Notes under the pieces: model-generated
What the model saw: the letters and a program-made list of their open reading frames with translations, nothing else
What the model was told of the DNA's origin: nothing
Database searches by the model: none
Origin: Diadema antillarum
Taxonomy: Eukaryota
Assembly (NCBI RefSeq): GCF_040938485.1
Contig: NW_027272283.1
Coordinates: 124,001-188,000 of the forward strand
DNA length: 64,000 nt
Direction of reading: 5' to 3'
In this document: positions 1 through 64,000 of the stretch, piece after piece
How positions within the stretch are numbered: the first letter of the stretch is position 1
Layout: each line of letters begins with the position of its first letter
Program-made: the position numbers and the translations under genes

Positions 1-244
1 TGGTTGCGAGGCGTGAGCATCTGATCCAATCCAAAACATAGACTGTATGTATATCGTGCAAAACTATGTTGTCTTCACTCTATATAAAAAGGTGTGCAGA
101 GCCATGTTTTATGAATAGCATTGCTCCTACTACACAAGACCATCATAAAATGGTGTAATGTGAAATCCCCACTTTATCCCCACCCCATCCTCCATAAAAA
201 GAGATGCTGTATCTGATATAGCATTGGCAACCAGCTGCACTTAC

Positions 245-3200
245 CAGCACAGACAGAAGGCAGAGAACACCAAGAGCCAGAGAAGCCGCCCAGTTCAGCA
301 TCGTCATGACATTGAAGATAGCCATGAAGAACTTCGGCCTGGAGTGGACAAAAATGGATGAGGTCAATATGGTGCAAATGGATGACCCATGTACAATCTT
401 ACCGATGTGCTGTCACCAACAATCAACATGGCTCACAAATTTGCATATGCAACTTATATTGCCCTACATCGACATAGGAGAATTTCATGAATTTGAAAAC
501 TTTGCATATGACCAAACCGATGGAGCAGTCAATATAATGATTGTTTAAATGGTCTACATACAGTACAGCTAGATACTGGTCAGAAATGAATCATAATACA
601 ATCACAAGAATACTGTAGAGGGCAGAAATAATTAAATTGTGAGCAGTAAAGTCACATCAGATAAAATTAAATGGGTTAGTCAAATACCGGTTAGTGATTG
701 GCTAAACACAGTCACGTGATGGAGGCACACTGGTTATGTTCGCCCATGGGCAGAACATTTTTGTAATGTTCTCCCGCGAGAAAACATTTTCACGTAACAA
801 ATGACAAACGATACCACTCGGGATAGGGAGGGGGAGGGGGAGGGGGAGGGGTAGTATAACTCATGAGAGATACTGAAAAAAGCTGACATTTACAAATTAG
901 GAACTCAACATGAGTACTATTTCTACCAAGAATCCGGCACTGGTCCACATTTACCACAGGCTAGATGGTCCAACGAAGCCTGCCTTGTGGGAGAAAGACG
1001 GACACTGGAGCAAACCATAGAGGGCGACAACACCGGTCCAGAGACCCGAGTACCAGTAGGTAGTAAAGAAGGCAAAGAGAACAAAGAGCCAGTTGATGTA
1101 GATGGAGGCCTGGGGAGGGAGAAAGAAAATACAGTCATGTCCAAGTGGCCACCAATAAAAGTTTGTCTCACTGGGGGGTGGGGTGGGTTAGTTTCAGTTC
1201 TTTGCTTGACAAACTTGTGTCATTATGTTTAGCTGTTCTGACCTAGCTGACAACAAAATTATGATTAATTTTGAAAACCCTAGTTTGGGTCTGTCAGCAG
1301 TAAGTAGTGTTAGTGCTCAAGTGCGGCATCCTTCCTGTTATGTCATGGAGGAGGGGACATGATACTTAAACTGGATTGCTCCCTTTTTAAGTAGCCAGGT
1401 AAAAATGGATCCACGCTCCAATCTCTCACTATCAATTGGATCCTCCTGTCTGCTTCTATAGTTTACAGCAAACTTGGAAAAACCAACATTTCCTTCTTTA
1501 AGGATTATGTCCATTCTTTAATAAGGAGATGCGTACACTTGTACCAAGGTAACATGCATGTACATTTTCTAAAAGGCAGTTACAAAGCTGCCGTGTGCTT
1601 TGTTAATATTTCTTTCTTCATCATCAAAATATCCAGCAAACAATTTTAGGATATTAAAAATGAATGCTGGTCAAAATTTGTATGGACAAGAGAGGGGCTA
1701 GAAAGAGAAATGATGTAGACTATTTTTGTATTTAGTTACTTCTAAGACATTGCGAATGCATCTTATTAGCTTATATATCAGGACACTAGGGATTGTATTC
1801 GCAGATTAGACAGCAAGAAAAACACCAACTAATATTAATAAAAATAACAATAAACAGAACAACCATACCCTGAAATCTCGCAGCAAGGCCTCTCTCCACC
1901 TCAGTGTGGCCACTTCCTTGATGAGGGATGTCCTTATCTCTTCTGTCTGCCCCGCCCCCAGGTCATTCTTCGCCTTCGTTGCCAGGTCAACAAATGACTG
2001 CCACAAAATAACATTAGAAATAGGAATATAAGTGTCTATAAAGGCTGTACTCATTCATGGCTTGGGCATTCTTTCCCTCTAGTGTAAGTTTATAAATGAC
2101 ACCTAAAAACAGAAAAAGAACATTGCGTACCTGTACATACACTTGTAGTTTTTTCTATACTTTATAAATTTGTTCAAACTAATGGAGCACTTTTTTAAAA
2201 GTTGATGTTTTCTCTCATCTATAGAGTATGCACAAAAAGGACACTAACTTATAATTAAACTACTAATAATTCTTTGATGCTGCTGTAAGTGTAGCAAACA
2301 AAGTATACCATGAGCACTAGACATACAATAAGGTCCTAAAACACTATAGAAATAAACAGAAAAACAAGAAGAAATTCCCCAGGTTCTTGTCATCCCATGA
2401 TAATTTATAACTCTCCAAAAAGAAGTAATTTTCTCCATGCGAAGGACACTTTGCTTAAATGTGTATCAAAAAAATGAGAGAACTGTGGGAAATGTCAGAC
2501 TGTAATGTATCCTACTGCCTCACATGACATGTTTAACTCAAATAGTCAAACCCTGAAAGTGTTTAAACTGTTAATCTTCTTAAAGGATAAATTCAAGTTT
2601 GCTTTGTGCAATACATGTATGTACTCCTCTATTCTCTTGAGGGATGATATAATTGAACTTCTTATGAACATCATTTTACAGGCATTCTATCTGTTTCAAT
2701 AAGTAAAATCAGTAGGCATGCATGATGGGTGTGCCCTACTATTAAAATGTTTGTAAAAAAATGTCTCTGCATTCAGGTGTAATACTGTATGGAATACCAA
2801 TCAAGCATTCTACGATCCGACGTATGCTTTTTAAGATCTGGCAATAGGTGATTCTACACAGTGTACAAATTGTTAGAGGCGAAGGCCAGATGAGCAACTT
2901 TTACAAATACTTCACCACTCATAAATAACCAATTATGACCAATAAGCCAAAGTGACATATTATATGTTTAAAAAAAAGTAGAAGAAGAAGAAAAAAAAAT
3001 TAATACAGTGAACACATACCAGGGTATAGTAAGTGGAATGAGCAGTGTAAGAAAGCAAGAATTTAAGTAGTAGAACTAACGTGAAAGACAAGTAACTATT
3101 TCAGAAAAGTTATGTACTTAAGGCAATTACTGCTCGAGGCAATACAATGGAGTGCGAAGAAAACTTATTTTGCCAAAAAAACATGTAAGATTTCTACTAA

Positions 3201-6200
3201 AAGTTAGACTCATGAAAAGTACACAGGTTTCCTAGACACAATTATAAGTGGAAACATCAAAATACACATTATACTTCAGATCAAGAAGAATGTGTTACAG
3301 GTATAAACACACAGAACAAGGCTTTTGAGGCAAGGAGTGAAATAAAATAACTAAAAATCTTTGCAAATTGTCATTCCTTATACTAAGTACTATTAGCAAA
3401 CATTGTTTCCATACTTCACATTTCCTTTTCCACACATGTACACATTCTAGTAGGCTGATGTCAAATTCTGTCCTAACTACATGTACTGTAAGTACTAAAA
3501 CGGAGACCAGCATCACCTGTAGACTTATCATGCTTTTGTTTTACTTTGTATTTACATGTATGATGTATACATACTGTGTTTGTTTGATTTGATTTATTCC
3601 AGCATGAAAACACAAATTGGAAATAGATTTCAAAAGCAAGAAGACAAAGAAGTGCAGCGAATACTGTGTAAAAAAAAGAAAAAAAAAAAAAAGAAGAAGT
3701 TAAGAGAAAGAGGAAAATTCAGGAAGCATAAATTCACTAATCAAGTACTACATGCATTATGCTTTTGGGCAAGTCCAAGCTATTTGATCACACAAGACTG
3801 AAAATTCAAAATGGGTCAATCTACATAAACTTGGTATCATTTTCAAGCTAAGAAGTTAAAATACATGAATTTCAAAAAGAAAAAAGAAAAATCCTTCCGC
3901 ATATTAAACCAGCAATAAATTAATTAATCTGCATAAATGAAAATTTAGAGTAATGCGTGGGACATTCAAAAATCCTGCATTTTAAAATATATCTTTTAAT
4001 TTTTACAAGCTTTTATGAAAATAAGTATGGTGACCTTAAGTCTGACCAACAAGTTATCATGACTGTGATTTTCAGTTTCTCAACTGATTAAATATGCAAA
4101 TGAGGGATGGGCCAAAATTAGCATGTCCCACGCGTTACTATTTTAGGTCATTATTTCTCATTTGCATAAAAGTTAATGATTTAATTGACTTGAAACTTTC
4201 AAAAGACCAAATTCACAATGGACCTAATCATATCCAAGAGATAAAAAGTTAGTCTGATAAATCTCATACTTGCAATTTTCAATTAAATTTAGTAACGCGT
4301 GGGACATTTTAGTAACGCGTGGGACGATTTGTGTACAAGTCAATGGAAGTGTACTAAATCTTAGTCTTCTATGGGAAATGTGTACATTATTGAGGGATTT
4401 TTTGTAATTTTGTGAATTCTGACTTGAAATTTGGTGAAAAGTTCCACTTTGGATAAATAATTCACAAAAGATCATTACATGCTATTTTCAAGGTCACATT
4501 CAAAGTCAAATGTCAAAAAATAAAGGATAACACAAGCATTTCATATTTTTTATTATATCTATTGTTCTGGTGGGTCTAAATCATTTAGATTGCAAGAATT
4601 TATTAGAAATACATCTATTTAGATAATTAGTACCCCCATATTAAAGTTTCTCTGAGCAAATGTGCAATTTACATCACAATATTCATAGTGACAAAAATGT
4701 CCCACGCGTTACTTGTCCCACGCGTGACTATACCTATTTTTCTATTATTGACCTTGAGAGAAAACAGTTTCATGATTTTTTCTGAAAAGTTTTGTTTCAG
4801 GTACAGTTATTGTTGTAGAAAAAGATGTTTGTAATGATTTTATAGTATACCAAGTATTTTCACAATAATTGAGATAAAAGTAAAAGAAGAAAAAAAGGAC
4901 AATTTTTGTGGTCCCACGCGTTACTGGAGAATAAATTTGCATAAATTAAATACTGAACGTGTGATTTTCATTATTTCTATTGTTTTGAACGAAGATGCCT
5001 ACTAGCTACCAAAAGCAACCCAACATATGAAGTTTCAATCTTAACAGTGCAATATAGGGCTAAATCTTCTTGTGATGTCCCACGCGTTACTGGTGCAAAA
5101 TAGCTTGGACTTGCCCTTTTTGATACATCAGTGAGAGGACCCTGTCCTGGAAACGACATGGGTGTACTATGTATAAATAGATAATTTTGCAAGTGGTCGA
5201 AGTTGTTATCATGGTGTACAGCTACAGATGGAGAAATTGAGAAGTGCATGCATCCATTTACAGACAAAGAGCTGTTTCAGAGGGGAAAAAAACATAATTT
5301 CTTACAGCATAAAGCAACACAATTGTTAACACATCCGTAGTTTCTTAATGTCCATCACAATTGATACAGAGTGTATTCATAAAATGCCACTTTCACAAGA
5401 CTTTTATCATCTTCTTTCAACATTGTTTTCGTACTTTCCACACTTTCCACTTGAACGATGTCTCTTTGAATCTCAGTTTCTTCTGTTCAGTTATCTTTTT
5501 TTCCCATCGATGCCTCATTATCCCTAAAAAGATAATCACATTGGTACACCAGTCTCCCTCCCCAGCTCTCCTATTGTGTGTGTGTGTTTTTTTTTTCCAA
5601 TTGCTTCATTTCATTCTACCTTTATATCTCTTGAATAGAGATATACAAATTGTATAACAGACTCATCACTGTTGAATACACAAACTTGACAGAAATAAAT
5701 GGCCAATTAAATTCATTGACAGTCATGAAGGAAACAACCGCAGTAAAACAAAATATGGGTGCCTATTCCGTTCTATATGATGAAAGCATCCTTTTTTTCT
5801 AACTAGAGGGCATCACAATATCAATGCACTGTCCTTAGAATACAGAGAAAGGTTAGGTAAGGTTTGACCACTGAGGGAAGATTGATAGTGGTACATGTAC
5901 ATAATAGAGGAACACCATTTCAACAATATTTTATTGTTGTTTCATTAATGTTTATTAATGCTTTGTTGTGCTTGTGATTTGACACTGAGACTCACGCACA
6001 CACACTTGTAACAGAGCATGCACACAAAGCAACCAAGAGCAACTGCTGCTGCACTCTCTTGTGCTTGAGGTTTGTCAAGGAGGGATGTGCATGATCTTAA
6101 TACACATACTAGCATGCATGTATCTGGCCAGCCATGGCCATGATTTCACCCAAAATCGGAAGGTGCCAAATGCCATGAAATGAGCACACTGATATTTTCG

Positions 6201-6695
6201 TGCTGAAATTAAATGTGATCGAGACCAGTGGTGATTTTTGTGTGTGTGTGTTGTTTAGATTTGTGATACAACACTGATTCACCAAAATTCATGAAAATTT
6301 GACTTTCGTGAAAATAACAGCTTTTACAGTACTTTGGGCCAGTTTTGATGATGTTTATCAGAATTATCCCCCAAAACAACTTACAGTCACTGCACTGGAC
6401 AGTCTTAGGTCTAATATACCTCTTGCCGCTTCGCCATGGGAACCATCTTGAGGATGCAGCGGTCGGCGATGCGATAGTCGTCCAGGGTGTAGGCATCCCG
6501 CAGGTACTGGCCCTTGAAGCGAAGCCGGAACTGGTGGTCCTCGCGCCCCATCACATAGAGGATGTGGAGCAGTTGGGCCCTGATCCTGGCCAGGGTGTCT
6601 AGGGCACTGCATTGCAGCACAAAGGTGTGCACCTGTGTCACAATTGGGACAGGGAATATGATAAAAACTAGCACCACCTGTTTTGCAGCCAACAT
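245..6695 (-). CDS. Ubiquitin-like-domain multi-pass membrane protein, 3'-incomplete; exons (minus) 6695-6420, 1997-1869, 1109-955, 338-245, continuing beyond the left edge
   Basis: All four exons have GT donors; exons 2-4 have pyrimidine-rich AG acceptors. They join in frame (phases 0,0,2). Exon 1 carries a ubiquitin-fold pattern (FRLRFKGQYLRDAYTLDDYRIADRCILKMV, compare ubiquitin [29 protein letters not shown]) without a terminal GG. Exons 3-4 encode hydrophobic segments (IYINWLFVLFAFFTTYW; YSGLWTGVVALYGLL; FFMAIFNVMTMLNWAASLALGVLCLLSVL). Extra small exons in the 4.4-kb first intron cannot be excluded. Confidence 0.8.
3949..5091. repeat. Eight dispersed copies of the 15-mer GTCCCACGCGTTACT in both orientations, intronic
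   Basis: Copies at 3949, 4125, 4291, 4311, 4699, 4715, 4911 and 5077; the copies at 3949 and 4715 each have one substitution. Confidence 0.85.
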
Positions 6696-6745
6696 GGAGG
6701 TTTGCAAATTGTTTTGAGATAGTATTCAGAATGGCCAGCGCCACG

Positions 6746-6785
6746 TATTTAAAAGTTTGTTTTTTTTTTCTGGTGCCACTTCCGG
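6746..6785 (-). promoter_or_regulatory. Probable core promoter of the UBL-TM gene (ETS site and TATA-like element)
   Basis: CCGGAAGTG on the minus strand at 6777-6785 and TTTAAATA near 6746-6753, about 50-90 nt upstream of the ATG at 6695. Confidence 0.45.
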
Positions 6786-7687
6786 GGTAAAAAAAGTGGG
6801 GGGGGGGGGGGGGAATAAAGTGAACTAAAAAGTGGCAAAGTTGCTCTCAGGCGTTATGCCTTTGTAGTATGTCAAATATTTGAATCAAGCATGCAAACAA
6901 AGCACAGAGTATACTGATCTTCTACAATCAGTTTTTGTTTTGTTTCGTTTTTTTTTTTTTAAGCAGCATTTTGAAACAAGCAGGATGGTTGCTTCATCTC
7001 AACTTGTGAATTTTGTGTCAATGGGTACATATTGCCTAAGGATAATTGGGATAATATGTAAACCTAGTGTCATTACAGAATGACTTTGATTAAAGCCCAT
7101 TTACAGTATAAGTGGATTGAGGAAATGCAGCAATACATGTAAATGTATGTACAGCTGTAGGACACAATCAGTGAACAGGTGAAGTTTGAGGAAAGTTACT
7201 TTTTGAAAAGTTATGAATATTTGAAGTTTTGGTTTTGCAATCTCTGGACAAGAAGATCTACACTGTACATTGTGTAATGTCATGTATGGACAATGACATT
7301 TCCTGAAGAAAATATAAAGAAAATCTAACATGTTTCCTATATAAATGCACTTTTTTTTTGCATAATGAAAGAGCACTTGACTTACAAGTACATGTACCTC
7401 CTTCAGAAGGAGCAAGGGGAAACATGATACGTTAAATCTAGTATTATAAGATGAGGGAATGCTTACTTTTCATATACAGGTAAGTTCTTATCTATCAGAT
7501 GTCTATTTATAAATCTTTTAAGATTTATATTTTCTTAATTCTATATCAATATGTGATGTCACAATCAGTATAGCGACTCCTACTTTGTAGCTCCTTCTAC
7601 ATACGAATAGTCATACAACTTTGTACGTCATCTCATCCAGCAATGTGTGTCGCGGAAACAACAAAAATTTCAGAGATAATCAAGTCA

Positions 7688-8178
7688 GGCCCCCGTCACA
7701 TATAAACATGGATTCTCAAGGATCTGCATGGTGATCCAGGGAGATACAGGGAGATCCAGGATAGTTTCAACCTGGATTGAAGTGTTGACAAGCTTTGATA
7801 TGACTGTACCCACGGTATCAACACGGCAGCTACACGGATAAGGCCGGAAGAGCGCGGCATCTACACGGTCAAGCGCAGCGTCTACACGGACAAACACGGC
7901 ATCTGTACACTGATCAACACGGCAGCTACACAGCAGCCACACGGACAATCCTGGATTGCTTTGCCAACACGCAATCCCCAGATGACACTGGATGTTTTTG
8001 ACCTCCAAATGTTGCTGTGTTGGCCTCCCGAATGTCCCCACATCTTCACGAACATACATGGATGTCTAAGATGTCAGAGTAAAGGCGTCAAAACGGATCT
8101 CTCCCCGGATCACCCCCAATTGGATCCGGGGTGGTCCTGGGTGATCTGGGATGTCTAAAAAGTTATGTGACTGGGGCT
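7688..8178. mobile_element. PIF/Harbinger-type MITE (~490 bp)
   Basis: 13-bp TIRs GGCCCCCGTCACA / TGTGACTGGGGCT (2 mismatches), flanked by a 3-bp TCA duplication (7685-7687, 8179-8181). Interior is rich in ACACGG subrepeats; no credible ORF. Confidence 0.75.
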
Positions 8179-8301
8179 TCACACTTGATGTTGATGTTGC
8201 TGCTGAGTGCTGGCAGCACGGTAGGATGATCTTGGAAGGTAAATTTATACATTTTACTGAACGCCATGCAAAGCATTCACACATACCCACACACACAAGT
8301 T

Positions 8302-9097
8302 CAGTTTGGGAAACCCACTCACAAGGGGGGCCCCTCCTTATAAGTAACCCGTCCCCCTTATAAGTAACCCCGTCCCCCTTGTAAGTAACCCCCGGGGCAC
8401 CCCTTATAAGGAGTCTCCACGCTTTTTTGCAATGCAACGCGAAAATGAAAGGACTGCGGCAATTCGCTTGATTATGTCCATAAAGCTTCACAAGTTTCCT
8501 AGTTACTCACGAAATTTGAGCAAATTCGGTTTGAGGCATCATATCTAAAATCATGGATTTAAATGCGATGTCAAACGACCCATGCGAATGCTGAAATGCG
8601 AGCGATTACTGGCGTGAGTGTCGCCAGGCGCGGCGGCGCGGCAATGCTTGAGTGCAGACGTGGCGACTGAGTACGGAGACTTTCGTTCATTCAGGTGGCC
8701 CATGCTGAATGAACGAAAGTCTCCGTACTCAGTCGCCACGTCTGCACTCAAGCATTGCCGCGCCGCCGCGCCTGGCGACACTCACGCCAGTAATCGCTCG
8801 CATTTCAGCATTCGCATGGGTCGTTTGACATCGCATTTAAATCCATGATTTTAGATATGATGCCTCAAACCGAATTTGCTCAAATTTCGTGAGTAACTAG
8901 GAAACTTGTGAAGCTTTATGGACATAATCAAGCGAATTGCCGCAGTCCTTTCATTTTCGCGTTGCATTGCAAAAAAGCGTGGAGACTCCTTATAAGGGGT
9001 GCCCCGGGGGTTACTTATAAGGGGGACGGGGTTACTTATAAGGGGGACGGGTTACTTATAAGGAGGGGCCCCCCTTGTGAGTGGGTTTCCCGAACTG
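8302..9097. mobile_element. Foldback-type palindromic non-autonomous DNA transposon (796 bp)
   Basis: Arms 8302-8694 and 8705-9097 are reverse complements with no indel and about 2 mismatches by eye. Loop is 10 nt (GTGGCCCATG); termini are CAG...CTG; AGTT is duplicated at 8298-8301 and 9098-9101. The outer domain has ~21-bp tandem CCCCTTATAAGTAACCC subrepeats. Confidence 0.9.
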
Positions 9098-9969
9098 AGT
9101 TACTAGTAATGCATGTTGATGTATTGTAGACCCTACTGTAGGGTAGGGAGGTCTCTTTCCACCTCCCTGGATCCTGATTAAACTATCCACAACTCGTTTG
9201 TCACACATTCAATCTGCATGATTTTAGGGTCTCACAGCTCAGTTAAGTTTAATACTAGTTTTATATCTTCAGTTCTGACTATAAAAGCCCGAAGGGTCTA
9301 GAACATGCAGATACTGTGTAGCAAATAGCAATGAATGTTCACGAGCTGTAACATCACCGCTATCGTTAGTCGATGCACACAAAAAAGGCCCGGCTCTTCG
9401 GCGACAATTAACGATATCGAATGCACTGCAGTTTCCATGGGTATAGACTACTTACGATAAATGCGCTGCTCTCGATGTAAAGAAGCATCTTTGTATTTTC
9501 TGTAGATATCTGTGGACAGTTTACTTATACACAATTTGACGTGCTGTTCTGTTCAGCTCCTTCGCGATGTAATTCTACATATTTTTGGCAATCGTGATTC
9601 GACATGCTTGGCGCACTGCACTGCTTGCTACATCAACACAAGTAGCTATGAATTAGCATGAAAGATCCTACACTACTCCAGTAAGCACCATGTAACCATA
9701 CACGTTACACACAACACCAGTAGGTTTCTGTAATAATTCTCTGCAGTCTGCGCTGCAGCAGCGATCACGCACTTGTCGCAATGATGGCCCACTCAATTAT
9801 GCTAATCAGCGTCACTGTGACGTCATCGGTCCCACGGTAACCTCAGAGCTCGTGTCCGCAACGTTGAGGTCGTGCAGAATCAGTACACTGCGGTTGAAAA
9901 TGGGATTTTCTCAACACCGCCGTTAATTAATCATAATGCCGAAAGATGAAAATAAAGATTAATGCAGGT

Positions 9970-11035
9970 CTGAGCGGCGAACGTTTGCGAACGTAGCGAA
10001 TTTGAGATTCGCCAACTTTTCTGACGAATGTTTGCGAAAAATCAAAGTTCGTTTCTGCCATTAGCGACAGTTAGCGACTTTTAGCGATGTTTAGCGACAA
10101 TTAGCAACACTTTAGCGAATGTTTGCGAAAGTGTTTGCGAACACAGGTGGCGAATATTAGCGAATGTTAGCAAATGTTAGCGACAGTTTTGCAAATGTTA
10201 GCGACAATTTTGCAAATGTTAGCGACAGTTTTGCAAATATTAGCAACTGTTTGCAAGTCCTTTGCGACAATTTTGCGAATGTTCTTGGACCTAGAAAAGT
10301 ACCAGGCGATTGTGTATAGTAATACCCATAAAACGACATAAAACCTTCCACTGAATTCAGATCTCTTGTGACAACCGTTCAAGATGGATTTCCAGGATAT
10401 GGAAATAAATTAATTTCTGCCAAGAAGAGGCTCAAGGTGTTGCTATCCTTGAAGAGCTTCTTTGTCAGGCTGCTGCTACAGCTATGTATTGTGCAGCATA
10501 AGAGAAATAAAATAAAGAAAAACAAGAAAGGAAGAAGAATTAAATTTAAAAGAAAGTGAGTCAGAGAGTGCTTGTTGCAGAGGACAGACTTTAGTCAATA
10601 TGAAAAGCTTTTGAAGCAATTACAATCATGATGCAGATGTCAAGAGCTTCAAGAACTTTCTTAGAGTGAAACCTCTTGTCTGTTTCAGAAGCTTTTATAT
10701 AGGAACCATGTGGTTACTTGTTCGCTAGCAGTGGCGAATCATATAAAAATGTTAGCGACACCGTATTACGACCGTTTGCGAATTCTTACGAGTGTTTTGC
10801 GAATGTTTGCGAATGTTTGCAACTGTTAGCGAAAATACAAATTCGCAAAGGTTCGCAAAGAAATTTTGAACATGTTCAAAATTTCTTTGCGACAAGAAAA
10901 ACTGTTTGCGACAATAAAAACCGTTTGCGAACTTTCTTGCGAATGTTAACGAACGTTTTGCAACCGTTTACGAACCCTGGCGAATTCCCAAATTCGCTAC
11001 GTTCGCAAACGTTCGCCGCTCAGTGAGATACCCCC
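9970..11035 (+). mobile_element. Internally deleted Harbinger transposon with a relic of the transposase N-terminus
   Basis: 34-bp perfect inverted repeat CTGAGCGGCGAACGTTTGCGAACGTAGCGAATTT; the left end lacks the outer 12 bp seen at the right end (TGAGATACCCCC). TTAGCGA/TTGCGAA subrepeats. 10530-10670 reads, with a stop and a frameshift, RK*VRECLLQRTDFSQYEKLLKQLQ..DVKSFKNFLRVKP, matching the WVR..L.RR..G.Y..LL.EL...D...FKNFLRM pattern of Harbinger transposases. Confidence 0.75.
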
Positions 11036-11093
11036 TCATCGCCCAAAAGTGAAATCATCCATGATGTAATACACTCCGAAAACACTGAATGCG

Positions 11094-11275
11094 CTGTCGT
11101 GCGTGGCTCAGTGGATATTGGACCAGTCTATCAATCACGAAGTTTGTGGTTCGAGTCCTCTGCTGCGGCTGTTGTGCCCTAAGGCAAGGCACTTTATCCT
11201 CATCGCTCAGTCCTTAGGTCTCGTGGTTGTTTGCTTGTTAAGCATTCGATGCTTCTTAAGCTGTCAAGTGAATTA
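11094..11275 (+). mobile_element. tRNA-derived SINE, degenerate
   Basis: A box TGGCTCAGTGG (11104-11114) and B box GGTTCGAGTCC (11148-11158), followed by the common SINE body motif GTGCCCTAAGGCAAGGCACTTTATCC. Confidence 0.75.
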
Positions 11276-11366
11276 AACTAATTCGTTCAGCTAACCATCC
11301 ATCCATCAATTGCGAGACATATCAAACTAAACCAAACCAAACAAAGCCAAACAAACAAGTAAACAA

Positions 11367-11370
<4 letters not shown>

Positions 11371-11416
<46 letters not shown>
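11371..11416. repeat. (GACA)n microsatellite
   Basis: Directly visible tetranucleotide run. Confidence 0.95.
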
Positions 11417-12138
11417 CATCCTCGAGGTAAGAATAAGATGTTGACAGAAAAAGAAAACTTACGTATTGATATACAGATACAGAAGAATCCTGCGAAAAAG
11501 AAACAAACACAAAATTTCTCTTATTGCATATTAGAATTCGCTTCAATTAACCTTAATCTAATAACTCGGAAAGAACTGACTGTTTATTTTAAATCATCTT
11601 CAATTTTCCTTCGCGACATTATACAGTAGACTTGTTGCATGTTTCTGTTTAATAAAAGAAAACTTTTTGTCTCGACTGCAGTTTAAACTTCGCTTTAATT
11701 AACAGTAGGGTAATCAAATTAAACTCGAAAGGAAATGGGACTGTTTCTTTTAAATTTTTTTTTACTTGTCCGACCGGACATATACACCAAGTACGTATAT
11801 TTCTGTTCACAGGCATAATAGCTAAATCTTTATGCTTGTGAAGTTAGATGCGAATGATTCGAATTGAAATGGAATGTCAAACTTATCCAACCTTCTTTTT
11901 CTGTTGTGACTGATATTAACTTTCAGGTTATGTAAAATGTTACTGCAGCTGTACATGAATTTGAAATCTTTCAAATCTGTAACACTCACAATAGTGATGT
12001 CACAGCTGCGGTTGAAATAAACGATATTTTTTTTTTGCAGCTCCTACGCCACGTTGTTTTTAGTGTAAAGATGCAAAGCAGAGCGGTGTATCGGTGAAGA
12101 GTAATCATTTCTACTTTATGATCATGTCCAGATTTTCC

Positions 12139-12330
12139 TTTAAAGGTCATATTTACCTTTGGGAGCAGTGATTAAAAATGTTCAAGATATCACATTTGAT
12201 GCATATGTGTAGGTCCGTTGTATCACAAAACATCCTACCATATAAAAATCTTGCAATAAAGCCTAAGATACAAGGAGATGTCACTGTTTTTCTCAATAAA
12301 CCATAACTGTAGACGGTTTACTCTGTAAAC
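12139..12330. mobile_element. Possible Kolobok-type non-autonomous element fragment
   Basis: Begins TTAAAGGTCATATTTACC (TTAA followed by a purine-purine terminus). No matching right end was found; apparently truncated by the adjacent LINE. Confidence 0.3.
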
Positions 12331-12339
12331 ATCGACATC

Positions 12340-26479: not shown

Positions 26480-26605
26480 GTTTTAAATACTAACTTGTAG
26501 GTGAGTTTCTTCTGGGTGTACATCAACAGCCTGCTGAATCCACTTTGCTACGCTGCTGCTAACCGCACCTTTCGCCGCGTCATCGTGGGCTTCTTCAGGG
26601 GATGA
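20641..26605 (+). CDS. Class A (rhodopsin-like) GPCR, muscarinic/histamine-receptor-like, 535 aa; join(20641..22143,26501..26605)
   Basis: TM1 ANSL, TM2 ADLVIG, C3.25, D3.32 (IIDHV), AIDRY, ECL2 Cys, TM5 IIP, long ICL3 and TM6 FSWSPW lie in exon 1. A phase-0 GTAAGT donor at 22144 joins exon 2 (VSFFWVYINSLLNPLCYAAANRTFRRVIVGFFRG*), which supplies TM7 NPxxY and helix 8. AATAAA at 27193. Confidence 0.92.
25632..25914. mobile_element. Small palindromic MITE built of 15-bp GGTTCGTTATTCCGAA-type subrepeats, in the GPCR intron
   Basis: Direct subrepeats at the left, inverted copies (TTCGGAATAACGA) at the right, and imperfect CGG...CCG termini. Confidence 0.7.
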
Positions 26606-28591
26606 AGAGATCACGGACATACACGCGATGCGGATCTTGACAAGTGCGGGTGGTAATTCCCCATCACGACTTTACCACAAACATCAGCGATATAGCATCT
26701 TCTCAGTAATCACCAGCCGCCATGAATTTTTACTTCGTTTGGCAAAGGATTTTGATTGTTGTGAGAAAAGCTGCACCTCACGTTAGCGATCAGTATTAGA
26801 TGTCGAGTTAGATAAAGCAAACTGAAGCAACGGAATAACCGCTAAATGTCATCATGCATGTGCCATTCATCACCAGGGCTAAATGGAAGGAGGGAGTAAT
26901 GTCATTCAGCGTTTTGAAGCCAAAATGCGGTGACTGAATTTGCAACTGGAAGCGTTTCCTTATTGTTTTTTTTCTTTTAAACCAACACTTCTCTATAAAG
27001 TATATCTATGAAGATGAGGTACTCTTCTAGATCCTCGAAAAATCCCATGAGGTGTCAGTGAGCTCATACACTAATTTATCATCCTGACACACAAACGACA
27101 TCTATAGATGCTTCAACTTAAGTTATTGCTGATCAGCATGGTTTACGTTTAATCCACACTTATCTTGACACAAGCAAGCAAGCAAACAAAGTAATAAATT
27201 GCCATTATTGTATATCACCATAGTTTATAACTTCTATTGTTATTATTTAGAGGCATCATTTTACGTTTCCATTGGCGTTTGCTTTCGGGGTTCATGGGGT
27301 TATAGGACAAACACAGACATTGAGTTTCTGCAGTTTTCACAACATGTTTACGAACTAGAATCATATTGTCACGCTAATCGATTTGATGACATGAATTTGT
27401 TAAAATGTGTTAATTTCTTTAGTAAATGATGATGCCCTGAACTGGCGATTTTTGTTTTCGATAATTAAAAGCCAGAAATTACTAATTATTGAAATATGTG
27501 AGACTTTGACAGGAAAATATTAAGATAATGTTTAATCATTTACGTCAACGATCAAAATCCAGTAACGAGTTATCCTTAAAGCAAAACAAAATTTTATAAT
27601 GAAAGATCAACATAAAGTAGTAACCAATGACAAAGTCGTACGATTGTAGAAGTAATGAGAATCTAGGTACACCGTAAAAGTTGTAATATTTCATCAAACT
27701 TTTTAAAAGTTTGCAATTACCACCTTCATACCAAATATTTAGCCAACCTGTTGTCGAAGTTATTCCAAATTTACATTACTTGATAAGAAAAAAAAAATCG
27801 CTTGTAAATTATGACATACAGAGTGACGAAGAATCGTATGGTAGGTTTCCGGGTTTATTTCAATATTAAATGATTCCAAGTGCGCCTATAAATGATAAAT
27901 TATTAGTTTTGCCACTCCTTAAAATTCACGAAGAACCACCGCCCGTGTGCACGGTCAATTTAGTGTATTGTATGAAGTTGTATAAAGTTGCTGGTAAAAG
28001 TGCATTCATACCGAAATTTCCAAAACCTTTTTTCCAAAATATAAATCAATAGTGACCAACGAGAGTGATTTCCCTCTATCCATTCATCTATGATGTCATG
28101 TAATTCCAGAGATATCGATTTACACATAAGTGCAAGGCAATAACAATATGTTTTCTTTTTTTCCCCTCTGGCTAGAAGAAGTTTTGCCTCTTTCTGTTAA
28201 CAGTATGTCCTCTCCAGACGTTACAAAAGTAAAATACTAGTATTGCAATATTTGTCTCCCTTATTTTTAGGGGCACTGTACTAAAAGTGACACTCTAAGC
28301 AAGGAAACTCTTCCGCTAGAATTACAACCTGCAAACAACATTAAGACGTTTTCTCCAGCCTTTATGGCCTTGTTCATACTTCAGTTTGCAATCGAACTCT
28401 GCTGGCAACGAGAAGGGAAGCGAAAATAATCGATAATATCTTGAACAAACAGAAGAAATTCAATTATTCTAATCGAGCTATAGAAAGAAACTGACATTTA
28501 GATACCTCTCTGATGGTGTATTGTCGTCTTGATACACTGTGTTGTAAACGATGTACAACTCTCTAAGTCTGTCTGTCTGTTTCTCTCTGTA

Positions 28592-28637
<46 letters not shown>

Positions 28638-31600
28638 CATATATATGTACTGTCTATATTTATATATTTATATATTTACATATATCGTGAACTGAACATA
28701 AGCAACGATGTAGGTTTGCAATGAACTATTGGTAACTATATAAAAGATCATTGACACCATAGAGAGCTGTTTAGAAAATAACAGGAGACGGAGTTCTTAT
28801 CATTTAATTAGTGGAATTATGATAGAAAGTAATAATTGGATAGTATTTTCAGTCGGAATCATTCCGCTGAAAGCTAGAACGTGAAAAATATTGTCATATA
28901 AACATTATCGCGGTATCGTTATTTCACTTTCGAGTTCGGGCGAAGACGGATTACTGTTTTCAAAATAAATTGTCATCAACGTAGCAATTGCTTAAGTTTT
29001 GTTTGCGGTTTCCACGCAAAATGTTATGTAATTTCTAACATCGAGATAGATTTTATGGTGATACAGCAACTTCATTTCAGTACAAACAGGTAAAAAATTG
29101 CAGTCAGAATATATTTCCCATAGGAAAAGTATTGATCAGATGTTGTGCTCCTTAAGTATACGAGAAGTAACACAAAATAATGGAGTAAAAGCTCACCATG
29201 CTTTGGTGCTACCGTTCACTAATATGAACACAGTCTGTATATCCCGAGAAAGGTTCAGAGTAAGGTGAGGTTTTTTTTTTTTGGTTTTTGTTTTGTTTGT
29301 TTGTTTGTTTTTTTGGGGTGTTTGGCAACCGATTTTGGGACACAATTAACTGTCATCCAAAATGTTCCCCCTCCCCCATCCTAAAGATGAATCGAGATCC
29401 CTGTTCCCTATATAAACTTGGCCCCTCACGTTTAAAACGTAGCGCCGGCCCTGTGTATTACCATATTGAAGATTCTATAATGAAAGTCTTAGGCAATGGG
29501 GTCGAAGGTCGGAGTTAAAGGGTGAGGGGAAAATGGAAATATTTAACTTTTTCTCCAATACTCGGATATGGCTCAGGTATCTTCATGAAACTTTGTAGGC
29601 TTTATATGCATATACTGCCCGACAATGATTAATTTAAGAATTTGGGGTCATCGGTCAATGGTCAATGGTCAAAATCCAGGTTAGAATGTAAAATTCTACC
29701 ATTTGATGGTGAAATTAAACCTCTTCTAGATACCTTGGGTATTACCCAATGCATAAACTTAGTCATCCTATTAAAGCATATGCATGGTTTTCTGCACAAT
29801 GATTCTGTAGGAAAAGATTTTGGCCATGGGGTTAACCGTCAAGAGAAAATGCTAAAACGTCACAATTTTCCCCATGCTTTGAAAAATAGCTCAAATTATC
29901 GTTAGGAAATGTACATTACCAATGAAATATTGTGAGCCATGGAGTCTAAGGGTCAAGGGTCAAGTGAAATGCTAAATTTCCCAAATAATTCCTACTCTAA
30001 ACAATATAGCCATCCATCCAAACGCCGAATGAAACTATAGTTCAAGAAAAGTAAACACTCAACACTTTTGTAACAAACATGCAATTTCGATTTTTTGTTG
30101 TTGTTTTGTTTGTGAAGCTGACGTCTCACATTGTCAAGGAGTACTCTAGACTTACTGAAAGAACCATGCGACGTGGCCAGGAAATACCAGTCGCCATAGC
30201 AACATTTCTAATTCCCTTCTATAACAGGAGAGAATAACTCGCAGATAATTTCTTGAAACCTGCTAGCATTTTAACTAACTGCTTCGTCCAGTGTTTCCAT
30301 ATCGCTGATATTCTTCAGGACCAAATTCTGAATATTTTTTGGCCAAAATTCGGGCAAACTGTTTTTGTTTATTTTGCTTTGGTTTTGTTATTGATTTTTT
30401 TTTTTTTTTTTTTGCAGGGCCAAATTTATATATCCATTAATAGAGCTAGGTGTGTCTCCTATGGACAAGATATAATCATCTCATGAATGTGTGATGTCAT
30501 GGAAAATGATATTTATACCTCAATCTATATGATATGTAAGACTGTAATAGTGAAATGTTACGTAGTCGTACAGTACGTGGCAATTGAAGCCCTTTATCAT
30601 ACTAGACTTGCCACTTTTCATATGAATGTAATTGTTTAACCTTTATCATATTCTATGTAATAGCTTATCATCAGTTTGAAATCAGCAACGTAATCACTTT
30701 CATGTTGTCTGTCTATGAAAGTTGCAGAATCGGTATTTTTTATGTGTTCATGTTGTCAGGTCGTGAAAAATTAACCAGTTCAGGGTTCAGTGAAAATTCA
30801 GTGTGTATTTGCACGTATGTGTGTTCATGTGTCTGCGTTTGTGTGAGCTCGTACATGTGAATGGAACTTAATAGGGTAATGTGTCGAATACAATCAGGTT
30901 AGTCTTGTTAAATATGGAAAAGGACGTGGAAGGATAGATGACATTTTAAACTGTTGATTCTGGTTTGTTTGATGTTGTCGTTGTATTTCCAGACTGAAAT
31001 TCACTAGATATATAAAAGGTTTGTTCATTCCCTTTCTGGTTATATCGAGATGATCGTGTACGCCTAAAAGATATTTTGTTTTATCATTCATTTGATATGA
31101 GATTATTCACGTGAAATTGAGTAAGTCATAACATTTTTTTTTGTTTCAATAAGTGTGTACGTTTTATGTACGTGCACTTTTGCAGTGTACATACACAAGT
31201 GAATGGAATGGAAACATTAAGTATTACAGGAAAAGATCAAAATCGTGTTGCATTGGTGAATTTCGATGTATCATCTCATGCCTCTGAAGGTCTGTGTGTT
31301 CCTGTCGCATGCATTGTTAAAAAAATGTGCGTTATAATTGTGGGTATGTGCGTTTATTGTACTCGTGTATAGTATGTATGGTACATCTATATGATAGTCA
31401 GCAAAAACAGAAAGTAAACACATTTTTCGGAGTTCATGTTTTCATAGAAGACTTAGATGAAAATTAGTGTATTGTATACCATATCAAAGGTAATTTTATT
31501 GGCTATCAAGCTAGTGCATTAATACATAAAGACATTTCATGCATGAGTGAACACATTCATTTTTGCTCTCTATAAGGCACAAGGGTAAAGATGGCACAAA

Positions 31601-32485
31601 TTGCAAGTTGTCTTTCATTTGCAAATGCTCATCAAGAAAACACTGACAACGAAAGACCATGAATGAAATACTAAATTAAGTTTTCGTTCTCTTTATCTCT
31701 TTAACCTGAAACAAAAACAGAGCAGGAAACTATAGGGGGAAATAAGAATACCATGTCAACTCAACTTCAAATGATATAGAGAAAAGGCATAAAGATTATT
31801 ACATGAACAGAACAGAATTTCTTTTTTTATGCTATCAATTTGGTAATCTAAGAATTCATAACACAAACTTCAGAACCAAATATTTGCAGTTTTCCAAATT
31901 TGCGGAAAAACAATACAAATTTATATAGTTTTTGTTGACATTGGTTGATATTGATTCTTCTCTTATTCTATTGGAATCTCGATTTGACAGAAGAATCTTT
32001 ATTTTGTTCTATTATTTTAGCTTTCATTGATCTCTTTGGCTCTTAAGATATATAATAGAGATCATAGCTTTGTTTTTGCAAATGAACTCATTTTTCCTTT
32101 TGAAATTGTGTAAATGTGAAATTTGTCTCTTGTTCTTATTGTTATATATAAGAGCACTTATACATGAATGGCTTGTTCATTTTTGCAATTTTTACTTTTG
32201 TGCCTTTGAAGAGAAAAACAAAGATGTTCATTCATGCTTAATGTTTCCCTTTTTATTGACTTACCAGGTTTATTCTCAATTAAATTATTTTTGATACGGT
32301 ATAAAATACATTAACTTTCAGCAAGATACTATATGAACTTAAAAAGTTGTTTACTTTCCTCTTTTGCTGAGTGTATATGCATATATGTATTATATCACAT
32401 ACACACACACACACACACATATATGTATATATATATATATATATATAGGCCTCTGTATCTTTATGCATATGTATTATATAGGCAC

Positions 32486-32529
<44 letters not shown>

Positions 32530-33222
32530 CTGTTAGTCTGTCTATCTGTCTGTGCGCGCGCGCGCCCGCGTATCTTTATCTCTCAGCAAACGTTAATTTG
32601 AGCATCTTGGCAAGTGCGATAACTTCTCTGAAGAGACTTCATGCCCAAACATGTTGTTAACTAGCACGCTCAGTATTTCATTCTGACTTTATTGTTCAAA
32701 TGAGACAGTATACACAACCTGAGCATATCTTTTTCAGAAGTATTATCAAGGTAAAGACAAAGTCATAAATTATTTTCATAGGTTGAGCTAAACACAAGAG
32801 GAAAATCTCGAATTTGCCACGTCCACCCACTCACATCACAGATCATGAAGGACTTTGAGCTCCTTTTTCTCCGACAACGTCATGTGATTAAACCCATGCC
32901 CAAGATATCTTAAAAAGATTCTTTATACTTGATGTATTATATATCCTCATAACTGGTAGAGATACCAAAACCAATACTGTGTGCATTCTGCTTTTGACTT
33001 GTGTAAAGAGAAGGAACTACGTCATAAGCATTTCACATTGTTACTACTGTATCATATGACCATAAATATCATTGTTAAAAGTATCTTTTTTGTGCAGGCA
33101 AACGATTATAGAACATTAATTGATACATTATTTTTTCATTACTTGACGGACGCATCTGGGATCGAGTAAACATGCGAGTATTAAACATAAATGTATCGCG
33201 AATATAAGGCGTCAAACGGCAT

Positions 33223-35559
33223 CTAGACGCCCCTCTTCTTGCGGTCTCCTGCAGATGGTGCGTTCTGCTCTCGCTGTCGGCGTCTCTCTTCAGCCCTCCT
33301 CTGGAGGTACTCGGCTTCCTCTGGATCGGTTACCTGAAACACTTGACGCTTCATGCGATCCAGGACATTAGGTACAGCGGCATTGTCGACAGACCGTCTG
33401 TGAACGATGCTCTCGGCTTGACCACCACCACCGCCGCTTGGGATATTGACTGCAGGTCCTGGTGCCGGCTGGTTCTCGCCGTTACCGTTGTCGTCCGATC
33501 TCTTCACAACATGTGATCGCTGGCGATCCAGGTCCTTCGGCTTGGCGGCATTGTCGACAGACCGTCTGTGAACGATGCTGTTGGGGCCATCGCCAATTGG
33601 CAAATTGACTGCAGGTCCCGGTGTCGGCTGGTCTCCGCCATTGCCGTCGTTGCCAGATCTCTTCACAACGTGCGATATTCTTACTGAGTCGGGATCCGCA
33701 ATGCCATTGTGAGCGTTCCCTAATATAGGAAATTTAAAAGAATTAAACTATCATTAACCATAATAAATGAATAATTAAATAAACAAATGAATTTTTGAGA
33801 TGGAAATGTCATTATTTTTTTTGTATCTAGAATAATGCATATGATTATATGTGTATTTCTAAATGCATGTCAAGATAAATCGGATACAAGATCTCCGAAT
33901 GTGAACATACGCATGAAATATCGTTAAGATGACATAAGATCACGACAAAGTTAAACTGCTCTTTGTTAATGTTCCATCGACGGACGTCATTTAATCCTTG
34001 ATTGCCTGTGGGAAAATAGCAAGGTAAATATGCTTTGACTTGAAAAAAAACTTATTAGAGAGATCAAAATGAGGTTTAATGTATAACATAATAATTTGTA
34101 AATAAGATAAGACATTCTAGAGGGAGACGAACATCTAAATTTTCGATTCATTTCTGCATAATAGACAAACATCGTAAATTTCAGTTAAATTATGAGATGT
34201 CTTTTTAGGTAGGGAGGCACCAATAGACCAGTTTGTAGATAGTCAAATTAAAGTTTTGAACCATCAAAACAAAACAGCTGATAGATGTCACACACTTACA
34301 TGTACGTAAGGCAAGCTTACTTGTGTGTTAACAAGCTCCCTTGAATGCTTGCGTATGTTCTTTTACTGAAAAGAAACCATTCAGACCCGTCTATGACATT
34401 GCTCATTACAAATTTGTGTCTCATTACTTTGTTTTTCTCAGGATGACCTTTATCTGCTCATACGTAAAATACAACCCCAAAGTTTTTTATCCTTCCAAAT
34501 CCAAATAGTTTTTGGATGTCACGAAATCCCGCAACAATACTTATATCTTCGTCTTGGAGTAAATCTCTCCTTGGATCCCATCATGCCCATGGGAAGTATG
34601 ACGCATTTTGTCGTATAAATCTTTGATACATGTATTGCATTTAAGAGATAAGCTGTCTTTAACCCTTTCTAATTGGTGTAATCAATTTGATTTAAGAGTG
34701 ATGTACCCTTTTGGAGAAAGCTCAAGAATGGTGAAGACCGCATGCTTTTTCTTTCTCTCTCTCTCTCTGTTTTTTTTTAATAGAGTGGGTTACTGAAATG
34801 TATCAAGTTAGATGAAAATGGCGACTTTAGCCGTAAGAAGGCCTATGGCTAATGCGTTTTAATCAACAAGAACAGTTCTGATCTAAGTAAGATAATCAGT
34901 GATCAAAAATGCAATTATCAATGAAACCGTGGGAGTCAGAAAGTGGTAAGTGCTTCAGTCTTTAGACCTCACGACCGCACGTGGCACCCACCATATGCTA
35001 CTATAAGACCAACTACCTCCTATGACAGTACTGAAAATATTTATAAATCATTTCTGGTTAATGTCCGATTTGATATCTTTTAGTTAGCTCAATTTCCTCA
35101 TAATGAATAATAACTCTCTTTAACCAAGATAATAGAAATTCATCAATTTTTTGGAAGAAAAAGCATTAAACATGAAGTAACAAATGGCGACAAGGATCCA
35201 AATCATGCAAGTAAAGCACGTAAGAATTAATAACGTGACATTCAGATGTCCCCAGAAATATTTATGCCTATAAAGGGACACAACAAACGTCGTCTATATA
35301 CGTTCAGATCAATTTTTGTTTGAATGGAAAGAGAAGGTCTACACATTTTTTTTTTCACTGTGAAAGAAATATCATTATTTCTTCCATTTAGCAAATTTCA
35401 GACAAGGTTTCACACACCATAATCTGTTTGAAGCACACGTTCTTTTAACAACTTCTTAGGTGATTTATGGTGCGATAAAGCAACAAGAGGTTGACACTTA
35501 CCGTGTGCCCAACTGTGAAAAACAACCACAAAAATCGCCGCCCAAATCAGCTTGTCCAT
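33223..35559 (-). CDS. Secreted precursor A, 184 aa, multi-peptide precursor-like; join(minus 35559..35502, 33719..33223)
   Basis: The signal exon MDKLIWAAIFVVVFHSWAHG ends in a phase-1 GTAAGT donor. Acceptor TATTAG at 33720 continues in frame (58+497=555 nt) to a stop. Dibasic sites KR, RR, KR, RR, RMKR, RR, RRR and RKKR; internal ~55-aa duplication; AATAAA (minus) at 32688-32693. Confidence 0.85.
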
Positions 35560-35749
35560 TGCTGTCACGCCAGTGGACAGTTTCCAACTGACCCAAGCAA
35601 AGTTTGATCACTCCTTATGACTTTGATAAAAATGTCAATTAAGAACGTGTGCAATAAAATTTACTACACATCAGAAGTAGATCGTCACGCCCCACCATTG
35701 ATCTAAAAATGGCGCCTTTTTGGTGCTCCGCTGTATATGCATATTACCG

Positions 35750-37006
35750 ATGAATAAGATAGGTTCATTGATTTTTAGCGTTTGGTGTCTGACTGTGGTG
35801 TCTGCGACGACGACGTACGGGAGTAGGGCACGATGAAAATAAAAAAAAACAGGATGTAGACGATGAGGGACGATTAAAATAAGTGATTTTATTACATCAG
35901 TCATTGCATTTTTTTATATGTATGACGGATAACTCATATGCTATACTAAATATGAGGACTTGCAATTGTGACATTGATTTTAATGGTAGTCGTGTGTATT
36001 TGATTAATAATCATTATTAGTACAGGTGAAATGCCCACTATTGAAAGTGGCGGTAATGGTGATAGTAAGAAAAATAGCAGCAGCGGTAGTGATTTGTCGA
36101 TTCCTTACAGTAAGACAAGGTTTTGTATCTAAAAGAGGGACAACAAGCCTTGCAACCGAAAGCAGATCAATAAAATTATTAATGCTAAACTTGAACAGTT
36201 ATATATGAACTCTTCATATTTTACTGCTTAACGTACCCCTAATTCGCCACGTGTCTTTTCCACTTTATAAGGCAGTATACGCCTTCAATCTTATATAAAC
36301 TATTTCCTGGATAAGAACCAAAAAGCTCCTGCATAATCATTTAAATCATCTTGTCGTGTTTGGAAGATGCCATCGCTGAATTATCTTCGTCGTGTATACA
36401 TAGGAGAGTGTTGTAACACGGCGTTATGCATTTCCAAACACATTTAGAAATAGTCGCAGATGGTTACAATGCATAAAATGCCTAAAATGATACTGTTCAA
36501 AGCGGTGGTTTTAAATGGAGCGTTGCCCTTCCTAACCGTTCCGTGATAATGCGTCACTTTATGCGAACCCACCTGAAAAACGTAAATATTTCAACCGTGG
36601 GAAACTTTCTAGCAGAGCGTGCGCTCCAAATGGTTTCACACCTTTTTTTCCTTTCTGTTAACGGCTGTGAATAAAATTGCGTGAGGCATTGTTTGAAACT
36701 CTTTGGGTTTTATTGATCCAGGAAGGAACAATCATCGCAACATATTGCTCAAAATTATTTTGCACCATTTCCTACCTTTTGCTTTTGTTCCTCTGCAGAT
36801 GATGACCTTGTTCTCTTGACCGGTGAATAAGATTTTGCTAGGTCTCATTAGCTTAGCTGAATACAGTTTAATGTTGCAGTGACTCATCAGGAATGAAAAT
36901 TCAAGCATATGAAAAGTTTCTAATTATGTGCTGTCATTGGCAAGATCGTAATAAAGCCAGTAAATCGTTCACTAAACGGTTATTCTATAAGGCTCTATGG
37001 GAACAA
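35750..37006 (+). CDS. Candidate secreted micro-exon gene E (3' end undefined); join(35750..35822,36026..36109,36799..36822,36992..37006,...)
   Basis: Signal-like MNKIGSLIFSVWCLTVVSA, then three AG/GT-bounded exons of 84, 24 and 15 nt, all phase 1-1 and in frame (SEMPTIESGGNGDSKKNSSSGSDLSIPYNDDLVLLTGSMGT). The first donor (GTAGGG) and the 36025 acceptor are weak. Confidence 0.3.
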
Positions 37007-37785
37007 GTAAGTATAGCAAATCCGATCACTCATATAATATTATATCGCTAATACTGTTCAACGGCAAATTTATCAGGGCTTCGAGTCCACACAATATCGG
37101 TTACACGTGGGTAGAATTAAGTACCATGTAATTGTGAGCATGCTTCAATAGAAACACTTTTAAAACTATGTTATTCTTCTTTTTTTTGTAGTTTAACTTA
37201 ACATAACAGGAGAATACAATATTTCGGGGGTTTTGTCCTTAAGAAACCGTAGGAAGCAAGCAACTTAGACTTGAATACATCACTTAGTAGGGTTTTCCGG
37301 TGTAGTTTGTGTGTGTCTCAATTGTTAGCGAGACATTTGAATAATCATCAATAAACTTGCATCAAAATACTGTCAGGTGGTAAACTGGGTTAGGGTGTGG
37401 CGTCGCGATGGCGACAGAGGGTATAGTTCAAATCATTGTATGTAATTTACGTGCATTGGTGATCAACTGGTGAGTCATATACTCTCTGCTTGAGTAGAAG
37501 GATAAGATCGAAAATGTTTATGATAACAGTAAAAGTGTTAACATCAGGGATAATAATAAGAACAATAACAATCCTATCAATGCTAATGCTAAAGTTTGAT
37601 TTTTTTGTGTGTGTGATTATGTCTATTTTATGACTGGATTTAGTATTGCCAACGATATGTGAAAACACTTTGAAGATTTAACCTTGTTTTTGTCTTGTAA
37701 AACACTGTCATTACAGTTTTTATCACTGTTTTATTCATTATCAGCTTTATTTTCATTATTATCAATATTGTCAATGAGTACTCAC

Positions 37786-37860
37786 GACCGTTCCTTCAGC
37801 TAAAAGGCTCCTGGCCCAAGATAGCACTAACATCATGTAAGACTTCCAAAAGTGTTTATA
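37786..37860 (-). promoter_or_regulatory. Candidate TATA box and short non-coding first exon, possibly of precursor A
   Basis: TATAAA (minus) at 37860-37855 and a perfect GTGAGT donor at 37785 about 45 nt past the expected TSS. Linkage to gene A is inferred. Confidence 0.3.
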
Positions 37861-38623
37861 AAATGCAGATGCATCATAAACTTGATTTATGTGGAGTCAA
37901 GAATAGTGAGATAGGAATTTTTGAATAATTCTTCTTTCTCTAATTCTCCGGACTTCTGACAGTACATGCATTGTTGTTGTTGTTGTTGTTTTTTAAAGCA
38001 GTCACTGAGAGGGAGACGCCTATTAGTAACTTGCGTCTGCGTCAAATTGTTCAAGATTTGCTTATTTTCTTTCTTTTTTTTTCAAAAGCCTTGACAAATA
38101 TATATAATGTAACTGATGTATAGCAGTCAAGGAAGTACTTTTGTTTTTGTTTCTGTGGGGTTTTTTTTTTCTCCCGAAATAATTTCCCCATGCAAATGAA
38201 TAAATATTTCAAGCATTGTAAGACTTTTCTCATTCCAATACGATCTTACGATCTACATTATGATGAACTACATGGAAATAGGATGTTAACAAAAAGCAAC
38301 AGAAGAGACAAGATAGCACACTCACTCAACTCATGATAAAGATCTTTGGTTATGGCTGTGTGTGTTAATACAGCGGAATTAAAACATGCTCATTGCATTT
38401 TCCTTTTTTTTTGAGGCATGGTTTTTTTTTTTTTTTTTTTTTTGATGGCATAGTTGATACAGCCTCCCATTTCCAGACCACAGTTTGTTTTTTTTTTTTT
38501 TTTTTTTTTTTTTTATAGAAGCAGCTGATAGCCCCATTTTCTCCCACTGGTAGCAGTCGGCCAGGAAGAATACCAACACTCTCATCCGAAGGCACGCATG
38601 TCTCCTCAACATACTCACTTAAA

Positions 38624-39590
38624 GGATCCACACTCCAAGGTATCCACACTCCAAGGTATAACACTCCATGGCATCCACACACTAGGACATCCACACTACA
38701 AGGTATCCACACTCCAAGGTATCCACACTCCAAGGTACCCACACACCAAGGTATCCACACTCCAAGATAGCCACACTCCAAGGCATCCACACACCAAGGC
38801 ATCCACATTCCAAAGCACCTTACTCCAATGCCTTCAACCAAAGTATCCACACTCCAAGGTATCCACACTCCATGGCATCACTACTCCATGGCATCACTAC
38901 TCCAAGGTATCCACACTCCAAGGTATCCACACTTCAAGGTATCAACACTCTAAGGTATCCACACTCTGTGACATCACTACTCCAAGGTATCCACACTCTG
39001 TGACATCACTACTCCAAGGTAACCACATTCCAAGGTATCCACACTTCAAGGTATTCACACTCAATGGCATCCAAACATCAAGGTCTCCACACTCTAAGAT
39101 ATCCACACTCCAAGGTATCCACACTCCATGGCATCCACACTCCAAGGTATCCACATTCCAAGGTATCCACGCTCCGTGGCATCCACACTCCAAGGTATTC
39201 ACACTCCAAGGTATCCACACTTCAAGGTATTCACACTCCATGGCATCCACACTCCTAGGTATCCACACTCCAAGGTATCCACACTCCGAGGTATCCACAT
39301 ACCAGGGTATCTAAACTCCAAGGCATCTACACACCAAGGTATCCACACTCCAAGGTATCCACACTCTATTATAAGGCATCCACACTCCCAGGTATCCACA
39401 CTCCAAGGCATCCACACTCCCAGGTATCCACACTACAAGGCATCCACATTCTACACACTCAAAGTTATTCATACCAAGGAGGTTCATACGCCATGGCATC
39501 CACTCTGCAATGCATCCATACTCCAATGCCGTAATTATCCAAGGCATTCACACTCCAAGGCATCCACTCTCCAAGTGATTTACACTTCAA
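38624..39590. repeat. 16-bp minisatellite, consensus GGTATCCACACTCCAA (~60 degenerate units)
   Basis: Directly visible tandem array. The unit has no stop codon in any frame, which explains the overlapping His/Trp-rich ORFs. Confidence 0.95.
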
Positions 39591-40008
39591 TGCAGAGTTT
39601 GGCTTCGGTCTACCTCACATGAAATTTACAAATTCACCATTTCCTGTAGTTCTTCATCATTATTTGATCCACATACATACATACACAAGCACACACACTC
39701 ACGCACACAGTTTTGATCATATGTCTCAATATAGAAATTCGTTTTGTATCATTGCCAACTCCTTCGCCAGGATAATTCATTATCCCACCCTGTAAAAGTG
39801 TTGAACTTCAGCGTGTTTGCATTCTGACACATTATCTCTCCCTTCAATTGAATCCAATCACCTTTTAGTTCTGTAATTTGCAAGCTCCATTCAATGTTCA
39901 AACAGAGCCTTACAAACACTACGCACACATACACATACCACAACCATGACAGCCGCAATATACCTTGTAAGTAATTTCTGGTCTTCATTCACCACTTCAC
40001 TTTAGTTA

Positions 40009-40140
40009 GTTCGAAGGTTCGTTATTCCGAAGGTTTGTTATTCCAAAGGTTCGTTGTGAAGGTTCGTAATTCCGAAGGTACATTAAATACGCTCCTTCTT
40101 TTCATTTTCGGATTAACAAGCCTTCGGAATGACGAACATA
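40009..40140. mobile_element. Fragment of the same 15-bp-subrepeat MITE family as 25632-25914
   Basis: GAAGGTTCGTTATTCCGAAGG repeats followed by inverted CCTTCGGAATGACGAAC. Confidence 0.6.
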
Positions 40141-41213
40141 ACCCCATGATAACTACTGTATGACACTGCTTACACCAAACAGCAATACTTCCGACTTTGA
40201 ATTTTTACAGGGGAAAGATTAGATTTTATTGTACCACTTTAGTAACATTTCAGATATTTCACAGACACGCTCAGGATGAATGGCGATGAAATTTTTCGAA
40301 CATTTTTTGCTGGTTACATTGATAACGGTTACTATGTGTGTGAGTGTTTAAATGTCAAAATCAAACTACGCTGACTATTGAAAATATCATACGCAGAATA
40401 CAAAACTGATCCCTTCAGTAAAGTCATATGTACAAGTGTCTAGCTCTTCTAATGCCGCAGTTATGCTTACGTTGTAGCAGAAAGGTAACTAACGATATTC
40501 GTCATTGCAAGAAAGGGTATAAATATAGATACTAGCATGTTTATATTGAAAAAAAAACAGCAAAGAAATCGTCCATACACCTAACTTATTTTTTCAGGAA
40601 TAGTTAACATTTCTGTATCATAATATGACATAACAGATAGATAGATATGATTTGCAACGAATCTGGCAAATTAAAATCCCCATTTCACCTTAATATTCAT
40701 TTGTATGACACGTATACATCCATTTGTCTTCTTGCTGAATTTTTAATCAAAGAATACTCCCTGCAGATTATTGAATAAACAACAAAGTACTATTTCAAGC
40801 TGAACTATACAAACAGTGACTTGAACACTCTTTGATATTTTTCACATGATTTTAAGAGTTGTGTCTCACTCGCGTGTCATAATTACTTTATTAATTCCTA
40901 TTCACTTCACATTCCACGTCGAAGAGTTAAATAGAGAGAGAGAAAGAGAGAGGGGGAGGTACAGACAGACAGATAGACCGAGAGAATGAGAAATCTCAAA
41001 ATTTAATTTTCGTGATGAACACATATTAAATGTTGATATGGAAATTCAGCAATTATGAAGAGTAATCGGGCTACGAGCAAAAATCCCGATACTAATATTT
41101 TACAAAGATTTGACGAATGTCTTCAAGCGATGACTACATGTCATCGTGATGAACGACGAATTTGTCGCCATAATACATCGTGACGAAATAATCAAGGAAT
41201 TCGATGTGGCGCA

Positions 41214-43313
41214 CTAAAATGGACCGCCATTTCCTTCTCCAGAGCCAACACTGCCATCGCATTCAACCTGTCTGCGGAACCTGCCTAGTCTTGCGTTCAG
41301 GGGGAGGCCGTCTGCCTTTTGGATTTCGTTGTCCGCTCCGCGAAGGAGCGTTGGGGCACGGTGTCGCTGCGCCTGGCCTTGGAACCAAAATAGAAAAAAA
41401 AAAAAAAAAACGTTAAAATTCGACATTACCGATGATCTCAGAAGTTATAATGGCGGAAGTAATCCATGTCATTGAGTGGAATATACGGGTAGCAATGGAA
41501 CAGGGAACATTCGTGAGATAATCCCCATATAAACGTATCCAGAACCTGATTGAATGTTTGCATAATGGAACGATTAAAAAAAAATCATGGTACCCGTAGT
41601 TGTGAAATCAATCGCAACCTAAAATCGAACAAGAAGTTTCTTCTCCCTGTCCCTTTCTACTAAATATTCCAAGGTCAATAGGCCCTACTACAATCAGATT
41701 GATGAGAACGACAGTATTTGGAGGACGGTTAGTTCGTAAGTGCGGTGATTACTTCATTGAGATGAGATGAGACTCATTACTCCGAAATGAGAAGAAAGTT
41801 CCAACTAAAGGGTGTGATTTCACGGATTTGCGAAGGACGCGAATGGTAAAATTCAGCATTCGTATTTTAGTCTGCAAAAGATCGCCAAACGAACGTGAGG
41901 GTTCGGAAGCGTTCAATTGTTTACGAATGCCGTTTTTACTTCGGCGAGAATTTCAAAAAAGTTTGAAATTTTTTGCGAACCTTTTCCACACACTTGGTCG
42001 TGATTTGATCGTGAATTGTTCTCGGAAGTGTCTTTAAAGCCTCGTCATATGCGCAAGACCTTCGCGAGACACGCGCGATGTTCGCAAAATGTTCGTTAAA
42101 CCCCAAACAGACTCCGAAACTTGGGAGAATGTCTCGCGTGTGTTACGCTAAATCTGCGAAGTTTTTTCCAATCATTTTACGACGTATTCGCAAACTGTTA
42201 GCGTACCTTTTGAGACATTCTCGCGAACGTTTAGCGCACGTTTGGGGGATGTATTACCTACTATACGTTTTCTACAAATAAAAATCAAACAATTATTAAC
42301 AACTATAGGAACAAAAGAAATTAAAGACTATAAGAGAAAGAAATGTTTGATATACAAAAAAAAATTGCAGAATACACTTAAAATTAATCTTAAGTATGTA
42401 AAATTTCATTTGAACTATAGACATTATGTGTTGGAGGAACTGCAAAAAAAAAAAAAAATCAAATGCTTCACTAGTGGAGATAGGTCCTAGGAAAATAAAT
42501 GTAGGCAAGCACACGATAGAGAAATGAGAGAAAAAGAAAGGAGAAATAGAGGAAAGAAAAAAAAAATCTACTCAAGACAGCTTCCACCTCTCCTTGGGTA
42601 CATTTTCTCCCACGATTATTGAAAATTTTTCGATGTTCGCATTTCCGTCGCGTGTTCTTCGTGTACGTAACATGGTGTACTTTAGCAATGATACACACGA
42701 CATTCGCACATACGTCGTGGAAACTTCGCACAAATTGCGCAAGAATAGTTTTCAGTTTCATTGTCGGAACATTCGGAGAAAAACTTTTCCGAATGTTGGA
42801 TTTTGTCATTCGCGTCCTTCGCAAATCGATCGCGTGCTCCGTGAAATCCCACCCTAACGAACCTTCGAAGTTACGAAGCTTATTTCATTTTCAGATAAAT
42901 GGACCCTCGGAATACATTGTGTGGCAAAGCAATGAAAATGACATCTCTACAAAGTACAGTAAAGGATTAGAATAAATGATATCATTTGTCAGAAACATAA
43001 GGACAACAATTGATCACTCTCGATTTTTTTTTAGTGATAAACTTGTCACGATCAAGACCCACACTCAACTTTTTTTATACAAGCAGTATTAAATTGCAGG
43101 ACTGGTGTATTGCCTATTGGTGGACTGTCTTTAAAATTTTCACAATGTAATATAGATGATACTTTGCAATTTGAACACCAATAAACATGGTTTCAATTAA
43201 TGACAAAGTATGGGGAAAATAGTCATACCAGAACATAAAAAAGTTGGAGACTGTTCCATTAGTGAAGAGAGAATGAAAAAAGGTAAGATGAATTTGTATG
43301 TGTTGTTGACCAT
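41214..43313 (-). CDS. Secreted precursor B, 82 aa; join(minus 43313..43229, 41377..41214)
   Basis: Exon 2 is a GC-rich island after a long poly-T/CCAAG acceptor (GQAQRHRAPTLLRGADNEIQKADGLPLNARLGRFRRQVECDGSVGSGEGNGGPF*). The best upstream partner is MVNNTYKFILPFFILSSLMEQSPTFLCSG (Kozak GCCATGG, phase-1 GTATGA donor); 85+164=249 nt in frame. The pairing is less certain than exon 2 itself. Confidence 0.6.
41809..42855. mobile_element. Harbinger-like MITE (~1.05 kb) in the intron of precursor B
   Basis: Inverted termini AGGGTGTGATTTCACGGA / TCCGTGAAATCCCACCCT and subterminal TTTGCGAAGGACGCGAATG / CATTCGCGTCCTTCGCAAA; GCGAA-rich subrepeats; TAA-like flanks. Confidence 0.65.
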
Positions 43314-44859
43314 GGCCTCCTCCTTTTGATTAGATGCAGAATTTCAGTTAACTAAGTTTGCACTCATTCGGGTTCTTTTTTGTTACTAAAACAAGTTCTA
43401 AAATAAAAAAACAGGTTTATTCATATTTTCAGGAGTGAAGTGACTCTTTAATCCATATCTTCAAGAGTACATTTATTCTTTGAAATAATCTTTATGGTGT
43501 CTTACATACTACCCATATATCCGAAATGATTTTTTTTTTTTTTTTTTTTTTTTGGTTAGGTTCCTTTATTTGTCACGCTGCAAGATACAGTTACATTTCA
43601 CATCGAGGACATTGCAACGCTACACCAGAGCCAGGGATTACAACATCTAATACCCTGCAGAAGAATTTTCAGACCCACATCTAGGATCTCTAATGGTGCT
43701 ATTTCAACAAAAGCTTGTTTGATTACCAACAGGAGATCATCTTAGACACAAGGGGGAAAAAAAAGAAAAAGAGAGGAGAAGAACGTTGGAGAGTGTGATC
43801 GGATACAGCAGTATACTTACCCGATAAGTAAGAAACTACTGGTTAAACCAGTCCTATAACTCAGTAAGATGATTTTCCTTCAAATGAAAAATGAAGGGGT
43901 TACAACAAATAATTGTAAGTCTCATTACCTTCATTTATGAGAATGACACCAATGAGTAACCCTAAGAGGAAGATTGTAGACCACTTCGCCATTATCAGAT
44001 GTTCGGACTTCAGAACACAGAGAAACGTATACGTGCAATTTGAAAGATATTAGATATTGAGCAAAGTTATATTGCTTTTATAGGGCAACTAACCCCCTAT
44101 CATTTGGTTTTACAGGGCTTAACGCTCAATTAAGTACCTTGACGATTGCAACAAACCTTAAAAATGTAGTATTGATCTTAAGTCTAACAAAGGACATAGT
44201 CAGACTAAAGGTGCATCTAATTAGCAGGGTGTGAAATCTATACGAAGCAGATGTTCGTCTCCTTACAGCACTTGTTCGTCGCGCGAAATTTGCAGCAAGC
44301 ACCTCGGAAGTATAGTTGTATCGAACGCCTGAATTCGTTTCCTTTTGTCCTTTTCTTTAACCGTTATTGCATTTTCTAATCTTTAAGAGCCATTGATAGG
44401 AAGTTCTATCAGTTAAACTTTGTCCATCATAAGAAATATGTATGACAGGTCACACTACATTTCAATATGTACTATAGATGCTATCATGCTTACTAGGGGG
44501 TGGCGTAGCAGGTACGTGAAAGGATTTACTCGAATGTAATGTTTTATAGTGTTTCGCCAAATTGACATCTATCATAATGCCACTGTCACGTCTGGTTGAG
44601 AACTATTAGGAAGGTATAAGAATAACACACACTTTGTGGTTATCTACATGTCCATTCTTATCCTTTCAAGCGTGTTGACAGAAGGCAAAAAAAACCCTGG
44701 CGAACGCCACATTAGATATAAACTTTGAGATTGTAATGAATCCTACCTTTAAGATTTAGGAGCTATACCACGTGGTCTATTGATACTAGCCAGATGTTTA
44801 TCACGTCAGAAGCAAAATAAGAGAAACAAAGAAAAGTAATGTAAAAGGCGAGAATTAGA

Positions 44860-45045
44860 GGCACGCTAATTAAAGTGTCGCCAAAAAGGTGAAAAACGTT
44901 CGCTCCCACCATTGGCAATAATCCACGTGCTACATGGCGAGTGTGAGACACGCCAACAATCTGCCACAGTCACGGAAGTGGTTAATGATCTGGAAGGCGC
45001 CACTTCGCTGTAACTGGTGTGAAAAGGGCCGAACACCCCCGCCCA
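44860..45045. promoter_or_regulatory. Candidate cis-regulatory module between divergent genes B and C
   Basis: Locally GC-richer patch with TAATTA (44867), reverse CCAAT (44911), CACGTG (44924), CGGAAGTG (44973) and a GC box (45037). Confidence 0.3.
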
Positions 45046-45085
45046 ACGTGTCATTTGAACTTTCTCATGGGATACCTTGATTTTA

Positions 45086-45137
<52 letters not shown>

Positions 45138-45318
45138 GTGTGTAATCTGACACTAAATACCTTACTTCGTAGTATACATGTACCATGCATGCATTTTTAA
45201 AGTTGAAATATTGATCGGGTTTAAAACGGCTGAGATATAAGAAAAACAAAGTAAAACAATGTGTTCCTCCTGATAAAAGGTAGGACCCAGCTTTTGTTAG
45301 AACTTCTTTGGTTTTGTG

Positions 45319-45361
<43 letters not shown>

Positions 45362-45964
45362 TATATAATTTGTAACGGGAATATTCAGGCCGAGCAGATA
45401 AGTATATGCCGATGTGACCATAACCATTGGTGTGCGTGTGCGTGTGTGTGTGAATGGATGTCTGATGGAGCCTGACAGATGTACAGTATGGTTACAGCTG
45501 GACAGTCCGACTGCTATGGTCTAGTTTCACTTGCTATGCTGAGAAATATCGATTTCAACATTGCTAAACTTGAGTTCTGCCAAGTCCAAGGCCGTTGTCC
45601 TTTTGTCAGGTTTAGATAAGATATATTTCACACATTCTGATATGATTTTTCGTGCCAGTCCGTACCAGAAAGTTTCGTAGTCTCATTCTTCCAGCCATTT
45701 GTAACTGTCTTGCAAAAGCCCGTACAAAGCAAGTCCTGGCACGACGTGCGTCATTATACCAGGTAATTTGCACGAACGAGTGCGATGGAGTCTAAGTTTG
45801 AAACTGCTGAAGCAGTTAAGAGGACAACTTAAAGACTGAACTGTTTCAACAGCATTCACAACGGCTTAGTCCACTTCCAAATGTAAACTGTTCTGCAGCC
45901 CTTGTCGTTTCTTTTTCCGACGCTTTGCTGATTGTGCAGGAGTCTGGTCATTTCGCAGTTCACT

Positions 45965-48900
45965 ATGGGCAGACGGGCCGCTAGTCTCGTCTGCCTTCTT
46001 ATGGCGGTAATCTGCGTTCAATACGGTGAGAAGTCTGTGCATTATTCAACCAACTTATATCTCACTGCACTCTTTATGCTATATTATACAGGGTTTGACA
46101 TTGACTTCTTTCTGTGGTGGTCCGTTTGGGACACTAAAATCTATGAATACGAAATGTTGGTGGCCTAAATGAAATGAAAAAAAAAAACATTATATATATA
46201 AAGTATATGTATTATATAAACAAGATCATTCCTTATTTTAATAGCCCAATCGGGCCACCAAAAGAGATTTGGAAGCCAGGCGTGATTTTTAGTGACCTCC
46301 GGATCGGCGAGTCCTCCTGTAATGTATACTAGTGCTCTCGAAAAGTTTGCGAAATCCTACAGCTTAAACACAGCATCTGTAATGAGAAATTTGATATCTC
46401 AGATCAGTCATAGATCAGTTCGTAAGTTCCACTTTGCTCCGAAGTAGAGAAAGACAATTTGTACTGACAGGCATTTTGGTTTGTAAATTCACCGAGATAA
46501 GCATCTGTGTTATGATGATTATTCATGTTAATTGTGTGGCTTTTGAGTGTCATTCGGAACCCTTTAAACATTAGAAGAGTTGGCCACTGTAAGCCCCCTA
46601 AAATTTTATCGCCTTTAACATGTTTTACAAAGAAAAATGTCCGTTGCGTAAAGAGGGGCAATATATTGGATTTTTATTATGCATCCACTTCTTGCATCTG
46701 TAAAACAAATCTACCGACTACTACTGAACGAAAATATACATACAGCCTGTAACAATGTCATACACATTCAAGTGTCACACAGGAAATCAAGTTGAGACCA
46801 TTCCCTTTCTGTCGGGCAAATAATAGTGTTCAACTCCGTTGCACAATTCATATTCTGATTCTTAACTGCCATTGTCATATCCCTTATGATACCTTGCCAA
46901 AGTGTGCACAACATGATAACCATTACGTGTATTATTCTCTACCCCTTCACATCGTTACTCTCACCTAGGAGTGTGTAAAATTGCACCGAACATCAACAAT
47001 CCGCCTCGGATGAATGGCCTCCTCGTTGACGAAAGTCCACACGGGCCCGAGCTGTCCCGAGATCGCAGGGAGTCCGACGACGCCCTAGAAAGTGACCGGG
47101 GAGATGTGCCTCTCTTGAAGAATGCCAACGTTCACCAGGTTTACGAGCGTGCTGTGGATACTGTTGTGAGCAGAATCAGGAAACGCTCCACAGATGAAGC
47201 AGCTGTTGCATTGAAAGAGGCTGCAGATGCAGAAATGGTCTTCAATGAAGAGGAAAACAATGCTGGACCGTTACTTCGAAGAGTGAGGCGGGAACCAATG
47301 AGAAAGAGCAGGAATCGGAATAGGGTGGCGAAGGCGAAGGCGAAGAAGAACAATAAGAAGCGAAAGGGGAAGAAGTCTGGCAAAAAGAAATCTGCAGGAA
47401 AAAAGAAGTCTAACAAGAAATCTAACAAGAAAGCTTCAAAAAAGAAAGCTGCCAAAAAGAAAGCTTCGAAAAAGAAAGCTTCAAAAAAGAAAGCGTCCAA
47501 AAAGAAAGCGTCCAAAAAGAAAAGCTCCAGAAGAAACTCTCGGAAGAAATCGCCGAAGAGGAAACCAAAGCCTAAGCCAGTTATGAAAAAGCCGCCACCT
47601 GTCGTCCAATCAAGTATTGCACCAAGGTTTCGTGGCTTGAAGGGGTTTAGGCCCAAGTTCATTGTGTGCATTCTTGAAGCTTTGCTGGACGACGACGGGA
47701 ACGGCACACTGGCGGAGGTCATGATGAAACATTCGATGATGAATAAGACGATGAACTCCATGATGAATAAGACGATGGACTCCATGATGAACACTACTAT
47801 GAACAATACCATGACTGGCAAGTTATCAATGCATGCACTGCGCAACCTGATTTCTCTGCTCCGTTCGAATTATGGATCAAATAACACCCTACCAAATCTG
47901 AAAGTGCTCTTAAGCGATGAGTCCTCTATGAACTCTTCTATAAACTTTCCCTATTGGTTCACCAAAAAATTCAATGTACCACCCAAGGGGAAGCTTCGCC
48001 ATCAACTTCTGCTCCAACACATTTTCTCGTGGTTCTACGAGGAAGGGGACGATGACGTGGGTGAGCTCCTGAAATTCATGAAACGAAAGTCTCAAGATGT
48101 ATCCTCGATGACCGCCAATATGACAATGATGGATCTGAAGGAGAAAAAGGGGGAAAAGGTATCCGAAGAATGCCCTGATTTGATCTCGGAATTCCTAAGT
48201 GAGATGGACGAAGTGGTGGCCTTTGGTCTCTTTGACTCTTTGCAACGTGGATTAATGGCCCTTTATTCTGGCGACCTTAAGACCCTGCTACACATCTTCT
48301 TTGACGAGTCCGATAAATCCTTGGAGCTTCTGTACTACATGAAACACATGCGCGAAGAAAACGAATGTATGAGTTCATCCATCTTGCTTTCATGCATCTT
48401 CGAAAGTCTGCTTGACGAAGATTTTGCAGAGGATATCATTATGTACCTCGGCCCCTATCTCAGCATGTACCGTATGTACGGCAATGAGACCAATGGGACT
48501 AACGGGAACATGTCCATGATGGGAATGAACGTCTCAATGTCGGAAGAAGTGGAGCGGTGGGTGTATGATGCGATGTCATCAAATTATTCCTCGATGTATT
48601 CCTCCAACATTACGGACTCTGATTTCTGCGAGATGGAGAGAATGGACCCGAAGATGATGCTCGAAAACATGATGAATGAATCGATGATGGATCAGCAGAT
48701 GATGATGGAAATGTTGATGAACCTGTCAATGATGAATGAAATGGACATGGAGAAGACTATCATGAACATGTCAGCAGATATTCCTGTCATGAAAATGATG
48801 AAAAAGATGATGATGTTCAAGAAGAAGATGATGATGGGGAAAAACAGAAAGATGATGAAAGATGACATGGAATGTAGGCCCATGAACAAGATGATGACCA

Positions 48901-49709
48901 CTATGATGAATCATTCCATGATGATGAACAATATGTCAGGAAACCCAATGAAGGCAATGATTGGGATGATGAAGAAGATGATGATGATGAATGACTCAAT
49001 GATGATGAACTCTTCAGGGATGAACAACATGACCGAAGACTCGATGTACATGAAAATGGGAATGATGATGATGATGAAGATGATGAAGATGATGGATGAT
49101 CCGATGAATGATACCATGATGATGGATTCCTCTATGCCTGGGTCCATGAAGAAGCCATTTATGAAGAAGAATCCATTCATGTATCATTCGCTTTTCCACC
49201 ATCTGACCAAAGACTTCAAACATTATCTTGCAAAACTCGTCCACAAATTCATCCGGTACGCAATTCATTTCGCTGAAGAAGACGACTTTGATATGATGAT
49301 CAGTCACTTCGTGGAAGCTACGATGCACGGCATGTCTCTGGAGGACATGCTTGACGAAATGGGCAACTCTTCGATGTCGGAAACGATGATGATGATGAAT
49401 GGCACAGACGAAGGCATGATGAACTCGATGATGAACTCGACGATGAGCGACAACAGCACGATGCTCCACAACTATCTGGAAGGAATCGACATCCTTGACA
49501 AGGTCTGTCCTTCCGTCGTCATGGACTACCTGCCGAAGATGAAACTTCGAAACGTCATGCGACTCGTCCGTAAACTCATGTGGGCTAGCAAGTTCCTTCT
49601 GTGTGGCGACATGGACGGCTGGATGATGGCGATTATGATGAATGAGAGGCCAATGAAGTCGATGATGATGATGGACAACGAGCCAATGGATATCATAGGA
49701 ATGTGGTAA
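45965..49709 (+). CDS. Secreted Lys-block/Met-rich glycoprotein precursor C, 933 aa; join(45965..46025,46969..49709)
   Basis: The signal exon MGRRAASLVCLLMAVICVQY ends in a phase-1 GTGAG donor and joins acceptor CACCTAG at 46968; 61+2741=2802 nt, open to TAA. Furin-type sites RDRR, RIRKR and RRVRR; KKASK repeats; Met-rich blocks; many N-x-S/T sequons. An acceptor at 45938 implies an upstream UTR exon; AATAAA at 50002. Confidence 0.92.
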
Positions 49710-52067
49710 TAGTAAGGTTACTATGTTGTACAAGTGTCATATTGATTTTCGGCTTTTCCTTTGGTTTTCTTTGATAGTTTATCCGATTCTGAGATCTTAG
49801 ACGTTGTACATGTAATTTCTATCACAGTTATCAGTTGAGGGAAACTCTCAGTTTCTATTGTATTCCTAGCAAGACGCTGTTTTTCCGCCTACTTAATTTT
49901 AATTTCAATGTCAATTTATTTTCATATTTCTCGATGAAAAAATACATCAAATATAACAAAACTAAATGAGATACATGACATACATAGAATATTGCAAATA
50001 TAATAAACATAATAGTGGTCGATCTGTTAAGTTTGGAATCTGTGAATGAATGCTAAAGATATATGAAGGAACCTACTTAAAAGCGAGCTTGTTGAGCGTA
50101 GGTCCCTGTTAAAAACGAGTTTAAGATTGAGAAGGGGAGTACAACAATGACCGGAACATAAGAGAAAAACAAAATAAAAAAGTACAATGATACAGTTATA
50201 TAGCAAATTCTTCTCTAGCGCAGGTTAGGGGTCGGAAAAACCACATACTGTAGGCGGATGAACCATTGTCGTTCTGGCAATACAATATGACTTAATATAT
50301 AATAACAATGATACCGTTTAGACAGTATTAGAAATGTTTACCGTTTAGACAGTATTAGAAAATTAATTTCGAAGGCATAGATTACTCTTCGTCATTTTAA
50401 TGTCACCAGAACATGATTTCAGAGATGATTATTAAGATGTATTCTCGCTTCTCGCATTGCAGAGTCAAGATTCTCGCCTTGATATTGAGAGAGCGTTTGA
50501 ATGACATCCTACTTCCTGATTTCTAGATCTTTATATGCTTACAATGTCAAAATGCATCCGAGTGTGAAGATTGTATGCACTGAATCCAATTACTGTTGGT
50601 ATTTCGTTTCACTTAATTACCAAACATAATTATGTTACGTAGCAATGGCTTACCTCTATATATTGACAGTGACTTTATCACTGCAAATTTTTTTTTTTTT
50701 TTTTTTTGTCTGCCTAGCAGAAGGGCTCTACCACGAAATTTCACCCCAAATCAAAATTTTGTTCCTGACATGCGTTGACAGAGTTTTGAAACTCTTCCAT
50801 ATGAAATCATTATTTTTTCGGTGATTTTTGGAGCTGGCAGGCATTGCATTTTACAATGGCATTCGAACTGCATATGTCAAACGATACTTCGATAATCTTT
50901 AACTGTATATGATATGGAATAGCATGTAGCATCATTCCAATACTAAAAATATTGTGAATCTTGCATATCCAGCGTTTGATAGGCGTTTGATAGAACCCTA
51001 CTGAACCATAGGCTATGTTATGCTTGTATTGGGTATTTTGCTGTTGCTGCAATGATTGTATTTACGAGCTCATTCATTCTAGAGTGGCTTGATTCTCTCC
51101 CCATCTTGCCTCTGTATACTTTAACAGATATCTGACGACCATCAATTTTTTTCTCGATATATCCAGTAGTTGAACGTAAGTAGGAATGGTACCTTCAATT
51201 ATAGTTTGAAGTAGAACATATCTTAACGGTTGCTTTAAGACTTATATACTTAAGTATCAAAGTAGCCTATTTCTGTTGTGCACCATCAAAATGGCAAAGC
51301 CTGTGAATGCTACCATTCAATCTTACTAAAATTTCCGAAATTGTTAATACATATGCTTTAAAATTTTAATTCGTCTTCAATGTACTGTTACAAAATATCA
51401 CAAGTAAATGATATTTTTGTGCAGATTCTTTTTTCTTAAACACAAGCGCTTTGTGAGGTTATAAGTAGTGGGGCAATAATCTGTGATATAGTTCTGACAT
51501 GTGTCTACAATCGTTTCGCATTGATTCTTGTCCTACGGCTTGTCTCCTATAGTTTCTCTAACACCTTTCTTCCCGCATGCACATTTATATCATTCATTGA
51601 ATGATACTCACAAAGAAAAAGAAGAAAATTTCATGCACACAACAAAAGTTACACGTGTAACCTAAGGTGAAGGATCTACGAACAGGACTCCGTATTAGGA
51701 TATTTCTGAATTGACTTCGATATATCTAATTAAATCTTTATTGGTGGTTGGTGAGTAAAAATTGTTGCTCTGTGTTATGTGTTACTCTTGACTGTGTCAG
51801 TTATCACTCCAGAGTTTGATTCAAGTAATAATAATAGAGAAGAATAGAGAGGTACAAATCGCAGACGTGTCGATAGGATCTAACTCGTTAGATGCCAAGA
51901 AGACGTGAAGAAAGGCGATGTGAAAAAGAATCAAACCTACATACAACGGCACAAAGCAAAGTACATATTGAGATAGGCCAGAAGAAAAAAGAAATAGTGG
52001 GTAGCTGAGAAGTGTTATTCCTCTTACTGTTCTTAATTTTGTTTAAAAAAAAGCTGGTTGATAAATT

Positions 52068-52139
52068 ATGCCCGCCGGGAATCGAACCCGAGTCCTTTGG
52101 CATGGCACGCCAATGCCTCAATCGCTCGGCCACGGAGAC
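52068..52139 (-). tRNA. tRNA-like element with GCC (Gly) anticodon, probably a pseudo-tRNA or SINE head
   Basis: 72 nt; A box TGGCCGAGCG and B box GGTTCGATTCC; perfect 5-bp anticodon stem TTGGC/GCCAA around GTGCCAT; T stem intact; T8 run ~16 nt downstream. The outer acceptor stem does not pair (GTCTCCG versus CGGGCAT). Confidence 0.55.
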
Positions 52140-52210
52140 TTCAAAGCGGTTCAGGCAGACCTAAGCTCGATTATCCAGCAGACCAATTGTTCAACCCTGT
52201 ATGTGCATGG

Positions 52211-52260
<50 letters not shown>

Positions 52261-53056
52261 GCATTATCAATGAAATCCCTATTCATTTTCATCATGTTTA
52301 TGTTGGATGGCGATGACATATTGTCATAACCATAACAGTGAACGTTTAAAGCATCTGTGTGAAAATGCTACTAGTTTGTATTGTACTATTTTACGCAGTC
52401 CTCTATGTAATGAGAAAGTGCAGTATATGATCAATATTGATCGATTTTCGTAGTGTAAACAGAAATGAGCTGAATATGAATGCCATGGGATGTTCTTTCT
52501 GTTAGACTGATTGTATTTCCAACAGTCTGAAATATACACGGGCACAACAAAACAGGAAGTAAGCCATCTGGTGCAAGAGGACGTTGTCTCTCCCATGACC
52601 CATTAGTCTAATCTGTATCCTACTCTCTCTTTAACACAATACTGACAATTATTGGAACCTTAACTGTTAATGTGTTAATTTGGGCTTTTATTTAATTCAC
52701 TCCTAATAGCATACCATTGTTCATTCGACAGGTGGTTGACGAATCTTTAGTTAGGAGAGAGGCAGGTCAGGATCACTCTGACAGGTCTGAGAATGACAAG
52801 TGACTATGACAGAAGATTTGTCTTTTATCGCTAAAATCGTTTTCTTTATTAAAAACGACAATACTAACTTCGAGGTCAATATCAAATGAAAATCCTTCAG
52901 ATTAGCATTGACTCAGAAAGAACATAACACTGCAGTTGTCCAGAACAGTTCACATGCCACAGTGAACAAATTTAAAGTAAACAATTCACGCATATTAAAT
53001 ATTTCTGTGACCATATTTCTGTAGATATTACTCTACTGAATTTATTTCACATTATG

Positions 53057-53108
<52 letters not shown>

Positions 53109-53374
53109 AATATATATATATGTATATGTATTGAATCACAACAGTATTGATTCTCAACTCCGTGAGAGACGTAGTTTTCATATTGAACTATACTGTTGTG
53201 AATCAATAATTTCTTGGATTCCGAGCAGAAAGATATATATACATTACATATATAATAATTATGTATAGTAAAAAACTTTAGGCAAAGAAAATGGATGGAA
53301 ACCCATTTTCTTTCCTCAAAGTCCTCACTATCTATATTTGTTTCTGGTCAGTTTTCCTTCTTTGTTTCAATATA

Positions 53375-54412
53375 CACTCAGCAAAAAAAGTAAGTTTCCC
53401 CCTAGCATTTGTGGATATATCTCAAAAAGTATTTAACCGATTTTCATAATTCAAACGGAAATGGATAAAGAATTTTATTACTCATAACATGAGTGGAAAA
53501 TCATTGCCACCAGATATCATTATTGGTGTGAAAAAAATGCATTTTATGTCAAAATGCATGGAAACAAAAGTTGCACTTTAGTGATTTGCAATGACTTTTA
53601 CACAAATAATCAAACAATCACTCATGATTCTGAACATTTCAGCATGGGTGATTGCATATTTCTCTATCTCTTTCTTTTCATGAGCATATAGTGAAGTATT
53701 TGATAATTGATATGTCCACCACCCGCAATGACCAGCCGCCATCTCCTCCTCAAACTGTTAACTAAAGTTTGTACTTGGCGCTGCTCAATGTTGGTCTATG
53801 CTCTCTGCAAGATGCGCTGAAATTCTTGCAGTGAAGTGTCATCTTTCAACTTCTTGCTCGCTTTCCACTTAATGATATCCCAAAGATCCTCTACTGGATT
53901 ACAGTCAGGGGATCTTGCAGGCCACTCCATACGTTCGATGCCATTTCCCTCAGCAAACTGATCTACAACTTGAGGGCATGATGCAAAATGCCCACAGGCA
54001 CATTAATGTGATCAACCTGAATTGGAATTACAAATCACATGACTTCTACCAATATTTTCATATTGAGAAGGCCTATTGTTCAAAAAGTATGCATAACATC
54101 TGTTTAATAGGGAAGCACATTGTACCTGAAGAAATTCCTGAGAATTACACAATTTAAAAAGATCATTTGATAACTTACATAGGAAATGTATACAATATGC
54201 TCTCTATGGCCTAAAGTGCAACTTTTTTTCCCATGCATTTTGACATAAAATGCGATTTTTTACACCAATAATGATATCTGGTGGCAATGATATGCCATTC
54301 ATGTTATGAGTAATGAAATTCCCTATATCCATTCCCGTTCGAATTATGAACATCCGTAAAATACTTTTTGAGATATATCCAAAAATGGGGAACTTACTTT
54401 TTTTGCTGAGTG
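53375..54412 (-). mobile_element. Tc1-family deletion derivative (1038 bp) with ~210-bp TIRs and a transposase C-terminal relic
   Basis: TA|CACTCAGCAAAAAAAGTAAG ... CTTACTTTTTTTGCTGAGTG|TA. Minus-strand 53966-53710 reads IERMEWPARSPDCNPVEDLWDIIK...LQRA*TNI..LVNSLRRRWRLVIAGGGHINY (Tc1 WPxxSPDLNPIE motif, one stop). Confidence 0.92.
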
Positions 54413-54419
54413 TATATAT

Positions 54420-54455
<36 letters not shown>

Positions 54456-54765
54456 TGTGTGTGTGTGGGGGGGTATGTATGTATTGTTTCGAACTGGCTG
54501 TAGTTAGGTAACTTATAAAGTTACATTCAGAGAAATGGAAGTGACAAGCCATGATTGTACACGTATGTACGTCAAAGTTTGCATTTATTAAGTGTAGAGA
54601 AGGATAAAACACACCCCGAGCTCTGTAGATCATGAATAAGCGTATATATGGCATAGGTGTATGATCATAAGTTTGCAGCATACATGATTAATCTTCAAAA
54701 TTTCTACTTTGTTCGTCATGGAAGGGAAGAGAAGCAACGAAGGAACATTGAGTTACATCTGATCC

Positions 54766-57403
54766 CTATGATCTTTTGTTAGCGGTACTCTCAACTAGTT
54801 CCGCTGCTGGTATTTCGGGGAACTCGGGAGGAGGGGGCGTGGTTCGCATTTTCGGAGTTGATCTCGATGAGGTCGACGAGGTTGTCATGGTTGTGGTATC
54901 TCGATCGCAGTCTCCAAACAACCACAACCACCACCAAGGTCGTCGATGTCCATGGTTGTTGAAGTCGGTTTTGCCCTCGGTTCGTCCATTGAAGCCGTTA
55001 CCCCAACCTCGACCAGCGCCGGGTTTGGATCCGTGAGTCTGGCCCGAAGTGCCGGTTCCCTGCCAGTCCCATCGCCCGAACCATCGGTCAAGGGGATGTC
55101 GATGTCTGGTCGTCGCCTGAGAGGCGCCTCGGTCAGATTTAGAGTTTGGCGGAAGCAAACCATCTCGTTCCCATGGCAACAAATGACCGTCTGCCTTCAC
55201 AAGGCCGGGTGGCAGGTGGTCCCGTTGCTGCCAAAAGGCAGCCGGTGACTCGGCGACTGGTTGTTGTCGGGCTGGTGATGGTTTCGCCAGAACAGCTTTC
55301 GAAAAGAGCAAGGGAAGATATCAAGTTCGTTTGAATCTCTTCACACATATCCCATTCAACTTGACTGAATACAATCACAGTATTTACAGACGTTACTGCC
55401 TGCCCCTTTGAATTCTTCTTTGAGTATGTGCGCCACGAATCGTGTATTTGCCATGTGGCTAGGTCAATCGATAACAATTAACCTTAATTCAATAAATTTT
55501 ATATCAGGTGGGTGTGTGAAATCAAATTGAATTTACTCTACTTTATTGCAATCATTTCACAATTAAATACAACGCACGTTATTGGACAGAATGCTAGAAG
55601 TATCTAAATACGAAAAAAAATAGGCATCAACCAGAAAAAGGAAATGAAACGAAGTAGGCATTGATAAAGAACACAAAATTGGTAAATAACGCGTTATAAG
55701 TCTACAACGACTAAAGCTGATTTATGACAGAACCAAATAAAAGCAATGCTTGGAGATAGTACTCGTCTGTATAGAATATCAACATTCTTTAAAAACGAAT
55801 AACTCATGAAGATAATGATATGCAGTGTCTACTTATTTATTACTTCCACTGATAAACAAGAGGGAAAATATGGTGAAAAATTTCATGTCTACTTCGCTTT
55901 ATAGTAAGCACCTCTATGACAACAATATGGGAGTCAGAAAAGACAAACACACAACGCACACATGAGCACACATGAGCACACACTCACACACACACACACA
56001 CGAGACAACAAATTATATGAGTGATGAATGGAAATTAAAGTAAATGAATGATACTATGTCAAATACCTCAAAATCACATTAGATAGCGGAAGTTTAAGCA
56101 GGAAACTTCATTGCTTTTAGTGCCGAAGTTTTGCAAAATGTGCCATGACAACTAACTCCCATGGCAAGGAGAGGTGTCCACGGTAGTTGAGCATTTGGTG
56201 GAGTACAATAAATCAAGATTTCAGGACCTGTGTACAAATATTTTTCAGTGGCTTTTTTCACTCTGCCAATATTGTTGGAATAATCAATTTGTGGAATAGG
56301 ATTGCACTGAATAAATACATAATTCGTCGAAGGTGCTTTCACCTAACTTAAAGCATATCATATTTATGGATTCAGAAATGTTTTAGCTTGAATTTCGTAA
56401 ATATGAGTTCTTTGAAATATTAGTGTTTGTCCAATATTTTCAAAAAATTTAGTGAATGCGAACATTCCTGTTTCAAGTTAGCTTTCACACCTCATTAAAC
56501 TCATTTGTAGTAGATGTTTCCACTGTAATAGTTCATACTTGTTTCCCACAACTGTGTCTTTGTCAAGGGGAGAAAGCAAAACCACCTCGCCGTAAAAGCC
56601 GGGACGAGCTAGGCTAACAATGGCTTGTCCAACCGTACGAGTCACAATTGAGGTAACTGAAACCAAGCCACTTGCAACAGAATTTATTTCCCCATCAAAC
56701 ATTTAGATAACACCTGGCATACAGGCAGACAGCAAATATACAAATTAAAATGGAGGAATCACAAAAAGCCCACAAAGAGGCTTGTTGACAGTGACTCCGG
56801 GATACAAAATTTAATAACGTATATTAGATATACAAAGAAAAATCATCAACCAGAATCACGCTTAAAACATTAAAGATACGAAGTGCACAGGAAAAGTAAA
56901 AAAGCGAATTTCGACTGCAAATCTCACGAATTACATTTATTATTCAAGCTTATCAAATAACTGACTTTTATAAAGTCTATTGAATTGATTAAAAATCTGA
57001 TGAAAATTTATTTGAATTTGACATATTATTTTCGTATATTTACGCGGTTCACCTTTATTGCATTTCTCGGTTTGATTTCCAAGAATATATCGCACAGTGT
57101 TTATAGACCAGTTTATCGACATGTTCAAGTTTTATGCATGCCTTCTGACAATGACTCTTCTTGAAAACCGGAAAGCCCGACGTAGCAACAAAACTTTTCA
57201 ATACCTGCAAACCTGTTTCCAGGTATTGAAAAGTGTTATTGAAGTACAAGTATTTCAATAACTCGTTACTAGTCAGGACGGAAAAGCATTCATAATTTTT
57301 GATATGTTATCAAACGGTCTGTTGATCGTCAGGCCCTAGTTACCTACTCACCGACAACAAATATCAGCACAAAGGCCAAGACTCTTCCATCGAAGAAGAA
57401 CAT
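54766..57403 (-). CDS. Secreted Trp/Gly/Pro/Thr-rich protein D, 193 aa; join(minus 57403..57352, 55295..54766)
   Basis: The signal exon MFFFDGRVLAFVLIFVV ends in a phase-1 GTGAGT donor and joins a pyrimidine-rich GAAAG acceptor, giving ...FVVAVLA|KPSP; 52+530=582 nt to TAG. TATAAAA upstream at 57552-57546; AATAAA (minus) at 54584-54589. Confidence 0.88.
56478..57258 (-). mobile_element. Possible highly decayed Mutator-like transposase relic in the intron of gene D
   Basis: Short ORFs ETGLQVLKSFVATSGFPVFKKSHCQK and MFDGEINSVASGLVSVTSIVT only loosely resemble the G...L..F.A..G.P and FDG...S..G.VSV.SI.T patterns of Mutator-like domains. Confidence 0.25.
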
Positions 57404-57545
57404 AATTTCTCGACACTCCTTGGGCTCAAGCGTTTGGAAAGGATTCTTGCCTGGTATGACTGGGCTGTAATCAAAGTGTGAAACGTGCTGTCCCTCTCAA
57501 GTCACACTGTGATGCTCAGTGTTACGTGCGAAATATATTGGTGAC

Positions 57546-57552
57546 TTTTATA
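57546..57552 (-). promoter_or_regulatory. TATA box of gene D
   Basis: TATAAAA on the minus strand, ~145 nt upstream of the ATG at 57403. Confidence 0.5.
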
Positions 57553-57812
57553 CGATATAACATAACGACAAACAAATCTATGACTAGTCGAAACTTACAA
57601 CCCGTGACCAGACAACACTCATAGCCCCGCCCCCATCATTCCGCACTGTCACTGAATGCAAACCATGGAGATATGCATAAATGTAAACACATAACAGCAT
57701 AAAGAGTTTTTAAAAACACATTGACCACGTTAATGAACCCCATGGGATTCACGTTCTCTTTTAAAAATAATCAAAACAGCTGACCATTCAATTTACCAAG
57801 ATGGCGTTGAGT

Positions 57813-58291
57813 ACTATAGGGCTCACACCCATAAATATTTTCCCATAGGGACGTGTGTTAAAAATCAAATTTCAAAAAATTCTGTAAAATAGCTGGGAGA
57901 AATGAGGTGTTTCAGCTTCACTAACCTGGATAAGTTAGATAGACCCTTTCATCCATCAAATTCTCAGGGTGGATAATTCAGTTCATATTCTGTTCAGGGG
58001 TACGAAAAGCCAGACTACGAGTTCTTGTCACTCAAAAAGTCACCCATTTTCCGTGCACGTACCCAATGAAATATAGTCCCCTCAAATTCCACCAGAAAAG
58101 CTTTCATCTTCTAACCAAAATGCAATTTGTAGAGGAATTCATACTCAATATCTACAGCTATTCAGTTTTTTGCCAAACTGCATCATTGATTTTTAATTAA
58201 TTTTTTTCTTCATTTATTTTGGTATCTTTGGTACGAATTTGTGAAGGGGTTTCGGACATTCCATTGTATTTACGGGTGTGAGCCCTATAGT
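57813..58291. mobile_element. MITE (~480 bp) with 25-bp TIRs, immediately upstream of gene D
   Basis: ACTATAGGGCTCACACCCATAAATA at the left and TATTTACGGGTGTGAGCCCTATAGT at the right (1 mismatch). Confidence 0.8.
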
Positions 58292-59439
58292 GAAGGTCAT
58301 ATTTCTCATTTGACTTTTAAACATCATAAATGTGTTTTTGATGATATTTGCACCTACATCATATGTGTGGCGCTCCGACAAAATGAGTCATAAGTCGCAC
58401 GGGGAGTTTTCCCGTAATGAGCCGAAAATGAAGGGGAAGCACTGCTCGGGTCGAAATTTTTTTATCACGGATTTTGATTCCTTTATGTTTTATCTGTTTG
58501 TACAGAAAATTTCAGCGTGTAAAAATGAGTACAAGTGTCCCAAATCACAGTTTTTCTGAGACAATTTTTTCGGTTACATTTTTTTCGAACGCTCGCCTTT
58601 GCGTTGCGTCTCGCACCTATTGTTCTTGCCAGATCGAGACTCCGCCTCCGTTGCTAGGGTGTATGCTAATGAGGCATTGCTCTTGACCCCATTGAAGACA
58701 AAACAAAGCATGGTGCGCGCGGCGGCGGCGGCGTCGGCGGCCAAGCGGCGAGGGCTATAGAATTACGCAATAATAGTGAGCTGACCAAGGCTATTGATTG
58801 CATGACCAGCGAGTTTCGTTTGATACATGCACTCCATTTCATGAAGTGGTGATTGACATGACGCACAAATCGCACTGAAAAAATTAATTCCAACGAACGA
58901 TCACGCAAAATTTATGATACTTTATCTATGAGCTAATACAATGATCACATATCGAACTTTAAACCTTTTTATGCGTGTGTGTACTTTTACAACGGTTATT
59001 AATTGGCCTCATTAATGAATTTATTCAAATAATCATAACTTTCGTTCCTTGGTATGTGACTCGCTGTTTAAAGTTCATCTCTAGAGATACACGTAGGGCC
59101 TAAGTTGTCAATTATACTCGTTTTTATAAAGTCGACAATTTGTGTGATAATTCGCCAAATGTATGTAATGCGTTCTATTATTTCCCTGGTTAATAAAACT
59201 TATTGCCTTATTTCTTATGATGGTTTGGGCCGTGACGGCATGGAGAGAAATCGGAAGACAAACATTATTAATGCCCAGATAGCTCGTGTTCCCTTTGGAG
59301 GATATTCTGACTCTTGTCATTTTAGACCGGGGGCCCAGAAGATTTATTCAGCTGAAAAGGGTCACACTTTTTAATGGTCTCATCGTATACGGATGTGGCC
59401 AAGGGTCAATAAAATGAATTGCTGGCAAGTCACATCCTG

Positions 59440-60969
59440 TACCATAAGCCTAGGGACCACAAAAAGGGACCCCGAAAAATGGATTTATTCAGCCGAAGGG
59501 GGTCACGGACAAAAGTTGGTGGCTATTGTTCCTTTGGGTGTACTTATCATGAAAACAGCAATGCCAGCTATTTTATCCTGTACGGGGCCCCAGACAGTAG
59601 CCCCAAAGGGCCCCACAAATATGGTGTTATTCAGCTGAAAAGGGTCACGGCCAATTTCTTTTGCAATGGAAGTAGTTCCCATCAGAGATATCCAAAACAC
59701 CCATGCCAGCTATTTTATCCTGTACGAGGCCCCAGACAGTAGCCCCAAAGGGCCCCACCCCCATAGGCCCTACGTACAAACACACACAAACATTGATTTC
59801 ATTCAGTTAAAAAGAGTAACGGCTAATTTCTTTTGCAATGGAAGTAGTTCCCATCAGAGATATCCAAAACACCAATGCCAGCTATTTCATCCTGTACGGG
59901 GCCCCAGACAGTAGCCCCAAAGTGCCCCACCCCCATAGGCCATACGTACAAACACACACAAACATTGATTTTATTCGTGCAGCTGAGAAGAGTCACGGCT
60001 AATTTCTTTTGCAATGGAAGGAGTACCCATCAGAGATATCAAAAACGTCAAAGCCAGCTATCTTATCCAGTAAGGGGCCCCTGACAGTAGCCCCAAAGGA
60101 GCCCCCCCCCCCCCCCGGCACACACGCACATATAGTTTCATTCAGCTAAAAAGGGTCACGGCTAATTTCTTTTGCAATGGAAGTAGAACCCATCAGAGAT
60201 ATCCAAAATACCAAAGCCAGTTATTTCATCCTGCACGGGGCCCCAGACAGTAGCCCAAAATGCCCCCTCCCCCTCCCCCCCCCCCCCCCCACACACACAC
60301 ACACCTTGATTTTATTCAGCTGAAAAGGGTCACGGCTAATTTCTTGTGCAATTTAAGTGGTACTCATCAGAGATATCCAAAACACCAAAGCCAGCTATTA
60401 TCCTGTACGGGACCCCAGACAGTAGCCCCAAAGTGCCCCCCCCCCCCACACACACACACACGCACACACACGCACATTACTTTCATTCAGCTGAAAAGGG
60501 TCACGGTTAATTTCTTTTGCAATGGAAGTAGTACCCATCATATCCAAAATACCAAAGCCAGCTATTTTATCCTGTACGGGGCCCCAGTCAGTATAGCCCC
60601 AAATTGCTCCCTCCCCCCCCCCCCCTCCCCCACATACACACATTGATTTTATTCTGCTGAAAAGGGTCATGGCTACTTTCTTTTGCAATCGGAAGTAGTA
60701 GGCATACTCATCAGAGATATCCAAAACACTAAAGCTAGTTATCTTATCCTGTACGGGGCCCACACAGTAGCCCCAAAGTGCACCCCTACACACACACACA
60801 CACGCACACACACACATTAGTTTCATTCAGCCACAAAGGGTTACGGCTAATTTCTTTTGCAATGGAAGTATAAATAGTACCCATCAGAGATGTCCAAAGC
60901 ACCAAAGCCAGTTATTTTATCCTGTACGGGGCCCCAGACAGTAGCCCCAAAGTGCCCCCCCCCCCCTCT

Positions 60970-61019
<50 letters not shown>

Positions 61020-61640
61020 TAGTTTCATTCAGCTGAAAAGGGTCACGGCTAAGTTCTTTTGCAATGGAAGTAGTACCCATCAGAGATATCCAAAATACCA
61101 AAGCCAGTTATTTTATCCTGTACGGCTGCCCAGACAGTATAGCCCCAAACACGGGTAATTTCTTTTGCACTGGAAGAAGTACCTATCAGAGATATTCAAC
61201 ACACCAAGGCCAGTTATTTTATTCTGTACAGAGCCCCAGACAGTAGCTCCACAGTGTCCCATCCATTATACATGTACTGTGAATCAGCTGCAAATGGTCT
61301 TACAAATTCTTTTGTAACGTAAATATCAGGGCCTACTGAACAGAGATATCACATACACCAAAGCAAGTCATCTTATCCTGTATACGGAGTCCTATAGGTT
61401 ACAGTAGCAAAACACCAAGAAATTTGCAAAGGAAGCATACTTCTGTATAGTGCACAACCGAGATGACCATACGAAAACCAGTCATTTCATCCTGTACTGG
61501 GCCCAGTGCAGAAGCCATAAAGTGCCCCTCCCCCACATAATTATTATGACATCATTTAGCTGAAAAGAGTCATAATTGTTTTTTCTTTTACAATCGAAGT
61601 ATGCCTTAGTTTACATCATAGATACCCAAAACATCAAAGC
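59440..61640. repeat. Tandem satellite, ~165-200-bp unit with an embedded variable poly-C/(CA)n linker; about 13 copies plus a diverged copy at ~62700-62950
   Basis: Core TTCAGCTGAAAAGGGTCACGGCTAATTTCTTTTGCAATGGAAGTAGTACCCATCAGAGATATCCAAAACACCAAAGCCAGCTATTTTATCCTGTACGGGGCCCCAGACAGTAGCCCCAAAG recurs near 59490, 59630, 59800, 59975, 60137, 60312, 60483, 60650, 60822, 61025, 61155, 61283 and 61555. Confidence 0.95.
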
Positions 61641-61648
61641 CAGTTAGG

Positions 61649-62690
61649 GTTTCCCAGCCAATTTCGCACTTTTGTCGGTTCATTTGATAGAAGGTTCGAA
61701 TTCGTAAAATGGGTATTCAAATTGGCTGGTACCATACGTTCATTCAAATTCGCCTTGACTTGCCGAAAAGAGTATTTCAGTCATTAAATTTCGCGAAAGA
61801 CAGTCAAATTCCAAACGTGTTCATTCAAATTCAAATCATGCTATTTCTGTGTTTCAGATCATTTTAACGGGTTTTTCTATGTGTGTTTTCGTTTCATCTT
61901 TAAATTACTGTTAAAAAGCAGTAAAAGTATCATATTTCTTATCTAGTATAACTGGATTTGGTTGTTCTGTAACCAGACTGGTAACGCTCCTTCTCTTTCA
62001 TATACATGTCATTATAGGCCTATACGTGTACCAGTAATGCAGATTAACTTCATTTTTTATAGTCATGACAGCACAATAGATACAGACATAATACAACTAT
62101 ATCTCTAGAAGACATAGAAAGAATTATTTAAAAAAAAATTGAGGATCATAACCTTGACTTCCTGGAACTGACCGACCGCTCGTAATAAAGCGCTCGTAAC
62201 GGCCAGATAATTTGTGGCTTCTTACTTCTTCGGATTCAAAAAGCACGTTAAAAAAAAATGGTGTCAAAGTCTCTTAAACGAATGCGAAAACATGAAAAGC
62301 TATGATGCTTAAAAAACAATAACTACGATGAAAGAAAATAAGGAAAGAGGTCAAACATGAACATATCTGTTTAATTGACTGCAGAACATGCTAAATTAGA
62401 TGGCCAGAAATCAATTTGAATGAACGAGCGCAGCATGTGATCACGTGACTATATCATTATGAATTTATGAATGAACGGATAGTGGAATGGTGCTTGTCTT
62501 ATATATGGATTTCAGTTGAAAAAAGTGTTATTCAGAATAAGGTTTGAGGTAATGTGAATGTTTCAAAATGAATTTGAATGAAGAGATTATGACATTGAAC
62601 TACCATGTCATCTAGGCGAAATTTTTGCTAAATTTAATTCAACATTAAATAATTCGATTAAAAGAGGTGCGAAATTGGCCCGGATGCAGG
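61649..62690. mobile_element. Probable MITE insertion splitting the last satellite unit
   Basis: The satellite stops at CAAAGCCAGTTA and resumes near GGGCC..GACAGGTATAGCCCC. The insert has inverted subterminal GCCAATTTCGCAC / GTGCGAAATTGGC and CAAATTC subrepeats. Confidence 0.45.
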
Positions 62691-62959
62691 GCCTTTGACA
62701 GGTATAGCCCCAGGGTATTCCCACCCCATATGAATTAAGTGTTTTTAGGTGAAAAGAGTCATGTATGCCTATTTTCCTTGGCAGTGGAATTAACAGCTGA
62801 GATACGTAAAGCACAAACCCATCCAGTTAAGGGGCCCCCAGCCAGTAGCTGGAAAGTGCTCCCGTATTATTTTATTCTAAGTGAAAAGAATCACTGCTAT
62901 AATTTCTTTTGCAATGAAAGTAGTACTCAACGAGGTATCAAAACCACCGAAACCAGTTC

Positions 62960-62960
<1 letters not shown>

Positions 62961-63015
<55 letters not shown>

Positions 63016-63345
63016 TGATAATAATAATAATAATAATAATAATAATAGTAATATATCAATTTATAAAGCGCAAAACCTATAGACATATATTCTTCTGCGC
63101 TGCAAAAGCTTCTGATGTGCTTAATAATAACGAACAATTAAATGAAAAGATGTGTTTTGAGTCGTGATTTAAGGACTGCTACTGTTGGGCATTTCCGGAC
63201 TTCTAATGGTATACGATTCCAGAGATTGGGAGCTGCACAGGCAAATGCTCTGTCTCCCAAAGTTACCTTTGTTTCACGTGTTGGAATCTGTAAAAGAAGA
63301 GTGTCCTTAGAACTGCGCAAATTATGAGTATGTCGATGAGATTTA
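62961..63345 (-). mobile_element. 3' end of an L2-type LINE with a (TAT)n tail
   Basis: Minus-strand HNLRSSKDTLLLQIP..TLGDRAFACAAPNLWNRIPLEVRKCPTVAVLKSRLKTHLF is the canonical L2 ORF2 C-terminus, followed by a short UTR and a (TAT)n tail (plus-strand AAT run 62961-63048). Confidence 0.88.
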
Positions 63346-64000
63346 TATACATGTAGCTGTGTGGGGCCCCACGGAGTGTTCCTAAAGTGTCCCCACATGT
63401 AATTCCACTATCAAGATCTGCATCCCGATCTATTCAATCTGTCAGATCGGGAGAGAGCGGCAAAAGTGTACGGGGACCGGAAGCATCATAGCAGCAGCGT
63501 TTGGGTGATGGGGTTGGATCTGGCAAGTTTACAGATCGGGAAGAAATTTTGAACTGGTTCAAAATTTCTTCCCCATCTCCCCATCAAGATTGACCTATTT
63601 TGAATCGTAGCTAAAACGGGGAAAGAGCAGTGACAGTGTAAATACCGGTTTTTCTGACCGTAGTAACAGCGGCACAAGAACGGGACTAGACACCGACGAC
63701 AAGGTCCCGCTGCTCCGCCGCTTTCTTGATCAAAGCACGACCTTCCCGATTTAACGACGCTCTCACTGAGTTCTCTACTCTCGTATAAAATCAAGGCCTG
63801 TTCCTACGACGCTTCATTCCTGTTTCGATAACGCTGTTGGCCGCTTTAGCTACGCTGTTCCTACGCTTTCCCAGACTCAATGACGCATGTCTTCCGCTCT
63901 CGCCGCTCTAAAATCGAACGTAGCCGATACGCTGGAAAATGTTTGCCAGAACAGCAAAACTGATGATGAGGAGGACGTTGTCGTTGTCGCGAAAATGAAG

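What the first reader, a model, noticed from the sequence alone, without database searches (positions are those of the whole stretch)
45965..49709. 933-aa secreted block-copolymer protein with an extreme Met-rich domain
Seen: signal peptide, two acidic pro-segments bounded by RIRKR and RRVRR, a ~100-aa Lys-rich block, a helical acidic/aromatic region, then Met-rich blocks. By hand count, 73 of 184 residues (~40%) encoded at 48630-49182 are Met, with runs up to M5. Known: Met-rich segments bind Cu(I)/Ag(I), scavenge oxidants through reversible sulfoxide formation, and occur in some shell-matrix and storage proteins. Inference: a redox- or metal-responsive secreted material protein with no domain I recognise.
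Basis: partly seen in the sequence, partly recalled or inferred. Interest (0 to 1): 0.8.

Follow-up and report, generated by a model that had tools for sequence, protein, structure and literature searches.

The report
Orphan methionine-rich secreted sea-urchin protein
A Diadema sea-urchin gene encodes a 933-residue, apparently secreted and heavily sugar-coated protein with a lysine-rich block and a stretch that is 40% methionine; nothing like it is in any database searched, and its function is unknown.

Summary
Exon 1 (45965-46025) and exon 2 (46969-49709) join in phase through GT..AG sites to give 933 aa. There are 146 Met (15.6%), and 73 of 184 residues are Met at 48630-49181, with one M5 run. 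The open frame of 929 codons is the longest in the window.

Secretion could not be tested with RNA or protein data. It is supported by a classic signal peptide, no other hydrophobic span, two R-x-R-R sites, and 27 N-glycosylation sequons against about 6 expected. All 27 lie after the Lys-rich block.

The Met-rich part is not a decaying ATG microsatellite, and three diverged internal modules share one motif.

No relative was found by Pfam, two word searches, an exhaustive phmmer of 1.84 billion representatives, PDB or ESM Atlas. A neighbouring receptor gene served as positive control and hit Diadema setosum at 92%. That annotation misses another neighbouring orphan gene, so a missing hit does not show a missing gene. 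Structure models were unusable (pLDDT about 35).

Classic Cu(I) MxM/MxxM spacings are depleted.

The scan has noted other Met-rich proteins elsewhere in this genome, but not this sequence.

The parts
45965..46025 (+). Coding exon 1: Met1 to the first base of codon 21. It encodes the signal peptide (n-region MGRR, hydrophobic core aa 5-18, c-region QYG).
   Evidence: Sequence read, translation, hydropathy, Kozak context and donor ACG|GTGAGA.
46026..46968 (+). Intron of 943 nt, GT..AG, phase 1, with a pyrimidine-rich tract before the acceptor.
   Evidence: TAA at 46917-46919 closes the exon-2 frame upstream of the acceptor.
46969..49709 (+). Coding exon 2 (aa 21-933 plus the stop TAA, followed by TAG TAA).
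46971..47186 (+). Pro-segment 1, aa 22-93, net charge 0. It contains RDRR (51-54) and ends in RIRKR (89-93).
47187..47291 (+). Pro-segment 2, aa 94-128, net -3. It ends in RRVRR (124-128), a canonical R-x-R-R convertase site.
47292..47654 (+). Polycationic block, aa 129-249: 47 Lys and 12 Arg against 1 acidic residue, net +58, pI 12.0. It includes a 15-nt tandem array (KKASK unit, 6.4 copies, 91% match) at 47427-47522. It has no sequons.
47655..48629 (+). Acidic, aromatic region predicted to be helical, aa 250-574, net -19, with 14 sequons. It contains repeat module A (aa 250-306) and module B (aa 492-548).
   Evidence: The helix calls come from low-confidence models only.
48630..49181 (+). 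Met-rich core, aa 575-758: 73 Met of 184 (40%), 22 Lys, 17 Asn, 9 sequons. It is not amphipathic beyond chance.
49182..49706 (+). C-terminal region, aa 759-933. It holds the two strongest amphipathic helices (about aa 766-791 and 874-898), repeat module C (aa 800-856) and a Met-rich tail. There is no C-terminal hydrophobic anchor.
50002..50007 (+). First AATAAA after the stop (293 nt downstream), a candidate polyadenylation signal.
   Evidence: Motif only; usage not shown.

Best explanation
This is an intact, lineage-restricted gene of a Diadema sea urchin. It encodes a soluble protein of the secretory pathway.

Shown from the sequence:
- Two coding exons are joined by canonical sites.
- There is an N-terminal signal peptide and no other membrane span.
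- There are three multibasic sites.
- A 121-residue polycation (+58) is followed by 684 acidic residues (net -25, pI 5.15). These contain 140 Met and 27 N-glycosylation sequons.
- That region is built from at least three diverged copies of one module: an acidic motif [LF]E.[LM]LD[DE], a GN.[ST] motif present in two of the three copies, and MMN.[ST] repeats.

Inferred:
- After signal-peptide removal, proprotein convertases cut at RDRR54, RIRKR93 and RRVRR128.
- This exposes the polycation at the N-terminus of an approximately 94-kDa (unglycosylated) mature chain.
- The chain is heavily N-glycosylated, and the glycans with the interspersed Lys/Asn/Asp/Ser keep a 40%-Met chain soluble.

Most likely role (a guess):
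- It is a component of an extracellular matrix or a secretory granule.
- The polycation binds polyanions, such as sulfated glycans or the protein's own acidic part.
- The flexible thioether-rich core acts as a sacrificial or switchable target for oxidants. Met to Met-sulfoxide conversion changes the core from hydrophobic to polar.
- It may secondarily act as a low-affinity sink for soft metals.

Odds: about 0.8 that it is a real gene for a secreted glycoprotein, and about 0.3 that the oxidant-reactive matrix or granule role is right.
For: Coding:
- The frame is 929 codons open, against 552 or fewer elsewhere in the window.
- Splice sites are canonical and in phase.
- The Met core is not neutral ATG-repeat decay. 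Of its 111 non-Met codons, only 5 are the I/L/V one-step neighbours of ATG. The three transition neighbours GTG, ACG and ATA are all absent. There are 17 AAG Lys, 17 Asn, 12 Asp and 12 Ser codons.

Secretory route:
- Signal-peptide hydropathy is present and no other hydrophobic span exists.
- There are 27 sequons against 6.4 +/- 2.3 in shuffles of aa 250-933 (0 of 2000 shuffles reach it).
- 27 of 50 Asn after aa 250 sit in sequons, against 0 of 16 before it.
- M-N-x-[ST] occurs 15 times against 1.3 expected.
- RDRR and RVRR fit R-x-[KR]-R.

Modular build:
- Module A against C gives Smith-Waterman z = 7.9, and A against B z = 5.0, versus composition shuffles.
- The three-way alignment has 11 invariant columns.

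Flexible core with folded flanks:
- Helical hydrophobic moment z is -0.2 in the core, +2.4 for aa 250-575 and +3.6 for aa 758-933.

Charge blocks.

Chemistry by analogy:
- H2O2 oxidation of a Met-rich low-complexity domain melts Pbp1 condensates (PMC8394241).
- Met-rich regions mark insoluble extracellular scaffold proteins of Pinctada (PMC7591529).
Against: - There is no RNA, protein or orthologue evidence. The only runs holding the DNA are not on record as RNA. They hold equal shares (0.26-0.27), which looks like low-coverage DNA.
- The splice junction is therefore predicted, not observed.
- Part of the sequon and MMN excess comes from short tandem duplications (24-nt and 12-nt arrays at 47736-47814 and 49416-49446). 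By my hand count from the positions, about 22 sequons lie outside them.
- The pro-segments are nearly neutral (net 0 and -3). They cannot mask the polycation, so their role is unclear.
- No methionine sulfoxide reductase is known to me to act outside cells here, so 'reversible' oxidation is doubtful.
- AlphaFold2 models have pLDDT 35-36, so 'helical' and 'flexible' rest on weak indicators.
- Nothing ties the gene to any tissue or matrix.
Confidence: 0.4

Rival explanations
1. Extracellular Cu(I)/Ag(I) 'sponge'. The Met-rich core binds soft metal ions through clusters of three thioethers, as in the Ctr1 ectodomain or the Met-rich domain of CueO. It would buffer or hand over copper outside the cell.
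For: The core has 73 thioethers in 184 residues, in an oxidising compartment where Met is the preferred Cu(I) ligand. Many weak Met sites in a flexible domain are thought to act as a copper sponge (PMC11840665). The core is non-amphipathic and probably flexible.
Against: MxM (21) and MxxM (20) are fewer than in composition-matched shuffles (28.4 +/- 3.3 and 28.3 +/- 3.2; about 99% of shuffles reach or exceed the observed count). There is one His and one Cys in the core. No copper transporter, oxidase or chaperone domain is attached (Pfam none). The hypothesis does not explain the polycation or the dense glycosylation.
Confidence: 0.12
2. Insoluble scaffold protein of the calcite skeleton (test, spine or tooth). 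It would be a functional analogue of the Met-rich insoluble matrix proteins of the pearl oyster (NU-5, LMP).
For: Sea urchins are calcifiers. In Pinctada almost all acid- and detergent-insoluble matrix proteins share a Met-rich region, often alongside acidic regions. NU-5 knock-down disturbs nacre (PMC7591529). Here too a Met-rich region is combined with acidic stretches in a secreted orphan protein.
Against: There is no sequence similarity to anything. No Pfam domain of any kind was found, so none of the C-type lectin domain that I recall in sea-urchin SM30/SM50-type proteins. S-x-[ED] phosphorylation motifs are not enriched (8 against 8.7). Gly is only 4.4%, unlike abductin. I found no report of Met-rich echinoderm matrix proteins.
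Confidence: 0.12
3. Precursor whose active product is the polycation. This could be a host-defence or polyanion-condensing peptide released by convertases. The Met-rich part would be a carrier or a separate product.
For: The multibasic sites RDRR, RIRKR and RRVRR lie directly upstream of a +58 block. Further R-x-x-R and K-R sites lie inside the block (sequence). A neighbouring gene in the window is also a convertase-type precursor.
Against: No convertase motif separates the polycation from the 684-residue remainder. The block is not amphipathic (z = -1.7), unlike helical antimicrobial peptides. This reading leaves 73% of the protein, with its repeated modules and sequons, without a role.
Confidence: 0.08
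4. Methionine (sulfur amino acid) reserve. It would be deposited in eggs or nutritive cells, like the Met-rich seed storage proteins of plants.
For: The Met content is extreme (15.6% overall, 40% in the core). It enters the secretory route, as many storage proteins do.
Against: No precedent in echinoderms known to me or found. It is a single gene with no paralogue in the window. The elaborate block architecture and convertase sites are not needed for storage.
Confidence: 0.05
5. Not a working gene as modelled. The ORF may be untranscribed, exon 1 may not be used (translation from Met35 would give a cytosolic protein), or it may be a young gene with no settled function.
For: There is no expression evidence. 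There is no homologue in 1.84 billion representatives, although D. setosum and Lytechinus proteins are in the databases. Models have low confidence.
Against: A 929-codon open frame in DNA of about 40% GC is far beyond chance. The signal peptide sits exactly before an in-phase donor. Sequons are enriched fourfold and only in the presumed mature part. Codon content of the core is non-neutral. The D. setosum annotation also misses the conserved neighbouring precursor gene, so a missing hit is weak evidence.
Confidence: 0.08

Closest known systems
[quoted passage not shown]
   Same: They are secreted orphan proteins of a marine calcifier with no conserved domain. They combine a Met-rich low-complexity region with acidic regions, and self-association is proposed for them.
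   Different: There is no sequence similarity. The oyster proteins are Glu/Ser/Gln/Pro-rich around the Met regions. They are not described with a polycationic block or with sequon-interleaved MMN.[ST] repeats. Matrix localisation is shown for them and unknown here.
Abductin (scallop hinge-ligament elastomer)
   Same: It is a secreted, Met-rich material protein (from my own knowledge of the literature; it appears among the hits).
   Different: Abductin is a short Gly/Met/Phe repeat polymer. This protein has 4.4% Gly, no long regular repeat, and amphipathic helical flanks with Cys.
Cu(I)-binding Met-rich segments (Ctr1 ectodomain, CueO Met-rich domain, CopC/PcoC, CusF; PMC11840665)
   Same: They have many thioethers in a flexible segment located in an oxidising, extracytoplasmic compartment.
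   Different: Those segments have 10-20 Met, usually with His, and are attached to a transporter, oxidase or chaperone fold. Here there are 73 Met and 1 His, MxM/MxxM spacings are depleted, no copper-related domain is present, and N-glycosylation is dense.
Met-rich low-complexity domain of yeast Pbp1/ataxin-2 (PMC8394241)
   Same: It is a low-complexity, Met-dependent self-associating segment whose oxidation by H2O2 dissolves the assembly.
   Different: Pbp1 is cytosolic and is reset by methionine sulfoxide reductases. This protein is extracellular and glycosylated, with far higher Met density and no homology.
Convertase-processed secretory precursors in general
   Same: They have a signal peptide, pro-segments ending in multibasic motifs (R-x-[KR]-R) and a basic product downstream.
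   Different: The 'product' here is an 805-residue low-complexity glycoprotein, not a set of small peptides. Cleavage is predicted only.

Membership tests
Any Pfam family | Match to a curated profile at or near the gathering score | tested here: not met
   hmmscan of the 912-aa exon-2 product found 0 families even at E<=1.
Cu(I) 'Mets-motif' proteins (Ctr1 ectodomain, CueO/CopC/PcoC-type Met-rich segments) | Clustered MxM / MxxM(xxM) spacings beyond what composition gives | tested here: not met
   The core has 21 MxM and 20 MxxM, against 28.4 +/- 3.3 and 28.3 +/- 3.2 in 2000 shuffles. That is a depletion.
Cu(I) 'Mets-motif' proteins | Attachment to a copper transporter, multicopper oxidase or cupredoxin-like chaperone fold, often with His alongside Met | tested here: not met
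   No domain found, no PDB relative, and 1 His in the 184-residue core.
Cu(I) 'Mets-motif' proteins | Measured Cu(I)/Ag(I) binding | not testable with these tools
   Needs recombinant protein with competition assays or ICP-MS.
Mollusc Met-rich matrix proteins (NU-5, LMP) and abductin | Sequence homology to a described member | tested here: not met
   Exhaustive phmmer of aa 240-933 found 0 hits at E<=0.001 in 1.84 billion representatives. The word searches also found none.
Mollusc Met-rich matrix proteins (NU-5, LMP) and abductin | Secreted protein with a Met-rich low-complexity region plus acidic regions (compositional class) | tested here: met
   Signal peptide present, 40% Met core, and aa 250-933 has net charge -25 and pI 5.15.
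Mollusc Met-rich matrix proteins (NU-5, LMP) and abductin | Presence in the insoluble organic matrix of a biomineral or ligament | not testable with these tools
   Needs proteomics of Diadema test, spine and tooth matrix.
Sea-urchin spicule matrix proteins (SM30/SM50 type) | C-type lectin domain with Pro/Gly-rich repeats (defining feature recalled from my own knowledge) | tested here: not met
   No Pfam family of any kind matched, so no lectin domain. Pro is 3.8% and Gly 4.4%.
Acidic phosphoprotein matrix proteins (Fam20C substrates) | Enrichment of S-x-E/D sites | tested here: not met
   8 sites observed against 8.7 +/- 2.7 expected.
Met-rich prion-like low-complexity domains (Pbp1/ataxin-2 type) | Cytosolic RNA-binding protein context (Lsm/LsmAD, PAM2) | tested here: not met
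   No such domains. The signal peptide and sequon excess point to the secretory route.
Met-rich prion-like low-complexity domains (Pbp1/ataxin-2 type) | Oxidation-reversible phase separation | not testable with these tools
   Needs recombinant protein with H2O2 and Msr treatment.
Proprotein-convertase substrates of the secretory pathway | N-terminal signal peptide | tested here: met
   n-region MGRR, a 14-residue hydrophobic core and small residues near aa 17-21. Hydropathy peaks at 3.4 over 11 residues. No dedicated predictor was available.
Proprotein-convertase substrates of the secretory pathway | R-x-[KR]-R cleavage motifs at segment borders | tested here: met
   RDRR 51-54 and RVRR 125-128 match. 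RIRKR 89-93 is a K-R dibasic site with Arg at P3 and P5, not the strict motif.
Proprotein-convertase substrates of the secretory pathway | Cleavage observed | not testable with these tools
   Needs N-terminal sequencing or mass spectrometry of the native protein.

The most novel reading that the evidence does not exclude
The Lys-rich and Met-rich blocks may be the two reactive partners of a self-cross-linking extracellular material. A secreted haem peroxidase (peroxidasin- or ovoperoxidase-like), using H2O2 and the abundant bromide of sea water, would make hypobromous acid. This would convert Met thioethers into halosulfonium ions that are captured by Lys amines as sulfilimine (S=N) bonds. That is the chemistry known so far only from a single Met-Hyl pair in collagen IV (PMC5377774; the idea is also raised for oyster proteins in PMC7591529). 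Here, with 140 Met and about 100 Lys per chain, it would give a densely cross-linked glycoprotein gel or coat. Where no amine is near, the same oxidant would give Met sulfoxide, switching the chain from hydrophobic to polar.
Probability: 0.05. Interest if true: 0.85.

Novelty: new variant of a known kind. Interest (0 to 1): 0.45.

Why it matters
If the gene is expressed, this is to my knowledge among the most methionine-dense natural polypeptide segments described. It has 40% Met over 184 residues, against roughly 20-27% in the Met-richest seed storage proteins that I recall. It also sits in a secreted, glycan-studded chain tied to a +58 polycation.

It would be a natural test case for three questions:
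- What do extracellular thioethers do: oxidant sink, oxidation switch, soft-metal sponge or cross-link donor?
- How is a hydrophobic poly-Met chain kept soluble?
- How are new low-complexity secreted proteins built by module duplication?

Earlier notes of this scan report several other Met-rich extracellular segments in the same genome (unchecked by me). A shared physiological reason in Diadema or in sea urchins generally would be the more interesting finding.

As it stands it is one unverified orphan gene with no expression data, so the value is that of a well-defined lead.

Tried and rejected
- Homology. Nothing was found by Pfam, the word-index search on aa 241-581 (exon-2 residues 220-560) and on the pro-region, exhaustive phmmer of aa 240-933, ESM Atlas on the whole and on two parts or PDB sequences. 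The PDB gave only chance hits at E about 0.1.
- Paralogues in the window. tblastn found none, only Lys-run noise at 38.4 kb.
- Structure. AlphaFold2 single-sequence models of aa 240-933 and aa 306-575 had mean pLDDT 35.4 and 36.3. I ran no fold search, because matches to such models are meaningless.
- Orthologue. I fetched the syntenic D. setosum locus through the neighbouring GPCR. It ends at window position 36648, 9.3 kb short of the gene. No called gene lies beyond it to walk from. An exact-product look-up of the Met35-start ORF found nothing.
- 'Acidic propiece masks the polycation'. Rejected: the pro-segments are net 0 and -3 against +58.
- 'Decayed ATG microsatellite'. Rejected on codon content.
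- 'Amphipathic Met helix as in SRP54'. Not supported: core hydrophobic moment z = -0.2.
- The antisense His-rich ORF 49014-49733 and the other minus-strand ORFs are mirror images of the ATG-rich coding strand, not genes.
- Literature. No report of Met-rich echinoderm proteins turned up.
Full report
WHAT IS THERE

The window is eukaryotic DNA of about 32-47% GC.

The finding sits on the longest open frame of the window. It is 929 codons stop-to-stop. The neighbouring GPCR has 552, and everything else in six frames has 260 or fewer.

- The ATG is at 45965, in a good context (A at -3, G at +4).
- The donor is ACG|GTGAGA after 46025.
- A 943-nt intron follows.
- The acceptor is a pyrimidine-rich ...TCTCACCTAG|G before 46969.
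- The phase is 1.
- The exon-2 frame is closed by TAA at 46917-46919. It can therefore be entered only by this splice or at the internal Met35.
- The frame ends in TAA TAG TAA at 49707.
- An AATAAA lies at 50002.

A CAG|GTAATT at about 45762 and a ...TGTGCAG|G at 45939 could mark a further non-coding 5' exon. That is unsupported speculation.

THE PROTEIN

It has 933 aa, with 146 Met (15.6%), 103 Lys, 87 Ser, 66 Asn and 11 Cys.

48630-49182 gives 184 residues with 73 Met and an M5 run at aa 719-723.

The blocks are as follows:
- aa 1-21: signal peptide. The eight most hydrophobic 19-residue windows of the protein all lie here, so no other membrane span and no GPI-type tail is evident.
- aa 22-93 and 94-128: pro-segments, rich in D/E but net 0 and -3. 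They carry RDRR54, RIRKR93 and RRVRR128.
- aa 129-249: polycation, net +58, pI 12.0. Part of it is a recent 15-nt (KKASK) array.
- aa 250-574: acidic and aromatic region, net -19.
- aa 575-758: Met core.
- aa 759-933: C-terminal region with the two strongest amphipathic helices and more Met runs.
- aa 250-933 taken together has pI 5.15.

WHY I TAKE IT FOR A REAL, SECRETED GLYCOPROTEIN

1. Frame length and splice geometry, as above.

2. N-glycosylation sequons.
   - There are 27 N-x-[ST] sites.
   - Shuffles give 7.8 +/- 2.5 for the whole protein (maximum 18 of 2000) and 6.4 +/- 2.3 for aa 250-933 (0 of 2000 reach 27).
   - 27 of the 50 Asn after aa 250 are in sequons. None of the 16 Asn before it are.
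   - The excess holds in each of the three sub-regions (14 against 3.9; 9 against 1.5; 4 against 1.0).
   - The recurrent unit is M(M)-N-x-[ST], seen 15 times against 1.3 expected.
   - Such an excess has no reason to exist in a cytosolic protein.
   - Caveat: about five of the sites lie in short tandem arrays, so they are not all independent.

3. The Met core is not a decaying (ATG)n microsatellite.
   - Six of the nine one-step neighbours of ATG encode Ile, Leu or Val. The three transition neighbours are GTG, ACG and ATA.
   - Among the 111 non-Met codons of the core, only five are I/L/V neighbours, and GTG, ACG and ATA are all absent.
   - AAG Lys (17), Asn (17), Asp (12) and Ser (12) dominate.
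   - The filling residues are thus polar by selection, as needed to keep a 40%-Met chain in solution.
   - ATG repeats are not a property of the surrounding DNA.

4. Internal modules.
   - aa 250-306, 492-548 and 800-856 share the motifs [LF]E.[LM]LD[DE], [AS]E and repeated MN.[ST]M; GN.[ST] is present in two of the three.
   - Smith-Waterman z is 7.9 for A against C and 5.0 for A against B, versus shuffles.
   - The three-way alignment has 11 invariant columns.
   - The protein therefore grew by duplication of a module made of an acidic helix and a glyco-Met stretch.

SHAPE

The core shows no helical amphipathicity beyond chance (z = -0.2). The flanks do (z = +2.4 and +3.6).

AlphaFold2 without an alignment gives all-helix models at pLDDT 35-36. 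These are unusable, so no fold search was run.

RELATIVES

None was found:
- Pfam: 0 families at E<=1.
- Word-index searches on the helical region and the pro-region: none.
- Exhaustive phmmer of aa 240-933 against 1.84 billion representatives: 0 hits at E<=0.001.
- ESM Atlas: no usable hit, three tries.
- PDB: chance-level only.

Positive control. The GPCR ORF at 20641-22218 hits a Diadema setosum protein at 92% identity and a Lytechinus pictus protein at 40%. So the window is from a Diadema species other than D. setosum, and echinoid proteomes are in the database.

Limit of the negative. The syntenic D. setosum locus (L001) matches window 18391-36648 at about 79-89% nucleotide identity. Only the GPCR is a called gene there. 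Yet the last exon of the window's 'Precursor A' is conserved in it at 78% amino-acid identity. The D. setosum annotation thus misses small orphan secreted genes. The lack of a D. setosum hit for the present protein is therefore no evidence that the gene is absent there.

L001 stops 9.3 kb short of the gene, and I found no way to fetch further. What can be said is this: no detectable relative exists outside Diadema among annotated proteins, and the state in D. setosum is unknown.

EXPRESSION

There is no evidence either way.
- Three runs of one study hold 26-27% of the sampled words. None is on record as RNA, and the equal shares suggest low-coverage DNA.
- One was a BLAST of L001 against it, which produced no alignment there.
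- The N run at 18613-18775 was left alone.

HOW IT MOST LIKELY WORKS

Shown: the block anatomy described above.

Inferred:
- ER entry and signal-peptide removal.
- Dense N-glycosylation of aa 265-849.
- Convertase cleavage at one or more of R54, R93 and R128. This would leave a mature chain whose N-terminus is the polycation.
- The polycation (+58) and the acidic remainder (-25) make the chain a block polyampholyte. It can bind polyanions such as sulfated glycans, or its own kind.
- The Met core is a flexible, glycan-solubilised array of thioethers.

My best guess is a matrix or secretory-granule component whose core is consumed or switched by oxidants. Met to Met-sulfoxide conversion turns hydrophobic side chains polar. 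The documented model is the Met-rich low-complexity domain of yeast Pbp1, whose condensates melt on H2O2 (PMC8394241). I put this functional reading at about 0.3. The statement 'real secreted glycoprotein gene' I put at about 0.8.

RIVALS

- Copper sponge (PMC11840665). This is chemically reasonable. However, the classic MxM/MxxM spacings are depleted relative to shuffles, His is nearly absent, and no copper-related domain is attached.
- Biomineral scaffold. The Met-rich insoluble matrix proteins of Pinctada (PMC7591529) are the nearest described analogues by composition. There is no homology, no Pfam domain of any kind and no excess of S-x-[ED] sites.
- Polycation as the active product. No cleavage motif separates it from the rest, and it is not amphipathic.
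- Met storage. No precedent was found.
- Non-functional ORF. This is hard to square with the frame length, the sequon pattern and the codon content.

MOST NOVEL READING NOT EXCLUDED

The Lys and Met blocks could be partners for peroxidase/HOBr-made sulfilimine cross-links. This is the collagen IV chemistry (PMC5377774), here in bromide-rich sea water. I give it about 5%.

VERDICT

'Secreted' and 'no known domain' are supported. 'Redox/metal-responsive material' is untested, and the metal-motif test is weakly negative.
- It is a lineage-restricted orphan that belongs by composition, not by descent, to the loose class of secreted Met-rich low-complexity proteins. I rate it a new variant of a known kind.
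- Earlier notes of this scan list other Met-rich segments in other genes of this genome. A sequence look-up found no look-alike of this one.
- Interest is moderate (0.45). The composition is extreme and the anatomy clean, but there is no expression, orthologue or functional evidence.

Noticed in passing
window 20641-22221 (+): A 526-codon single-exon ORF for a muscarinic-type GPCR with a very long third intracellular loop. It is 92% identical to a Diadema setosum protein over 75% of its length and 40% identical to a Lytechinus pictus gar-2-like receptor. The D. setosum gene model spans 7 kb with introns, so the C-terminal end of the window ORF probably continues in a further exon.
   Followed up: partly
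Both copies of its duplicated peptide cassette align to a single segment of the D. setosum locus at 71-78% amino-acid identity. The cassette duplication may therefore be specific to this species. No gene is called there in the D. setosum record.
   Followed up: partly
window 38622-39448: A minisatellite of a 16-bp unit (AAGGTATCCACACTCC), about 52 copies at 78% match, in a 2-kb bin with strong GC skew (-0.35). It produces long spurious ORFs on both strands (238, 167 and 164 aa).
   Followed up: partly
window 59629-60994: A satellite of a 172-bp unit, about 8 copies at 80% match, separated by (CA)n and poly-C runs. It accounts for the GC-skew dip at 60-62 kb and for several repetitive ORFs.
   Followed up: no
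window 61695-62684 and L001 12615-13597: A 1-kb stretch near the end of the window matches, at 73%, a segment inside the intron of the D. setosum GPCR gene. The match is out of synteny, so it is presumably a dispersed repeat.
   Followed up: no
window 18613-18775: A run of 163 N (assembly gap or masked stretch), left untouched. Synteny with D. setosum continues on both sides of it (L001 7709-7940 and 8065 onward).
   Followed up: no
window 45320-45363 and 44.9-45.4 kb: (TA)n/(TATATA) microsatellites about 600 bp upstream of the start codon. They give 'YIYIYI' ORFs on the minus strand and are not a TATA box in any meaningful sense.
   Followed up: no
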